From assembly GCA_016297965.1 (NCBI GenBank), contig JAEDDP010000001.1, positions 139,347 through 203,346 on the forward strand: a DNA stretch of 64,000 bases, read 5' to 3'. A program made the translations under genes and the position numbers. Shown here one piece after another: positions 1-64,000 of the stretch. The stretch is from Alphaproteobacteria bacterium (GTDB lineage: Bacteria; Pseudomonadota; Alphaproteobacteria; Rs-D84; CACZYB01). The notes under the pieces were generated by a model that saw only the letters and a program-made list of their open reading frames with translations, did not search any database and was not told the DNA's origin. Position 1 is the first letter of the stretch. Every line of letters starts with the position of its first letter.

Positions 1-94
1 CTAACGACAGTCCCGTGCCATTCTTTGGCACTTTGTACGGGCCTTTACCTGTACCGATTAAGATAATATTTAATAATGAATGTAAAATTAAGAA

Positions 95-123
95 TAAAAA
101 AACCTCTCAAACGAGAGGTTTTT
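95..123. terminator. Intrinsic terminator hairpin (bidirectional) downstream of pal
   Basis: aaaaaacctctcaaacgagaggttttt: GC-containing stem, short loop, A-run upstream and T-run downstream. Confidence 0.6.
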
Positions 124-143
124 GAATTACGAATGTAAAATCA

Positions 144-638
144 TTATTTTGCAATGATTGTTACATCACGACGATTCTTTGCGTATGCTTCTTCTGTATT
201 ACCAAGAACAGCAGGTTTATCCTTACCGTATGATACAGTTGTGATACGTTTTGCAGGAATACCCTGTGCAATCAAGTATCTTTTTGCAGCATTAGCACGT
301 TTTTCACCAAGAGCTTGGTTATATTTTCTTGTTCCACGTTCATCACAGTTTCCTTCAATAATGATGTTAACCTTTGGGAACATTTTCAACCATGCTGCTT
401 GTCTTTTCAAAGTTTTTGTTGCTTCGGCTGAAAGATTTGATTTGTCGTATGCAAAGTATACTGTGTTTCCAGCACGTGCGTTAAGATCTTCTTGTGAACC
501 AGCAACCAAACCCTTTACTTCTTCGGAGATGGAAGCTTCTGCACCATCATCAACGAATTCAGTTTCAGGAGCCTTTTCAGAACATGCAGCAAGTGCAAGA
601 ACACTAACTAATGCTAAACTTTTTAATGTTTTTTTCAT
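144..638 (-). CDS. pal: Peptidoglycan-associated lipoprotein Pal (OmpA-like C-terminal domain)
   Basis: Lipobox LALAAC after signal peptide; OmpA-like peptidoglycan-binding motif NQALGEKRANAAKRYL; size 164 aa typical of Pal. Confidence 0.85.
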   Translation of the reverse strand: MKKTLKSLALVSVLALAACSEKAPETEFVDDGAEASISEEVKGLVAGSQEDLNARAGNTVYFAYDKSNLSAEATKTLKRQAAWLKMFPKVNIIIEGNCDERGTRKYNQALGEKRANAAKRYLIAQGIPAKRITTVSYGKDKPAVLGNTEEAYAKNRRDVTIIAK

Positions 639-708
639 TTTGTTTTCCTTTCTTTGTGTTTAAACAAGCTTATTATCACATATTTTTGGATAAAAGACAA
701 GTCATTTT

Positions 709-2640
709 TTAGACTAAATTTTTTATTTCGTTTTGAAGCTTTTCAATAAAATCCTTTATAGTCAAAGTTTCCTGTGCATCGCTTCCAAGACGGCGGATTG
801 TAACAGTTTTGTCGCTTACTTCCTTGTCTCCGATTACGGCGATAACGGGAACCTTTGCTGTTGAATGTTGTCTAATCTTATAACTGATTTTTTCCTTGCT
901 TGTGTCAAGAATTGTTGAAATGCCAGCAGAACGCAATTCTTTATTTAATTGTTCCGCATATTCATTTGCATTTTCGGATACTGTGGCAATAGCAACTTGA
1001 ACTGGGGCAAGCCATAGTGGAAGACGGCCAGCAAAGTTTTCAATCAATATTCCTGTGAAACGTTCAAGACTTCCGAATAATGCACGGTGAAGCATAATTG
1101 GACGATGTTTTTCACCGTCTTGACCGATATAATTCAAATCAAAACGTTCAGGAAGGTTCATATCAACCTGTAATGTACCACATTGCCAATCACGACCGAT
1201 TGCATCGCGAAGAACGAATTCCAACTTTGGACCATAGAATGCACCTTCACCAGGGAAGATTGTGTATGCATATCCGTGATGTTCAAGAGCATTTGCAAGT
1301 GATTTTTCGGTCATATCCCAAATTTCATCGGAACCAATACGTTTTTCAGGACGTGTTGAAAGTTTGATACGAATATTTGAGAATCCGAATTCCTTATAAA
1401 TTTCCATTATAAGTTTTATAACTTTTACACACTCTTCTTCCATTTGTTCCTTTGTACAGAAGATGTGGGCATCGTCTTGGGTAAATTCACGAACACGAAG
1501 AAGTCCATGAAGTGCGCCGGATGCTTCGTATCTGTTTACCTTTCCAAATTCAGCCATACGGATTGGCAAATCACGATAGCTTCGGATACCCTGTTTGAAA
1601 ATCAAAACTCCACCTGGGCAATTCATTGGTTTTACGGCGAATTCAGTATCTTCGTCCTGTACGGTTGCAGTATACATATTATGTTTATATTTATCCCAAT
1701 GTCCGGATGTTTCCCAAAGGCAACGATTCATAATTGTTGGGGTGGAAACCTCAATATAACCATTGTTTGATTGTTTGTTTCGCATATATGAAATAAGTTT
1801 TTGGAAAAGGGTCCAACCATTTGGATGCCAGAAAACAGCACCAGGGGCATAATCAGGTTCAAAGTGGAATAAATCCATTGCAACACCAATTTTTCTGTGG
1901 TCGCGTTTTTCGGCTTCTTCCTGCATCTTTATATATTCTTCAAGTGCAGATTTTGTAGTCCAAGCAGTTGCATAAATTCTTTGCAACATTTTATTTTTAA
2001 CATCACCACGCCAGTATGCACCTGCGATAGATGTTATTTTAAATGTATCAGTTCCAAGCTTTGATGTGGATGGAAGATGTGGACCACGGCATAGGTCGGT
2101 GAAATCTCCCTGTGTATAAAGGCTTACCTGTGTAATGCCATTTTTTTCCAAATCATCAATCAATTCAACCTTGTAATTTTCATTAAGTTTAAGGAAGAAT
2201 TTTTTTGCATCGGATGTTGAAAGGTCCTGTCTTGAAAATGGAAGGTTTTCACTTACGATTTTTGCCATTTCCTTTTCAATTTTTGGAAAATCTTCGGATG
2301 AAATTTTTGTTTCGCAATCAATATCATAATAGAAACCATTTTCAATGGATGGTCCGATTGCAAGCTTTGCCGTTGGAAACAATCTTTTAATTGCCTGTGC
2401 CATAATGTGTGCGGCAGAATGTCTTAAAAGAGGAAGTACTTCGGCTTCATCCTTTGCGGTGATTATTTTAATTGTACCATCGGTTTCAATTTTTGCATTT
2501 AGGTCAAGGTATTTATCATCAAGCTTTATAAACAAAGCAGATTTTGCAAGGGATGGTGATATTGAATTTGCAATATCAAAACCACTTACTCCATTTTCAA
2601 AATCTTTTTGTTTTCCATCTGGGAAAGTAATTTTAATCAT
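709..2640 (-). CDS. thrS: Threonyl-tRNA synthetase
   Basis: 643 aa; TGS/second additional domain/class II catalytic core/anticodon-binding architecture with conserved class II motifs (e.g. FRRE, GGAFYGPK-like, HRAxxGS). Confidence 0.95.
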   Translation of the reverse strand: MIKITFPDGKQKDFENGVSGFDIANSISPSLAKSALFIKLDDKYLDLNAKIETDGTIKIITAKDEAEVLPLLRHSAAHIMAQAIKRLFPTAKLAIGPSIENGFYYDIDCETKISSEDFPKIEKEMAKIVSENLPFSRQDLSTSDAKKFFLKLNENYKVELIDDLEKNGITQVSLYTQGDFTDLCRGPHLPSTSKLGTDTFKITSIAGAYWRGDVKNKMLQRIYATAWTTKSALEEYIKMQEEAEKRDHRKIGVAMDLFHFEPDYAPGAVFWHPNGWTLFQKLISYMRNKQSNNGYIEVSTPTIMNRCLWETSGHWDKYKHNMYTATVQDEDTEFAVKPMNCPGGVLIFKQGIRSYRDLPIRMAEFGKVNRYEASGALHGLLRVREFTQDDAHIFCTKEQMEEECVKVIKLIMEIYKEFGFSNIRIKLSTRPEKRIGSDEIWDMTEKSLANALEHHGYAYTIFPGEGAFYGPKLEFVLRDAIGRDWQCGTLQVDMNLPERFDLNYIGQDGEKHRPIMLHRALFGSLERFTGILIENFAGRLPLWLAPVQVAIATVSENANEYAEQLNKELRSAGISTILDTSKEKISYKIRQHSTAKVPVIAVIGDKEVSDKTVTIRRLGSDAQETLTIKDFIEKLQNEIKNLV

Positions 2641-2720
2641 TTTTTCGCCTTTTATTATTTATTGTAATATCCATATATTATAGATATTTAAAAATGAAAG
2701 GCAAGGGGAAAAGTGGGTTT

Positions 2721-4583
2721 TTATCGTACAACTATGTAAGTCATTATTGCCTTAAATATTTTGGCGGGGATTGTTCCACCATAACTTGAACTGCTCATTG
2801 GAGTGTTGTTATCGTTTCCAATCCAAATTCCGGTTATGTATTTGGGAGTATAGCCAATGAACCAAGCGTCCCTGTTATTTTGGCTTGTTCCGGTTTTTCC
2901 GTATATTGTTTCGCCGGCAATGTTGGCGTTGGCACCGGTACCGCCTTCTATTACACTTTTAAGCATAGAATTCATATAATTCGTGTATTTTTCGGAAATT
3001 ATTGTTCCAACACCGCTTCCGTGGCGGGAATATATAACCTCACCACTTGGGGTTGTGATTTCGTTTATTGTGTGTGGAATTACACCCTTTCCATTATTTG
3101 CAAATGTGGCGTAGGCGGATGTAAGGTCCATAAGTGTTGTTTCAGAGGTGCCAAGGATGATTGAATAATCATTGCTTAGTTTGTCAACAAGTCCCAATTT
3201 TTGGGCGGTTTTTATTATGTTTTTAAGTCCAATCTTTTTTGCAATTTGTACCGGAACTGTGTTTAATGATTTTTCAAGGGCGGTTTTCATTGTAACCGGT
3301 CCTAAATACTTTTCATCGTGGTTTCGTGGGGTCCAATCGCCAATGGAGGTTGGTTTGTCATCAAATATGTCCGTTGGGGTAAGTCCGGATTCAAGTCCCG
3401 CAAGATATACGAATGGTTTGAAGATTGAACCCGGTTGTCGTTTCATCTGACTTGCACGGTTGAATTGGGTTTGGCTGTAATCACTTCCACCGATAAGTCC
3501 AAGTATTTCACCGTCTGTATTCATTATTACGGTGGCAATTTGTGAAAAGTTGTATTTTTCGCCGTCATTTTCAAGGTAAGTTTTTGTAATGTTTTCGGCG
3601 GTTTTTTGGATTTTTGAATCCAATGTCGTGTGTATTATAATATCCGTTGAAATATCACCGATAAGGGAATTAAAGCTGTCCATTGTGTAGTCAATGAAAT
3701 AACGGGTTTGATTAAAGTTTGTGTCCTGTTTTTCATATTTGTAATTCATTGCAGTAATATATTCGTCTTCGGTAATATAGTTTTGTTCCCGCATAAGTTT
3801 AAGGACAACCTTCATTCGCGAAATAGAAGCATCAGGATTTTTTGCCGGATTTAGTTTTGATGGTGCGCGAAGCATTCCCGCAAGTATTGCAGATTCCGCG
3901 ATGTTTATATCGTATATTGATTTTCCAAAGATACTTTCGGCGGCAATTGCAATTCCATATTTGCCACCAACCAATGAAATGCGGTTAAGATACAAAGATA
4001 AAATCTGATTTTTTGTGAATTTATGTTCCAACCAAAGGGTTATCATAACTTCTTGAAGTTTTCGTTTGATGGATCGTTCCTTTGAAAGGAAAACATTTTT
4101 TGCAAGTTGTTGTGTGATGGAGCTTCCACCTTGGGCGGTACGGTTTGCCTTTATATTATTATATATGGCGCGAAGAAGTCCGTGAATGTCAACGCCAAAG
4201 TGTGAAAAAAACCTTTTGTCTTCGGTGGCGATGACTGCTTGCCAAACGTGTTTTGGAAGTTTTTCAACCTCTACCGTATTGCCGTACATATCATTTATTG
4301 CGGTGATTTTTTCATCGTTGCGGTCAAGTATAGTAATGCTTGGAGAACGGGTTTTGTTTGTTATGTGTTCAATATTTGGAAGGGTTAGTGCCAAATATAA
4401 AATTACGATGGAAAGGGCAATACCCGCCCAAATGCCAAGGATAAAAAGATAGTAAAACAAGGCCTTTAATATAGGATGTGATGAGTCTCCATCGTACCCC
4501 CTTATTTTTCCGCGAACCGCAGGACCACAATGGTATGCCTTGCATCCACGGGAAAGATTGTATTTAAACCTTGTCAGTTTCAT
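2721..4583 (-). CDS. Class A penicillin-binding protein (transglycosylase + transpeptidase), membrane anchored
   Basis: N-terminal TM anchor, GT51 motifs (EDKRFFSHFGVD, RAPSKLNP), transpeptidase SxxK (GSIFKP), SLN and KTG motifs. Confidence 0.85.
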   Translation of the reverse strand: MKLTRFKYNLSRGCKAYHCGPAVRGKIRGYDGDSSHPILKALFYYLFILGIWAGIALSIVILYLALTLPNIEHITNKTRSPSITILDRNDEKITAINDMYGNTVEVEKLPKHVWQAVIATEDKRFFSHFGVDIHGLLRAIYNNIKANRTAQGGSSITQQLAKNVFLSKERSIKRKLQEVMITLWLEHKFTKNQILSLYLNRISLVGGKYGIAIAAESIFGKSIYDINIAESAILAGMLRAPSKLNPAKNPDASISRMKVVLKLMREQNYITEDEYITAMNYKYEKQDTNFNQTRYFIDYTMDSFNSLIGDISTDIIIHTTLDSKIQKTAENITKTYLENDGEKYNFSQIATVIMNTDGEILGLIGGSDYSQTQFNRASQMKRQPGSIFKPFVYLAGLESGLTPTDIFDDKPTSIGDWTPRNHDEKYLGPVTMKTALEKSLNTVPVQIAKKIGLKNIIKTAQKLGLVDKLSNDYSIILGTSETTLMDLTSAYATFANNGKGVIPHTINEITTPSGEVIYSRHGSGVGTIISEKYTNYMNSMLKSVIEGGTGANANIAGETIYGKTGTSQNNRDAWFIGYTPKYITGIWIGNDNNTPMSSSSYGGTIPAKIFKAIMTYIVVR

Positions 4584-4588
4584 ATTTT

Positions 4589-5443
4589 TTATTTTACCAT
4601 CTTTTTTTGTATTTTATATGCCTGTACGGTGTTTTTTAAAAGCATTGCAATTGTCATTGGTCCAACCCCACCAGGGACAGGTGTGATAAATTTTGCCACC
4701 TTTGAAACATTATCAAAATCAACATCACCAACCCAACGATTGTTTTTTGTGTCGCGGTTCATTGCAACGTCAATTACTGTTACCCCCTTTTTTACATATT
4801 TTTTGCCAATAAATTTTGGCTTTCCAACGGCGGAAATAAGTATATCTGCATTTGCCGTAATTTCAGCCAAATTCTTTGTTTTTGAATGACAAATTGTAAC
4901 GGTGGCATCTTCGTTTAATAAAAGTTGTGCCATTGGTTTACCAACAATGTTTGAACGTCCAATAACCACCGCATTTTTTGATGCAATATTTACTTTGTAT
5001 TGTTTTAAAAGCTCAATAATACCAAGTGGTGTGCATGGGGTAAGAGCAGGTTTACCAATGGAAAGTAAGCCCTTATTATATATAGTAAAACCATCAACAT
5101 CCTTTTCCGGAGCAATGGCATTTATAACACTGAACTCGTTTATATGTGAAGGCAGTGGAAGTTGAACCAAAATTCCGTTAATATGTTTATCCTTATTCAA
5201 TTTTTTGATTTGTTTTAAAAGTTTTTCTTCTGTAATATCTTCGGGAAGGCGGATTGTTTCGGATTTTATTCCAACCTCAGATGCGTACTTTTCCTTGTTT
5301 TTCACATATATTTGTGATGCAGGATTATTTCCAACCAAAATAACCCTTAATTCAGGTTTTGTTTTAAGGTTTTGAATTTCACGTTTTAATTCCAATCTTA
5401 TTTTTTGTGCAGTCTTTTTTCCATCAATAATTTTTGCTGTCAT
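4589..5443 (-). CDS. folD: Bifunctional methylenetetrahydrofolate dehydrogenase/cyclohydrolase
   Basis: 284 aa; conserved FolD motifs ([38 protein letters not shown]). Confidence 0.95.
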
Positions 5444-5509
5444 TTGTATTTTCCCTTTAATGTTTAAAGTATATCAAATTTTATAATGTTTTAAAAGAAT
5501 TTTTTAACC

Positions 5510-5540
5510 CTTGAAAATTTTTGTTTTTAAGATTATCTAT
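5510..5540 (+). promoter_or_regulatory. Candidate heat-shock (sigma32/RpoH-type) promoter upstream of grpE
   Basis: CTTGAAA -35-like element (5510-5516), ~14 nt spacer, then gattatctat -10-like element; located 30-60 nt upstream of the grpE start. Confidence 0.3.
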
Positions 5541-5572
5541 TATTGTGTAATCAAATAGAAAGGATTTATTGA

Positions 5573-6217
5573 ATGTCAAAGAAAAATAAAAATCACGAAG
5601 ACAAAAGCAAATATTTTGAATTTGGTAAAAATGGGGAACAAAGGGTTGATGAAAATAAAGAATGCAAATGTTCCACAGAAAGTGATGCTTTGGATAATGA
5701 AAATTCTTCGGAATGTGATTGTGGTGAAGGTTGTAAGTGTGCCAAAAAGGGATGTGAAAAGGAAGTTGATTTGATAAACAACCTTAAAGCACAGGTTGAA
5801 GAATGGCAAAATAAATACCTTCGTGCGTATGCCGATGCGGAAAATTCAAAAAGACGTGCGGAAATTGATGCGAAAAATCTTGTTGATTACAAAATTTCAT
5901 CTTTTGCAAAGGATATGATACCACTTGCGGATAATCTTGCCCTTGCAATTTCTTCTATAAAGGGAAAGGTGGATGATGGGGTTTTGACCGGACTTTCATC
6001 CATACAGGATGGCTTTTTAAAGGCACTTGCCCATAATGGAATCGTAAAAATTGAAACGGTTGGAAAAGAGTTGAACCCTTTGGAACATAGGGTTGTTGCA
6101 CAGGTTGAATCCGATGAAAAACCAGAAACTATTGTTCAGGAATTTCAGGCTGGATACAAGATTGGTGATAAGGTAATACGTGAGGCAATGGTTGCAACAG
6201 CTAAACCTAAAAAATAG
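5573..6217 (+). CDS. grpE: Nucleotide exchange factor GrpE with an unusual ~60-aa Cys-rich N-terminal extension
   Basis: C-terminal 150 aa carry GrpE signature (YLRAYADAENSKRR ... coiled coil ... beta domain); N-terminus carries 9 Cys in CKC/CDCGEGCKCAKKGC arrangement. Confidence 0.85.
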   Translation: MSKKNKNHEDKSKYFEFGKNGEQRVDENKECKCSTESDALDNENSSECDCGEGCKCAKKGCEKEVDLINNLKAQVEEWQNKYLRAYADAENSKRRAEIDAKNLVDYKISSFAKDMIPLADNLALAISSIKGKVDDGVLTGLSSIQDGFLKALAHNGIVKIETVGKELNPLEHRVVAQVESDEKPETIVQEFQAGYKIGDKVIREAMVATAKPKK

Positions 6218-6566
6218 TTATGTATCCGGAAAGTTTGCCGAATTTATAGCCAAGTGTTATTTAGGATTGCTTGGCTATTTTGTTATTGCATCAAGGTACA
6301 GTGTTGGGCGTGGCCTTAGTGCCGGTGAGGTTGATATTATTGCCAAAAGGGGTAAGACGATAGTTTTTATTGAAGTTAAAAAGCGGGCGACTTTGCCACT
6401 TGCGATGGAGTCAATTTTTTCACGACAACAGGCAAGGATTTATAATTCGGCGGAGGTGTTTATCGCCAAACATCCCAAATATGCTTCCTTTGATTGTCGT
6501 TTTGATGCGATTTGTTTTAATAAATATTACTTTTTCCGGCATATAAAAAATGCCTGGGGATTTTAG
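6180..6566 (+). CDS. yraN: YraN family (UPF0102) predicted endonuclease; true start probably downstream of the listed ORF start
   Basis: GEVDIIAKRGKTIVFIEVKKR motif typical of YraN/UPF0102; ORF start overlaps the grpE end in another frame. Confidence 0.65.
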   Translation: MRQWLQQLNLKNSYVSGKFAEFIAKCYLGLLGYFVIASRYSVGRGLSAGEVDIIAKRGKTIVFIEVKKRATLPLAMESIFSRQQARIYNSAEVFIAKHPKYASFDCRFDAICFNKYYFFRHIKNAWGF

Positions 6567-6631
6567 GAATATTGTATTATTGCAAGTTATTCTCTTTTAT
6601 TATAATTTTCCAATGAATTGAGGAATATTAT

Positions 6632-7189
6632 ATGAGAACGAAATTGTTTTTACTTTTCTTTTTAGGTATGTTCGTTTTTTCATCTTTTGATGCAAAGGCA
6701 GTGTCTTTTTATTTGGGGACTGGACTTGGTGATTCAAAGGGTAGGGTTGAACATCTTCACCTTGATGATAAGCACGCCTTTGTCTTTTCCATTGGTTCAC
6801 ATTTTAATATTCCTCTTTTCCCCGTTAGGACTGAAATTGAATATTTTAATGCCAAAATGCAAAAGGATGAAATTGGTGATGCAAAGCTTATTGGATACAG
6901 TCTTAACACCTATGTCAATATTCCACTTCTTCCTATATTGGTGCCGTATGTTGGTATTGGATTGGGTACGATGAAGGAAAAGTTTAATAGTGGGGTTTTA
7001 GATTTTTCCAGACAATCAAATTGGAATTTTGTTCCGCAATATATGGTCGGTATTGATTTGGATTTGCCGACTGTACCGGTTGCCGGAAGTATGGAGTATC
7101 GGTATATTGAAAGAAAGTTTGATTTTGATGTGGCGGATTTGAAATCAAAATATCATATCTTTATGTTTAAGGCGCGGGTGAAATTTTAA
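6632..7189 (+). CDS. Small outer-membrane beta-barrel protein (OMP_b-brl / Omp25-like), paralog 1
   Basis: Signal peptide, alternating amphipathic beta-strands, C-terminal aromatic residue (KARVKF); clear paralogy with the next gene. Confidence 0.7.
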   Translation: MRTKLFLLFFLGMFVFSSFDAKAVSFYLGTGLGDSKGRVEHLHLDDKHAFVFSIGSHFNIPLFPVRTEIEYFNAKMQKDEIGDAKLIGYSLNTYVNIPLLPILVPYVGIGLGTMKEKFNSGVLDFSRQSNWNFVPQYMVGIDLDLPTVPVAGSMEYRYIERKFDFDVADLKSKYHIFMFKARVKF

Positions 7190-7290
7190 AAAATTTGGAC
7201 TTTTTACTTAAATATTGACTATATTTATTCTTTCTTTTATAATTTATTTAGGATTTAGGTCCTATATTTAAACTATAAAGGAGAATTTAT

Positions 7291-7815
7291 ATGAATAAAA
7301 AATTATTGTCCGCAAGTTTGATGATTGCATTGTTTGCAGGTTCAGTTCAGGCAGATGCTTTTTATATTGGTGCAGGTCTTGGTTCATCAAAAATTAAGAT
7401 AAAAGAAGAAGATCAATCCGGTGATAAGGATACTGCGTATACTCTTTCAACTGGTTTAAGCATTCCATTGCCATTTATTCCTGTACGTGGTGAAGTTGAA
7501 TTATCACAATTTAAATCTGATGATGTTAAATCACAGGCAGTTGCTGCAAATGCCTATGTTGGTCTTCCATTACTTCCAATCGTAAAACCATACGTTGGTT
7601 TCGGTTTGGCAGATATGAGATTGAAATCAGGTTCAGACAAGACAGATTGGAAAGTTGTTCCACAATATATGGTTGGTTTGGATGTTGATTTACCACTTAT
7701 CCCTGTGGCTGGTGGTATTGAATACAGATATATTGACACATCATTTGAAGATGGTGGTGATAAAATTGATACAAAAATTCAAACCGTTCTTGTAAAAGGT
7801 AGAATTAAATTTTAA
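7291..7815 (+). CDS. Small outer-membrane beta-barrel protein, paralog 2
   Basis: Signal peptide ending AGSVQA; shared blocks with 6632-7189 (VPQYMVG(I/L)D(L/V)DLP..PVAG..EYRYI); ends KGRIKF. Confidence 0.7.
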   Translation: MNKKLLSASLMIALFAGSVQADAFYIGAGLGSSKIKIKEEDQSGDKDTAYTLSTGLSIPLPFIPVRGEVELSQFKSDDVKSQAVAANAYVGLPLLPIVKPYVGFGLADMRLKSGSDKTDWKVVPQYMVGLDVDLPLIPVAGGIEYRYIDTSFEDGGDKIDTKIQTVLVKGRIKF

Positions 7816-7841
7816 TCAAAAATTAAAAAAATTTTGGTTGG

Positions 7842-7865
7842 AACCGTCCTGAAATATGGGCGGTT
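7842..7865. terminator. Intrinsic terminator; member of a recurring CACCGCC/GGACGGTG stem family (inverted orientation)
   Basis: aaccgtcctgaaatatgggcggtt followed by T-run. Confidence 0.5.
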
Positions 7866-7946
7866 TTTTATTGTAAAAAAATGCTTGTTATATACATTAA
7901 ATTATGGTATAATTAAAGGAGAATGTATTAGGAAAAGGAGAAAAAT

Positions 7947-8348
7947 ATGTCTATATTCAAATTCTTAACAAAAAAATCCACTGTGCTTTGTTTGGGACTT
8001 TTGGTTTTGTTTTCCGTTGTTGTGCCGGCAGATGTTTGGGCGCAAGCTTCAACTGCAAGTTTTAGTACCGGCCCATTCCAGGAGTTTTTGAAACGTGCAT
8101 CAAAATTATTTATGCAAACAAGAAATGCTTTGTTCGTTGTGGCTGCATTTGCATTTATTGCCTATGCTTGGACTGCAATTCAAAAAGGTAGTGTTGACTG
8201 GGATAAGATTTTCTATTTAATCGTTGGACTTACAATACTTGGTGTTGCAGGTTGGGTTGTTAGTTATATGGCAGACCCAAAGGGGGGTGCAAATGTTATT
8301 ATGGAAGATTATAAAGGTTTACAAAATACCCAGGGATGGGATGATTAA
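7947..8348 (+). CDS. Possible TrbC/VirB2-type T4SS pilin (orphan)
   Basis: 133 aa; long K-rich signal peptide with AxA-like cleavage (VWA-Q); mature part has two ~20-aa hydrophobic helices separated by a short polar loop, the classic VirB2 topology; no other vir genes adjacent. Confidence 0.4.
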   Translation: MSIFKFLTKKSTVLCLGLLVLFSVVVPADVWAQASTASFSTGPFQEFLKRASKLFMQTRNALFVVAAFAFIAYAWTAIQKGSVDWDKIFYLIVGLTILGVAGWVVSYMADPKGGANVIMEDYKGLQNTQGWDD

Positions 8349-8438
8349 AGAAAGTTTCTTTACTTAAAAAAAATCCTCCATATTTGATGGGGGATTTTTT
8401 GTTGGTGAAAAAGTAAATTCTGTTTGAAATAAAAAAAA

Positions 8439-8470
8439 CACCGCCCAATTGGACGGTGAATTTTGTTTTT
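8439..8470. terminator. Intrinsic terminator of the CACCGCC...GGACGGTG family
   Basis: caccgcccaattggacggtg followed by ttttgttttt; same stem as at 13279-13300. Confidence 0.5.
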
Positions 8471-8485
8471 ACCACAGTGGGTAAA

Positions 8486-8902
8486 TTATTTTGCCTCAGC
8501 CATAGGTGCAGGAGCAGGCATATCTTTCATACAGCCAGCCTTTTTACATCTGCCCTTGCCACAGTTACAATCTGGTTTGCCCATTTTTTCACATGGACAT
8601 GGTCCCTTTGGTCCTCTTTTATGGCATGGACCAACAGCAACCAAAGTTGCAAATACTGTTGCGGCAATAACGATAAGCAAAACAATAAAGCTTTTTACAC
8701 GATTACAGTTGCAACCGCAAACTGAACATTTGCAATCACATCCACAGTTGCATCCGCATTCGCATTTTTTATCAGTTGCAGGCATAGCTTCCTTTACAAC
8801 TGGTTTTGTTGTTTTTACTGATTTTACAGCCTTTACTGACTTAACAGATTTTTCTGTCTTTTTTGTAGCAGGCTTTTTTGAGGTTGTTTTTTTAGCTACC
8901 AT
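8486..8902 (-). CDS. Lysine-rich / cysteine-rich single-pass membrane protein (metallothionein-like CxC clusters)
   Basis: Strong SD (aaggagag) before ATG; N-terminal H1-like KKPATKK/KSVKAVKSVK tract; CECGCNCGCDCKCSVCGCNCN cluster; TM helix; second cluster CNCGKGRCKKAGC resembling the GrpE N-terminal module. Confidence 0.65.
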   Translation of the reverse strand: MVAKKTTSKKPATKKTEKSVKSVKAVKSVKTTKPVVKEAMPATDKKCECGCNCGCDCKCSVCGCNCNRVKSFIVLLIVIAATVFATLVAVGPCHKRGPKGPCPCEKMGKPDCNCGKGRCKKAGCMKDMPAPAPMAEAK

Positions 8903-8977
8903 AGTTCTCTCCTTTTGTTGTTTGACAATCCTTACTTTCTAAATTAAACTAAAAGTAAATCTAATTGGAGTATAACA

Positions 8978-9442
8978 TTGCAAAATAATATTTTCAATAC
9001 ATTAAAGCAAAAATATTTTACAACAGAAAAGAGGTTTTTGGGTATAGATTTTGGTACGGTGAATATTGGTGTGGCGGTTTCCGATGTGGGACGTCAAATT
9101 GCTAGTCCGTATGCGATGCTTAAAAATAAAAGTTATAAAGATTTGTTTCCGGAAATTTTACAAATTGTGAAGGAAATGGATGTTGGGGCAATTATTATTG
9201 GACTTCCCCTTCAAATGAATGGAGAGGAGGGTGAAACCGCATCAAAGGCCCGAGAGTTTGGGCGGTTGCTTGGTAAGGCGATACCGTTTGTTGATATTGC
9301 ATTTATTGATGAAAGAATGACATCGGGGATGTCCGAAAAAATGCTTATCCGTGATTTTGATTTAAGTCGGAAAAAAAGAAAGGCGATACTTGATAAGGTA
9401 TCGGCGGCGGAAATTTTGCAACGTGCGTTGGATGCATTTTAA
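8978..9442 (+). CDS. yqgF: YqgF/RuvX-like putative Holliday junction resolvase / pre-16S rRNA nuclease
   Basis: LGIDFGTVNIGVAVSD N-terminal motif and IIIGLP..MNGEEGE motif of the YqgF/RNase H-like fold. Confidence 0.85.
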   Translation: MQNNIFNTLKQKYFTTEKRFLGIDFGTVNIGVAVSDVGRQIASPYAMLKNKSYKDLFPEILQIVKEMDVGAIIIGLPLQMNGEEGETASKAREFGRLLGKAIPFVDIAFIDERMTSGMSEKMLIRDFDLSRKKRKAILDKVSAAEILQRALDAF

Positions 9443-9509
9443 CCATCAAAATAAATATAAAAAAAACCTTCCGATTGGAAGGTTAATTTTTTTTCATTTG
9501 AAACAGATA

Positions 9510-9752
9510 TTAGATATGTGCTTCAATGTACTTTACTGCATCACCAACAGTCAAAATCTTTTCAGCTTCTTCATCTGGAATTTCGCAACCGAATTCTTCT
9601 TCAAAAGCCATTACAAGTTCAACTGTATCAAGAGAATCTGCGCCAAGGTCATCAATGAAATTTGATTTTTCAGTAACCTTGTCAGCTTCTACACCAAGAT
9701 TTTCAACAACTATTTTTTTTACTTTTTCAAGAACATTTATTTGTTCAGCCAT
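9510..9752 (-). CDS. acpP: Acyl carrier protein
   Basis: 80 aa; [21 protein letters not shown] phosphopantetheine attachment motif. Confidence 0.95.
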
Positions 9753-9874
9753 TTTTTCACCTTTTCGTTTGTTAAAATAATTTTCAGTTTATAACCGAAT
9801 GAAGATAATTTACTATTTTCCCATATAAATGTCAAGAGCAAATACTGAAACAAGATTTTTGGGGTGCGAATCCG

Positions 9875-10174
9875 TTAGTTTCTGTAAAGGCTTTTTACAT
9901 CGGGTGCATAGTATAGGGCGTCAATTAACTCATCAATAGTTTCAATTTTGAATTTGTCGGTTGTTTCTGCCAAATCCTTTGAGAAGGTAGCCTCTAAATT
10001 TGCCAAGAAGTCCATCCAACTCCAATAATCCATACCAAGAGTTGAATAATTTTTATCCTTTATAGAAGCAAAGTTTTCATCAGGCAATACCTGACCGTCC
10101 TCGGTTAGGAGTTTTTGAATTTCCTGTGAGTAAAGCTTTTTTCTATTATACATTTGTTTTGTTTTATTAGTCAT
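9875..10174 (-). CDS. Hypothetical protein
   Basis: 99-aa ORF upstream of acpP on the same strand; no recognisable motif. Confidence 0.4.
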   Translation of the reverse strand: MTNKTKQMYNRKKLYSQEIQKLLTEDGQVLPDENFASIKDKNYSTLGMDYWSWMDFLANLEATFSKDLAETTDKFKIETIDELIDALYYAPDVKSLYRN

Positions 10175-10313
10175 AATACCAAATTATAGACAATATTCGT
10201 TTAATTTGTCAATAATTATTTTTTATGGCTAAAAATTTCTCCTTATCGGGTGTAAGTATCTATTGCAAAACTTATTTTTTCAAGTAAATTATATTATATA
10301 AGGAGAATTTGGT

Positions 10314-11633
10314 ATGAAATATTTGAAAAATATATTGTTTTTACTTGTTTTTATGTTTATGGGAATAAGTTCCAGTTTTGCTGAAATATATGTTGATATT
10401 GACAGTGGTAATATTGAACCAATATCAATTGCCATTATGGATTTTGATGGAAGTAATGTTTTTAATAAGGATATTGGAAAAAAAATTTCCGATGTTATTT
10501 CAAATGATTTGAAAAGAAGTGGGTTGTTTGCTCCGATTCCATCAGAGTCATTTATTGATAAAAAACAAAATGTTGCGGATTTACCAAAATTTGAAAACTG
10601 GACCGTTATAAATGCCCAGGCTTTACTTTATGGCAATATTACCTCTACGGATAATGGAAAGCTTCGTGTGGAATTTCATTTGTGGGATGTTCCCGCACAA
10701 CAAAGGATTGAAGGGCAGGCACTTATTACTGAAAAAACAAATTGGCGAAGGATTGCACATATAATTGCCGATTATGTATACAAAAGGATGACCGGAGATA
10801 AGGGATATTTTGATACAAGGGTTGTTTATGTTGCGGAAACTGGGTCAAAGCTTAATAGGACAAAACGACTTGCCATCGTGGATCAGGATGGGGCGAATCT
10901 TAAATACCTTACCGATGGAAAAATTCCAGTGACTACACCTGTATTTTCAAATAATTCACAAAAGATTGCCTATGTTACATATTTTAAACAAGTGCCAAGG
11001 GTTTATATTTTCAATATTGAAACTGGGGAACAGGAACTTTTGGGAAATTTCCCAGGGATGTCATTTGCCCCAAGGTTTTCACCGGATGATAAGTATGTTG
11101 TTATGAGTATTGCAACGGATGGAAATTCGGATATTTATGAAATGAATTTAGAAACAAAAAAGCTTAGGAAACTCACTTCACATCCAGCAATTGAAACGGC
11201 ACCGACCTATTCACCGGATGGAAAAAAGATTGCCTTTGTTTCGGATAGAAGTGGAAGACCACAAATTTATGTGATGAATCGTGATGGAAGTGGAGAGGAA
11301 CGAATCAGCTTTGGTGATGGACAATATGGTGATATTGTTTGGTCGCCACGTGGTGATTATCTTGCCTTTGTTAAAATAAAAAATAACAAATTTTATATTG
11401 GATTGATGTTTGATGATGGAAGTGGTGAACGACTTATTGCCGATGGGTATATGGTGGAATCGCCAACCTGGTCGCCAAATGGACGAAGAATTATTTTTTA
11501 TGAACAAATACCAACAAAGGATGGACAGGATAAACTTACCGTGCAAAGCGTTGATATTACAGGCTATAATCACGAAACAATGAAACTTCCGACGGATGCA
11601 TCTGACCCTGCTTGGTCGCCAATATTGCCTTAA
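10314..11633 (+). CDS. tolB: Tol-Pal system periplasmic beta-propeller protein TolB
   Basis: Signal peptide, TolB N-terminal domain, repeated SPDGK...IYxMN beta-propeller blades. Confidence 0.9.
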   Translation: MKYLKNILFLLVFMFMGISSSFAEIYVDIDSGNIEPISIAIMDFDGSNVFNKDIGKKISDVISNDLKRSGLFAPIPSESFIDKKQNVADLPKFENWTVINAQALLYGNITSTDNGKLRVEFHLWDVPAQQRIEGQALITEKTNWRRIAHIIADYVYKRMTGDKGYFDTRVVYVAETGSKLNRTKRLAIVDQDGANLKYLTDGKIPVTTPVFSNNSQKIAYVTYFKQVPRVYIFNIETGEQELLGNFPGMSFAPRFSPDDKYVVMSIATDGNSDIYEMNLETKKLRKLTSHPAIETAPTYSPDGKKIAFVSDRSGRPQIYVMNRDGSGEERISFGDGQYGDIVWSPRGDYLAFVKIKNNKFYIGLMFDDGSGERLIADGYMVESPTWSPNGRRIIFYEQIPTKDGQDKLTVQSVDITGYNHETMKLPTDASDPAWSPILP

Positions 11634-11707
11634 TGGGAGAAAATTATTGACTTAAAATATTTTTAGTCTATAATGATTCGTGTTTAATTTAAAATGGAGA
11701 AGACAAA

Positions 11708-12076
11708 ATGTTAGATGTAAATTTCAGATTCGTTGAAAACAGAAGAGAATATGCAAGAAGTATGGATAAGGTAAGAAAGTCATATATTGCTGCTCTTCGT
11801 TCTGAATATTTAAGGGCAGAAGAAAAAAAGAATAGAGAAACCCCAGAATGGTTTGCAAAGGAAATTGATAGAACACAATATAATATGTTAAAGTTTTGTC
11901 TTGCTCTTGCACTTAATAGTAAGGATATAAGGGCGCAAATTTCACTTAGAAATGTAAAAAAATATTTTGATGAAATTCAAAAAAGAGCATACGACAAATA
12001 TTCAAGACAAGAAATTGCCGATGCGATGTTTAAGGTTGTTGCACAAAATAAAACTATGTCCGACCTTATGAGATAA
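11708..12076 (+). CDS. Hypothetical protein
   Basis: 122-aa ORF with RBS; helical, charged; no recognisable motif. Confidence 0.4.
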   Translation: MLDVNFRFVENRREYARSMDKVRKSYIAALRSEYLRAEEKKNRETPEWFAKEIDRTQYNMLKFCLALALNSKDIRAQISLRNVKKYFDEIQKRAYDKYSRQEIADAMFKVVAQNKTMSDLMR

Positions 12077-12172
12077 GATTTATTTCATTATAGGAAAAAT
12101 TTAAGGTAGTCGTTTGGGCTACCTTTTTTATTGTTCCTTTAAAAAATCCCCACCGGTTGATGGGGAATATTT

Positions 12173-13192
12173 TTATTTGAACTTTATGACCTTTTTCTTT
12201 GTCATAGAATCAACTATACCACAAAGAAGTTTTAATGAACTTAGGGCATCCTTGTTTGAAATTAAGAAGTCCTTTCCTTCAAGCAAAGTTTTTGCAATGC
12301 TTTCATAATATGGGGTATGACCGAATCCGTAAACAGATTCAACATCATAGGATAAATCACAGAACGTTTCCCGTGGTTCTTCAAATTTCCAATCAAGTAT
12401 TTTGTTAAGGGCGATACCACCGATTTTTACCAATCCCTTTTCGCCAATTATTGTAATGCTTCCTTCATAATTTTCATTATAGGTAAGGACGGAAAGATTT
12501 ACATTTCCGATGATGTCATTTTTCCATTCAATTATTGCCGAACCGCAATCTTCGGTTTCAATTTTTCGTTCGCGGGTTTTTCCCATTGCATAAATGGATT
12601 TAAGTTCACTTTGCGAGAACCAATTCATTATGTCTGTATAATGTGAAGCCTGAGTTATAAAGGCGCCACCATCAATTTTTTTTGAACCGTGCCATGAGGG
12701 ATTTTTGTAATAATCATCATCACGGTACCAAAAAATGTTTGATGTCATCATATAAATTTTACCGAATGCCCCGTCATCAATAGCCTTTTTTACACATTGA
12801 ATTGTTGGGTTAAAGCGGTTTTGGTGTATAAGGAATACTTTTTTACCCTTTGAATTTGCATAATCAATAAGCTTTTTTCCGTCCTTATACGAAAGGGTGA
12901 GAGGTTTTTCAATGATTACATTTATTCCCGCCCTTAAAATCTTTTTAGCATTTTCGTAATGATAGCCATTTGGAGTACAAACACTTACACAATCAAGGTT
13001 TTCAAATTTTAACATATCGTCAAGGTTTGTGTATGGCTTCGCACCGGTTTTTTCCTGTGCCTTTTGTAAATTTGTTGGGTTAAGGTCGCATATTGCAACT
13101 ATTTCCATAGTATTATTGTTATTTTTGATTGCGTTGAAATGACAATCAGAAATTCTTCCACAACCAACAACTCCAATTCTTAGTTTTTGCAT
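12173..13192 (-). CDS. Gfo/Idh/MocA family NAD(P)-dependent oxidoreductase
   Basis: N-terminal Rossmann motif RIGVVGCGRIS, EKPL motif, 339 aa length. Confidence 0.85.
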   Translation of the reverse strand: MQKLRIGVVGCGRISDCHFNAIKNNNNTMEIVAICDLNPTNLQKAQEKTGAKPYTNLDDMLKFENLDCVSVCTPNGYHYENAKKILRAGINVIIEKPLTLSYKDGKKLIDYANSKGKKVFLIHQNRFNPTIQCVKKAIDDGAFGKIYMMTSNIFWYRDDDYYKNPSWHGSKKIDGGAFITQASHYTDIMNWFSQSELKSIYAMGKTRERKIETEDCGSAIIEWKNDIIGNVNLSVLTYNENYEGSITIIGEKGLVKIGGIALNKILDWKFEEPRETFCDLSYDVESVYGFGHTPYYESIAKTLLEGKDFLISNKDALSSLKLLCGIVDSMTKKKVIKFK

Positions 13193-13272
13193 ATTTTTAC
13201 CTCCGTAGGAATTTTCATTATACCATATAAAAAATAAAAGGCAAGTGTGGGAATTTTTAAATATTTATTCAT

Positions 13273-13312
13273 AAAAAAACACCGCCCAGTGTGGACGGTG
13301 TTAAAGTTTTTT
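13273..13312. terminator. Bidirectional intrinsic terminator (CACCGCC...GGACGGTG family) between convergent genes
   Basis: aaaaaaacaccgcccagtgtggacggtgttaaagtttttt. Confidence 0.6.
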
Positions 13313-13324
13313 ACAAAACTTGTT

Positions 13325-14776
13325 TTATGCCTTAATAACAGAAACAAGAGTTGTGGCACCTTCTGTAAAGATAGATTTTGATGTTTCTGTACCCTTACCA
13401 AATGTAAGAACAAGTTCATCACCATCTTTTGCAAGTTTAAGATCCTTTGCAATCTTTCTTGAAAGGTCATCAATTTTGTCAGAATCAGTTGATTCAACAA
13501 CAACTGGTGTTATACCCCAGCAAAGAGCAACACGTCCAGCAACCTTATCATTTGTTGTCACGGCAACGATAGGTGCATTTGGTTTGTGTTTTGCAAGGTT
13601 AATTGCAGTTGTACCACTTGTTGTATATGCGAATACAGCCTTTGCATCTGTTTTCTTTGTGATTTCAGCAGCAGCAGAAGTCATAACATCACCAAGTGTG
13701 TTTTCCTTAATTTCACTTGTGTATGCATCAACATACTTTCTGTATTCTGGATCTGCTTCTACTTGTTTGATGATAGATGACATCATCTTTACAGCATCAA
13801 CAGGGTATTTACCTTGTGCTGTTTCAGCGGACAACATAACGCAATCTGTGCATTCGTAAACTGCATTTGCAACGTCGGATGCTTCGGCACGTGTTGGGAA
13901 TGTGTTATCAATCATTGATTCCAACATATGTGTTGCAACGATAACAGGTTTTCTTTTTTCACGGCAAAGCTTTATCATTCTTTTTTGAAGTATTGGAACC
14001 ATTTGTGGTTCAACTTCTACACCAAGGTCACCACGTGCAACCATAATACCATCTGTAAGGTCAACGATTTCATCAAGGTAATCAAGAGCAGCAGTTGGTT
14101 TTTCAATCTTACATACCAAAGCGGCACGACCGTTAATAATCTTTTTTGCATAACGAACATCGTCTGGTGTTTGAACGAATGAAGCAGCAATCCAATCAAC
14201 GCCAAGGGATAGTGCGAATTCCAAATCGTCCAAATCTTTTTCTGTGAATACAGGAAGATTTACAACAGTGTTTGGAAGGTTGAAACCTTTTCTGTCGGAA
14301 ATTTTACCGCCAACGATAACCTTTGTTTTAACGCTTCCGGCAGTTTTTTCAATAACTTGAACCTTAATTTTACCATCGTTGATAAGAACGTAATCACCAA
14401 CCTTTAATGCGTCAAGAATTGCAACATTTGGAAGTTGAACACGTGTTGAATCGCCAAGTTCTTCGTTGTTATCAAAAGTAAATTCTTGACCATCTTCAAG
14501 CATTTCAAATTCGTTTTTGAATTTACCAACACGAAGCTTTGGACCTTGCATATCGGCAAGAATACCAATCTTTTTACCAAGTTCTTTTTCAATTCTTTTT
14601 ATATTATCAAATCTTTTTTTGTGGTCTTCGTGTGAACCATGAGAGAAGTTCAAACGGCATACGTTTACACCAGCTTCAATAACAGCTTTAAGGTTTTCAT
14701 ATTCCTCAGTTGAAGGACCAATAGTTGCTACGATTTTGGTAAATCTGTAATTATCATCAAGATTTTTCAAATCCAT
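13325..14776 (-). CDS. pyk: Pyruvate kinase
   Basis: 483 aa; TKIVATIGP, MVARGDLG and other conserved PK motifs. Confidence 0.95.
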   Translation of the reverse strand: MDLKNLDDNYRFTKIVATIGPSTEEYENLKAVIEAGVNVCRLNFSHGSHEDHKKRFDNIKRIEKELGKKIGILADMQGPKLRVGKFKNEFEMLEDGQEFTFDNNEELGDSTRVQLPNVAILDALKVGDYVLINDGKIKVQVIEKTAGSVKTKVIVGGKISDRKGFNLPNTVVNLPVFTEKDLDDLEFALSLGVDWIAASFVQTPDDVRYAKKIINGRAALVCKIEKPTAALDYLDEIVDLTDGIMVARGDLGVEVEPQMVPILQKRMIKLCREKRKPVIVATHMLESMIDNTFPTRAEASDVANAVYECTDCVMLSAETAQGKYPVDAVKMMSSIIKQVEADPEYRKYVDAYTSEIKENTLGDVMTSAAAEITKKTDAKAVFAYTTSGTTAINLAKHKPNAPIVAVTTNDKVAGRVALCWGITPVVVESTDSDKIDDLSRKIAKDLKLAKDGDELVLTFGKGTETSKSIFTEGATTLVSVIKA

Positions 14777-14892
14777 TTTTTACATCCTTTTCGTTTTGTT
14801 TCTTTTTTTTATTTTTTACTTGTAGTTAAGTAATTTTACGGCTAATATAATACATTATATTTTAAGTTTTACAACTTATTTTATTAACTTTT

Positions 14893-15153
14893 TTGAAAAA
14901 GGAGAAACAAATGGCAAAAACAGATGGAATTCAAGCAGAACAACTAAACAGCTTTATGGATAGAATTGAAAGATTGGAAGAAGAAATGGCAAATATCAGA
15001 AGTGATATTCGTGAAATTTATGCCGAAGCAAAAAGTGTTGGTTATGATCCAAAGATTATGAGGGTTGTTTTAAGATTAAAGAAGCTTGACGAAGCGGATA
15101 GGGTAGAACTTGACGAATTAACAGAAACCTATCGTGCAGCATTGAATGTTTAG
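14893..15153 (+). CDS. DUF2312 / GapR-like small nucleoid-associated protein (alphaproteobacterial marker)
   Basis: 86 aa coiled-coil protein with AEQLNSFMDRIERLEEE...IYAEAKSVGYDPKIMRVVLRLKK pattern recalled from GapR. Confidence 0.6.
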   Translation: MKKEKQMAKTDGIQAEQLNSFMDRIERLEEEMANIRSDIREIYAEAKSVGYDPKIMRVVLRLKKLDEADRVELDELTETYRAALNV

Positions 15154-15183
15154 TTAATTTAGTTTTATTTAATACATTTTGAA

Positions 15184-15218
15184 AATCCCCGCCTTTTTTG
15201 ACGGGGAGTTTTTTTTGT
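15184..15218 (+). terminator. Intrinsic terminator after the GapR-like gene
   Basis: aaaatccccgccttttttgacggggagtttttttt. Confidence 0.7.
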
Positions 15219-15295
15219 TGGTGTTGGATAATAAAAACTTTTCCTTGTACCATTCCGAATTTATTTCGGAAACTTTTTCTTTTACTCTCGTTCCT

Positions 15296-15500
15296 CTAAC
15301 GGATTTTGAAACAAGTTCAGGATGACGGGTGGACCGTGGGCTGGCGGACATTCGGTCCAACTTTACGGACGGATGCCTTCCGCACACACAATACATGCTC
15401 CATCACACCTGCCTGCACGCACCAGAAACTCTGGACTGCTGGCGGATGGTCTCCATCACCTATGGAGTGGGGGAGAAGCTATCACACAAAATTCTCCCAT
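15296..15500. ncRNA. Candidate structured non-coding RNA (GC-rich island, identity unresolved)
   Basis: About 55% GC vs ~36% background; multiple stems (ggaccg...cggtcc etc.); lies between two convergent terminators with no credible ORF. Confidence 0.35.
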
Positions 15501-15619
15501 ATATTTTTTGGGAAATAAAAATGAAAAATAATTTCCAATCATTCCCCAAATCAAAACACCAATCCTCCGTTTGCATAAAATAAACGTGGCTTGCTTTTTT
15601 ATTTTTCCTTCGTACTAAA

Positions 15620-15870
15620 AATTAGCTGGGGAGTTCGTAAATCATATGTTCTGAAATGCTCCTATGGATTTTAGAATACAAAATAAAGTATTCCTGTTGT
15701 ATAGCCATAGCTCCCCAACCACATAGGTTGAGGAAATAGTCGTCAACAACCGTTCAAAAGATGAACGGAACAACTCTCGGTGCTATTTTTACCGCTATAC
15801 TTCAAGAGCTTCTGACAGCTCCGTACCAAATTTCGGTACTGTTAATACACTTAGTGTATCGCAATCTATT
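15620..15870. ncRNA. Second candidate structured RNA / long nested inverted repeat
   Basis: Nested stems ggggag(...ctatgg...ccatag...)ctcccc, ccgttcaaaagatgaacgg, gtaccaaatttcggtac; non-coding context. Confidence 0.3.
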
Positions 15871-15902
15871 CTATATATTTTTTTCATAAATCAAGAATAA
15901 AA

Positions 15903-15936
15903 AAACTCCGCCTTTTAAAAAAGACGGAGTTTATAA
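15903..15936 (-). terminator. Intrinsic terminator of rpsA
   Basis: minus-strand reading: aaactccgtcttttttaaaaggcggagttttttt. Confidence 0.7.
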
Positions 15937-15951
15937 AGAATTTCAAAAAAT

Positions 15952-17664
15952 TTATTTCTTTGATTTCTTTTCTGCTTCTTTTATTGATGCACCAAGGATG
16001 TCCCCTAAAAGAGCACCAGTGTCAGTTGAGCCATATTCCTTCATTATCTTTTTCTCTTCTTCTATTTCATAAGCACGAATAGATAATGTAAGTTGCATTG
16101 TTTTGTTGTCAATTGCAGTAATTTTAGCGTCAACCTTTTCATCAACAGCGAATCTGTCTGGTCTTTGTTCTGACTTTGTCTTTGAAAGATCATTTGTTTT
16201 AATGAAACCAGGAAGTCCGTTAACATCAACTGCGATACCGTCTTCTTTGATTTCCTTTACAACACAGGTTACAATTTCACCCTTTTTTACACGATCAAGT
16301 GAAGATGCAACACGATCTTCCTTCAATTGTTTGATACCAAGAGAAATTCTTTCCTTATCAGCATCAATTTCAAGAATTTTTGTCTTGATTGTCATACCCT
16401 TTGAATAATCCTTTACGGCTTCTTCTGGGTTTTTATCCCAATCAATGTCAGATAGGTGAACCATACCGTCAAGGTCGTTTCCAAGGCTTACAAATATACC
16501 GAATTCAGTGATATTTTTGATTTCGCCTTCAATAATGTCGCCAACCTTGTGTGTTTCGGCGAATTCTTTCCATGGGTTTGGTGTGCATTGCTTTAAACCA
16601 AGTGAAATACGACGTTTTTCACGATCAATTTCAAGAATCATTACATCAACAGAATCGCCAGTTGAAATAACCTTTGATGGATGTACATTCTTCTTTGTCC
16701 ATGAAATTTCAGATACGTGTACAAGACCTTCAATACCATCATCCAAGTCAATGAATGCACCGTAATCTGTAAGGTTTGTTACTGTACCCTTGTAAATCTT
16801 GCCAACTTCAAAGTTGTCAATGTTTTCCCATGGATCTTTTTCAAGTTGTTTCATACCAAGTGATACACGACCAGATTCTCTGTCAAAGTTGATAACTTTA
16901 ACTGTAATTTTTTGACCAATTTGGAAAAGTTCGTTTGGATTTGAAACACGTTTCCATGAAATATCTGTGATATGTAAAAGACCATCAACACCACCAAGGT
17001 CAATAAATACACCATAGTCAGTAATGTTTTTGATGATACCTTCCATAATATCGCCAATTTTAATGTTTTTGATGATTTCATCACGTTTTTCAGCTCTGTC
17101 ACCTTCAAGGATTGCACGATGAGATACGATAAGATTTGATCTTAGTTTATCCATCTTTATAATCTTAAAGTCCATAGGTTTGTTCATAAGAGCGTTTACA
17201 TCCTTTACAGGATTGATGTCAAGTTGTGATGATGGCATAAATGCAGGGATTCCATTAAGATCAACAGTAAATCCACCACGTACACGGTCTGTAATTTGAC
17301 CAGTAACGATTTTGTTTTCTGCAACTTGTTTTTCAATTTCTTTCCATGTTTCTTCTTTTCTTGCCTTTTCACGGGAAGCAATAAGAAGACCATCACGACC
17401 TTCGTATCTTTCAACGTAAACATCAACGATGTCGCCAACCTTGATTTCATCGTTTCTGAATTCACGAATATCAATATGACCTTCGGATTTCAAACCAACG
17501 TTTACGATAACGAAGTCCTTTTTAATATCAACAATAGTACCCTTTGTTACATAACCTTCAAGTTTTGAAGAGTTTGTATACATAGAGTTAAATAATTCAG
17601 CAAAGTTTTCACCCGTTGAAAATAATTCTGCATCTGTATCGAAAATAGTTTTTTTAGCTTTCAT
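15952..17664 (-). CDS. rpsA: 30S ribosomal protein S1
   Basis: 570 aa; six S1 repeats; located downstream of cmk as in the conserved cmk-rpsA arrangement. Confidence 0.95.
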   Translation of the reverse strand: MKAKKTIFDTDAELFSTGENFAELFNSMYTNSSKLEGYVTKGTIVDIKKDFVIVNVGLKSEGHIDIREFRNDEIKVGDIVDVYVERYEGRDGLLIASREKARKEETWKEIEKQVAENKIVTGQITDRVRGGFTVDLNGIPAFMPSSQLDINPVKDVNALMNKPMDFKIIKMDKLRSNLIVSHRAILEGDRAEKRDEIIKNIKIGDIMEGIIKNITDYGVFIDLGGVDGLLHITDISWKRVSNPNELFQIGQKITVKVINFDRESGRVSLGMKQLEKDPWENIDNFEVGKIYKGTVTNLTDYGAFIDLDDGIEGLVHVSEISWTKKNVHPSKVISTGDSVDVMILEIDREKRRISLGLKQCTPNPWKEFAETHKVGDIIEGEIKNITEFGIFVSLGNDLDGMVHLSDIDWDKNPEEAVKDYSKGMTIKTKILEIDADKERISLGIKQLKEDRVASSLDRVKKGEIVTCVVKEIKEDGIAVDVNGLPGFIKTNDLSKTKSEQRPDRFAVDEKVDAKITAIDNKTMQLTLSIRAYEIEEEKKIMKEYGSTDTGALLGDILGASIKEAEKKSKK

Positions 17665-17871
17665 TGTAATTTTCTTTTTAGATGTTGGCCTGAACCTTAA
17701 AAAGTTCGGGACTTGTATGGTTAATATTCACGTTTAGATACAGCATACCCTGTAAATAAAGTGTCTTTTTATAAAAAAGTATGTGAATCATAGTATGAAA
17801 CAATTAAAGAGTCAAGAAAAAAGGAGGTAAAAGAAATAAAAAAATGCCCTTTTTTCAGGGCATTATGTTTT

Positions 17872-18567
17872 TTAATCAAATGTTATATGTAATCGTTCAT
17901 CAATGATTTTTTTTGCGACCTCAAACGTTTGTTCCTTACTATTTTCGGATGTGTTTATAACGATTGCGTCGTCGGCCTGTTTCATTGGGCTTGTCGCACG
18001 GGTACGGTCGGCTTCATCCCTTGCGATGATGGAGGCAAGAACCTCCTGATATGAGGCACTTTCACCTTGATCCAAATATTCCTTTAATCTTCGGCTTGCC
18101 CTTGTTTCTGGGCTTGCGGTGATAAAGAATTTTACAGGAGCATTTGGGCAAATTACGGTTCCTATGTCGCGACCTTCTATTACCGCACCCTTTGCCTTTC
18201 GTCCATCAGGAAGGTCAGGTGGATTTGTTCCAAAATCAATTTGGTATTTCCTCATAATAGTACGAATTTCGGGAATTTTTGCAACGGATGCAACATATTT
18301 ATTGGTAAGTTGAGAGCGAATCTTTGGATTTTTGGCATATTCCAAAATTTTGTGGGTATCGGATAATTTTTGGGTAAGGGCGATTGCGAATTCCAAATTT
18401 ATATCATCCATATTTTGTTCCATTTCAATCATACATAATGTAATTGCACGGTAAAGGCTTCCAGTGTCAAGGCCGGCAAAACCATAATGTTCACAAAGCT
18501 TTTTGGTTAGGGTTCCCTTTCCGGCACCTGCGGGTCCGTCAATTGCAATTATATTTGTATTAGCCAT
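17872..18567 (-). CDS. cmk: Cytidylate kinase
   Basis: IAIDGPAGAGKGT P-loop and Cmk-typical central/C-terminal motifs. Confidence 0.9.
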   Translation of the reverse strand: MANTNIIAIDGPAGAGKGTLTKKLCEHYGFAGLDTGSLYRAITLCMIEMEQNMDDINLEFAIALTQKLSDTHKILEYAKNPKIRSQLTNKYVASVAKIPEIRTIMRKYQIDFGTNPPDLPDGRKAKGAVIEGRDIGTVICPNAPVKFFITASPETRASRRLKEYLDQGESASYQEVLASIIARDEADRTRATSPMKQADDAIVINTSENSKEQTFEVAKKIIDERLHITFD

Positions 18568-18633
18568 AATATTATCTTCCTTCCATAAGTTTAAAAAAAA
18601 GACCTACATCAATAAAAATGTAGGTCCAAAATT

Positions 18634-19884
18634 TTATACGACTTTTTTGTCCTTCTTTTTATCTTGATAGATTATAATAGGACTTTTTTCTTTTTCAACA
18701 ACTTCTTTATCAACAATTACTTTTGTAATATTTTTGTTGTTTGGAATTTCAAACATTGTATCAAGAAGAAGGTTTTCAATTATTGAACGAAGTCCACGGG
18801 CGCCGGTTTTCCGCTTGATTGCCTTTTGTGCGATGGCTTCTAAACTGTCGTCTGTGAATTCAAGTTCAACATTTTCCATTTGGAAAAGAGTTTTATATTG
18901 TTTTACAAGGGCATTTTTAGGTTCAGTTAAAATTGAACATAATGCCTCCTTATTAAGGTCATCAAGGGTTACAATTATTGGCATACGACCCATCATTTCT
19001 GGAATAATACCGAATTTGATGATGTCTTCCGGTTCAATTTTACCCAAAAGTTCGGAAACACTTCGTTCTTGTTTGGATGCGATTGTTGCACCAAAACCCA
19101 TTGATGTCTTTTCGGTTCTTTTTTCAATGATTTTATCAATACCTTCAAATGCACCACCACAAATAAACAAAACGTTTGATGTATCAAACTGAATGAATTC
19201 TTGTTGTGGGTGTTTTCTTCCGCCCTGTGGTGGAACGGAAACAACGGCACCTTCAATCAATTTAAGAAGAGCTTGCTGTACGCCTTCACCACTTACATCA
19301 CGGGTAAGTGAAGGATTGTCGGATTTACGTGAAATTTTATCAATTTCATCAATGTAAACGATACCCTTTTGTGCCTTTTCAACATCGTAGTTTGTTGCTT
19401 GGAGAAGGCGAACAAGGATGTTTTCAACATCTTCACCAACGTATCCCGCCTCAGTCAATGTTGTTGCGTCGGCAATGGTGAATGGAACATCCAAAAATTT
19501 TGCCATAGTACTTGCAAGTAAGGTTTTACCACTTCCAGTTGGACCAATTAAAAGGATGTTTGATTTTTGAATGTCAACATCGTTTTGAACGGCCTTGTTA
19601 TAAAGTCTTTTGTAATGATTATGTACGGCAACGGATAAAACCTTTTTCGCACGTTGTTGTCCGATTACATAGTCATCAAGATGTTCAAGAATTTCATGTG
19701 GAGTAGGCGTTTCAGATGTGCTTTCTGTTATCGCCTTTTTTTGTTCCTCATTTATAATATTCATACAAAGTTTGATACAGGAATCACAAATGAAAACATT
19801 TGGTCCGGCGATAAGCTTTTTGGCTTCGTGTTGAGATTTTCCGCAAAAGGAACAATATTTTATATCTTTTGTTTCGTCAGTCAT
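18634..19884 (-). CDS. clpX: ATP-dependent Clp protease ATP-binding subunit ClpX
   Basis: N-terminal C4 zinc finger (CSFCGK...CDSC), Walker [13 protein letters not shown] pore loop, sensor motifs. Confidence 0.95.
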
Positions 19885-19990
19885 CTTTTATTCTTTCCTG
19901 TAATTTAAAATTGTTAACATTATATTGTATTTTAGGTGTTTTTTCAAATGAATTATTTTTGATTTATAACTAATTGAATAAACGGAATTT

Positions 19991-21763
19991 TTACTTTATT
20001 CCCAACATTTCATTTAATGATTTAAGCATATCTTCAATGGTATTTTTGTTTTTAAAGCCATCCAAGTTATACTCAGTCATCTTTCTTGCACTTGTTTCCA
20101 ATGCACCAATTACTCCTTCATAATCAAATTCGCCTTCTGCTTTAACATCAGGGGTTCCATTGTAGTTGAATGTGTAATTAACGTTTTCATTTTCAACTTT
20201 TACGAATTCGGAGCAACTGTATTCTAAACTTTCGTTGTTTAGTTGGGCGATTACATTTTTATATTTTTCAATATCTTCGCTTGCCATCAAATTCATATCC
20301 CCTATATTTGGAATGGAGATTTTGTTGTCTGGTTTGCGTTTGAATTTTGCAATTGTGTTAAGGAGTTTATCCAAGTTGTTGTGTGCGCGTGTTAAATCAT
20401 CCCCCTTTATCTTTTTAATTGATGGAAGTTTATCAAGCATAGATAGGGCATTTTGTAGGGCAGAATGTACATCCTTAGTTATTTGGGCATTATCCGCTTT
20501 ACATTCATTTGGCGCAAGGGATGCAAGCAAAGTTTTTATATCATTTTCCATTTGTGAAAGTTCGGAATTTACGTTTTTCTTTTTGTCGGATTTTTCCTTA
20601 ATTACACCATAAATACCCTTGTCTTTAAGTTCCTGAGCTGCATTTGTGCCAAGTGCAACACCAACGGTGTTATTTACGGTAAAGTCAAACAAACCCTTTA
20701 ATGCACCTTTCTTTGAAATTTCCTTTTCAAGGGCAGAGCGATTGTCCACAAGAGTGAATGTTGTGTCTTCCATATCAACCTTGAAATTACGGCCACAGGC
20801 AGTTTCACCTTCGGTTACAAAGGTGTTGGCGATAGTAACAAGTTCACGTGGATAGGTTTGTGATTTTGTGTTAAGGTTTAAATCGGCAAGCTTTCCAATT
20901 TGACCGGAATAATTCCATGAATTATCACCAATGTTTGCAAAAAGGCTTGCGATTGTGGAGGAAAGTTTCTTTTTTCCCTGATACATTGAACCGGTATCCA
21001 AAACGCCGTCGCTGTTGATTGTGGCACCGGAAAGAAAAGTTTTTTCGTCGCTGTCGGACCAATCATCAATGCTGATAGTTTTGTATTTTTCAATGATTGC
21101 ATCGCGACCGCATTTTTTATCAATTCCGCGGTCAAGTTCGGTTATCTTGGAGGCATCAAACATAGCCTTAAATGCGCCGTCGGCAGAGCTGTTTTTTTCG
21201 GCCTGAATATACATAAAGCAATCTTGGGCGGCGGAATATTTCGCCTTTGCCATATTACAATTTTTACGTTCCCTTATTTGTTGTTCGGAATATAAATCCC
21301 AAAGGTTTTCAACCAATTCCTCCTGAAATGGAGAACAAAAATTCATAAGATCCTTTCCATTGCAATTTTTGCCGGAAATTTCGGATGTGATGGACGAAAG
21401 GTTTGGAAGTTCAAAGTTGAATGAAAGTTGAACCTTTACCTTGCTTTTACATGGATAGGTTTCACAATATTTTTTTAATCCTTCGGATACGGCGATGGCG
21501 CATTTTCGTTTTGCAAGAAGGTTTGTGGATGATGGAACCGTGCCACAGATAAGGTTTGCATCATTGGAAATTGTCGTTCCGGTTGTTGTGGTTGTTTGTC
21601 CGGTATAGCGAGAATTTGATGAACTTAATGTTCCGCGTACGGATGTTTTTGACATAGTGGCGGAACGTTTTGAACGGTTTGACCTTCTTGGTGCAGACGA
21701 AACATTGGTATCAAAAAATATACCAACGATTAAAAACAAAGATGTGAACCAAGTTTTTTTCAT
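19991..21763 (-). CDS. Secreted Cys-rich protein, paralog family member (RS-rich post-signal motif)
   Basis: Signal peptide then APRRSNRSKRSA motif; shared blocks with 24961-26457 (NLW..Y...NCN.A.A...A...C, T(E/Y)(F/Y)PR(D/E)L, ...EK(E/K)I..KG.L.G). Confidence 0.7.
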   Translation of the reverse strand: MKKTWFTSLFLIVGIFFDTNVSSAPRRSNRSKRSATMSKTSVRGTLSSSNSRYTGQTTTTTGTTISNDANLICGTVPSSTNLLAKRKCAIAVSEGLKKYCETYPCKSKVKVQLSFNFELPNLSSITSEISGKNCNGKDLMNFCSPFQEELVENLWDLYSEQQIRERKNCNMAKAKYSAAQDCFMYIQAEKNSSADGAFKAMFDASKITELDRGIDKKCGRDAIIEKYKTISIDDWSDSDEKTFLSGATINSDGVLDTGSMYQGKKKLSSTIASLFANIGDNSWNYSGQIGKLADLNLNTKSQTYPRELVTIANTFVTEGETACGRNFKVDMEDTTFTLVDNRSALEKEISKKGALKGLFDFTVNNTVGVALGTNAAQELKDKGIYGVIKEKSDKKKNVNSELSQMENDIKTLLASLAPNECKADNAQITKDVHSALQNALSMLDKLPSIKKIKGDDLTRAHNNLDKLLNTIAKFKRKPDNKISIPNIGDMNLMASEDIEKYKNVIAQLNNESLEYSCSEFVKVENENVNYTFNYNGTPDVKAEGEFDYEGVIGALETSARKMTEYNLDGFKNKNTIEDMLKSLNEMLGIK

Positions 21764-21808
21764 ACCTTTAATTATACTATAATTTTTAAGTTAATAAAAG
21801 CCCTTTTT

Positions 21809-22411
21809 TTAGAAATTGTTTATTTCCTTTAACGCCATTTTTATAAGGTCGTTCATTCCAATCATTGGGTTTTTGTTTATAAGGTTCATTACAACCTCAA
21901 AACTTTGCGATCTGGTATAGCCAAGGTTGGAAAGGGCGGAAATTGCATCTTCGGCGATGGAATCGTTTTTCATTTCCCGTGAAATGCCGGCAAGTTCAAG
22001 GTTTATGTTTGTTTTTTGAACCTTGTCCTTTAATTCCTGAACTATACGTTCGGCGGTCTTTTTCCCAATGCCATTTGCCGTTGTGAATGAAACGGCATCA
22101 CCGGATAAAATAGCGGTGGAAATTTGTTGTGGGGTAAGGGCGGAAAGTATGGCAAGTCCGGCCTTTGGTCCGATACCCTGTACCAAAGTCAAAAGGTTAA
22201 AAAATTCGTGTTCGGTTTGGGTGGCAAAACCGTAAAGTGTGATACTGTCTTCACGTACTATTGTTTCAATCCAAAGTGTAAGAGGAGTGTTTAAGGTTAG
22301 TTTTGATATTGTCTTTTGTGGCACAAATACACCATAGCCAACACCGTTCACATCAAGTATTATTTGTGTTTCCGAAAGTGTGTCAACAATGCCCTTTAAT
22401 TTTGAAATCAT
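21809..22411 (-). CDS. ruvA: Holliday junction DNA helicase subunit RuvA (no adjacent ruvB)
   Basis: 200 aa; N-terminal OB domain ILDVNGVGYGVFVP, HhH motifs LVQGIGPKAG, C-terminal domain III. Confidence 0.9.
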   Translation of the reverse strand: MISKLKGIVDTLSETQIILDVNGVGYGVFVPQKTISKLTLNTPLTLWIETIVREDSITLYGFATQTEHEFFNLLTLVQGIGPKAGLAILSALTPQQISTAILSGDAVSFTTANGIGKKTAERIVQELKDKVQKTNINLELAGISREMKNDSIAEDAISALSNLGYTRSQSFEVVMNLINKNPMIGMNDLIKMALKEINNF

Positions 22412-24852
22412 TACCAGTTTATCGCCTTTATTTTTCTTACCATATCATTATAATTGAATGGTGAAATTTTGGAGTTATTGTGAATACATCTCTTTCCAAC
22501 TCCTTCAACTTGTTGCCAATCATCAAGGTTAAAATTGTTATATTGTTTTGAAATATAATCATATTCTTTTACAAGTTCTTTCATCGTTGATTTTTCGTTG
22601 GATGAAATCTTTTCATAATAAGTTTGTTCCTTAAACTTGCTATTTGGTGTAGGTGATATTGAACAACCATACCAACTTTTTGGATTTGTATCGTGAGCGC
22701 ATTTTAATTGAAGTTTTTTGAATATTTCGCAGGCTCTATCCGCTAATTTTTTTAATTCATCAAGATCAGATTTATAATTACACTCTTCTAATTGTTGTTT
22801 TGCATTTTCATACGTTATTGTTTTCCAAACAAAGCTAGTATTTGAACATTGTTTCTTTAATGCATCAAAACAAGCCTTTTGCGCTTCATCGGTATTTAAA
22901 AATACACCTTTTAGTGAAATGCCAAGTTGTGTTTGACACATATTGATTTCTTTTTGAGCATCAATTATCGCATTTAATTTTGTAATGTTTGACTTTATAT
23001 CATCAATAGTTTTTTTGAAATTATCCTTTGTCAAAGTAGGTTTGTCAGATGTATCATTACACAAAGAATTTCTTTTTTCCTTAACTTCATTACATGCATG
23101 TGTATTTAAATATTTTTTTACCTGTGAAATTGAAACTTTGTTTAAAAGTTCACTCTCTTTTTTCATTAAGTCGTTATATTCACTGTAATCAATCCAATTA
23201 TCAACTTTGTTTTTACATTCGTTTGAATAATCATAATTGTCATTACCAGCGGTTGTTGTAAGTTTTAAAGTTTCCTTTATTCCCTTAGTATCTGCATATT
23301 TTTTACATAATTCAGTTTCTATTTTGGTTTTGCAATTTTGTGGATTTTTTCCAATATCAATGGATAATTTGTTGTTGGAGTAAATCTTTTTGGCACCAAC
23401 CAAATAATTGTTGCATTCTGCCAAATCCTTTTCATTTTGTATTGTATTTAAACATTCCTTTACAACCTCATTATTTTCAAGAGTTGTTTTATTTATTGAA
23501 AAATCATTTTTTAATGTTTCTATGTCTGAATCACAGAATTTTTCGGTTCGGCTTTTTGTTGTTATGTAATAATCAAGACTTTTTGTTCCGCTTTTATTTG
23601 GAATAGGAGATACACCGCTACATTTCTCTTGTATTGCTTCCAAAAGGACCAAATTTTTTAAGCAAGTTTCAAGTTTTTCTGCGGCTTTGTCCTGTGATAA
23701 TATTTCATAGCTTTTGCAACTTTTATCTGGTTCAAACATTAACTGTATTTTTGATACGGATTTTGCCAATTTTGCAACTCCATTTTCAAAAATTACACCA
23801 TATCCAGGGTTGTTTGAACTTGCACAAAATGCCTTTGTTGTTTCGTATAAATATTTATAGCCATCAGGACTGTTGTCTTTGAACTCTTTATTTTTAAATA
23901 AGTTTCGTATGTCTGTTGTTAATTTAGAACACTGAGCAAGTTTTTCTATAATACATTCTTTTTGCGTTAATTCATCTTGTTTCTTTTTACACATTTCTAA
24001 TGAAGTAAGTTTTTTAACATCTTCATTTTTACTTATTTTTTGTATTTCAGCTTTACAATCTTCAAGAGCTTTATTTGCTTCCTGTTGTGCCTGTTTTAGT
24101 TTTTCAATATTTTCTTCGGCTGTTGTGGTTTCCGTTGCAATTTTTTTCTTAAGGGCTTCAAGTTGATCATTGGATAGGTTTTCTATGGTTGAAACATCCA
24201 ATTTTACATCCCTTTGATCTGTATTATGTTGTTTAAGGTTTGGAACCTTTTGTTTATTTAATTCTTTGTTCAAATCATCAAAATTTTTTTCGGTGATTTG
24301 TTTTGTCGTTTCTGTTGTTTTGAATAAGTCAGGAATGGAAAGAAGTCCTGCTTCCTCATTAAGTATTTTTGCCAGTGTTCCAAGTCCCGCTTTGATATCG
24401 GCCATTAGACCTGTTTTTGTTTGTGACTCTATTGTATTTATTTTTTCCCGTAATTTTTGGAATATACGAAGTTCTTCATAAAATTCCTTTATTGTCTTAA
24501 AGGTGTCATGTGATGCCGTTTCCGCAATACTTCCAGTAAGTTTTTTTGTGGCTGGTGCCGTTGGAAAACCATTAGGGCAGTCCTTGGTAATGCCTTCTTC
24601 CTTGCAAAATTTAGAGCAATCGCCAGTATATTTTGCATTTTTACAATAGTTATTTTGTAAATCTTCTACTTCTTTAAGAAATGCGTTTGCCACACTGTTA
24701 AGGTTTGTTGCTGTATCAGATGGTATTTTAATTTCAAGGTTTCGTTCAATCCTTGTGTCAGAATCAGACTTTGCACCAGAATCAGAAACCATCCCTGCGT
24801 AAAGAGTAGGGGAAAAGAAAAGACAAAGTAGTGTAGCTATCACTTTTTTCAT
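22411..24852 (-). CDS. Large secreted Cys-rich, Lys-rich coiled-coil protein (hypothetical)
   Basis: Probable start MKKVIATLLCLFF signal peptide; ~40 Cys distributed in CxxC/CK pairs; stop overlaps the ruvA start codon. Confidence 0.6.
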   Translation of the reverse strand: MKKVIATLLCLFFSPTLYAGMVSDSGAKSDSDTRIERNLEIKIPSDTATNLNSVANAFLKEVEDLQNNYCKNAKYTGDCSKFCKEEGITKDCPNGFPTAPATKKLTGSIAETASHDTFKTIKEFYEELRIFQKLREKINTIESQTKTGLMADIKAGLGTLAKILNEEAGLLSIPDLFKTTETTKQITEKNFDDLNKELNKQKVPNLKQHNTDQRDVKLDVSTIENLSNDQLEALKKKIATETTTAEENIEKLKQAQQEANKALEDCKAEIQKISKNEDVKKLTSLEMCKKKQDELTQKECIIEKLAQCSKLTTDIRNLFKNKEFKDNSPDGYKYLYETTKAFCASSNNPGYGVIFENGVAKLAKSVSKIQLMFEPDKSCKSYEILSQDKAAEKLETCLKNLVLLEAIQEKCSGVSPIPNKSGTKSLDYYITTKSRTEKFCDSDIETLKNDFSINKTTLENNEVVKECLNTIQNEKDLAECNNYLVGAKKIYSNNKLSIDIGKNPQNCKTKIETELCKKYADTKGIKETLKLTTTAGNDNYDYSNECKNKVDNWIDYSEYNDLMKKESELLNKVSISQVKKYLNTHACNEVKEKRNSLCNDTSDKPTLTKDNFKKTIDDIKSNITKLNAIIDAQKEINMCQTQLGISLKGVFLNTDEAQKACFDALKKQCSNTSFVWKTITYENAKQQLEECNYKSDLDELKKLADRACEIFKKLQLKCAHDTNPKSWYGCSISPTPNSKFKEQTYYEKISSNEKSTMKELVKEYDYISKQYNNFNLDDWQQVEGVGKRCIHNNSKISPFNYNDMVRKIKAINW

Positions 24853-24960
24853 AATGTTTATTGTATCATTTTTTTTCGTGAAGGGCAAGACCTATTTATC
24901 GTTAGTATTAAAAAAAAGCCCCCAATGAATGAGGGCAATGTTTTAAAAAGTGAAAGTTTG

Positions 24961-26457
24961 TTATTCTTCGGAAGGTTCAGTTGGGGTTGCCGGTGTATCA
25001 CCAGAACCATCAAAGCTTGTATCTCCGGTGCCGTCGCCTTCTTCACTAGAATATGAAGAGGTAGAAGGATTTTCAGGTTCTTTTTCTTCGCCACCTGTTT
25101 CACCGGAAGATTTCTTTTCTTCCCTTAATTTTTTGGCTTCTTCACGTTTATTTTTTCTTTCTGTTGCCTTTTTCTCCTTTTCTTCGGCTTTTTTTGCCTT
25201 ATCTAATTCTTTTTTAACAGATTTTACTTCTTTGTTTAAAGCTTTATAATTTTCATTTAACTGATTAACCTTTTCAACAAAGTCAGGTTCGGTGCTTTCA
25301 GGAATGGCTTCCTTTTGAGCCTTTAATTCTTCTATCTTTTTGGTTAAATCACTTTTCTTTGTTTCATCGGTAATTTCGTTAATTGAGGTTGTTAATGTTT
25401 CTATATTACCGTCAAATTTGTTAAGCATATCTTTTGCAGATTTTATATCCTTTATTTGTTTATCTGCTTCACGTTCTTCTTTGGTCTTTCCGGCCATTGT
25501 GTCATTTGCCCAATTTGTACCCTTGAATGCGCCAATTTGGTCAACAATATATTCCTTTCCACCGGCAAGAAGTCCCTTTTCGTTAATCTTTCTTTCAATT
25601 GAGCTTGTCTTGTCAACAAGGGCGATGTTTGCATCGTAAAGTTCAGTGTAGTTTTTCTCGCCACACATCATATTACCCTCTGATTTAAGGGAGTTTACAA
25701 GTTGGATTAAATCACGTGGAAATTCGGTTGTTTTAAAATCAATTTTAAGGTCAAGAAGTCGTCCATAGGCCGCAAGGTTTGACCAACCGATATTTCCAAC
25801 CTTTGAAAAGTATGAAGTTAGACTGTCCCCAGTTTCGGAGTCGGAAATTTCTTCACCATTTGAAATTCTTTTATATTGTAATTGTATTGCGGATTTTCCA
25901 CATCTGCTGTTTAAATCACCACTTGAAATGACAACTTTTTCATTTTGGCTTGTCAAAACATAACGATAGCATTCTTCAGCAGCAAGTGAGCGGGCAAGGG
26001 CGATATTACAATTTTTTGTATCATTTGCGGCATAGCTGTCGTATGAATTCCAAAGGTTGTTTACCGCTTCTTCAATGAAATTTGCACAATAAATTTCATT
26101 TACCTCAGTTGTATCGGTTGGAAGAATTATCCCCGCATAGGCTTCGGTTGCATTTTTACATTTGTTGTTTCCACAATAGTTTTTAAGAGATTTAACAACC
26201 ATTGCAGTACAGTTTCGTTTTGCACTGGCATCGGTGATTGGGGCAACCTGTGTATAATCGGTTGTTCGTACGGTTGTGTCGGCAACGGTAGCATTTACGG
26301 ATGTTGTTGTACCGCTTACCTTTACATTACCACTAAGACTGCGACGAGATGAGGCAGAACGTGCGGAAGAACTGTTCCTTCTGGAATTTCTTGCGGCGTC
26401 TGCATTTTGATTGAAAAGTACAGCCAATCCCAATAATGCAATAAGTTTTTTAGTCAT
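24961..26457 (-). CDS. Secreted Cys-rich protein, paralog family member
   Basis: Signal peptide ADA-A then ARNSRRNSSSARSASSRRS; paralogous blocks with 19991-21763 and 26472-27977; acidic/K-rich low-complexity C-terminus. Confidence 0.7.
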   Translation of the reverse strand: MTKKLIALLGLAVLFNQNADAARNSRRNSSSARSASSRRSLSGNVKVSGTTTSVNATVADTTVRTTDYTQVAPITDASAKRNCTAMVVKSLKNYCGNNKCKNATEAYAGIILPTDTTEVNEIYCANFIEEAVNNLWNSYDSYAANDTKNCNIALARSLAAEECYRYVLTSQNEKVVISSGDLNSRCGKSAIQLQYKRISNGEEISDSETGDSLTSYFSKVGNIGWSNLAAYGRLLDLKIDFKTTEFPRDLIQLVNSLKSEGNMMCGEKNYTELYDANIALVDKTSSIERKINEKGLLAGGKEYIVDQIGAFKGTNWANDTMAGKTKEEREADKQIKDIKSAKDMLNKFDGNIETLTTSINEITDETKKSDLTKKIEELKAQKEAIPESTEPDFVEKVNQLNENYKALNKEVKSVKKELDKAKKAEEKEKKATERKNKREEAKKLREEKKSSGETGGEEKEPENPSTSSYSSEEGDGTGDTSFDGSGDTPATPTEPSEE

Positions 26458-26471
26458 AATTTTTTCTCCTT

Positions 26472-27977
26472 TTAATCATCCAAAGTTGTAAATTCTGTTT
26501 GGTTTAGTTCCTTATTTTCTTCCCTTCCAAGCATCTTTTTAAGGGCAGTTTTTGAAAGGTTTACGTTTTCATTTTCCATATCGTAATCAATTGTTTTATA
26601 TTCAATGGTTGCATTTTCACCAACACCGGTTTTGCGAACCTCAATTATACGATATTGTTTTTTCTCGCTTTCCTCAGGTGTGAGAAGAAGGTATTTCCCG
26701 GTTTTAAGTTCAGATTTCTTTTCCTTTAATGTACTATCGGAAATATCACCGCTTAGTGTAAGTACGGCAATGCTTGTATCCGTATTAACATCTTCATCTT
26801 TTACACCACCAATGATACCTTCACGGGAAAGCTTATTCATACGGTTTTCACCAACGATAACAGATGCCTGGTTAAAGGTCCAGGTTTGTGCGCCCTTTAA
26901 TCCACCCTGTTCATCAATTGCCCGAGCAAGAGATGACTTTTCACGGGAAACCTGAATATCGGTTTGATGCATTGTTGCGGTATATTCGGAACCGCAGGCA
27001 GGTCCAACTTCGTTTAGGTGAGTGTTTAGAATTTGGGTTATTTTTACCTCCCAATCGTTGGATTTGTCAGTAATTTTTCCATCCAAATAATTACTTACAA
27101 CTTCAATTCCATCGGCAGGGCTTAATTTTCCGGCATTTATATATAGTCGTGGAATGTCGGTTGGGAAAATTATACCCTTTTGTTCCTCATCCCCAAAGAG
27201 TTTGGTCCATTTTGCTTGGAGACCAGCAATTCCGCAAAGGCTGTTTAACTTGCTTTCAATAGAATCAACCGCACCGGTTGCACGTCCGGCGGAAAGTACG
27301 GCCTGAAAACATTCGTTTGATGCCTCCGCCACAACACGTTTAAGTTTGCAATTTGGTGAATTTGCACCGGTTATTTGGTAATCATCGGCAATGCTTTTTG
27401 TTAAATCCTCAGTAAACATATAGCAAGCCTTATCATACTCATACGCCTGACCTTCAATATATACGGTAATGCCAGAAGTATCAAAGTTTATGAAAAGGTC
27501 GTTTGCATCATAACATTTAAGTTTACCATCTTCGCCAATGCCGTTGTTGAAATAAGATTCATCACAGGCATTTTGAATTGCATTTATAAGGGCATTTCCA
27601 CAAGCCTTTCTTTGTGAAACGGCAAAAGAATCACTCTTTTTAATACATTCATTCGTGTTTGATGCATTTATTATATAATTTGTTTCATCAACACATTCGC
27701 ATGCGGTTCCGGCGGAATTTTTTCTGGCATTTGCACCACATTTAAGGAAAGCAGTTGTTTTTTTACCGATACATGCCGGATCGCCAGGTTTTGCACACTT
27801 TATTGTCTTTATTCCGGATGTTGTATTTTTAAGTCCGGTGGAAGTTTGTGCGTTCGTTGCGGAATAAATTGAACGGGCGGATCTTCGGTTTGTACGTGCA
27901 GAATAAACATCACTACCAATTAGAAGTAATGGTAGAGCCATAATTTTTATATAAAAGTTTTTGTTCATTTTTTTCAT
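26472..27977 (-). CDS. Secreted Cys-rich protein, paralog family member
   Basis: Signal peptide then SARTNRRSARS motif; shares the ACG...SLARAIDEQGGLKG block with the other family members. Confidence 0.65.
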   Translation of the reverse strand: MKKMNKNFYIKIMALPLLLIGSDVYSARTNRRSARSIYSATNAQTSTGLKNTTSGIKTIKCAKPGDPACIGKKTTAFLKCGANARKNSAGTACECVDETNYIINASNTNECIKKSDSFAVSQRKACGNALINAIQNACDESYFNNGIGEDGKLKCYDANDLFINFDTSGITVYIEGQAYEYDKACYMFTEDLTKSIADDYQITGANSPNCKLKRVVAEASNECFQAVLSAGRATGAVDSIESKLNSLCGIAGLQAKWTKLFGDEEQKGIIFPTDIPRLYINAGKLSPADGIEVVSNYLDGKITDKSNDWEVKITQILNTHLNEVGPACGSEYTATMHQTDIQVSREKSSLARAIDEQGGLKGAQTWTFNQASVIVGENRMNKLSREGIIGGVKDEDVNTDTSIAVLTLSGDISDSTLKEKKSELKTGKYLLLTPEESEKKQYRIIEVRKTGVGENATIEYKTIDYDMENENVNLSKTALKKMLGREENKELNQTEFTTLDD

Positions 27978-28145
27978 ACTTTTATCCTGATATTTTCCAT
28001 TATACCTTTTTTTTAACCCTTAATCAATAAAATAATTATTTTTTCATTTTTTGAATAAAAGCTTGAAAAATTGTAAAAATAAGTATAAATTGTAGATAAT
28101 TTTTTTAATAATTGTGGATTTATCCATTATTTATAGGAGTTTATT

Positions 28146-28757
28146 ATGGTTGGAAAAATTTTAATGCCAAAGGCAACAGCAGTGTGGTTGATTGATAATA
28201 CCGCTTTGACTTTTGAACAAATTGCAGATTTTTGTGGTATGCATGTTCTTGAAGTGCAGGCTTTGGCTGATAGGGAACAAACTGATTATGTTGTTGGTTC
28301 AAGTCCGATTTTGAATGGAATGCTTTCAAAGGAAGATATTGAAAAGTGTGAAGCAGATCCAAATGCAAAACTTACCCTTAGCAAGAATTCAGAGGAGTTT
28401 TTGAAGAAAAGCCGTGAGGTTAAATCAAGATATACTCCTATGGCACACAGACAAAATCGTCCGGATGCAATTGCATGGATTTTGAAAAATCATCCAAATA
28501 TTTCTGATGCACAAATTTGTAAGTTGGTAAGAACAACTAAGGCAACAATTGAAGCTATTCGCGACAGAACACATAAGGCGATTGCGGATATTCAACCAAG
28601 AAATCCAGTATTACTTGGTATTTGTTCTGAATTTGATTTAACAAAAGCTATTGTTGATGCCAATAAAAAGGCTGAGGTTGCACAAAAAAGAGCCGAAGCT
28701 GTGGCAAAGAAAGTTGCCGAAAAGACGGCAGACGAAGAATTTGTTGAAGAAAAATAG
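28146..28757 (+). CDS. Conserved hypothetical protein (DUF1013-like, alphaproteobacterial; recalled as often near rpoD)
   Basis: 203 aa, helical, with a basic N-terminus and an Ala/Lys/Glu-rich C-terminus; family assignment is from memory only. Confidence 0.4.
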   Translation: MVGKILMPKATAVWLIDNTALTFEQIADFCGMHVLEVQALADREQTDYVVGSSPILNGMLSKEDIEKCEADPNAKLTLSKNSEEFLKKSREVKSRYTPMAHRQNRPDAIAWILKNHPNISDAQICKLVRTTKATIEAIRDRTHKAIADIQPRNPVLLGICSEFDLTKAIVDANKKAEVAQKRAEAVAKKVAEKTADEEFVEEK

Positions 28758-28842
28758 ACGTTTTTTGCTAAAATAAATTGACTTTTGTCATAAAAAGTTT
28801 TAGAAAGAACATTGAAATATATTTCCCGTTAACCTTTAAATT

Positions 28843-30999
28843 GTGGTGTTAATAGTGTTCTTTAAAAGAAAATCAATAGAAAATCAAAATAATGTTGCTT
28901 CCAAGGATATAGAAGTTAAAGAAGAAAAGTTGGAGGCAACTTCTTCTGTATTGTCTGAGCCAACTGATGATGTAGCATCAGATTTTTTAATTTCTGGGTT
29001 ATCAGATAATCTTAAAAAACTTATAAAAAAGGCACGGAAAAGAGGTTTTGTTTCCCGTGCAATGGTGGAGCAGGCGTCCGAACTTGATGGATTGTCGGCG
29101 GAGGAGGCAGAAGATGCCCTTATCCGTATTTCCGAAATTGGGGTGAATGTTCGTGAAGAATATGACGAAGGGGATGAACTTTCCCTTGACGATGATGAAG
29201 AATTGGATGAAGACGAAGATTTTGAAGAAGATGATGCCGATGAATTGGAATGTAAAACTTCGTCTGATGATGACAGACTTTATGGTGTAAGCAAGTTAAC
29301 AATTGAGCATAACCCTGCGATGAAGGAGTTTTTGTCTTCACATCAGGGGGATGATGACGAAATTAAATTCGTTGAAAGTAGGAGTAGTGATCCAGTAAGA
29401 AATTACCTTCGCACAATGGGTTCCATTGAACTTTTTTCACGTGCCGGTGAAATTGCAATTGCAAAGCGAATTGAAGCTGGACGAAAGCTTATGATTGAAG
29501 GACTTTGCGACAGCCCGATGACCGTTAAAAAAATTCTTGGCTGGTATAACAGCCTTGTAAAGGAAGAAATGCAACTTCGCGATATTATCAATCTTGATTT
29601 GATGTATGGTGATGTGTTTATGGATAAGGAAACCGTTGATGAGGAAGATCTTGAAGAAGAGGAAAATTCTTCTGGTGATGCCTTTGATGATTTGGATGAT
29701 GAAAACCTTGACGAAGCAGAATTGTATGAAGATAGTTCACAGGTTCCAGTTAATGCGATGGAAGAATCACTTCGTCCAACGGTTATTGAAACATTTGAAA
29801 ATATTAAAAAGATTTATGCAAAGCTTAGCCGTCTTGAAGATAAGCAAAGTGCAGATAAAACAAAGGTTGATTTGGCAACATTTAAGTCAAAGCATTCAAA
29901 ACTTTATTCCGAACTTGTTTCCTATATGGCGACAATAAAGCTTAATGACGCAAGGATTACAGAACTTCTTGATGAAATGACAGACAAGAACAGAAAGCTT
30001 TTGTCATTGGAAGGACGTCTTTTAAGACTTGCCGAAAATTCAAGAATTAAAAGGGAAGATTTCCTTGAAAAATACAATGCGACTGGTTTAACCGATGCCT
30101 GGATAAAAAAAGTTTCAAAAATTTCATCAAAGGATTGGAAACGTTTTACAACTGTGCATATTGATGAAATTAACCGTATTAAGGGTGAAATGCAGTTGAT
30201 TGAAGATGAAACTGGTCTTCCATTAAAAGAATATAAAACCGTGGTTGAAGTTGTTCGTAAGGGTGAACGGTTTGAATCCACCGCAAAGAAGGAAATGATT
30301 GAGGCGAATCTTCGTTTGGTTATTTCTATTGCAAAGAAGTATACGAATCGTGGACTTCAATTCCTTGATTTGGTTCAGGAAGGTAATATTGGTTTGATGA
30401 AGGCGGTTGATAAGTTTGAATATCGTCGTGGGTATAAATTTTCTACTTATGCAACATGGTGGATAAGACAGGCTATTACTCGTTCTATTGCAGACCAGGC
30501 AAGAACTATACGTATACCGGTACATATGATTGAAACAATTACAAAGTTGAAAAAAACATCACGTGTAATGATGCAGGATATGGGTCGTGAACCAACACCA
30601 GAAGAATTGGCAAAGAAAATTGGGATGCCAATTGATAGGGTAAGAAAGGTTTTACGTATTGCAAAGTCCCCAATTTCATTGGAAACACCGGTTGGTGATG
30701 ATGAAGATAGTTCATTCAGAGATTTCCTTGAAGATAAGAATGTGGTTAAACCTCTTGATGCGGTTGTTAACAGCAACCTTCGTGAAATTACATCACAGGT
30801 TCTTTCAACACTTACCCCAAGGGAAGAAAGAGTTTTAAGAATGCGTTTTGGTATTGGTATGAATAGCGATCATACATTGGAGGAGGTTGGTAAACAATTT
30901 TCCGTTACCCGTGAACGTATTCGTCAGATTGAGGCAAAGGCCCTTCGCAAATTAAAGCATCCGACGAGGGCAAAAAAGCTTAAAACTTTTGTTGAATAA
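28843..30999 (+). CDS. rpoD: RNA polymerase primary sigma factor RpoD (sigma-70) with a long acidic non-conserved region; start uncertain (GTG)
   Basis: Region 1.2-2.4 ([41 protein letters not shown]), region 3 and region 4.2 ([28 protein letters not shown]); large D/E-rich insert typical of alphaproteobacterial RpoD. Confidence 0.9.
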
Positions 31000-31002
31000 A
31001 TT

Positions 31003-31035
31003 AAAAGCCTCCCACCATGGAGGTTTTTTAATATT
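31003..31035 (+). terminator. Intrinsic terminator after rpoD
   Basis: aaaagcctcccaccatggaggtttttt. Confidence 0.7.
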
Positions 31036-31093
31036 TACTTGACTTTTAATACAAAAATATTATTATGTCTAAATAATTTAATTAGGAGTTAAA

Positions 31094-31333
31094 ATGAAAC
31101 AAGTAAATACAGTATCTGATTTGGCGACTTTACATAAACAACATATGCGGGAAATTTGTATGTTTATACAATCCGAAATAGAAAAGGGTGGCGATCCGGT
31201 TATGGTTGTACGAAAGGTAAGCCACAGTCTTGATATGTCATCATGTGATATTTACAGATTTAACAGGCACGAAGGTTATATTTTCAGTCAATATTTTGGA
31301 AATCATATTTCAAAGTTTAGTAAGGGTAGATAA
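31094..31333 (+). CDS. Small protein carrying one transposase-type HTH-like repeat (possibly the 5' part of the next gene)
   Basis: C-terminal KVSHSLDMSSCDIYRFNRHEGYIF matches the repeat consensus of 31336-32052; stop is 2 nt before the next start, in a different frame. Confidence 0.45.
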   Translation: MKQVNTVSDLATLHKQHMREICMFIQSEIEKGGDPVMVVRKVSHSLDMSSCDIYRFNRHEGYIFSQYFGNHISKFSKGR

Positions 31334-31335
31334 TT

Positions 31336-32052
31336 ATGAGACAAGTATACGATGAAGGTAAAAAGAAAAGCATTTGTTTAGAAGTGAAAAACTTGCAGGA
31401 TGAAGATAAATCTTCGTTGTCGGATATTTTATCGGGTATTTGTGAAAAGTATAATGTCGGAACAAATGAAGTTTATGCATGGAACAAAAAGTTTGGAATG
31501 ATTTTTGATAATAATCTTTTTTCAAAGGAAGAAAAGTTTCAAATTTGTTATATCGTTGCGGAACTTATTCTTTGTAATGTTGGTATTGCTGAGGCGGTTT
31601 CTCTCCTTGCACAAAAAAATGGTATTGAAAAGCATGCAATCTATAAATGGAATAGAGAGCTTAAACTTTTTAAAACATCAAAAAAATATACCGATGAAGA
31701 AAAGAAAAATATCTGTCGTCAGATTGCGGTGCTTGCACATGGTGCAGATAATCCCGCATTTGCAGTGCGGATGATGGCGGAAAAATATGATGTGTCTGTT
31801 AAATCAATATATACATGGAATCAAAAATACAGGATTTTTTCAACGATTGATAATGGAAGAACAACACCTTTTGGTCGTGAATTTTGTATTAAAGTCCTTA
31901 AAGAAGTGGCTGAGCTTGGCGGTAATGTTCCGGCGATAGAAGCGGTTGCAAAAAAGTATGATATTTCTTTTTCCGCGATATATGCATGGAATCGTATATA
32001 TAAGGTTTTTATGACAAGAACTTTGTTGTTATCGGATAAAAATAGCCGATAG
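31336..32052 (+). CDS. Protein composed of four tandem IS3/OrfA-like (HTH_Tnp_1-type) helix-turn-helix repeats
   Basis: Four ~55-aa repeats each ending (A)xKY(N/D)(V/I)(S/G)xxx(I/V)YxWN(K/R/Q)xYxxF, resembling the ...GVSxSTLYRWVKQY motif of IS3-family OrfA. Confidence 0.55.
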   Translation: MRQVYDEGKKKSICLEVKNLQDEDKSSLSDILSGICEKYNVGTNEVYAWNKKFGMIFDNNLFSKEEKFQICYIVAELILCNVGIAEAVSLLAQKNGIEKHAIYKWNRELKLFKTSKKYTDEEKKNICRQIAVLAHGADNPAFAVRMMAEKYDVSVKSIYTWNQKYRIFSTIDNGRTTPFGREFCIKVLKEVAELGGNVPAIEAVAKKYDISFSAIYAWNRIYKVFMTRTLLLSDKNSR

Positions 32053-32146
32053 GATTTCATTCTTTAAGTTTTTTTATTTCCTCTTGAAAAATATAACTGG
32101 TCGGTGTATATTTTCTTCTGACTTTATAATAAAAAGGAGTATTTTT

Positions 32147-33403
32147 ATGAGACGTGTTGTTATTACAGGTATGGGAATTGTAAGTCCTTTTGGCCGTGGC
32201 TTGAAATTTAATTGGGAAGAAGGACTTTTGAAATCTAAATCTGCTATACATAAAATTCAGGGATTTGACACAGAAAAGTTTACAACAAAAATTGCCGGAG
32301 AAGTCCCATTTGGTGATGGGGAAGGTCAATTCAATCCGGAAAGTGTAATTCCTTTTAAAGATATTAAAAAGATGGATAAGTTTATTCAATATGCGATGGC
32401 GGCTGCGACTGATGCTATTGAAGATGCAAATTGGAAACCAGAGTCGGATGAGGAAAAATGCCGTACCGGTGTTATGATTGGTTCCGGTATTGGTGGACTT
32501 GGTACAATATATGAAACTGCAAAGGGAATGGTTGAAAAGGATACCGCAAAGGTTTCTCCTTTCTTTATTCCTGCTTCTCTTATAAACTTGGCATCCGGTC
32601 ATGTTTCAATTAAGTATGGTTTTAAGGGACCGAATCATGCGGTTGTAACTGCATGTGCTACCGGTACTCATGCTATTGGTGATGCATCAAGACTTATTGC
32701 ATTGGGTGATGCCGATGTGATGGTTGCCGGTGGTGCCGAAGCTGCGGTTAATCCAATGGGGGTTGCAGGGTTCAGTGCAACAAAGGCATTATCACAACAC
32801 AATGATGAACCAGAAAAGGCAAGTCGTCCTTGGGATAAGGCTCGCGATGGTTTTGTTATGAGTGAAGGTTCTGGTGTTGTTGTTTTGGAAGAATACGAAC
32901 ATGCAAAGGCTCGTGGTGCACATATTTATGCCGAAGTTATTGGTTATGGTATGAGTGGTGATGCATATCATATGACTGCACCGGCAAGTGATGGTAATGG
33001 TGCAAGACGTGCAATGCAAGCAGCATTAAAATCCGCAAATATAAAACCAGAAGATGTTGATTATATAAATGCACATGGAACATCAACAATGGGTGATATG
33101 CTTGAATTTAATGCGGTGAAGGAAGTATTTTCATCGGCACTTGATAAAATTTCAATGTCATCAACAAAGTCCGCAACTGGACATTTGCTTGGGGCTGCGG
33201 GTGCGGTGGAAGCAATATTCTGTACACTTGCAATTCGTGATCAAATTGTGCCTCCTACACTTAACCTTGATAATCCAGAGGAAGGTACAGAATGTATTGA
33301 TTTGGTTCCATTTACACCAAAGAAAAGAAAGGTTGAAATTGCCCTTTCAAATTCATTTGGATTTGGTGGAACAAATGCCTGTGTTATTTTGAAAAAGATA
33401 TAG
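32147..33403 (+). CDS. fabF: 3-oxoacyl-ACP synthase II (KAS II)
   Basis: RRVVITGMG start with SD aaaggag; active-site Cys (AVVTACATGTHA), His-His motifs (HMTAP, NAHGTST), C-terminal GFGGTN. Confidence 0.95.
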   Translation: MRRVVITGMGIVSPFGRGLKFNWEEGLLKSKSAIHKIQGFDTEKFTTKIAGEVPFGDGEGQFNPESVIPFKDIKKMDKFIQYAMAAATDAIEDANWKPESDEEKCRTGVMIGSGIGGLGTIYETAKGMVEKDTAKVSPFFIPASLINLASGHVSIKYGFKGPNHAVVTACATGTHAIGDASRLIALGDADVMVAGGAEAAVNPMGVAGFSATKALSQHNDEPEKASRPWDKARDGFVMSEGSGVVVLEEYEHAKARGAHIYAEVIGYGMSGDAYHMTAPASDGNGARRAMQAALKSANIKPEDVDYINAHGTSTMGDMLEFNAVKEVFSSALDKISMSSTKSATGHLLGAAGAVEAIFCTLAIRDQIVPPTLNLDNPEEGTECIDLVPFTPKKRKVEIALSNSFGFGGTNACVILKKI

Positions 33404-33420
33404 TTAGGTATATTTCATTT

Positions 33421-33450
33421 AAAAGGCCTCCCGCTGGGAGGTTTTTTTAT
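33421..33450 (+). terminator. Intrinsic terminator after fabF
   Basis: aaaaggcctcccgctgggaggttttttt. Confidence 0.7.
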
Positions 33451-33516
33451 ATGTTTATCTTCGTTGATTTTGGGATGAAGTGTTATTATAATTGTTGTTG
33501 CATAATGTAAGAGGGC

Positions 33517-34065
33517 GTGATGGTTCAAAGGTGTAAGTGGTGCAATGTTAAAAATGAATCGTATGTGAAGTATCATGATACGGAATTTGGTGTTCCGGTT
33601 TTGGATGAACGATACATTTTTGAAATGTTTATTTTGGAAACTTTTCAGGCGGGGTTGTCGTGGGAATGCGTCCTTAATAAACGATTGGATTTTGAGGTTG
33701 CATTTGATTATTTTGATATTGATAAGATTTGTGAATATGATGAGGTGAAAATTACCAAACTCCTTAACAACCCACGACTTATCAGGAACAAACTTAAAAT
33801 GAAGGCGGTGGTTAATAATGCCAAAATTTATAGGGGGATTGTAAAATTGTTTGGTTCGTTTTATGCATATTTAAAAAGCTTTGCCGGAGATAAGGTTATT
33901 TATGAGGTTGGACCGACGACTTCACCGCTTTCGAATAAGATTTCGGCAGATTTAAAATCACGTGGAATGAAGTTTGTTGGAAGTACGACAATTTATTCAT
34001 TTTTACAGGCGATAGGTATTATTTACGCACACGATGAAAACTGTTATAAATACAGAAAAAACTAA
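33517..34065 (+). CDS. tag: DNA-3-methyladenine glycosylase I
   Basis: CxWC...YHDxE(F/W)GVP N-terminal zinc motif and FExxxLExFQAGLSW block typical of Tag. Confidence 0.85.
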   Translation: MMVQRCKWCNVKNESYVKYHDTEFGVPVLDERYIFEMFILETFQAGLSWECVLNKRLDFEVAFDYFDIDKICEYDEVKITKLLNNPRLIRNKLKMKAVVNNAKIYRGIVKLFGSFYAYLKSFAGDKVIYEVGPTTSPLSNKISADLKSRGMKFVGSTTIYSFLQAIGIIYAHDENCYKYRKN

Positions 34066-34157
34066 GTCGTTTGTTATCATAAAATATCCTTGATTATTTT
34101 CCTTTGCCTTTATATAATTCATTTTGGGTAAGGGTAATTTTTTATAAAGAGAGAAAA

Positions 34158-36893
34158 ATGTTTAAAAAGTTTTTAAGTCTTGGTACCGTTTTATTGCTTG
34201 GTGGATGTTTGACAACATCGGATACCGGTTCGCGTGTTTCGGGGTCTTCATCATCGGGTGGTTCACATTCATCCGGTGGAAGTTCGGACAGAAATCATAA
34301 TAACAGTTCAACAAAGCTTAATCGTATTTCAAAGATTGCCGATTTATCAAAGGATATTGCCGAAGAAAATAAATCCCGTGTAACAAGTGCGTTTAAAAAG
34401 TATAATGAAAATAATTCAACCGGAAAAATTTCCTTTACCACAGAAAATTTTGAATATGCGGATGACATTTTGAAAAATCAAAGTACGGTGAATAATTTGG
34501 CGGGATTGTCATCATCGTATGATACGGTACTTTCCAATTTATCAAACTGGAATTCAACGCTTTCAGGTGTATCACAAAGTTTAGCGGATGCAACACAAAA
34601 TCTTAATTCTAAAAAATCGTCGTTATCACAAAGTCAAACTGCACTTGACCAAACAAAGACAGACCTTATTGCAGAGGAGCAAAAGTTGGATGGGTATTAT
34701 GCAGAGTTGGCAAATTTGTGGAAATTAAAATCTGAATATGGTTCGAATGATTACAGTGGTCCACAGATGTCCACTTTGTTGGGAATGATAAGTCAGAAAC
34801 AACAACAAATAAATAGTTCAGAATCCACTTGTTCTTCGTATCGTAATTCAATATCTTCGTACGAGTCCACAATATCATCCCTTAACAGTGAGATAAGCTC
34901 CGTTCAACAAGATGTGAATAATTATACTTCACAAAAGGATGAAGCGACCGCAAAGGTTAATCAGTATACAAATGAAAAGGCAAGTTTGGAGGATACGATA
35001 ACCACGGAAATACAAAAATTTGATGCGAATTTTAGTGCATCAAAATACGGGGATGCCCTTTCAACCGAAATTAAAAATCGGGTGAATATATATTCCGGAT
35101 ACTATATTATGTCAACAAGACTTGCCAATGTGAAGGTGTTGCTTGATGCCTATGATGAAGGAAAATATACATCCGGTGGAACATCATATACCCGTGGAAG
35201 TTATTATGAAAACAAGGCATTGTTGAATGATTACAACAAGTATTTGCTTGGCAAAAAACGGTCGGATTTTTCAAGTGATAAGGATTATGCGGATTGGCTT
35301 TCGGCCAATGCAACATCATTTTCTGGAAACAGGGCAAGTTATACAAGTGATGCTGCATATATTACCGCGGTGCAGACGGCATATTTTAATTGGGTAAAGG
35401 TTTTGTCCGGTTTGGAAAATTATGCAAAATCTTCATATTCAGCGGATGATTATAATGCGATAATGAATGCACTTAGTTCAAAGCGGTCAAGTTTGGCGAA
35501 TGTGGTTAAAACACTTGAAGATGTGATGGTTGGCGCCCTTAAAAAACTTGATAGCACATATACAAGTGATGAACTTCCGTTGACACTTTCGCAATACATT
35601 GCATTTTTCAGAAACCAGAAAAAGATTTTATCGGCCATAAGTGGTGTTGATTATATTTATGATGTGACGGTTCATCCGGAAGGTGCAGTTTCGGCAACAT
35701 CAACCGGTGATGAAAGTTCAAAATCGGTTTTGACCTATGACTATAATTCCGCCATTTCAGATTACATTTTGAATTTTAGGGAAACTTCAAAAAGTGGTAC
35801 AAACAAAAATGACACGGTTGTAAGTTTTAAGGCGAGTGATTTTAGTGCAAGTGGTAAGGCGTACGTTGCCACATCAACAAGGACCGTTTCAAAGACAGAA
35901 GATTACTATACATTCCTTTCTGGTGTAGAGTCGTATGTGTACGGGGGTGGGGTATTGGATGCAGAAGTTGAATCACGTAGAAAGTACGCACTTTCTGTAT
36001 TTACTCGTGTTCAAAATGGCACTGCAACAGATGCGGAAAAGGCTGTTTTAAAACAATGGCTTGGTTCCAATTTTTCATCGGATATTACAAGTGTTGCCTT
36101 TTCATCCCTTACCGACAATGAAAAGTTGAAATTCAATTTGGCAATGTATATGCTTGGCAAGGAAAAGCCAGATTTCACCGTTGACAAGGCACGAATTATT
36201 ACCGATACGGTAAAGCTTGGCGGAACGGTTGCGGGACTTACATTTTCCGATTTCGGTATTTGGAGTATAAAGGGTATGAATAAGTATACCGGAGATGAGC
36301 AACTTTTGGCAAAGAATTTGGATGGAAAGTTTTCATCCGATACCTATCACGTGCAATATCCGTTTATAAGTGGTATGTCGCAATTTAAGCAGGGGTATGC
36401 TTCCGATTCAACACTTGCGGCTGGAAAATCCGTTGTATTTAAAGGAAATGCACTTGGTGTTGCGACACTTTCCGGAAATAATCAGAGTGATACCTTGGTG
36501 AAGGATTTGTCGGGTTCGGCTACACTTACCGTTGCGAATGATTTGCAAACAAAAAATGGTGTTTCATCCATTTATGGAAATTTAAGTGTGAACTTTGATA
36601 ATTACTATTCATTCAAATTTGCCGATATTGATGTGGCAAGCAAGAATGGATTTAAGTCATCCAATGTTTCAATTGAAAGTTCAAGCAAGGTTGCGAATAC
36701 CGATAAGTTCCAATTTGGAAGCTCGCCAACGCTTAGTGGTTCGGTTACCGGACAAATGTATGGTTTGGAAACGAATCGTCCAACAGAAGCGGTTGGTATG
36801 TTTGATGTGTCATCAAAAACAATTCACAATGACCCAACAAATTCAACCTATTCAAAACTTACCGTTGAAGGTGCGTTTGGTGTAAAGAAGTAA
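34158..36893 (+). CDS. Giant surface lipoprotein (candidate Slam-dependent SLP) with TbpB/fHbp-type C-terminal 8-strand barrel signature
   Basis: Lipoprotein signal MFKKFLSLGTVLLLGGC; Ser/Gly-rich linker; ~800 aa novel region with coiled-coil stretches; C-terminus GQMYGLETNRPTEAVGMF...EGAFGVKK matches the GxFYGxxAEExGGxF...xFGAK(K/R) signature of TbpB_B_D/Lipoprotein_5 domains; translationally coupled to the next gene. Confidence 0.6.
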   Translation: MFKKFLSLGTVLLLGGCLTTSDTGSRVSGSSSSGGSHSSGGSSDRNHNNSSTKLNRISKIADLSKDIAEENKSRVTSAFKKYNENNSTGKISFTTENFEYADDILKNQSTVNNLAGLSSSYDTVLSNLSNWNSTLSGVSQSLADATQNLNSKKSSLSQSQTALDQTKTDLIAEEQKLDGYYAELANLWKLKSEYGSNDYSGPQMSTLLGMISQKQQQINSSESTCSSYRNSISSYESTISSLNSEISSVQQDVNNYTSQKDEATAKVNQYTNEKASLEDTITTEIQKFDANFSASKYGDALSTEIKNRVNIYSGYYIMSTRLANVKVLLDAYDEGKYTSGGTSYTRGSYYENKALLNDYNKYLLGKKRSDFSSDKDYADWLSANATSFSGNRASYTSDAAYITAVQTAYFNWVKVLSGLENYAKSSYSADDYNAIMNALSSKRSSLANVVKTLEDVMVGALKKLDSTYTSDELPLTLSQYIAFFRNQKKILSAISGVDYIYDVTVHPEGAVSATSTGDESSKSVLTYDYNSAISDYILNFRETSKSGTNKNDTVVSFKASDFSASGKAYVATSTRTVSKTEDYYTFLSGVESYVYGGGVLDAEVESRRKYALSVFTRVQNGTATDAEKAVLKQWLGSNFSSDITSVAFSSLTDNEKLKFNLAMYMLGKEKPDFTVDKARIITDTVKLGGTVAGLTFSDFGIWSIKGMNKYTGDEQLLAKNLDGKFSSDTYHVQYPFISGMSQFKQGYASDSTLAAGKSVVFKGNALGVATLSGNNQSDTLVKDLSGSATLTVANDLQTKNGVSSIYGNLSVNFDNYYSFKFADIDVASKNGFKSSNVSIESSSKVANTDKFQFGSSPTLSGSVTGQMYGLETNRPTEAVGMFDVSSKTIHNDPTNSTYSKLTVEGAFGVKK

Positions 36894-36896
36894 GTA

Positions 36897-38381
36897 ATGT
36901 TTTTTGTTGGGGAACTTTTTCGCGTATTGTTTTATGTCCTTTTTATAGGATGTTTTTCCTTTTTGTTTGATGTGGGCGCCCGTGCATCGGTTGGTGATGT
37001 GGAGGGGGAGGAGCTTGTTTTTGACTCGTCAAAGGTTGGTGTGCCTTTGCCTGCGGAAGTGTCTGTTAAAAAAGAAGTGGTTCCGGCAAATGTAGAAAAA
37101 GCCACGGTGGATGATAATTTTTCCGTATCAAAGGAGAATGCCCTTCTTATTGCAAAGAATATGGTTGCAAGGGGGATGTTTGATGATGCCCTTGTCATCC
37201 TTAACAAAATACAATTTGATATAGAAACAGAGCGTGATTTGGAATTAGAGCGGTGGTTCCTTTTGGGGCAAATTGCAATGGCAAAATCCGATTATGACGG
37301 GGCGATTGCTTTGTTTCGGAAGATATTGGATGTTAATCCGGACCTTTCACGGGTGCGGTTGGATTTGTCCCTTGCCTATATGCAAACGGGTTCGTATATA
37401 AGGGCAAATTATAATTTTCGGCTTGCCATGGCGGGGAATTTGCCGGATACCGTGTCCGAAAATGTTTCAAAATTTCTTTATATTCTTCGCGCAAATAAAA
37501 ACTATGGCTTTTGGTTTAATTTTGGAATTGCACCGGATTCAAATATAAATAATACCAGATCCGGAACACAATGTGTAAATACAATTTTTGGTGTGCTTTG
37601 TAATGATTTACCCGGTGCGGAGGACAAGGTTGGATACAACTTTGCCTTTGGTGGTGATTATGAATTTCGGTTGTCCGAAAGGTGGCGGATAAAGTCAGAT
37701 TTGGGGATGAACATTTCAAAATATGATGAACGGGATTATGATGATTATTCGGTTTCTGCGTCGGTTGGTCCACGATATATTTTTGATGGTGGTGAACTTT
37801 ATTTGGGGCTTTCGGGGCAACGACGATATTTGGCACATACTCCGTATAGCTATTTTATTGGTGCGAAGATGTCCGGAAACTATGATATTACGCAACGGCT
37901 TTCGTTTGGGGCATCGCTTTATATTTCACCAATGAGATATGATAATGTTAAGGCGTTGGATGGGAACAACTGGGGTATTGCTTCACAATTTGCATATTCT
38001 CTTACTCCATCAAAGTATATGATTTTCAAATCTGGGTATGACAGGGAAGAAACCGATGCGCCAGCGTACAGGAATGGCAAGGTTAATTTTGGTATTGGTT
38101 TTGGGGCGGAACTTTATGGTGGTTATTCAATCTATTTGGAACCATCGGTTGTGTTTACAAATTATGATAATCCACGCCCTTATATAAAGGATAATTTTTA
38201 TCAACCGATTAAGCGAAATGATACAACGTGGAAGTATCAAATAACACTTGCAAACAAGAAAATAAATCTTTATGGATTTACTCCAACCTTTGGTTATACC
38301 TATACTTCACGGAACAGTAATGTATGGCAGGAGGAGTATTCAAAGCATTCATTTAATTTTGGTTTTTCACAACGTTTTTAA
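36897..38381 (+). CDS. Slam-like (DUF560) outer-membrane protein: N-terminal TPR domain + C-terminal beta-barrel
   Basis: 494 aa (Neisseria Slam1 is ~490 aa); signal peptide; TPR-like helical repeats (residues ~80-200); C-terminal half is alternating-strand barrel ending in aromatic F (FGFSQRF); start 3 nt after the lipoprotein stop. Confidence 0.6.
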   Translation: MFFVGELFRVLFYVLFIGCFSFLFDVGARASVGDVEGEELVFDSSKVGVPLPAEVSVKKEVVPANVEKATVDDNFSVSKENALLIAKNMVARGMFDDALVILNKIQFDIETERDLELERWFLLGQIAMAKSDYDGAIALFRKILDVNPDLSRVRLDLSLAYMQTGSYIRANYNFRLAMAGNLPDTVSENVSKFLYILRANKNYGFWFNFGIAPDSNINNTRSGTQCVNTIFGVLCNDLPGAEDKVGYNFAFGGDYEFRLSERWRIKSDLGMNISKYDERDYDDYSVSASVGPRYIFDGGELYLGLSGQRRYLAHTPYSYFIGAKMSGNYDITQRLSFGASLYISPMRYDNVKALDGNNWGIASQFAYSLTPSKYMIFKSGYDREETDAPAYRNGKVNFGIGFGAELYGGYSIYLEPSVVFTNYDNPRPYIKDNFYQPIKRNDTTWKYQITLANKKINLYGFTPTFGYTYTSRNSNVWQEEYSKHSFNFGFSQRF

Positions 38382-38499
38382 TTGACATTTATTTTTTTTG
38401 GATGATAATCACAAACTGTATTTTGTGGCGTTGAATAAACTTTTTTATAGTATATTGTTCATATTATTTTGCCGAAATTGTTGATTATAAAAAGAGGTT

Positions 38500-39897
38500 T
38501 TGATTATGAGTCAAGATAAGAATGAGTTGGCGATTACTCCTGTTAAATCGTTGATATTAAAATTTGCACTTCCATCTGTGATTGCGTTTTTGGTGAACTC
38601 GCTTTACAGTATTATTGATCAAATTTTTGTTGGTAATTATGCGGGGTATAAGGCGAATGCCGCAACATCAATTATATTTCCGGTTTTTATGTTTAGTATG
38701 GCGGTTGCGTCGTGTATATCCGAAGGTGGTGTGGCATACTTTTCATTGCAACTTGGTGCCGGTCATAAAAAGATTTCCGAAAAAATATTTGGTAATGTGT
38801 TAAGGTTGCTTATTATATTTCCAATATTCATAACTGTGTTTTCGTATATATTTTTGGATGAAATGTTGGTGTTTTTTGGTGCGACGGAGGAGATAATCCC
38901 ACTTGCAAAAGATTATGCAAAAATTATATTTTTGGGTGGACCGTTTTCCCTTTTGGGTATGGGGCTTAACTCCTTTATTCGTGCGGATGGAAGTCCACGG
39001 TATGCGATGTCATCAATGCTTGTTGGTGCGATTTTAAACCTTATCCTTGACCCAATATTTATTTCCGTATTTGGATGGGGAGTAAAGGGTGCCGCATGGG
39101 CAACAGTTATTGGTGAAACTGCGTCGTTTATCGTATCCGTACTTTATCTTCCAAAGTTCAGGGCGTTGAAGGTAAAGCTTTCAAGTTTGAAATTCAGTCT
39201 TCCTATTGTGAAAAAAATTATACTTTATGGAACATCAAATTTCTTTATTTCCGTGGCGATTACATTTGTGATTATTGTTTATAATAACAGTCTTAATAAA
39301 TACGGAAGTGAAACAATTTACGGAAGTACGATACCACTCTCTGCGTATGCATTGACGGCAAAGGTTAACCAGATATTTATGTCTTTTATGATTGGTATAG
39401 GTATAAGTTTACAACCTATTGTTGGATATAATTATGGTGCAAGAAATTATGCAAGGGTTAAGGAGACATTTATATATTGTCTTCGGATTGCTGTTGGAAT
39501 TGGGCTTTTGTTTTCAATTGTATTACAGATATTCCCACATTTCTTTGTACGGTTGTTTGGTGAAGGAAATGAGCTTTATTACAAATTTGCGGATATGTCG
39601 TTCAGGATTATTTTTTCCGCCCAGATGTTTACCGCATTTGCAATTATTATAAGTAATTTTTTCCGTGCGATTGGAAAGCCATTGTATTCCATACTTTCCG
39701 CTGGGTCACGATTTACAATATTTTTTATTCCAATAATTTACATTGTACCAAAGTTTTTGGGATTGAAGGGTGTGTTGCTTTCAACACCGATTTGTGAAGT
39801 GTTGTCGGCGGGATTTTCAATCTGGCTTATGCATGGGGAAATGAAAAAGTTAAACAGACTTATTAAAAATGAAGAAAAAAGAAAGGGAAGCTTGTAA
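38500..39897 (+). CDS. MATE family multidrug efflux transporter
   Basis: 465 aa, 12 predicted TM helices, duplicated 6-TM MatE repeat pattern. Confidence 0.8.
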   Translation: MIMSQDKNELAITPVKSLILKFALPSVIAFLVNSLYSIIDQIFVGNYAGYKANAATSIIFPVFMFSMAVASCISEGGVAYFSLQLGAGHKKISEKIFGNVLRLLIIFPIFITVFSYIFLDEMLVFFGATEEIIPLAKDYAKIIFLGGPFSLLGMGLNSFIRADGSPRYAMSSMLVGAILNLILDPIFISVFGWGVKGAAWATVIGETASFIVSVLYLPKFRALKVKLSSLKFSLPIVKKIILYGTSNFFISVAITFVIIVYNNSLNKYGSETIYGSTIPLSAYALTAKVNQIFMSFMIGIGISLQPIVGYNYGARNYARVKETFIYCLRIAVGIGLLFSIVLQIFPHFFVRLFGEGNELYYKFADMSFRIIFSAQMFTAFAIIISNFFRAIGKPLYSILSAGSRFTIFFIPIIYIVPKFLGLKGVLLSTPICEVLSAGFSIWLMHGEMKKLNRLIKNEEKRKGSL

Positions 39898-39909
39898 TGG
39901 CTTCTTTTT

Positions 39910-40956
39910 TTAATCACGTTCAAATACGGCAACCAATTCAAGGTGTGTCGTATTCGGAAATTGGTCAATAGGGGTTATCTTTTTAATTCTGTATCCACCA
40001 TTTATCAAAATTTTTGCATCGGTTGTGAATGCGACCGGATTACACGAGATGTAAACAACAGTTTTTGTGGTTGCATCACGAAGTTTTAAACATTGTGCCT
40101 TTGCCCCATCACGTGGTGGGTCAAGGACGATAAAATCAAATTCATTAAGCTTTTCCGTGGACAGTGGATGTTTGAAAAGGTCAACGGATTTTGCCATAAT
40201 GTTGAAATGGTTGGAGTGTGCAATTTTTGCAAGATGTTTTATTGCATCTTCATCACAATCATAGGCAAAAACGGTATCCGAAAAATCCCGCAAATAAAAT
40301 GAAAAAAGCCCAAGTCCGCAAAATATATCGGCGGAGGTTTTGAAATGTTTACCCCTTATCACATCAAGGACAGCATCAACAATTTTTTGTTCGCTTTCCT
40401 TTGTTGGTTGAAGGAATGTTTTTGGTGGGTATGGAATTTTTGTTCCATTGAAAATTATTATTGGTTCCGCCTGCTTATATACCTCAACATTGCCGGAAGT
40501 TATGTGTAGGATGTTGTGTTCTTCGGCAAATGTCCGTATTTTTGGTGTATCGGTTGGCATAAGCGCAATATTTTCAAAATGAATGCAAAGTCCGTTGTCG
40601 GCGGATGTGATTACAATTCCACCTTCACTTCTTTTTACAAATGATTTGAAAAGTTTTTTAAGTGGCTGGATAAGTGCATTTATTTCATCACGAAGTAGGG
40701 GGCATTTATTTATTGGAACAACATCGTTTGATTTGAATTTGTAAAATCCAGTGTTGCATCCGTAATCAACCTTTAATGTTGCCTTTCTTCGTATGCCGGA
40801 TGGAAAGGTTTGCATTGGTGCCATTTCATCGTATGGAAGGTCGCCCAAAATTTTTAAAAGTTGGTTTTGTTTTTCGGTACAATAGTTTTGTATTGTCAAT
40901 CCCTGGATTTGGCAACCACCGCATTTTTCAAAATATATACATTTATTTTCAATCAT
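39910..40956 (-). CDS. 23S rRNA (uracil-5-)-methyltransferase RumA/RlmD family (no TRAM domain)
   Basis: N-terminal 4-Cys Fe-S cluster motif CIYFEKCGGCQ, SAM-binding motif DIFCGLGLFS, catalytic C-terminus (DPPR, SCNP). Confidence 0.8.
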   Translation of the reverse strand: MIENKCIYFEKCGGCQIQGLTIQNYCTEKQNQLLKILGDLPYDEMAPMQTFPSGIRRKATLKVDYGCNTGFYKFKSNDVVPINKCPLLRDEINALIQPLKKLFKSFVKRSEGGIVITSADNGLCIHFENIALMPTDTPKIRTFAEEHNILHITSGNVEVYKQAEPIIIFNGTKIPYPPKTFLQPTKESEQKIVDAVLDVIRGKHFKTSADIFCGLGLFSFYLRDFSDTVFAYDCDEDAIKHLAKIAHSNHFNIMAKSVDLFKHPLSTEKLNEFDFIVLDPPRDGAKAQCLKLRDATTKTVVYISCNPVAFTTDAKILINGGYRIKKITPIDQFPNTTHLELVAVFERD

Positions 40957-41179
40957 AATGTTTTTATTATATGTATTTTATGGCGGTTTATCAAGTGTTA
41001 TTTGGTGTTTTAAAGGAATTTGTTCTTTTAAATAAATCTTGTTTTCTGTGGTGAAGGAATTATAATTTTATTTGTTAATATGGTTTCAAGTATTAAAGAG
41101 TTGTTGTTGGTTATCGGCTTGTTTATCTTTTTACTTCATCATATTTTCATATTATTAACTTTTTAATTATGAGGACTTA

Positions 41180-41380
41180 ATGATGAAAGGTACAGTTAAG
41201 TGGTTTAATGCCAAAAAGGGCTATGGTTTCATTCAACCAGATGATGGAACAAAGGATGTGTTTGTTCACATTACCGCGGTAAAAGCAGCGGGAATTTTTT
41301 TGAACGAAGGCACACGTCTTGAATATGAAATCGTAAGCTCTAATGGAAAGGAAGCTGCTGATAACCTTAAACAAATATAA
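41180..41380 (+). CDS. cspA: Cold shock protein (CspA family)
   Basis: GTVKWFNAKKGYGFI RNP1 motif and VFVHI RNP2 motif. Confidence 0.95.
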   Translation: MMKGTVKWFNAKKGYGFIQPDDGTKDVFVHITAVKAAGIFLNEGTRLEYEIVSSNGKEAADNLKQI

Positions 41381-41430
41381 GTTTTAAAGTTAAGGTTTGA
41401 AAAAAAAAGTCCCCAGTAATTGGGGATTTT

Positions 41431-42102
41431 TTATTGATACTTTTTGATAAATGCCTTTATCTGTTTTACATTTTCTCCGATTGGATTATTTGCATCAAGT
41501 GTAAGTATTGGTACATTGTATTTTTGCAAAAGCTTTATTCGTTCATTCATTATTTTGATGTTGTTGTTGATTGCCACTTCGTCCGTATTCCAATTGGATA
41601 GGTGTTTGTGTTGTTGTTTTTGTCGCAATGTTCGTTTGATGGCGATATTGTGGGCGGTATCGGTTTCCCAAACAACGATGGTATTTTTGAAAAAACGTTT
41701 TAAAATTTCCGGATGATTTTTATCAATATCTTGCAAAATGTAAAGTGGGGCGGTGTTTATTACTGCCTCATCAATATAAAAATTACGGGAAAGACAACGG
41801 GCACAAAGTTCGCCGGTTAGGTATTTTTTAAGATGCCGGTGAGGAGGATTAAGTTCCGGATATTTACAAAATACATCCTCAATTTGTTGAATATGTTTTG
41901 GATAGGTGAGTTCAAGAGCCTTAAAAAAGCCTCTGGCAAAGCCCTTTGACATAAATTTGTTGGAAAATTTCGCAAATGTTTTTTTTGTCAAATGTGTTTT
42001 ACCAACACCAGACACGCCAACAAATTCAATTATAAGTTCTTCTTTCTTTTTTGGATAAAGGAAATTGCCAAGGATTCTTTTAAAATTTCTGTAAATTTTC
42101 AT
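41431..42102 (-). CDS. Orphan P-loop NTPase / kinase-like protein (hypothetical)
   Basis: Walker A GVSGVGKTHLTKK; 223 aa; no further assignable motifs. Confidence 0.45.
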   Translation of the reverse strand: MKIYRNFKRILGNFLYPKKKEELIIEFVGVSGVGKTHLTKKTFAKFSNKFMSKGFARGFFKALELTYPKHIQQIEDVFCKYPELNPPHRHLKKYLTGELCARCLSRNFYIDEAVINTAPLYILQDIDKNHPEILKRFFKNTIVVWETDTAHNIAIKRTLRQKQQHKHLSNWNTDEVAINNNIKIMNERIKLLQKYNVPILTLDANNPIGENVKQIKAFIKKYQ

Positions 42103-42349
42103 TTTCTGTCCAATTTAATTATTTTGTGCTATTATTATATATGTAAATTTTGGAAAAACAAGAGTTTTACAGAATTTTAGTTTTTTTGTTAAAAGTTAAA
42201 CAAAAATATAAGACTATGGACGGCGACCGTCAATAACAAGCCAAATGATAAGAAGAAATAAAAGAATACCTAAATCGTTACACATTTATATCGTCTGTTT
42301 GTAAATAAAAAAGGTCCTTTAAAAAAGGACCCGTTTGATTTTTTGTAAT

Positions 42350-42916
42350 TTATTTTTTTGCACGTTCAATGTATGCAAGGTCATCAGTAGAAATAACGAT
42401 TGCATCGCCGGCATCAATAAATTGTGGAACCATAACACGGATTCCATTATCCAAAATAGCAGGTTTGAATGAACCAGTTGCGGTTTGACCCTTTACAACA
42501 GGTTCTGTTTCTGCGATTGTGCAAGTTGCATTTTTTGGAAGTTGAACGGATATAGCCTTTCCTTCAATAAAGCTTATGATAACCTTCATACCATCTTGAA
42601 GAAGAGGTGCGCGTTCGCCAAGTAAATCCTTTGAAATATTTATTTGGTCATAGGTTTCCTGATCCATGAAAACGAAATCATCACCTTCGGCATAAAGATA
42701 TTGATAATCCTTATCTTCCGCAGTCAATTTTTCAACGGTATCAACAGTTCTCCATCTTTGTTGTGTTTTAAGGCCTGTTTCAACATCACGCATTTCAACC
42801 TGAATGAATGCGCCACCTTTACCTGGTTGAAGGATTTGAATGCCGATAACTGTGTATTGTTTACCATTGTCAAAAATAACCCAACCTGGTCTTATTTGGT
42901 TTGCTTGTTGTTTCAT
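42350..42916 (-). CDS. efp: Elongation factor P
   Basis: 188 aa; KPGKGGAF loop bearing the modified Lys/Arg position; three OB/KOW-like domains. Confidence 0.95.
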   Translation of the reverse strand: MKQQANQIRPGWVIFDNGKQYTVIGIQILQPGKGGAFIQVEMRDVETGLKTQQRWRTVDTVEKLTAEDKDYQYLYAEGDDFVFMDQETYDQINISKDLLGERAPLLQDGMKVIISFIEGKAISVQLPKNATCTIAETEPVVKGQTATGSFKPAILDNGIRVMVPQFIDAGDAIVISTDDLAYIERAKK

Positions 42917-43429
42917 TTTATTACCTTTCTATATAATTAAAGTGTTTCAAGGATATACTATAAGGTTGCAAATTTCAACAGAAATTTAAAACTATGTTGA
43001 CTTTGTTTTTATGGATTAGTATATTTTTTTAATATCCTATTATAAAATAATAGAGTTAAAAATGAATTTTTATCAAATATTGGCTGGACTTTTTATTACA
43101 TTTATTGTCTTTTTACGTTCAATGACTGTTAAGATGGGAACAAAGAATTTTTCATCAAAGCAAATAACATTTGCAAACTATTTTTATATGGTGGTTGCAC
43201 TTTGTTTAACCATACCGTTTATGAAAGATATGCTTATTCCCGTTGGATATTCAAATTGGTGGGTTGGCATTGTTGTTTGCATTGCCAATATTGTTTAGGT
43301 AATTATGACATAAATTATTGTTTTTTCTATAAAATAAGAATTATTTTGACAAAATATATTATATTCTTGACATTTTTGTTGAAAAGTTCTATTTTTGACA
43401 ATACTTAAACTAAATGTTAGGAGTAAAAA

Positions 43430-44629
43430 ATGGAAAAAAAAGAACCTATTTTGACATCCGCTGAAAATGTAAATGCTGATGTTTCAGAAAAAGAAGTTTC
43501 ATCTTCCGCTTTTGATGAAAAGAAGGAATCTAAATTAAAAGCCAAGATAAAACAACTTAAAGCAAAAATAAAAGAAGTAAAACTTTCCGAAAAGCAAAAA
43601 AGATTTACAATTGCGGGATTGGTTTGTTTGGTTGTTATTATTTTTACTGTGTTGATTATTTCTTTGTTTACTGGGGATAAGGCAAACGTTGCAAAATTGG
43701 AACCTTCTAAACCAGCAGTGGAAAAGAAAGTTGAAACACCAAAGAAAGAAGAAAGTAAGGAATCTTTCTGGTCAAGATTGTTTTCATCAAAGAAAGAAAA
43801 TAAAAAGGTTGAAACTGTTGTTCCTTCTTTTGATATTGTTCGTATGGAAAAAGGTGAAGCAGTTATTGCCGGTCAAGCAGGCAAAGGTGCCGTTGTTCAC
43901 ATACTTGATAATGGTCGTGAAATAGGTCAAGAAAAAGCAGATGACAATGGTCAATGGGTATTTATACCAAAGAAGGCCCTTCCTGTTGGAAACAGAAAAC
44001 TTTCATTGTTTGTTGTTGATGAAAATGGTGAAAAAGTTTATGGAAAGCAATCTGCTGTACTTCATGTATCAAGAAAAGCAAATGATGAAGTTGCCGTTAT
44101 TATGGATGGTAAATCATCAAAGGTTTTAAAGGCTCCTAAAGGTCAAAATATTGGTGCTTTGCGAATTGCAAAAATTGATTATAATGAAGATGGCGCATTT
44201 AAGGTTGAAGGTTTGGCAAAGAAGAATTCTTCTGTAAATCTTTATATGAATAACAAGCTTGTTAAATCAGTAAAGGCAAATGAATTTGGTATTTGGACTG
44301 TTGATACTGAATTTAAGCTTTCAAATGAAAAGCAAGTTATTCGTGCCGATATGTTGAATGCAAAAGGTAAAGTTGTAAGACGTGTTGAATACAAGTTTAC
44401 ACCAGTTCTTTTTGAAGGTGAAAACGATATGACTGTTATCAAAAAAGGTGATTGTCTCTGGAATATTGCCCTTAAAGAATATGGTCGTGGTATTGAATAT
44501 GTTGTTATCTTTGAAGCAAATAAATCACAAATAAAAGATCCTAACAAGATTTATGTAGGTCAGGTATTTTCTATTGTTAAAAAAGGAAGCCAGACATTCA
44601 AAGATATGAAGGCAAATGCAAAAAGATAA
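43430..44629 (+). CDS. Membrane-anchored LysM domain protein
   Basis: N-terminal K-rich coiled coil, single TM helix, beta-rich repeats, C-terminal LysM (TVIKKGDCLWNIALKEYGRG...IYVGQVFSI). Confidence 0.7.
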   Translation: MEKKEPILTSAENVNADVSEKEVSSSAFDEKKESKLKAKIKQLKAKIKEVKLSEKQKRFTIAGLVCLVVIIFTVLIISLFTGDKANVAKLEPSKPAVEKKVETPKKEESKESFWSRLFSSKKENKKVETVVPSFDIVRMEKGEAVIAGQAGKGAVVHILDNGREIGQEKADDNGQWVFIPKKALPVGNRKLSLFVVDENGEKVYGKQSAVLHVSRKANDEVAVIMDGKSSKVLKAPKGQNIGALRIAKIDYNEDGAFKVEGLAKKNSSVNLYMNNKLVKSVKANEFGIWTVDTEFKLSNEKQVIRADMLNAKGKVVRRVEYKFTPVLFEGENDMTVIKKGDCLWNIALKEYGRGIEYVVIFEANKSQIKDPNKIYVGQVFSIVKKGSQTFKDMKANAKR

Positions 44630-44855
44630 ACTTTAACTTTTGAATTTGTTTTTGGTTATACTTCCCCGTGGCGCCTGTCGTGGGGAAGTTTTTTTATTGT
44701 GTCTTTCGTTTTTAAAAGTTTAAATTTTTAAACATAAATTTCCACTTTTGGTAAATATATGACAAAAATCATCTTTGAATTTTTATACTTAAAATTTGTT
44801 TGACACATTTTTGCTTTTTATATATACTTGGGTGCTATATTAAGGAGTAAAAATT

Positions 44856-46244
44856 ATGAAAAAAATTTCGTTGTTGGTCGTATCTTTATTGTTGTCTTCC
44901 CCTGTGTTTGCAGGTGATGAAGTAAGTGCAGATACAGGTGTTAAATTAAGTAATTCATGCAATATTACAAAAAATGTGAAAACAGATACTTTGAACCTTG
45001 CCGATGTGATTGAACTTTCAATGTGTAATAATCCAAATACTCGTCAGGCATGGCTTTCAACAAAGGTTGGTGAAACTGCATATAAGGCAAGCTTGGCTGG
45101 ATATTATCCACAACTTAGTGCCAATGCATCATACCAAAAATCAAAATCAAATGATTATGTTGTTGATCCCGATGGTGAAGTAAGTCGTGGAAAGGTAGCA
45201 GAGGCCGGACTTTCACTTAGTTGGCTTTTGTATGATTTTGGTAAAAGAGAAGCCGGTGTTGAAAAAACTTTTCAATCAATGAATTCTACAAAGTTTCAAT
45301 ACAATGATACTTTGCAACAGGTTGCCTATGATACAATAGTGGCATATTATGATGCTCTTTCCGCAGTGGAAGAACTTGCCGCAGTTAAGGCGAATGAAGA
45401 AGCAAGTCTTAAATCATTTGAACTTGCAAGTAAAAAGTTTGAACTTGGGATGTCATCAAAGGCAGATACATTACAGACAGAAACAACCTATGGTGAAACA
45501 CAACTTGCCACAACAAGACAGGAACAGGTTGTAAGAAATGCAAATGCAAAATTGGCAAAGATGTTGGGACTTCCTCCATCACAGGAAATAAAACTTGCCC
45601 CTTCGTTTGCAAATGCATCTGATGATGTTATTGATAAGTCAGTAGAGGAGCTTGTAAACATAGCGATGGCAAGGCGTCCTGATTTGCAGGCAAAAATGGC
45701 AAGTGTAAAGGCAAGTTATGCCGGTGTTCGTTCCGCAAGTGCAACATATTATCCAACGGTTTCCGCATTTGGTTCCAAAACATGGGATGATGTGACCGAT
45801 CCAAAGTTTAATGGTTTAAGCAGTGATAAGGATGGATATGTTGTTGGGGTAAAGGTTTCAATGCCTATATTTACCGGATTTGAAAATACTTATTCCCTTC
45901 GTAATGCAAAATATCAGTATGCCGCAGAAAAAGAGGCGTTGCAAGCATTACAACAGGATGTGGAATTGGGTGTTGTGAATGCCTATAACCAATATAAGAC
46001 AAGTGTAAAAAGTTTAAGTATTGCCAAAAAACTTTTTGAAAGTGCCGTTGAAAATGAAAAGGTTGCACTTGGTTCATATAAGGCGGGTAAGGGTGATATT
46101 ATCAGCTTGATGGAAGCACAATCAAAGCTTCTTTCTGCACGAAAGGAACTTATTTCCTCTCAGTACGGATTGTATACATCAAAGATTGCACTTCTTAAAT
46201 CCGTTGGTGAACTTAACCTACAAAATTTGGGTGCTGTAAAATAG
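44856..46244 (+). CDS. TolC-family outer-membrane efflux channel
   Basis: Signal peptide; duplicated OEP repeat structure with characteristic coiled-coil segments; 462 aa. Confidence 0.8.
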   Translation: MKKISLLVVSLLLSSPVFAGDEVSADTGVKLSNSCNITKNVKTDTLNLADVIELSMCNNPNTRQAWLSTKVGETAYKASLAGYYPQLSANASYQKSKSNDYVVDPDGEVSRGKVAEAGLSLSWLLYDFGKREAGVEKTFQSMNSTKFQYNDTLQQVAYDTIVAYYDALSAVEELAAVKANEEASLKSFELASKKFELGMSSKADTLQTETTYGETQLATTRQEQVVRNANAKLAKMLGLPPSQEIKLAPSFANASDDVIDKSVEELVNIAMARRPDLQAKMASVKASYAGVRSASATYYPTVSAFGSKTWDDVTDPKFNGLSSDKDGYVVGVKVSMPIFTGFENTYSLRNAKYQYAAEKEALQALQQDVELGVVNAYNQYKTSVKSLSIAKKLFESAVENEKVALGSYKAGKGDIISLMEAQSKLLSARKELISSQYGLYTSKIALLKSVGELNLQNLGAVK

Positions 46245-47477
46245 TTGTTATATAGAGGAGGGAGTATGATTGGTGGTTTATTAAGTAGGAAAAAGGTTAT
46301 TGTTGGTGCCTTGGTTATTGGTGCCTGTTATGTTGGGTACAGGGTGTTTTTTGGTGGTGCGAAGGAACTTTCGTTGAATGCAAACCTTTTTGAATATTCA
46401 AAGGTGTCGGTGCAAAACATTCGTTCAACCGTAAGTGCAACCGGTACAATAAACCCAGTGAATGTGGTTTCCGTTGGTGCCCAGGTATCCGGAATGATTG
46501 ATAAAATTTATGTTGATTATAATGACAAGGTTAAGACGGGGCAGTTGCTTGCTCAGGTGGATAAGGCCTTGCTTATTGAAGATATAAATTCAACCAATGC
46601 AAAGATGATGCAGACGAAGGCGAAGTATGATTTGGCGGAACTTGATAAAAACCGAACAGAACAACTTTTTAATGCTGGTTATATTGCAAAGCTTGAACTT
46701 GATCAGGCGGTGACCGATTTGGCAAGTGCAAAGGCGGACTATATCGCGGCAAAGGCGGAAAATGAAAGAAGTAAGCGAAACATAGAGTATGCCGAAATAA
46801 AATCTCCGGTTTCGGGTGTTGTTATTTCAAAGGATGTGGAGGAAGGACAAACTATTGCTTCGTCCTTTTCGGCACCAACACTTTTCACCATTGCGGAAGA
46901 TTTAACAAAAATGCAAATTGAAGCAAGTATTTCCGAGGCGGATATTGGTAATATCAAAAAGGGACAAGATGTAAGTTTTACGGTTGATGCTTTCCCTCTT
47001 GAAACATTTCATGGAACTGTGGATCAGGTGCGACTTAATCCAACAACAGAACAAAATGTTGTGATTTATAATGTGATTATAAAGATTGATAACAAGGATG
47101 GAAAGTTGCTTCCGGGGATGACCGCGTTTGTTGAAATTGACACCCTTAAAAAAGATGATGTGATGGCATTGGAAAATTATGTTTTGCAATTTAAACCAGA
47201 CAATGTTTTGCAAAGTTATGTCATTTATCCAGAAAACAGAAAATTGGAAGCAAACGAGTCCTTTGTTTATCGTTTTGATGCAAAGAAAAAGGTTGTTTAT
47301 GCAGACAAGATTGCAAAGGGAATTTCAAATGGTGTGTTTACCGAAATTTCATCACCAGAGTTAAAGGTTGGCGACAGTGTTATTGCAGATTTCCTTTATG
47401 AAGGGGATGCAAAGCCAAAGCAGGCGGAGAAGAGTTCGTCATCGTCGTCTCGTCGTCGTGGTCCACCACCAATGTAA
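46245..47477 (+). CDS. HlyD/MacA-family periplasmic adaptor (membrane fusion protein)
   Basis: N-terminal TM, coiled-coil hairpin, lipoyl/beta-barrel domains (TGTINPVNVVSVGAQVSG, IKSPVSGVV). Confidence 0.8.
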   Translation: MLYRGGSMIGGLLSRKKVIVGALVIGACYVGYRVFFGGAKELSLNANLFEYSKVSVQNIRSTVSATGTINPVNVVSVGAQVSGMIDKIYVDYNDKVKTGQLLAQVDKALLIEDINSTNAKMMQTKAKYDLAELDKNRTEQLFNAGYIAKLELDQAVTDLASAKADYIAAKAENERSKRNIEYAEIKSPVSGVVISKDVEEGQTIASSFSAPTLFTIAEDLTKMQIEASISEADIGNIKKGQDVSFTVDAFPLETFHGTVDQVRLNPTTEQNVVIYNVIIKIDNKDGKLLPGMTAFVEIDTLKKDDVMALENYVLQFKPDNVLQSYVIYPENRKLEANESFVYRFDAKKKVVYADKIAKGISNGVFTEISSPELKVGDSVIADFLYEGDAKPKQAEKSSSSSSRRRGPPPM

Positions 47478-47494
47478 TCTTTTTAGTGTGAGGT

Positions 47495-48214
47495 GTGGAT
47501 ATGACGAAGGTTTTAGAGGTTGAACATCTTTTTAAAAGTTATCCGATGGCGGAGGGGGAACCCTATCCAGTTTTAAAGGATATAAATTTTACAATAGATG
47601 AGGGCGAATTTGTTGCCATTATGGGACCATCTGGAAGTGGAAAGTCAACGTTGATGAATACACTTGGGTGTCTTGATACTCCGACAAGTGGTATATATAA
47701 AATTGGCGGTGAAGTTGTGTCGGGAATGAATGATGACCAGCTTGCCGATATACGAAGTTCAAAAATTGGTTTTGTGTTTCAAGGCTTCAACCTTTTAATG
47801 AAAAGAAGTTTGGTTGATAATGTTTCAATCCCACTTATTTATGCGGGGTATGATTTGGAAACACAACACAGGCGTGCCGCCGATATGTTAGAGCATGTAA
47901 AGCTTGGGAAATTTATTGATCGTTTACCAAGTCAAATTTCAGGTGGTATGCAACAAAGGGTTGCGATTGCGCGCGCCCTTATCAATCATCCGAAAATTAT
48001 TTTGGCGGATGAACCGACCGGAAATTTGGATACAAAAACATCCGTTGAAATTATGAATTTGTTTCAGGAATTAAATGAGGAAGGAAAGACTATTGTCCTT
48101 GTTACACACGAACCGGATATTGCCGATTTTGCAAAAAGGCTTATTTATATAGTTGATGGTGTGGTTCATTATGATGGACCGGTGAAGGATTTTAAGGGGA
48201 AAAATAATGGCTGA
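47495..48214 (+). CDS. ABC transporter ATP-binding protein (MacB/LolD-like)
   Basis: Walker A GPSGSGKST, signature LSGGMQQRVAIARAL, Walker B ILADEPTGNLD, H-loop. Confidence 0.9.
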   Translation: MDMTKVLEVEHLFKSYPMAEGEPYPVLKDINFTIDEGEFVAIMGPSGSGKSTLMNTLGCLDTPTSGIYKIGGEVVSGMNDDQLADIRSSKIGFVFQGFNLLMKRSLVDNVSIPLIYAGYDLETQHRRAADMLEHVKLGKFIDRLPSQISGGMQQRVAIARALINHPKIILADEPTGNLDTKTSVEIMNLFQELNEEGKTIVLVTHEPDIADFAKRLIYIVDGVVHYDGPVKDFKGKNNG

Positions 48215-49466
48215 GCTTCAATATAAAAATTCAGAGCAAAAAATCCATATGTCAGAGGCCGTTTTTCGTGAAGCATGGATTTCAATTAAATCAAACAAGA
48301 TGCGTTCCTTTCTTACCACACTTGGTATTATTATCGGGGTGTGTGCGGTTGTTATTATGGTTGCCGCTGGGCAGACAGTGCAAAATATGATAAATGACAG
48401 TCTTGCCGGAATGGGAAGTAATTTGTTGATGATAAGACCGGAGTTTGTGACAACATCCGGTGTTAAAAGTGGTGGGCAAACCGTTGTTCGTACAACAGAT
48501 GCGGATGTTATAAGAAAGCTTAAATATATAAAGGCGGTGTCCCCAATGGTGAATGGTTCGGCGCAGGTTGTTTACGGAAATGAAAACTATACCGGAAGTA
48601 TTGTTGCGACAACACCGGATTATTTGCAAACCGGAAATTGGGAAATTGAAAGAGGTGAAGGACTTAATGAACGGGATGTGAAATCTGCCTCGGCCTATGT
48701 TTTAATTGGAAAGACCATTGAAAGTGAGCTTTTTAAGGGTGGTGAAAGTGCGTTGGGAAAAACGATTAGGGTGAAAAATATTCCGTTTGTTGTGAAAGGT
48801 ATATTAAAGGCAAAAGGTCAAGGTATGGGTGGTATTGACAGGGATGAAACTGTGATTATGCCGATTACAACTTTCAGACGAAGAATAAAGGGAACGAATA
48901 TTCCAAACCGTGTAAATTATATTATGGCACAGGTGGATGATGAAAAACATATATCAAAGGCGAAAACGTCAATTGAAAATGCCCTTCGTGAATTTAGACG
49001 GTTAAAACCAACGGCGGATAATGATTTCCGTGTGGATGATATGACCGAAATACAGGAAACTATGCGTTCGGTTGGAACTTATCTTTCTATACTTCTTGCC
49101 TCTATTGCATCAATATCACTTATTGTTGGAAGTATTGGTATTATGAATATGATGCTTGTTTCTGTGACTGAAAGAACGAGGGAAATTGGTATTCGTAAGG
49201 CGATTGGTGCGAAAAATGTTTATATACTTACCCAATTCCTTTTGGAATCAATTTTGATTTCGTTTATTGGAAGTATGATTGGGCTTGTCCTTGGGATTGG
49301 AATTTCGCAAATTGCCGGTGCGATACTTGAAAAGGATGTTCCAATATCTTTGCTTACCGTTATGATTGCATTCAGTGTGGCGGTGGTTGTTGGTATTGTG
49401 TCGGGAATATTTCCGGCATTGAAGGCAACAAAGCTTGACCCGATAGAGGCGTTAAGGTATCAATAG
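48207..49466 (+). CDS. ABC transporter permease with MacB-type periplasmic domain and FtsX 3-TM module
   Basis: N-terminal TM, ~220-aa periplasmic domain, C-terminal FtsX-like TM bundle; 4-nt overlap with the ATPase gene. Confidence 0.85.
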   Translation: MAELQYKNSEQKIHMSEAVFREAWISIKSNKMRSFLTTLGIIIGVCAVVIMVAAGQTVQNMINDSLAGMGSNLLMIRPEFVTTSGVKSGGQTVVRTTDADVIRKLKYIKAVSPMVNGSAQVVYGNENYTGSIVATTPDYLQTGNWEIERGEGLNERDVKSASAYVLIGKTIESELFKGGESALGKTIRVKNIPFVVKGILKAKGQGMGGIDRDETVIMPITTFRRRIKGTNIPNRVNYIMAQVDDEKHISKAKTSIENALREFRRLKPTADNDFRVDDMTEIQETMRSVGTYLSILLASIASISLIVGSIGIMNMMLVSVTERTREIGIRKAIGAKNVYILTQFLLESILISFIGSMIGLVLGIGISQIAGAILEKDVPISLLTVMIAFSVAVVVGIVSGIFPALKATKLDPIEALRYQ

Positions 49467-49514
49467 AAAATGTGTTAAAAAAGAAGAAGGAGTACTTAAA
49501 CGTACTCCTTTTGA

Positions 49515-50117
49515 TTAAATGCTTTGTGCATCAATTGTGATTATGGTTTGGTCAATTGCATCCTTTATATAATTTTCACGAACTTCCGATGTGGCGGATG
49601 TTATTTCACCAAAGAAAAGATGTTTGATTGTTTTAAAACCACAAAATGCAAATATACCGGTGTCGGATGTCAACTTCATTGCGTTATACATTCCCTGTTC
49701 GTTATAGGTCTTAATTGAATTTCCGTGTGAATTTATTATTATTGCCGTTTTGTCATTTAAAAGTCCGATTATTTCACTTCCCCTTCGTTTATATGCAAAG
49801 CCATAGGAAAAGACCTTATCAAAATAGCCCTTTATTATTGCGGGAAGTCCGGTCCACCAAATAGGGTATATGAATATCATAATATCTGCGGAACGGATGA
49901 AATCTTGTTCCCTTTTTATATCGTCTGGGATTTCGTCGTTGTGGAGCATTTCCAAATCCTTTGATGAAAGGACAGGATTAAAATTTACCTCATATAAATC
50001 ACGGACAAAGACATTGTGCCCCTTATTTTTAAGTGTGAATAAAAGTTTTTCCTTTAAATCAAAATTAAAACTGGTCGGCGTTTTTGGGTGGCCGTATATA
50101 AGTAAGATGTTTGCCAT
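49515..50117 (-). CDS. Flavodoxin-like NAD(P)H dehydrogenase (quinone) family protein
   Basis: ILLIYGHP N-terminus, YPIWW motif typical of the NQO/KefF/MdaB flavodoxin_2 family. Confidence 0.75.
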   Translation of the reverse strand: MANILLIYGHPKTPTSFNFDLKEKLLFTLKNKGHNVFVRDLYEVNFNPVLSSKDLEMLHNDEIPDDIKREQDFIRSADIMIFIYPIWWTGLPAIIKGYFDKVFSYGFAYKRRGSEIIGLLNDKTAIIINSHGNSIKTYNEQGMYNAMKLTSDTGIFAFCGFKTIKHLFFGEITSATSEVRENYIKDAIDQTIITIDAQSI

Positions 50118-50245
50118 AATTTCCTCCTTTGATTGTTGTAAGGAAATGGTAGCATAAATTGGGACTTCTATCTATGAGAACAAAATCACACAACAAAAAA
50201 TCCCCCAGTTTTTGGAGGACTTTTTGTTATCTTTGCATGTTTTTT

Positions 50246-50872
50246 TTAGAATAAACCAGCAAGTGAGTTTGCAATTCTTTGTTTTATTTGTGTGCTTGCT
50301 TCCTCAGGCGTTAGATTTACCCTTTTTGCATTTACGGTAAGCATTGTTGTTTGGGCGTTGTTTTTACCTTCGGTAATCCTTATATCTGTTTGAACATTGT
50401 ATGTGATGTCCTTTGTATTTGCATCAAAATACATTGTTGCAAGTCCCGCAGCAAGTCCGGCACCAATACCTGCCAATCCGTCATTTTTGTTTGCAACGGC
50501 AAGTCCAACTCCGGTTCCGGCAATAACGGCATCATTTTGTGCGTCCATTGCACTTGATCTGTTTATTGAAATTGCCCTTACAACATTTGCTTGGAGGATA
50601 AAGTTTGCATTTGCAGGGTTGGTTGTTATCTGGTATCCCTTGTATTCAAGGGCGCGTGTGATATATCCGTTTAGGTCGTTAAAGTTTTGGTTGTCGGATG
50701 TATTTCTTACCTGTACAAAGATTTTTGTGTTTTCCGGTACGGTTGGGTTTAACCATATTGTTTTATTCATATTGGTTGTGATTTCAAGATCGCTGTTCGC
50801 CATACGGGTATAGGTTCCGGAACATCCAGAAAGTAGGGCGATTGTTGATAAAATAGTTATAAATTTTTTCAT
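50246..50872 (-). CDS. traT: TraT-like surface-exclusion / complement-resistance outer-membrane lipoprotein
   Basis: Lipobox LLSGC; block TIWLNPT...IFVQVRNTSDNQ...KGYQITTNPANANFILQANVVRA closely parallels F-plasmid TraT (TIWLEPA...FLQIKNTSDKD...[23 protein letters not shown]); glycine-zipper segment AGTGVGLAVA...GIGAGLAAGLA. Confidence 0.8.
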   Translation of the reverse strand: MKKFITILSTIALLSGCSGTYTRMANSDLEITTNMNKTIWLNPTVPENTKIFVQVRNTSDNQNFNDLNGYITRALEYKGYQITTNPANANFILQANVVRAISINRSSAMDAQNDAVIAGTGVGLAVANKNDGLAGIGAGLAAGLATMYFDANTKDITYNVQTDIRITEGKNNAQTTMLTVNAKRVNLTPEEASTQIKQRIANSLAGLF

Positions 50873-50962
50873 TTTAGGCTCCTTTGTTTAGGCTTTTTTA
50901 CTTGAACCTATTTTATATTTTTTGCTTTATAAATTCAAGTTTATATTTTATAATTTGGTGTT

Positions 50963-51469
50963 ATGAAAAAGGTTTATATAAAAATAAATGATATTTTGGT
51001 TAAAAATTGCTTAAAGGATATATTTTTGAAAAATTCTTTGGCGGTGGTTGATGATGAAAAAGATGCCGATTTCGTTTTGGGTGAAGATGGTGATGAATTC
51101 GTTGTTAACAACGATTATAAATTCCAAAAGCCATTGAATGTTTTTGATGTCATCAATTTTTTACAATCATTTGTACTTATTTCATTTTGTGGTGCCAGTT
51201 TTGATATAAATAAAAAGATTGTTGTTCGGGATGGGGCGGTTGTGCAACTTACCGATATTGAAACAAAGATTTTGTCCCGTCTTTTGGATGAAAAGGATGG
51301 TGTGGATGTTGAAGATTTGGTTTGTGGTGTGTTTGGTAAAAATACCGAATCAAATGTGAAAACATTGTCCACACATATCTATAATTTGAAAAAAAAGTTG
51401 GCATTGTTATTTAAAAAACAAAAAAATATTATTGTCGTGAATGCTAGGTATAAGCTGGATTTATCGTAA
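50963..51469 (+). CDS. Orphan OmpR/PhoB-type winged-helix DNA-binding protein lacking a recognisable receiver domain
   Basis: C-terminal trans_reg_C-like pattern (LTDIETKILSRLL...VxxLxxxVFG...VKTLSTHIYNLKKKL...RYKL); the N-terminal 80 aa lack the D-D-K receiver signature. Confidence 0.5.
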   Translation: MKKVYIKINDILVKNCLKDIFLKNSLAVVDDEKDADFVLGEDGDEFVVNNDYKFQKPLNVFDVINFLQSFVLISFCGASFDINKKIVVRDGAVVQLTDIETKILSRLLDEKDGVDVEDLVCGVFGKNTESNVKTLSTHIYNLKKKLALLFKKQKNIIVVNARYKLDLS

Positions 51470-51508
51470 TTTTTGATGTAATAGAATAAAAATGTTTGCA
51501 TTTTGTTC

Positions 51509-51537
51509 TTGACATTTTGCAAAAAATAGTGTATAGT
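51509..51537 (+). promoter_or_regulatory. Near-consensus sigma-70 promoter (TTGACA - 17 nt - TATAGT)
   Basis: ttgacattttgcaaaaaatagtgtatagt. Confidence 0.5.
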
Positions 51538-51543
51538 GCATAT

Positions 51544-51610
51544 CAACTAATGGGATAACTGTATCCTGTTTGGTTATTGTCTCTCTTTCATTTCTTGAAA
51601 GAGTTTTTTT
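51544..51610 (+). ncRNA. Candidate ~65-nt sRNA at the edge of the phage-derived island
   Basis: Starts ~7 nt after the promoter above; internal hairpin ggataactgtatcc; ends in intrinsic terminator ctctttcatttcttgaaagag + T7; no ORF. Confidence 0.35.
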
Positions 51611-51628
51611 ATATTAAAAACAGAAAGA

Positions 51629-51922
51629 ATGGAAATAAATATGGAAACAATCAATTTATCCTGGTGGATAAGTGTTGTTGAAATTCCATTATTTGTAGGG
51701 GCATTCTGGCTTCTTAAAAATAATATATCGTCTTTGGATTGTGCAGTGAAGGATGTTGAGGCAAAAACGAAAAAAGACACAATTGATTTAATTGAAAGTC
51801 TTGCGTCTTTTCGTGTGGATGTTGCTATGAATTATGCGTCCATTTCCTGTTTAAAAGATGTGGAAAATCGGCTAACGGCTCATCTGTTAAGGATTGAGGA
51901 AAAAATTTCAGGGGGAAAATAG
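51629..51922 (+). CDS. Membrane-anchored coiled-coil protein (i-spanin-like topology), part of the putative lysis cassette
   Basis: 97 aa; single N-terminal TM followed by a charged helical region; position immediately upstream of the endolysin-like gene. Confidence 0.35.
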   Translation: MEINMETINLSWWISVVEIPLFVGAFWLLKNNISSLDCAVKDVEAKTKKDTIDLIESLASFRVDVAMNYASISCLKDVENRLTAHLLRIEEKISGGK

Positions 51923-51924
51923 TA

Positions 51925-52368
51925 ATGATAGTTGAAAACAGAGAAAAATTTATTAAACAGTTAAAGTTAAGCTCTAATGTTATAAAATTTATTTTTGCAA
52001 AAAGTTTATTTTCATTGGGTGAAATGGTTTCCGAAAAATTACTTTTTGCGGTGGCATCGGTTGTGATGAACCGCTTTGTGTATGAGGCGGAAATTTCGGA
52101 TACCCAACCTGATATTATTAAAATTTTGACTTCAACTTCATTATTTCCTGAATGGAAAAATACAAAATATATGGATGGAATAGATGTTTCATCAAACAGG
52201 TTTAAAAAATGTTTTGGTGTTGGTGTTTTGGCATTGTCCGGAAAATTAAAGGATAGTGCAAGGCAATCTATTGCATTTATGAAAAAAGGAAAAAGTTCAT
52301 TGTGGGCAGATGGGCTTTTGCCATGTTTAGTTATTGATGACTATGCTTTTTATAATAATTGTGCCTAA
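51925..52368 (+). CDS. SleB/CwlJ-family (Hydrolase_2) cell-wall hydrolase, probable phage endolysin
   Basis: AVASVVMNRF...LFPEW resembles the conserved AVxxVVxNRV...FP core of the Hydrolase_2 family used by alphaproteobacterial phages and GTAs. Confidence 0.45.
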   Translation: MIVENREKFIKQLKLSSNVIKFIFAKSLFSLGEMVSEKLLFAVASVVMNRFVYEAEISDTQPDIIKILTSTSLFPEWKNTKYMDGIDVSSNRFKKCFGVGVLALSGKLKDSARQSIAFMKKGKSSLWADGLLPCLVIDDYAFYNNCA

Positions 52369-52385
52369 AAAAATAATATGGAGGT

Positions 52386-52610
52386 TTGTGTATGAATATA
52401 ATTACAGGTGGATTTTTAAGTGGTAAGAAAACTTTGATTACCGCGATTGTAAGCCTTATATCCTGTGTTGCGGCATATCTTGTTGGCGATGTGGGTTTGG
52501 TTGATTTGATTCAGGTTATCGTGCCTTTGTTTGGTGTGATTTTTATGGGACGAGAGATTTCAGAAAATCTTAAATCAGATTTGGAAAAACTTAATTCTAA
52601 AAAAAAATAG
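52386..52610 (+). CDS. Holin-like small membrane protein
   Basis: 74 aa, two TM helices and a charged C-terminal tail, adjacent to the endolysin-like gene. Confidence 0.4.
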   Translation: MCMNIITGGFLSGKKTLITAIVSLISCVAAYLVGDVGLVDLIQVIVPLFGVIFMGREISENLKSDLEKLNSKKK

Positions 52611-52732
52611 GACGGTTTTATTTGTTGGGATTTTTAAGGCTGGTATTTAAAAGACGACATTTCAAATATCTTTTGATACTTGATTTGTTTGATTGGATAA
52701 AAAATAAATTTGTTAAAAAGGGGTAATGTATT

Positions 52733-53326
52733 ATGGATAATCAAAAAGTAAAGGTAAATCTTTTGGGTGAAGAAAATGGTAATGGTACAGATGTTCTTGA
52801 TTTGGCACTTAAAACTAATGGTGCGGAAAAGGAATATAATATCATTCTTCATAACAGATTTTTGACTATTGATAAAGAGGTAAATAAAAGGTTAAGGTCT
52901 GCGGGATTTACCAATGAACAGGCACAACTTGTTTACGATTTGGCAGGTGAAATTATGATACCAAAGATTCAAGAAGTGGTTGAAGAATTTCGTGCATATC
53001 GCGAGCTTGCAAAATTGGAAAATTATTTTGGTGGTGAAGAACGTTTTGATGAAATATCAAGACAGATTTCTATGTGGGCGGAAAAAAATGTTCCACCGGA
53101 AATTTATCAATCTTTGAACTCTTCTTTTTATGGTGTGATTGCATTGTATAATATGATGACTTCCAATGAACCAAAAGTTATGGCAAAGTCTGGGGAAACA
53201 CAGGAAGTTATCACCGAGAAAAAATTGAAAGAGATGATGCAAGATCCAAAATATTGGAGAGATGGTGATAAGGATTTTATTAAAAAAGTTGATGACGGTT
53301 TTAAATTTTTATATGGTGATGAATAA
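52733..53326 (+). CDS. T7 gp9-like capsid scaffolding protein
   Basis: Acidic helical 197-aa protein; C-terminus MMQDPKYWRDGDKDFIKKVDDGF parallels the T7 gp9 C-terminus AMSDPRYRTDANYRRQVEQKVIDSNF; located upstream of the capsid gene. Confidence 0.6.
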   Translation: MDNQKVKVNLLGEENGNGTDVLDLALKTNGAEKEYNIILHNRFLTIDKEVNKRLRSAGFTNEQAQLVYDLAGEIMIPKIQEVVEEFRAYRELAKLENYFGGEERFDEISRQISMWAEKNVPPEIYQSLNSSFYGVIALYNMMTSNEPKVMAKSGETQEVITEKKLKEMMQDPKYWRDGDKDFIKKVDDGFKFLYGDE

Positions 53327-53437
53327 AATTTTTATTAAAAAAAATTGAAAAAATTTTATTTTTTTATATTTTGCTGTTGCAGTATTGCTTTTTGTGTGGT
53401 ATATTGTATCTGTCTTTTGTTTAATAAGGAGAGAGAT

Positions 53438-53902
53438 ATGTTTAAAAGTATAATTAAAAGAGCTTCTAAACCAACCGCAAAAAAGGTTGCCGTAAAATCA
53501 GAAGAAAAAAAAGTTGTTGCTAAAAAAACAACAGTTGCAAAAAAGCCAGTAGCTAAAAAAGTTGCAGTTAAAAAAACAGCAGTTGCAAAGAAACCAGTTG
53601 CTAAAAAAGTAACAGTTAAAAAAGCGACAGTTGCAAAGAAACCAGTTGCTAAAAAAGTTGCAGTTAAAAAAACAACAGTTGCAAAGAAACCAGTTGCTAA
53701 AAAAGTGACAGTTAAAAAGGCAACAGTTGCAAAGAAACCAGTTGCTAAAAAAGTAACAGTTAAGAAAGCAACAGTTGCAAAGAAACCAGTTGCTAAAAAA
53801 GTAACAGTTAAAAAAATCGTTGTAAAGAAAGCTTCTGTTAAGGTTGCATCAGTTAAAAAAGCTGTGAAACCTGTTGCAAAAAAAAAAGTAGCAAAGAAGT
53901 AG
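53438..53902 (+). CDS. Histone H1 / Hc1-like lysine-rich repeat protein
   Basis: SD aaggagag before ATG; about six tandem 16-aa repeats KKPVAKKV(T/A)VKK(A/T)TVA encoded by 48-bp DNA repeats. Confidence 0.65.
   Translation: MFKSIIKRASKPTAKKVAVKSEEKKVVAKKTTVAKKPVAKKVAVKKTAVAKKPVAKKVTVKKATVAKKPVAKKVAVKKTTVAKKPVAKKVTVKKATVAKKPVAKKVTVKKATVAKKPVAKKVTVKKIVVKKASVKVASVKKAVKPVAKKKVAKK
53515..53830 (+). repeat. 48-bp tandem coding repeats (about 6 copies) inside the H1-like gene
   Basis: gttgcaaagaaaccagttgctaaaaaagt(a/g)acagttaaaaaagc(g/a)aca recurring with a 48-bp period. Confidence 0.8.
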
Positions 53903-53910
53903 AAGTTTCT

Positions 53911-54471
53911 TTGGTAGTTTCTAATCCTAACAAGGATAAGAAAGAGGTTGGTGAAAATAAGAAAACATCCTTTTTCGGTTCTTTGTTAGGATTTTTTTAT
54001 AATCATACAAAGGGAATTATAAAAACAATTTTAATACTTTCAGTATTGGTTGCATTTACAACTTCGTTTATGAAAGAATTAGAAGTGTATGCGGATATGC
54101 GTTTTGCAATGAATCCTATTGAAATTATTTTTATTGGTTTTGTTGATGCTGTTTTTAATCTTGTAAAATACTTTATACCTTTCCTTTTTGTATGCTTGAT
54201 TATTAAATTTATTATGATTAAATCTAGGAAGTTAAAGGTTGAATACATATTTAACAGACAATTTAAAATGCAAATCTTGATTGCCTTTTTGCTTTCGTTT
54301 GCATTTGCAGTTTTGTTTTATACTGATGTGTTGGCGATTGCCACATATTCACCACAACTTGTGAAATCATCGGTTGATATTTTTATGTTGTCATTCTTTT
54401 CAATACTTTTGACATTTACATCTTTGTTTGGTTTGTTGGATGGTGTTGATACCGTGATTTCAAAGAAATAG
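53911..54471 (+). CDS. Hypothetical polytopic membrane protein (moron between scaffold and capsid genes)
   Basis: 186 aa, 4 predicted TM helices. Confidence 0.45.
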   Translation: MVVSNPNKDKKEVGENKKTSFFGSLLGFFYNHTKGIIKTILILSVLVAFTTSFMKELEVYADMRFAMNPIEIIFIGFVDAVFNLVKYFIPFLFVCLIIKFIMIKSRKLKVEYIFNRQFKMQILIAFLLSFAFAVLFYTDVLAIATYSPQLVKSSVDIFMLSFFSILLTFTSLFGLLDGVDTVISKK

Positions 54472-54583
54472 TTAAGTTCTGGATTAAATTATACTTTTGT
54501 CCGTCCCTTTTTGGGGCGGATTTTTTTTATGGGCGAAGTTAAATTTGCCCTTTTCGTTTAATTAAAATATAGGAGATTTATAT

Positions 54584-55414
54584 ATGTCAGTTTCTATTGA
54601 TAAAGTGTTTATAAAACAATTTGAAGCGGATGTTCATCTTGCTTTTCAACAAATGGGAACAAAACTTCGTTCCACAGTTAGAACAAAAAATGATGTGAAG
54701 GGAAGTTCAACTACATTCCAAAAAATTGGAAAGGGTATTGCCAGTGTGAAGGCAAGACATGGACTTGTTCCTGTTATGAATTTGGATCATACACCGGTTG
54801 AATGTGTATTGACAGATTATTATGCGGGTGATTGGGTTGATGAACTTGATGAATTAAAAACAAATGTTGATGAACGTCGTGTTGTTGCATCTGCCGGTGC
54901 GTATGCCCTTGGTCGCAAAAGTGATGAACTTATCATTGCAGAATTAAACAAGGCAACAAATTCAGTTCAGACATCATCAGCGGGTCTTACAAAATTAAAG
55001 ATTTTTGAGGCATTGGAATTTTTGAATGCAAATGATGTGCCAGATGATGGTCAAAGATTTGGTGTTGTTGGTGTTCATCAATGGAACGAACTTTTAAGTA
55101 TGGATGAATTTTCAAAGGCAAGTTATGTCGGCGATACCTATCCTTTACTTAAAGGTACAGAATCAAGAAAATGGATGGGCGTAAATTGGATTTTGCATAA
55201 TTCACTTCCATGCAGTGAAGGTGAAAGAAGTTGTTTCATTTATCATAAAAATGCGATTGGTCATGCATCTGGATGTGAAGTTAAAACAGATATTTCATGG
55301 CATGGTGAAAGGGCAGCTCACTTTATTTCAAATTGTATGAGTCAAGGAGCAACGCTTATTGATAATCAAGGAATTGTGAAAATTATGTGTGATGATGACG
55401 CGGTTATTGCCTAA
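54584..55414 (+). CDS. T7 gp10-like major capsid protein (short form)
   Basis: Pattern VFIKQFEADVHLAF...RSTVR...F......DELKTNVDERRVVASAGAYALGRKSDELIIAELN parallels T7 gp10A LFLKVFGGEVLTAF...RHMVR...DAMNHYDVRSEYTSQLGESLAMAADGAVLAEIA; follows the scaffold gene and precedes the gp11/gp12 homologs. Confidence 0.6.
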   Translation: MSVSIDKVFIKQFEADVHLAFQQMGTKLRSTVRTKNDVKGSSTTFQKIGKGIASVKARHGLVPVMNLDHTPVECVLTDYYAGDWVDELDELKTNVDERRVVASAGAYALGRKSDELIIAELNKATNSVQTSSAGLTKLKIFEALEFLNANDVPDDGQRFGVVGVHQWNELLSMDEFSKASYVGDTYPLLKGTESRKWMGVNWILHNSLPCSEGERSCFIYHKNAIGHASGCEVKTDISWHGERAAHFISNCMSQGATLIDNQGIVKIMCDDDAVIA

Positions 55415-55449
55415 AATAAAACAAAAATAAAAAAAGGAGAAAAAATATT

Positions 55450-55710
55450 ATGAGTATGAATTCAAAAAATTTGTCGGTTCTTGCCTATTCAAACGGTTTT
55501 ACATTTTGGCATTATAAAACAGAAGATGCAAAGGATGCGGTTGTTGCGGCGAATTATTTTAATGATGTTGCAAATATTTTTAATGTTGGTGATTTGATTG
55601 TGGCATCAATGGATATTGCAGGTACAATGACAACCGGAATGTTTGCGGTTACTTCAATTGCTTCTGGTGTTGTTTCAATTTCAAGTATTATTCCATCTGC
55701 AAGTGTGTAA
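55450..55710 (+). CDS. Small hypothetical virion-module protein
   Basis: 86-aa ORF with RBS between the capsid and gp11-like genes. Confidence 0.35.
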   Translation: MSMNSKNLSVLAYSNGFTFWHYKTEDAKDAVVAANYFNDVANIFNVGDLIVASMDIAGTMTTGMFAVTSIASGVVSISSIIPSASV

Positions 55711-55753
55711 ATAAAATAAATATCTTTTAATTTCAAGGTTCCATTTTTTTTGG

Positions 55754-56338
55754 GTGGAACCTTTTTTTAATGAGGAGAAAGAGATGAGTTTTTCAAGTAT
55801 AGATTTGTGTTCAAAGGCACTGAATAAAATTGGTGCGAATTCTATTGTTTCATTTGATGAGGGAACACCGGAGGCGGAAATATGTGGAAGTTTGTATTCT
55901 ACATTAAAGTATAAATTGCTTTCAATTTTTTCATGGGGGTTTGCAACATCAATTAAAAAACTTAATCAAGTTGTTGAAGAAGAGCAAAATGAGTATGGTT
56001 ATACATTTGCTTTGCCAAGTGATTTTATAAGGGCTTTGAAAATATCCTCAAATTCTCCTTATAAAATTTTGGGAAATTATTTATATTGTAATGATGAAGA
56101 GGTGGTATTGACCTATATTGCAAATGTTGGTGAGGAATATTTTTCACCACTTTTTGTATCGGCCTTTATTTATTTGATGGCGGCGGAATTGTCTGTATCA
56201 CTTCTTAACGATACATCAAAATATTCGTTGTTTTACAAATTGTTTAATTCGGAAATACGACAGGCAAAATCAATAGACAGTCAACAGGAAACACCAAAGG
56301 TTTTGGGCGATTTTCCGTTGATTTCAGCGAGAGGTTAG
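55754..56338 (+). CDS. T7 gp11-like tail tubular protein A
   Basis: ~190 aa (T7 gp11 is 196 aa); SIDLCSKALNKIGANSIVSFDEG...LLSIFSWGFA parallels T7 gp11 [20 protein letters not shown]...IQSRGWTF. Confidence 0.6.
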   Translation: MEPFFNEEKEMSFSSIDLCSKALNKIGANSIVSFDEGTPEAEICGSLYSTLKYKLLSIFSWGFATSIKKLNQVVEEEQNEYGYTFALPSDFIRALKISSNSPYKILGNYLYCNDEEVVLTYIANVGEEYFSPLFVSAFIYLMAAELSVSLLNDTSKYSLFYKLFNSEIRQAKSIDSQQETPKVLGDFPLISARG

Positions 56339-56348
56339 GTAGGTAATT

Positions 56349-58250
56349 ATGAAGCAAACTATGAGTATAAGTACTTTTAATTATGGTGAAATTTCATCTG
56401 GGCTTTTTGGTCGGGGAAATTTTGATGCATATAAAAGTGCGGCAATGAAGCTTATGAATATGGATGTTATTCCGACAGGTGGTATTGAACGACGGGATGG
56501 ACTTAGGTATGTTGATACCCTTTCATCAAGGGGAAAAATTGTTTCGTTTGAATATTCTTCGGATAAGGAGTTGATATTATTTTTTGGAAATAATGTTATT
56601 GATATTTATGAAGATGATGTGAAGGTTAAAAGCCTTGTTTCCCCATACAAAGTTGATGATTTGAAAAATATTTGTTGGTGTCAAAAGGCAAACCAGCTTT
56701 TTATCGTGCATCCGGATATTGAACCGCAAATTATAAAATATGATGCGTTGATGGATGAATGGAGTATTTTTCCGTGGGTGTATGCGACAAATGAAAAATT
56801 TGGATATTCTTGTCAACCGTTTAACAGGTTTGATGATACCGTTGGTATTTCAATTACTCCATCGGCAAAGACCGGAGAAATAACACTTAAATCCAGTGCA
56901 AAACTTTTTACCGCAAATTATGTTGGGGTAAGGTTGAATTTGGATGGTGGTGAGGTGCTTATAACCTCAATTGTATCGGATGTAAGTGCAAAGGCGACGG
57001 TAAAGTCAAATTTGACGGCTGTTACGGCGGATGCAAACTGGCAAGAACAGACTTTTTCCGCATTTCGTGGTTATCCAAAAAGTATTGCATTCCATCAAAA
57101 CAGATTGGTTATTGGTGGTTCAAAAAGTCTTCACAACAGATTGTGGCTTTCGTGTACGGGAAAGCTTTTGAATTTTGATTTGGGGACTGGGCTTGACGAT
57201 GAAGCAATAGAGTTTGATATTTTTTCGGATAAGGTTAATGAAATTGTTGGGGTATTTTCGGGACGACATTTACAGGTGTTTACATCGGATGCGGAATGGA
57301 TGGTGTCCGGTGTGCCACTTACTCCGTCAAATATTTCCGTTTCACAACAAACAAAAATTGGGTCCGTTTCGGACAGGTATATTCCACCAAAGTTGGTTGA
57401 AGGTTCAACAATATTTGTTGCAAGAAACAAGCGGGAAATTCGTGAATTTTTCTATGGTGATTTAACGGAAAATTATTCGTCGGAAGATTTGATTTTGCTT
57501 TCAAATCATCTTTTATGTTCGCCAATAGAACAAGATTACAGTATTAAAAAAAGGACGCTTTATGTTGTGCAAAATGATGGAACACTTGCTGTTTTGATTA
57601 TAAACAAGACCAACGGAATAAATGCATGGGTGCAATATCAAACGGACGGAAAATTTATTTCTGTTGCCGTGTTGGTTGATAAAGTTTATGCGATTGTTGA
57701 ACGAGATGGTACCTACTTTTTGGAAATTTTTGATGGGGATGTTTCATCGGATTGTTCATCAAAATATTGTTTTGAAAATGAGGTGGAAGAAATTGAAAAT
57801 CTTTCACGATTTAATGGAAAAGAGGTCGTTGTAAATGCGGATGGCTTTATTTATGAAATGGTTGTATCGGATGGTAAAATCAATTTGCCGAAACCTTCAA
57901 AAAATGTTGTTGTTGGTTTGTCCTTTACTCATTTGTATTGTCCTTTACCTGTGTTTATCAATTCAAGTTATTTGCCAAAGGCGGTACGATTATTAGAGTT
58001 GAACCTTCGGGTGATGGAAACTCCTCTTTTACAGGTGGATACCGGTGGCGGACTTAAAAACATAACGTTTTTGAATTTTGACAGTGGGAACAAGTTTGAT
58101 GAAAGTCTTCCTTGTTTTACCGGTGATTTAAAAATTCGTGGGTATGGATTTATACGAAATTATACAATACCACTTTTTAAAATACAGGGATGTAAACCGT
58201 ATAAATTAAAAATTTTGAATGTGTCAATGTTAATTGATGTAATAAGATGA
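56349..58250 (+). CDS. T7 gp12-like tail tubular protein B
   Basis: 633 aa; block AFHQNRLVIGGSKSLHNRLWLSCTGKLLNFD parallels T7 gp12 FFFRNRLGFLSGENIILSRTAKYFNFYP; N-terminal ISxxNxGEISxG pattern similar to gp12 SIKNLKGGISQQ. Confidence 0.6.
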   Translation: MKQTMSISTFNYGEISSGLFGRGNFDAYKSAAMKLMNMDVIPTGGIERRDGLRYVDTLSSRGKIVSFEYSSDKELILFFGNNVIDIYEDDVKVKSLVSPYKVDDLKNICWCQKANQLFIVHPDIEPQIIKYDALMDEWSIFPWVYATNEKFGYSCQPFNRFDDTVGISITPSAKTGEITLKSSAKLFTANYVGVRLNLDGGEVLITSIVSDVSAKATVKSNLTAVTADANWQEQTFSAFRGYPKSIAFHQNRLVIGGSKSLHNRLWLSCTGKLLNFDLGTGLDDEAIEFDIFSDKVNEIVGVFSGRHLQVFTSDAEWMVSGVPLTPSNISVSQQTKIGSVSDRYIPPKLVEGSTIFVARNKREIREFFYGDLTENYSSEDLILLSNHLLCSPIEQDYSIKKRTLYVVQNDGTLAVLIINKTNGINAWVQYQTDGKFISVAVLVDKVYAIVERDGTYFLEIFDGDVSSDCSSKYCFENEVEEIENLSRFNGKEVVVNADGFIYEMVVSDGKINLPKPSKNVVVGLSFTHLYCPLPVFINSSYLPKAVRLLELNLRVMETPLLQVDTGGGLKNITFLNFDSGNKFDESLPCFTGDLKIRGYGFIRNYTIPLFKIQGCKPYKLKILNVSMLIDVIR

Positions 58251-58263
58251 AAGGATTAAAAAA

Positions 58264-58683
58264 ATGGGTACAAGTGTGGCTGTGGCAAGTGTTATTGCCA
58301 AAACAGCATTGGATTACAAAGATGCAAAAGATGAAAAAAAACAACTTAAAAAAGAAAAAGAGTTGAAAGAAGCGGAAATAAAAAAGAAAAAGGAAATTTA
58401 CGAGCAGGAAAAAACAGACCTTTTGAAGGCAAAAATTGCATCAAAAAAGGCAAGTCTTGCCGCAAATGGACTTGGGACTACGGATGCTTCGTCGGCGGTG
58501 TTATTGGGAAGTATGGAAAAGGAGACCGATGAAGATATTGCAAACAATGAATATTTTTCGGATTTAAATCTTTCGGCAAATGAAATGAATTATAATTACA
58601 AGAAAAATAAAAACTTGCTTGCACGGCGAAAGATGGGACTTAATGCCATAAATTCCGCATCGGATGGGCTTAAATTGTTATAA
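58264..58683 (+). CDS. Small K/E-rich coiled-coil protein in the gp13 (internal virion protein A) position
   Basis: 139 aa (T7 gp13 is 138 aa); assignment by position and size only. Confidence 0.3.
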   Translation: MGTSVAVASVIAKTALDYKDAKDEKKQLKKEKELKEAEIKKKKEIYEQEKTDLLKAKIASKKASLAANGLGTTDASSAVLLGSMEKETDEDIANNEYFSDLNLSANEMNYNYKKNKNLLARRKMGLNAINSASDGLKLL

Positions 58684-58686
58684 AAA

Positions 58687-59286
58687 ATGAGCAGGAAATT
58701 AAGTTTTGAGAAATTTTTGATAAATTGGAATAAGGTTCAGGAGGTCAAAACTCCGGAACATCATTTGCGTATTGCAAGGTGGCTTGAAAATATTTATTCA
58801 TCCGAGACAAGGCGCGGGCTTTTGATGGCATTCCGTAGTAGTGGTAAATCAACAATTGTTGGAGTGTTTTGTGCGTGGCTTTTGTATAAAAATCCGAATA
58901 CGCGAATTTTGGTTGTGGCGGCGGATACTGTGTTGGCACGAAAGATGGTTAGGAATGTAAAGCGGATTATTGAAACGAATCCCTTGCTTTGTGATATTTG
59001 TCCGAAAAAGAAGACAGAGTGGGCGTCGGGAAGTTTTACCGTTGTTCGGGATAAGGAGCTTCGTGATCCGTCAATGCTTGCCGTTGGATTGATGTCAAAT
59101 GCCACGGGAAGCAGGGCGGATGTGATTATTTGCGACGATGTTGAGGTGCCAAAAAATTGTGATACATACCAAAAAAGAATCGATTTGAGGGAGAAATTGT
59201 TGGAATTTAACTTCATTTTGGTGCCGGATGGGATGCAAATTTTTATCGGAACTCCGCATACTTTGGATACTATTTACAAAGTTTAA
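58687..59286 (+). pseudogene. Truncated terminase large subunit (ATPase domain only, nuclease domain missing)
   Basis: Walker A SSGKST, Walker B ADVIICDDVE, coupling motif FIGTPHTLDTIY; 199 aa whereas intact TerL is ~450-600 aa; ORF ends just before the CU-rich hairpin elements and tRNA-Phe. Confidence 0.65.
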
Positions 59287-59370
59287 AGAAAAAAGTTGGG
59301 AATGAAGTGTTTGATTTTATGGGGAAAATATTCTTTGTTTGTACAAATAAAAATTTTTCACAAAAATATA

Positions 59371-59398
59371 TTGACAAATGAAATGAAATTTGTATAAT
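59371..59398 (+). promoter_or_regulatory. Consensus sigma-70 promoter (TTGACA - 16 nt - TATAAT) with A/T-rich upstream element
   Basis: ttgacaaatgaaatgaaatttgtataat. Confidence 0.5.
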
Positions 59399-59404
59399 GA
59401 AGTC

Positions 59405-59533
59405 AATTCGTTAATACGAAAAAGAAATTTGCCGAGACGACCCCTCATTTCGGCAAATCTGGTCAAAGGCCAGCAACCCCCTAAGTCATTCCCTCCTTAT
59501 TTTCTCTCTCTCCTCGACTTAGGGGATTTTTTT
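59405..59533 (+). ncRNA. Candidate ~130-nt sRNA with a CU-rich (anti-Shine-Dalgarno-like) terminator loop
   Basis: 5' hairpin ttgccgaga...ttcggcaa; terminal 10-bp stem cccctaagtc/gacttagggg enclosing loop attccctccttattttctctctctcctc; T8 run. Confidence 0.4.
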
Positions 59534-59839
59534 TATTTGTAAAATAAGTTTAAAAAAATGAATTTTTTGTTTGCTATTTTGTTTTTAAATTGGTAAAAAT
59601 ATTTTCGTTGTTTGAAAACATCAGAATCGATTCCTTTTTTAATGTAAAAGAATCGGTTTTTTGGTGGTTTTTTAATGGTGTTTTATGCTTGACAATCGTA
59701 TCTTTACAAAAGATTCTTTGAAAATGCAACTGTTTGAATTTACAGATGAATTTATATTTGTCTTTGTTAAATAAAGTTGCCAAAAAAATAAACACTTGAC
59801 TTTTTTTGTCAATGGTATTAAGAATCTTCGCATAAAGCA

Positions 59840-59943
59840 AATTTAATAGTTATGTTCTTTTAAGTTTGTTTGAAAGTTATTCCCTGTTGCGTTCCTTTTC
59901 TCTCCTTTCCTCCTTCTCTCCTCGCAACGGGGAATTTTTTTTA
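59840..59943 (+). ncRNA. Second CU-rich-loop hairpin element homologous to 59477-59533 (sRNA or terminator module)
   Basis: stem tccctgttgcg/cgcaacgggga enclosing loop ttccttttctctcctttcctccttctctcct; T8 run; weak upstream promoter-like TTGACT at 59796. Confidence 0.35.
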
Positions 59944-60000
59944 TCAAAAGTGTTAAAAAGTGCAAAAAAAATCCCCACATAAAGTGAGGATGAATTTTTA

Positions 60001-60076
60001 TGGTGGCGAGGGGCAGAATCGAACTGCCGACACAAGGATTTTCAGTCCTTTGCTCTACCAACTGAGCTACCTTGCC
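60001..60076 (-). tRNA. tRNA-Phe (anticodon GAA), CCA encoded
   Basis: minus-strand read ggcaaggtagctcagttggtagagcaaaggactgaaaatccttgtgtcggcagttcgattctgcccctcgccacca: cloverleaf with D-arm gctc/gagc, anticodon loop ctGAAaa, T-arm ggcag-ttcgatt-ctgcc, 3' CCA. Confidence 0.9.
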
Positions 60077-60207
60077 ACAAGATGTGTAAATTTATAACCT
60101 ATATTTTCACAAAACGCAACAAAAAAGTTTACTTTTTGTAATAATAGCTTGTTTTGATGACAAAATTATGGTATTATTGTACATATAGTTTTAGGAGAAA
60201 TTGGGAT

Positions 60208-62064
60208 ATGAGAAAAGTTTTTGTTTCGGTGTTGGTGCTTTCCGCTTTTGTGGCGAATATGGATTGTTATGGTGCAAGGAAAAGAAAATCATCCAAAAAT
60301 GCCAGAACGGCAAGCATTCGTGAACGTTCTGTAAAAAGGATGGTTTCGTCAACGGCGTCTTCGTATTCATTGGCAACATCATCGTACAGTTCTTCACTTC
60401 TTGAAAACCTTTCCCGATTTCAAAGTTCCGTTTTTGGTGAAAAGTTGATGTATGGAAAGTCGTATGCTCTTCAAGATATGTTTACGATTGCGACACATTC
60501 CTATTATTACAAAAATGGGTCGCAGGCGGAATTAAAGGAACAATTTTGTTTCGGTCCATATATGAAACTTACCGGTGTTGGGGCAAGCAGTTCCGCAACA
60601 TCTTCGGTGGTGGAAGCAAACGGTTCGTTGCAATGTGTTGATTTGGAAAAGGATACAATTTATTCTCTTTCATTATTGGATGCGACCGATGGGCAAATTG
60701 AAAATGCACTTCATACGTCTTCGGTGTCCGGTGTGGTAAGTGGAGACCAAAGGGTTGCCTATGTTTCGCGGTCCGGAAATCCGATTGCAACACAATATTT
60801 TAATTCCGAAAAATATATTGATGTAAGTGAGTATGCAAAGAAAATTAACGAAGCGGTTGCAATGGCGAAGTCTTCGTGTGGTTCATTTAAAAGTGATATG
60901 GATAAGTTGAAAAGTCAACTTGGGTTTGGGGTTGCACTTTCATCCGGAATTGGTGTGGCATTGTCGGGGGCAAGTACCGGTGTTGGTATTTACAATATAA
61001 AAAAGACAAATGAAGTTCAATCCACAATTAAGAAACAAGAAAATATGCAAAAGAACCTTGAAGAAATTGCAAGGTCAAGTGATACCGGTTATCAGGAGGT
61101 GAAGGATAAAAATTCAGGAAAGTTTGATGTAAGTCAAAAGGCAGAGAAAGAGATTATTGCAGATAAAAGAACTTATAAAACAAAGAATGAAATATCGAAA
61201 ATTACGGATTTAAGAAGTTTGAATGCAACTTTGGTGAATAAAGAGAGTTGTGAACATATTGAAAGTTTTAAAGAGTATTGTGATAAATTGAATAATAAAT
61301 GTAAAGATTTGCCTTCCAGTGAGAATGTTAACGATTATTTGAAAGGAATGCAAGCCTATTCCGGTGGTGATGAATATTATGAAGGATGTTTTTCTGGTTC
61401 TGATGAAAACTTAACATTTGTAGATAGTATTTATTATGAATTGAAGGATGGGGAAAAAACTGATAAAGAATGTACAGGTTCTGATAAAAGTAAGTGTACA
61501 GAAGAACCTAAAAAAAATTGTGTTGAGTTAAAGAATGATTTTAATGCTTTTGAAAACTTAACATTTGTAGATAGTATTTATTATGAATTGAAGGATGGGG
61601 AAAAAACTGATAAAGAATGTACAGGTTCTGATAAAAGTAAGTGTACAGAAGAACCTAAAAAAAATTGTGTTGAGTTAAAGAATGATTTTAATGCTTTGTC
61701 GGAAGATGCAAAAAGAAGATGGATTTTCCAAAAGGATTATAATACTTATTCAGATTTAAAGAAACAATGTGATGTTGCGAATGGTAAGGTGGATACGGTT
61801 AATAAGTCAAGCGAACAATACAAAAAGTATGTTGACAGTGTTGATTCATCAATGAAGACATCCCGTAATTTGGATATTGTACAGGCAGGATTAAGTGGTG
61901 CGTCCACAATTGCCAGTGGTGTTTCTCTTGGGTTTTCCGTTTCCGCAATTGGTACGGTTGGTGATGCGATTGATGAACTTTCAAAATGTAATGCTGCCAT
62001 TTCAAAGTTAAGAAATGTTTATGGTGAATACAAGGCGGAATTAGAGGCGGATGAGGAGGAATAA
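60208..62064 (+). CDS. Secreted/surface protein with RS-rich post-signal motif and an exact 49-aa internal duplication
   Basis: SD taggagaaa; signal peptide then GARKRKSSKNARTASIRERS; Ser-rich tract; C-terminal Gly/Ala/Ser-rich ASGVSLGFSVSAIG domain shared with the next gene. Confidence 0.65.
   Translation: MRKVFVSVLVLSAFVANMDCYGARKRKSSKNARTASIRERSVKRMVSSTASSYSLATSSYSSSLLENLSRFQSSVFGEKLMYGKSYALQDMFTIATHSYYYKNGSQAELKEQFCFGPYMKLTGVGASSSATSSVVEANGSLQCVDLEKDTIYSLSLLDATDGQIENALHTSSVSGVVSGDQRVAYVSRSGNPIATQYFNSEKYIDVSEYAKKINEAVAMAKSSCGSFKSDMDKLKSQLGFGVALSSGIGVALSGASTGVGIYNIKKTNEVQSTIKKQENMQKNLEEIARSSDTGYQEVKDKNSGKFDVSQKAEKEIIADKRTYKTKNEISKITDLRSLNATLVNKESCEHIESFKEYCDKLNNKCKDLPSSENVNDYLKGMQAYSGGDEYYEGCFSGSDENLTFVDSIYYELKDGEKTDKECTGSDKSKCTEEPKKNCVELKNDFNAFENLTFVDSIYYELKDGEKTDKECTGSDKSKCTEEPKKNCVELKNDFNALSEDAKRRWIFQKDYNTYSDLKKQCDVANGKVDTVNKSSEQYKKYVDSVDSSMKTSRNLDIVQAGLSGASTIASGVSLGFSVSAIGTVGDAIDELSKCNAAISKLRNVYGEYKAELEADEEE
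61405..61698 (+). repeat. Perfect 2 x 147-bp in-frame tandem duplication inside the 60208-62064 gene
   Basis: gaaaacttaacatttgtagatagtatttattatgaattgaaggatgggg...aatgattttaatgcttt present twice consecutively (61405-61551, 61552-61698). Confidence 0.85.
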
Positions 62065-62065
62065 A

Positions 62066-62749
62066 ATGAAACAAGTAAGTAAAATATTGTTGTGTTTGGC
62101 GGTGTCGGTTTATTCCTTTGATACAATGGCGAAGTTGTCATCAAATTCCGTTAAAAATCAGGTTGTGAATATTGAGTATGCACTTTCAAAGTGTAATTTC
62201 AGTGCGAACGTGCTTAACGAAATTAAAAGTAAGACCGTGGGCGGGGCTGTTTCGTCAGGCGTTGCGACCATTGGTTCCGGTGTGGCAACGACAACCTCTA
62301 TTATCGCGGCGGTGAAAAGTTCAAAGTATGAGTATGAGTCAACGAATAGAGACAATTCCGCTGGGACAACAAATACTACCAATACGACCACTACCGAGAA
62401 TGAAGGTGAAAATCAGAATGAAGGTGAAAATCAGAATGAAGGTGAAAATCAGAATGAAGGTGGAAAAAAGAACGGAGGTGGAAAAAAGAACGGAGGAAAA
62501 GGAAACACGACAAATAATACAAGTAGATATGATACCTCAACAGAAGACAGGCGTGATGGTGTGAAAAAACTTAATTCTTCGTTGAAAAATTTGCGGGTGG
62601 CGTCGGCGATTGCGTCGGGTGTGGCAACCGGTGCGAACCTTGTGACCGTGACATTAAGTGGGACTTCGGTTTCGCAACTTGGGAAATTGATGGATGATGC
62701 CGATGATTGTGAAGGCGCACTTAATTCAATTATTATTTCGGAAAAATAA
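62066..62749 (+). CDS. Secreted/surface protein with hexapeptide (EGENQN) repeats and a C-terminal domain shared with the upstream gene
   Basis: SD gaggagga; signal peptide; Gly/Ala/Ser-rich AVSSGVATIGSGVATT and AIASGVATGANLVTVTLSG segments; 18-bp repeats. Confidence 0.65.
   Translation: MKQVSKILLCLAVSVYSFDTMAKLSSNSVKNQVVNIEYALSKCNFSANVLNEIKSKTVGGAVSSGVATIGSGVATTTSIIAAVKSSKYEYESTNRDNSAGTTNTTNTTTTENEGENQNEGENQNEGENQNEGGKKNGGGKKNGGKGNTTNNTSRYDTSTEDRRDGVKKLNSSLKNLRVASAIASGVATGANLVTVTLSGTSVSQLGKLMDDADDCEGALNSIIISEK
62402..62497 (+). repeat. 18-bp tandem repeats (3 perfect + 2-3 diverged copies) encoding EGENQN / GGKKNG
   Basis: gaaggtgaaaatcagaat x3 then ggtggaaaaaagaacgga x2. Confidence 0.85.
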
Positions 62750-62956
62750 AAAACGAATCTTTGTTTAAATAATAATAAAAATCCGGTTTGAAAGTCAATT
62801 TCAATGCCGGTTTTTATTTTGTGCTTGGTTTGTTTTCCTATATTCATAAAAATAATTGGAAAAATTTGTATTTTTAGTTTTTATCTTCTTAACTTTTACC
62901 TTTTTTTATGGTATCATTAAGGAATGAAGTCAAATAAGGAAGTAAGGGGAGAAAAA

Positions 62957-64000
62957 ATGATTGATGGAAATTTCGGATATAAATCAGGTGATGACGATAT
63001 TCAAAATTTTATTCCAAAAATTACGGTTATGGGTGTTGGCGGTGCAGGTTGTAATGCCGTTAATAATATGATTGCCCAAGGAATTGATGGTGTTGATTTT
63101 ATTGTGGCAAATACCGATGCGCAATCCTTACTTCAATCAAAGGCACCAAAAAAAATTCAACTTGGTAAACAAACAACAAAGGGATTTGGTGCGGGTTCCC
63201 GACCAGAGGTGGGACAAAAGGCCGCCGAGGAATCATCCAGTGAAATTACAGATGCGATAAAAAATGCAAACATTTTGTTTTTGACCGCCGGAATGGGTGG
63301 TGGAACCGGAAGTGGTGCGATGCCGGTTATTGCCGAACTTGCCCGTGAAAAGGGTATTTTGACCGTTGCAATTATTACTACTCCATTTGAATTTGAAGGA
63401 AAGAAAAAAGAAAAAATTGCACGTGAGGCATTGGAAAGATTGGTTCCAAATGTGGACTCCTATATCGTTCTTCCAAACCAAAATCTTTACCGTGTTGTTG
63501 ATAAACAAATGACCTTTTTGAATGCGTTTAAGGTGTCCGATAATGTCCTTTATGAAGGGGTAAGAAATATTACTGATTTGATACGGATACCGGGGACAAT
63601 CAACCTTGATTTTGCGGATATTCGTGCGGTTATGGAAAACAGTGGTCGTACGATTATTGGTACTTCTATTCAATCCGGTGTTGATAGGGCGATAAAGGCG
63701 GTTGATGGAGTCCTTATGAACCCAATGCTTCAAGGAAATGATGTGCGTGGGGCAAGGTCGGTCCTTGTAAACATTACGGCAAATCCGGAAAACCTTTCGT
63801 TGGATGAACCGGAAACTATTATGAATAATATTCGTTCTTCTATTGATAGTGATGAAACAAATTTTTATTTGGGAACTTGTTTTGATGTGTCAATGGGGGA
63901 TGATTTAAAGGTGGCGATTATTGCGACCGGACTTAATGAGGCGAGTGCCGGTTCGTTTATTCCATCGGCACATAAATATACTTCATCTTCGTTTACAGGC
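62957..64000 (+). CDS. ftsZ: Cell division GTPase FtsZ (3'-truncated by window end)
   Basis: GVGGAGCNAVNNM, tubulin signature GGGTGSG, T7 loop NLDFADIR; ORF runs off the window; no ftsA upstream. Confidence 0.9.
   Translation, partial: MIDGNFGYKSGDDDIQNFIPKITVMGVGGAGCNAVNNMIAQGIDGVDFIVANTDAQSLLQSKAPKKIQLGKQTTKGFGAGSRPEVGQKAAEESSSEITDAIKNANILFLTAGMGGGTGSGAMPVIAELAREKGILTVAIITTPFEFEGKKKEKIAREALERLVPNVDSYIVLPNQNLYRVVDKQMTFLNAFKVSDNVLYEGVRNITDLIRIPGTINLDFADIRAVMENSGRTIIGTSIQSGVDRAIKAVDGVLMNPMLQGNDVRGARSVLVNITANPENLSLDEPETIMNNIRSSIDSDETNFYLGTCFDVSMGDDLKVAIIATGLNEASAGSFIPSAHKYTSSSFTG

What the first reader, a model, noticed from the sequence alone, without database searches (positions are those of the whole stretch)
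60208..62749. Surface-protein gene pair with an exact 147-bp tandem duplication and 18-bp SSRs, as candidate variable or contingency loci
Gene 60208-62064 contains two consecutive, base-identical 147-bp copies (61405-61551, 61552-61698), in frame, duplicating a 49-aa Cys-containing module (NLTFVDSIYYELKDGEKTDKECTGSDKSKCTEEPKKNCVELKNDFNA). Identity at every base implies a very recent duplication or ongoing unequal recombination. The co-oriented downstream gene (62066-62749) has 18-bp in-frame repeats (3 perfect EGENQN units plus GGKKNG units) and shares a Gly/Ala/Ser-rich C-terminal domain with the first gene. Both have strong RBSs and signal peptides. The pattern is typical of size-variable surface antigens.
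Basis: seen in the sequence. Interest (0 to 1): 0.65.

Follow-up and report, generated by a model that had tools for sequence, protein, structure and literature searches.

The report
Hypervariable secreted-protein pair, one private duplication
Two neighbouring genes of an uncultured gut alphaproteobacterium encode exported proteins of an undescribed family whose middle sections differ strongly between otherwise near-identical strains; the exact 147-bp duplication is real but is a one-off recent event in this genome, not a recurrent switch.

Summary
The sequence observation holds. There is also an 18-bp array at 62397-62484.

I compared about 50 alleles of gene A and about 30 of gene B, from metagenome strains that appear to be the same species (sequence flanking the variable regions is 97-100% identical). 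Both genes have a sharply bounded hypervariable centre:
- Gene A's variable region has dN 0.06-0.43, against 0.009 or less in its N-terminal domain.
- dN/dS there is 0.45-2.0, against 0.10 or less in that domain.
- dS is also raised, the blocks are mosaic, and A and B alleles are reassorted.

This fits old alleles maintained and shuffled by recombination, as in exposed antigens.

None of the 49 other A alleles has any internal repeat. Two independent samples carry the same unit (147/147 identical) as a single copy. The duplication is therefore a private, very recent event, and all units are multiples of 3, so there is no on/off switching.

A and B have no Pfam, NCBIfam, PHROG or PDB match. They share an architecture found in the 16 family members examined: Cys, a Gly/Ala/Ser-rich segment, an insert of 13 to about 590 aa, a second Gly/Ala/Ser-rich segment, then Cys. 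I infer a disulfide-clamped, glycine-zipper-like hairpin that displays the variable insert.

Surface location was not tested.

The parts
60001..60076 (-). tRNA-Phe (GAA). It forms the upstream boundary of the A-B block and holds the same position in four related species.
   Evidence: ARAGORN; Rfam tRNA, 68.8 bits; same position in L002, L004 and L007.
60208..62064 (+). Gene A, 618 aa. It is an exported protein of an uncharacterised family.
   Evidence: ORF. No Pfam, NCBIfam or PHROG family and no PDB relative. About 50 alleles from apparently conspecific strains. Orthologues sit at the same locus in L002, L003, L004 and L007.
60208..60276 (+). Predicted Sec signal peptide of A (residues 1-23, cleavage ...CYGA|RKRK). 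It is followed by a basic stretch and then a Ser/Thr-rich linker up to about residue 62.
   Evidence: Hydrophobic N-terminus, Kyte-Doolittle 1.68. The cleavage site and linker were read by eye. Orthologues show the same D-x3-A|[RK] pattern. No predictor was run.
60394..60912 (+). Conserved N-terminal domain of A (about residues 63-235). It is beta-rich and contains the invariant EQFCFGPYM motif and Cys114/Cys143.
   Evidence: Almost invariant among the within-species alleles, and motifs kept in relatives at 29-36% overall identity. dN/dS 0-0.10. AF2 pLDDT 60-80 with strands.
60877..60993 (+). First arm of A: Cys224, 13 residues, then Gly/Ala/Ser-rich segment 238-262. The segment has two i+4 ladders of small residues (G239-A243-G247-A251-A255 and G241-S245-G249-S253-T257).
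   Evidence: Hydropathy peak 1.44. Residues invariant across the family. The rule of one Cys 5-17 aa upstream of odd-numbered segments holds across the family.
61063..61764 (+). Hypervariable, Cys-rich central region of A (residues 286-519, including the duplication).
   Evidence: Nucleotide identity to conspecific loci drops to 5-90%. dN 0.06-0.43 and dN/dS 0.45-1.97. Block types 8/6/7, 18 combinations, four-gamete violations. Most Cys positions are kept.
61404..61550 (+). 147-bp duplication, copy 1 (49 codons, 3 Cys).
61551..61697 (+). 147-bp duplication, copy 2, identical at 147/147 bases to copy 1.
   Evidence: Absent from 49 other alleles. Single copy with an identical unit in L044 and L045.
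61876..61989 (+). Second arm of A: Gly/Ala/Ser-rich segment 557-585, 8 residues, then Cys594.
   Evidence: Hydropathy peak 1.35. Invariant residues. Mirrored Cys rule. Aligns to B's second arm.
62066..62749 (+). Gene B, 227 aa. It is a short paralogue-like partner, translationally coupled to A.
   Evidence: ORF. 32 relatives. No family match. A B-like gene follows the A-like gene in L002, L003, L004, L007 and L050.
62192..62314 (+). First arm of B: Cys43 plus Gly/Ala/Ser-rich segment 58-83.
62324..62560 (+). Hypervariable, low-complexity central region of B (residues 87-165).
   Evidence: Two allele classes; central insert 33-68 aa. Nucleotide identity 30-100%. dN up to 0.7.
62397..62500 (+). 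18-bp in-frame repeat array (3 x EGENQN, then 2 x GGKKNG).
   Evidence: TRF, 4.9 copies at 92%.
62591..62710 (+). Second arm of B: Gly/Ala/Ser-rich segment 176-202 plus Cys215.
62774..62818 (+). Terminator-like hairpin followed by a U-run. It ends the A-B operon before ftsZ.
   Evidence: RNA fold -16.3 kcal/mol, z = -5.35, none of 200 shuffles as stable.
58687..59286 (+). Context: N-terminal half (199 aa) of a split T7-like terminase large subunit. It is the last gene of the phage-derived cluster upstream.
   Evidence: NF033889 model positions 1-189 of 500, E 4e-77. The C-terminal half is encoded after ftsZ and portal in L001.
62957..64000 (+). Context: ftsZ, which runs off the end of the window.
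   Evidence: Translation. Tubulin/FtsZ_C Pfam hits on the full gene in L001.

Best explanation
Genes A and B form a two-gene operon: tRNA-Phe, then A and B (translationally coupled), then a terminator, then ftsZ. The host is an uncultured, gut-associated alphaproteobacterium. The two proteins are exported members of an undescribed family built from a unit of this form: Cys, about 13 aa, a Gly/Ala/Ser-rich glycine-zipper-like segment, an insert, a second such segment, about 9 aa, Cys.

Shown:
- The two segments and their flanking Cys are mirrored and conserved in the 16 family members examined.
- The insert between them ranges from 13 aa to about 590 aa.
- In this species the inserts of both A and B are hypervariable, mosaic and reassorted, while the rest of each gene is almost invariant.
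- The 147-bp duplication is a private derivative of an allele that exists as a single copy in other samples.

Inferred:
- The two segments pair as an antiparallel hairpin, clamped at its base by a disulfide between the flanking Cys and embedded in the outer membrane, in the way 2TM glycine-zipper hairpins of SlyB/YfgH-type proteins are.
- The insert sits at the hairpin tip, facing outward, where phages, host immunity or competitors select for diversity.
- Diversity is generated mainly by homologous recombination between strains, anchored in the conserved ends, which maintains old alleles (balancing or negative-frequency-dependent selection).
- In-frame duplication (147 bp) and slippage (18 bp) add occasional length variants.

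The duplication adds 3 Cys, giving an odd total of 15 in the mature protein. It may therefore be a transient variant rather than a favoured one.
For: Variation:
- Identity profile: flanks 97-100%, with two bounded islands.
- Nei-Gojobori estimates: A N-domain dN <=0.009, dS 0.03-0.10, dN/dS <=0.10. A variable region dN 0.06-0.43, dS 0.03-0.93, dN/dS 0.45-1.97, above 1 for the three closest pairs. B shows the same pattern.
- Mosaicism: 8/6/7 block types, 18 combinations among 50 alleles, 8 four-gamete violations between blocks V1 and V3.
- Similarity among A variable regions and among B variable regions is uncorrelated (Mantel r 0.16, p 0.09).

Duplication:
- None of the 49 other alleles has an internal repeat.
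- The single-copy form in L044 and L045 matches 265/267 bases across the unit and its flanks, and 147/147 within the unit.

Architecture:
- Mirrored Cys rule in 16 family members, with inserts of 13 to about 590 aa (sequences).
- Segment hydropathy 1.35-1.46.
- AF2 places long helices on both sides of each segment and small beta modules (pLDDT up to about 85) in the variable region.
- The same pattern of conserved ends and a divergent centre occurs in another species group (P0054 vs P0087: 74% / 27% / 59% identity).

Synteny and operon:
- The pair is conserved in synteny in four other species and occurs as a tandem triplet in L050.
- Terminator after B.

Precedent:
- Alpha-helical 2TM glycine-zipper hairpins sitting in the outer membrane (bioRxiv 10.64898/2025.12.22.696046, read).
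Against: - No localisation or topology data exist.
- The Gly/Ala/Ser-rich segments are only moderately hydrophobic (below the usual Kyte-Doolittle 1.6 threshold).
- They match no Pfam glycine-zipper model.
- AF2 confidence is low exactly at these segments (pLDDT 22-46) and for all of B (mean 33).
- The basic cluster right after A's signal peptide (RKRK...) is unusual for Sec substrates, by established knowledge. It could instead mean an N-terminal anchor with a different topology.
- Most dN/dS values in the variable regions are below 1, so positive selection is not demonstrated. Alignment error in indel-rich regions inflates both dN and dS.
- The DNA analysis rests on only six alleles.
- Seven of the 13 A-B pairs were paired by matching contig lengths, which is an inference.
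Confidence: 0.5

Rival explanations
1. One reading: these are contingency or size-variable antigen loci, in which the 147-bp and 18-bp repeats change copy number at high frequency by unequal recombination or slippage, and this is the main source of variation.
For: - A perfect 2-copy repeat implies a recent event.
- The number of 18-bp EGENQN-type units differs among B alleles of the same class: 1, 2 or 3.
Against: - None of 49 other A alleles has any internal repeat of 25 aa or more.
- The identical unit occurs as a single copy in two independent samples.
- One whole class of B alleles lacks the 18-bp unit.
- Most variation is substitution and block replacement.
- All units are multiples of 3, so no frame switching is possible.
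Confidence: 0.1
2. Relaxed constraint: the central regions are linkers or disordered spacers of envelope proteins that drift and slip neutrally. No exposure or diversifying selection is involved.
For: - B's centre is low-complexity (N/T/G/K/E-rich) and AF2 gives no structure for it.
- Most dN/dS values in the variable regions are 0.3-0.9.
Against: - dS in the variable regions is also raised 5- to 10-fold or saturated relative to the flanks. Relaxed constraint on protein sequence does not explain this; old alleles or imported DNA do.
- A's variable region keeps most Cys positions and predicted beta modules with pLDDT 70-85, so it is a folded scaffold.
- dN/dS is above 1 for the three closest allele pairs.
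- The boundaries are sharp and the blocks are mosaic.
Confidence: 0.17
3. Secreted membrane-active effector or toxin pair. This could be a two-component alpha-helical pore former or a glycine-zipper membrane-damaging toxin, with B as a partner or immunity protein, polymorphic because of inter-bacterial or host arms races.
For: - It is a gene pair with shared modules.
- AF2 draws helix, hydrophobic Gly-rich tip, helix hairpins.
- Glycine-zipper motifs occur in membrane-damaging toxins (abstract of PMC12955049, listed).
Against: - There is no sequence or fold match to any toxin or pore former.
- The variable part is central, not a C-terminal toxin domain.
- A and B variable alleles do not co-vary (Mantel p 0.09), unlike cognate toxin-immunity pairs.
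- The locus is syntenic and vertically inherited next to ftsZ in several species.
Confidence: 0.1
4. The exact 147-bp duplication is an assembly artefact, and the real allele has a single copy.
For: - It is unique among 50 alleles.
- The single-copy version exists elsewhere.
- The window appears to come from an uncultured organism: all relatives found are MAGs or metagenome contigs.
- The two copies are perfectly identical.
Against: - Assemblers usually collapse exact tandem repeats rather than create them (general knowledge).
- The duplication is exactly in frame, and the flanking sequence is intact.
- No reads were available to test this.
Confidence: 0.1

Closest known systems
Wolbachia surface protein WSP (hypervariable regions shuffled by recombination)
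   Same: It is an alphaproteobacterial envelope protein in which conserved stretches flank hypervariable regions, and alleles are mosaics made by recombination. This description of WSP is from my own knowledge; the papers listed use wsp typing. The mosaic-with-conserved-ends pattern is what searches show here.
   Different: WSP is a beta-barrel outer-membrane protein. A and B have no Pfam match at all. They have one large central insert rather than four loops, and they come as a pair.
2TM glycine-zipper outer-membrane lipoproteins (SlyB, YfgH, OsmB; Rickettsia 17-kDa antigen family)
   Same: Both have paired Gly/Ala/Ser-rich segments with i+4 ladders of small residues, and both are exported to the envelope of a Gram-negative cell. 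In these lipoproteins the hairpin sits in the outer membrane. One family member was labelled 'YcfJ' by a source database.
   Different: There is no HMM match. A and B have no lipobox: Asp sits at -1 in A, and orthologues have no Cys there. Here the hairpin loop carries an insert of 13 to about 590 aa, and each arm has a conserved flanking Cys.
Tandem-repeat, size-variable surface proteins (Anaplasma marginale Msp1a, streptococcal alpha C/Rib, M proteins)
   Same: Both have in-frame, near-identical tandem repeats inside an exported protein. Descriptions of these known proteins are from my own knowledge.
   Different: Those proteins vary in repeat number between isolates. Here the 147-bp unit is duplicated in 1 of 50 alleles, and most diversity is not repeat-based.
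Simple-sequence contingency loci of Neisseria and Haemophilus
   Same: Both have short tandem repeats inside genes for envelope proteins.
   Different: Contingency repeats shift the reading frame or alter promoter spacing. Here the units are 18 and 147 bp, so the frame is always kept.
Balanced-polymorphism antigens (Borrelia OspC, Neisseria PorB/TbpB)
   Same: Both show divergent allele classes that are much older than the surrounding genome, with recombination in the flanks. dS in the variable regions is far above dS in the flanks.
   Different: There is no homology. The selective agent here is unknown, and the organism is a gut commensal known only from metagenomes.

Membership tests
Contingency locus (simple-sequence phase variation) | A repeat tract whose length change shifts the reading frame or promoter spacing | tested here: not met
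   The units are 147 and 18 bp, both multiples of 3, and lie inside the ORFs.
Contingency locus (simple-sequence phase variation) | Repeat number differs among isolates | tested here: inconclusive
   The 147-bp unit is a single copy in 49 of 50 alleles. The 18-bp unit occurs 0-3 times among B alleles.
Contingency locus (simple-sequence phase variation) | High-frequency reversible switching within a clonal population | not testable with these tools
   This needs reads or serial isolates.
Tandem-repeat size-variable surface antigen | An array of near-identical in-frame repeats whose number varies between strains | tested here: not met
   There are two copies in this genome only.
Tandem-repeat size-variable surface antigen | Surface localisation | not testable with these tools
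   Only signal peptides read by eye and hydropathy are available.
Glycine zipper 2TM / Rick_17kDa_Anti / Gly-zipper Pfam families | A match to the family HMM | tested here: not met
   There is no such hit at E <= 0.1 for A or B, nor at E <= 1 for ten relatives.
Glycine zipper 2TM / Rick_17kDa_Anti / Gly-zipper Pfam families | Two adjacent small-xxx-small helices forming a hairpin | tested here: inconclusive
   The i+4 ladders of small residues are readable in the sequence. Paired segments with loops as short as 13 aa occur in relatives. AF2 confidence there is low.
Glycine zipper 2TM / Rick_17kDa_Anti / Gly-zipper Pfam families | N-terminal lipobox (lipoprotein) | tested here: not met
   A has ...NMD-C with Asp at -1, and orthologues have no Cys there. 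B has TMA|K.
Polymorphic toxin plus immunity pair | A variable C-terminal toxin domain followed by a co-varying immunity gene | tested here: not met
   The variable region is central and the C-terminus is almost invariant. A and B variable alleles are uncorrelated.
Diversity-generating retroelement target | A template repeat near the variable region, and substitutions without indels | tested here: not met
   There is no second copy of the variable region in the window. Alleles differ by many indels. A reverse transcriptase gene was not specifically searched for; none appeared among the 27 window ORFs (incl. A and B) scanned against Pfam.
Cassette-based antigenic variation (Msp2 or pilE/pilS type) | Silent donor copies elsewhere in the genome | tested here: inconclusive
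   There are none in the 64-kb window (best outside hit E 0.006). The rest of the genome is not available.
Phage structural or accessory protein of the neighbouring phage-derived cluster | A match to phage protein families, or co-occurrence with the cluster | tested here: not met
   No PHROG hit and no BFVD fold match. An A/B-like triplet occurs in L050 with no phage-like gene annotated in the ~14-kb locus retrieved. About 45 IMG/VR copies of the cluster lack A and B.

The most novel reading that the evidence does not exclude
A and B would define a new class of Gram-negative surface-display proteins. A disulfide-clamped alpha-helical glycine-zipper hairpin would span the outer membrane and carry, at its outward loop, a freely exchangeable insert of 13 to about 590 aa. 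That would be a modular 'display stalk' on which a gut alphaproteobacterial lineage keeps a balanced polymorphism of Cys-rich domains. The operon sits in the cargo gap of a vertically inherited, split-terminase podovirus-like cluster that also holds ftsZ.
Probability: 0.18. Interest if true: 0.75.

Novelty: new variant of a known kind. Interest (0 to 1): 0.45.

Why it matters
Hypervariable exposed proteins mark the molecules through which a bacterium meets phages, host antibodies and competitors. For the uncultured gut and rumen Alphaproteobacteria almost nothing of this kind is known.

This locus gives three things:
- A ready strain-typing marker: two islands flanked by invariant priming sites.
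- A candidate target of phage or IgA selection.
- If the hairpin model is right, a new way of anchoring and displaying protein domains on a Gram-negative surface.

The duplication itself is of minor importance. It is one recent in-frame length variant.

Tried and rejected
- Family and structure searches found nothing for A or B: Pfam, NCBIfam and PHROGs, a PDB sequence profile (the best hit, E 0.074, is a compositional match to a PfEMP1 CIDR domain), and Foldseek against PDB and BFVD (nothing at E <= 0.001).
- AF2 of B was useless (pLDDT 33). AF2 of A was only moderate (54).
- A second word-indexed protein search with a profile added no new relatives.
- The first genome-contig scan, using the gene A profile, found no relative. 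The second, using FtsZ, gave the related species. No genome of the window's own species was retrieved in that collection (best FtsZ match 87%).
- A look-up of P0001, the window's own protein, returned no contig.
- JGI metagenome scans for the duplication junction and for a conserved 29-mer of gene A both gave zero hits. The species appears to be absent there, so the negative result for the junction says nothing.
- A search for silent donor cassettes in the window was negative.
- A search for other paralogues in the window by the Gly/Ala/Ser-segment rule found only A and B.
- The promoter scan was no better than shuffled sequence (9 sites against 9.2 expected), so no promoter is claimed.
- Inverted repeats next to the invertase in L051/L052 were weak, AT-rich matches only, so no invertible element is claimed.
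- Literature searches found no description of this family.
- Toxin-immunity, DGR and phage-tail readings were considered and rejected for the reasons given in the membership table.
Full report
OBSERVATION

The region was read directly. Tandem Repeats Finder reports a 147-bp unit, 2.0 copies, 100% matches, score 588, at 61404-61697. The duplication is in frame within gene A (60208-62064, 618 aa) and repeats a 49-residue module with three Cys. No microhomology flanks the junction.

Gene B (62066-62749, 227 aa) starts one base after A's stop codon. It contains an 18-bp array at 62397-62484 (4.9 copies, 92% matches): three perfect EGENQN units followed by two GGKKNG units. Shine-Dalgarno motifs precede both start codons (read). 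Both proteins start with a hydrophobic segment. A hairpin of -16.3 kcal/mol (z = -5.35) followed by a U-run comes after B. A and B are therefore an operon of their own, between tRNA-Phe (60001-60076, minus strand) and ftsZ (from 62957).

WHERE IT SITS

The window is chromosomal and Gram-negative. It encodes ThrRS, a class A PBP, FolD, TolB, pyruvate kinase, ribosomal protein S1, ClpX, RpoD, a Slam protein, TolC/HlyD/MacB and TraT.

The closest genomes found through FtsZ are metagenome-assembled Alphaproteobacteria from the rumen and animal gut, at 71-87% identity over the N-terminal 330 residues. No genome of the window's own species was retrieved there (best FtsZ match 87%).

Upstream of the operon lies a podovirus-like structural cluster: capsid PF19821, two tail proteins, and the N-terminal 199 aa of a T7-type terminase.

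RELATIVES AND POPULATION VARIATION

A protein search returned the window's own product plus about 49 close relatives (69-87% overall identity) and four distant ones. Gene B gave 32 relatives.

In the alignments, residues 1-285 and the last roughly 140 residues of A are almost invariant. The centre is a patchwork of substitutions and indels, with most Cys positions kept. B shows the same picture: invariant ends, and a centre of 33-68 aa that falls into two allele classes.

I fetched DNA for five other loci that appear to be conspecific and compared them with the window in 100-bp bins. Identity is 97-100% from 58000 to 61000 and from 62600 to 64000. It drops to 5-90% in two islands, about 61050-61800 and 62300-62600.

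Nei-Gojobori estimates:
- A, N-terminal domain: dN <= 0.009, dS 0.03-0.10, dN/dS <= 0.10.
- A, variable region: dN 0.06-0.43, dS 0.03-0.93, dN/dS 0.45-1.97. It is above 1 for the three closest pairs.
- A, C-terminal domain: dN/dS 0.03-0.31.
- B behaves in the same way.

Because dS is raised together with dN, relaxed constraint alone does not explain the islands. The alleles are older than the surrounding genome, or they were imported.

Dividing A's variable region into blocks gives 8, 6 and 7 sequence types in 18 combinations among 50 alleles. There are eight four-gamete violations between the first and third blocks. Similarity among A variable regions and among B variable regions is uncorrelated across 13 loci (Mantel r 0.16, p 0.09). 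Seven of those A-B pairs were inferred from equal contig lengths. Recombination therefore reshuffles alleles within A and between A and B.

No silent copies of any variable region occur elsewhere in the window.

THE DUPLICATION IN CONTEXT

After trimming alternative start codons, the 50 A alleles are 565-610 aa, and this one is 618 aa. A scan for internal repeats (25 aa or more at 80% identity or more) is positive only for the window's allele.

Two independent samples (L044 from a Logan assembly, L045 from an ENA assembly) carry the same 147-bp unit, identical at 147/147 bases, as a single copy. The window sequence with one copy removed matches them at 265/267 bases. The duplication is thus a derived, very recent, private event on a known allele background, or possibly an assembly error, which I could not test.

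It adds three Cys, bringing the mature protein from 12 to 15. An odd number of Cys in a disulfide-rich domain suggests a tolerated accident rather than a selected form; this is inference.

The 18-bp unit does differ in number among related B alleles (1, 2 or 3 units). It is absent from the other allele class.

WHAT THE PROTEINS ARE

Neither protein matches Pfam, NCBIfam or PHROGs, nor any PDB sequence.

An exhaustive HMMER search of 1.84 billion representative proteins found only 49 proteins at E <= 0.001, and 19 at E <= 1e-30. The two that carry a source label are hypothetical proteins of Alphaproteobacteria or Rickettsiales MAGs. Ten were scanned against Pfam, with no hit reaching a family cut-off.

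Reading these sequences and scoring them gives a simple rule. Every odd-numbered Gly/Ala/Ser-rich hydrophobic segment has one Cys 5-17 residues upstream. Every even-numbered one has one Cys 9-21 residues downstream. The distance between the two segments of a pair ranges from 13 aa (second unit of P0111) to about 590 aa (P0101). A and B each contain one such unit, and their hypervariable region is exactly the insert between the two segments.

The segments carry i+4 ladders of small residues (for example G239-A243-G247-A251-A255). They are moderately hydrophobic (Kyte-Doolittle 1.35-1.46). The C-terminal arms of A and B align weakly (hhalign E 1.4e-4).

AF2 gave a mean pLDDT of 54 for A. It shows a beta-rich N-terminal domain (pLDDT 60-80), long helices on either side of each Gly/Ala/Ser-rich segment (low confidence there), and small beta modules in the variable region (up to about 85). 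B was not predictable. Fold searches gave nothing significant.

The A-B pair is found at the same place (tRNA-Phe, A, B, ftsZ) in L002, L004 and L007, and directly upstream of ftsZ in L003. The N-terminal domain is 37-49% identical there. A more distant relative has three tandem paralogues of 976, 569 and 177 aa, with no phage-like gene annotated in the ~14-kb locus retrieved. In another species group the pattern of conserved ends and a divergent centre recurs (74% / 27% / 59% identity).

MECHANISM PROPOSED

Shown:
- The mirrored Cys and Gly/Ala/Ser-segment architecture.
- The variable-length insert between the segments.
- The hypervariability, mosaicism and reassortment of that insert.
- The private status of the duplication.

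Inferred:
- The two segments form an antiparallel hairpin, stapled by a disulfide at its base and embedded in the outer membrane. The analogy is with the alpha-helical 2TM glycine-zipper hairpins of SlyB/YfgH-type lipoproteins.
- The insert is then displayed at the outward loop and is selected for diversity.
- New forms arise mainly by homologous recombination anchored in the invariant ends.
- Rare in-frame duplication or slippage adds length variants.

Against the model:
- No HMM match to glycine-zipper families.
- Sub-threshold hydropathy of the segments.
- Low AF2 confidence at the segments.
- A conserved basic cluster directly after A's signal peptide, which is atypical for Sec substrates and could mean a different topology.
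- dN/dS mostly below 1.
- Only six DNA alleles analysed.

RIVALS

I considered four alternatives, scored in the rivals section:
- A true repeat-number contingency system.
- Neutral drift of linker regions.
- A membrane-active toxin or effector pair.
- An assembly artefact for the duplication.

The toxin-immunity reading is weakened because A and B alleles do not co-vary. The DGR and cassette readings are weakened by the indels and by the absence of template or donor copies in the window.

COMPARISON AND NOVELTY

The behaviour resembles known variable envelope antigens: Wolbachia WSP, OspC/PorB-type balanced polymorphisms, and tandem-repeat antigens. Membership of any of those families, or of the glycine-zipper Pfam families, was tested and not met.

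I therefore file this as a new variant of a known kind: an undescribed protein family with an unusual architecture doing something familiar.

SIDE OBSERVATION

The phage-like cluster around the operon is conserved in order in six other species. Capsid identity is 82-89% and portal 73-84%, at least as conserved as FtsZ.

Its T7-type terminase gene is split. The N-terminal half (model positions 1-189) lies at 58687-59286. The C-terminal half (positions 232-500, E 3.7e-36) lies downstream of tRNA-Phe, A, B, ftsZ and portal, beyond the window end. About 45 IMG/VR contigs of roughly 10 kb carry the same split cluster, with dnaB in the gap in the one locus inspected.

This looks like a vertically inherited, phage-derived element with host genes in its gap. 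It deserves its own study.

Noticed in passing
window 52733-59286, continuing beyond 64000 (seen in L001:14448-17912): A podovirus-like structural cluster (scaffold-like, capsid PF19821, two tail proteins, terminase, portal PF12236, Bbp19) is conserved in gene order in six other alphaproteobacterial species. Capsid identity is 82-89% and portal 73-84%, at least as conserved as FtsZ. No integrase or replication genes were seen. It looks like a vertically inherited, domesticated phage-derived element, possibly similar to a gene-transfer agent, with ftsZ embedded in it.
   Followed up: partly
window 58687-59286; L001:15955-16827; L058:4266-4898 and 8151-9074: The T7-type terminase large subunit is split into two genes. 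The N-terminal half matches model positions 1-189 and the C-terminal (presumed nuclease) half matches positions 232-500. In this lineage they are separated by tRNA-Phe, genes A and B, ftsZ and portal. In the one IMG/VR relative inspected (L058) they are separated by dnaB and a large HTH-containing ORF. The N-terminal half is 199 aa in the conspecific loci and in L002.
   Followed up: partly
window 34104-38381: A 929-aa ORF with no Pfam match lies directly upstream of a Slam (surface lipoprotein assembly modifier, PF04575) gene. It is a candidate Slam-dependent surface protein.
   Followed up: no
window 19991-21763 and 22411-24888 (minus strand): Two large ORFs (590 and 825 aa) have no Pfam match at E <= 1e-5. 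They do not have the Gly/Ala/Ser-segment architecture of A and B.
   Followed up: no
L051:6951-8861 and L052:612-2522: A distant family member with two hairpin units (P0111, 286 aa) lies next to a divergently oriented serine recombinase or invertase (PF00239 plus HTH_7). This hints at inversion-based control in that relative. Only weak, AT-rich inverted repeats were found.
   Followed up: partly
L050:5013-10669: A distant relative carries three tandem paralogues of the family (976, 569 and 177 aa). The largest has a Lys/Glu-rich insert of about 590 aa. They are followed by a 132-aa protein with a signal peptide and two hydrophobic helices, which looks pilin-like by eye. No Pfam hit is on record for it.
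   Followed up: no
window 59897-59935; L002 about 5650-5750: A polypyrimidine stretch followed by a short GC hairpin and a T-run (ctctcctttcctccttctctcctcgcaacgggga...) lies upstream of tRNA-Phe. It recurs in L002, seen through near-identical spurious ORF translations (KKIPRCEERRRKGEKRNATGNN). It may be a conserved non-coding element or a terminator.
   Followed up: no
window 50246-50872 (minus strand): A TraT-family complement-resistance or surface-exclusion lipoprotein gene sits at the upstream edge of the phage-like cluster. It is conserved in L001.
   Followed up: no
L006:5689-9962: In the most distant of the syntenic species, tRNA-Phe is on the plus strand directly before ftsZ. No A or B homologue is detectable between the terminase N-terminal half and ftsZ. 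The pair is therefore lineage-specific cargo at this site.
   Followed up: partly
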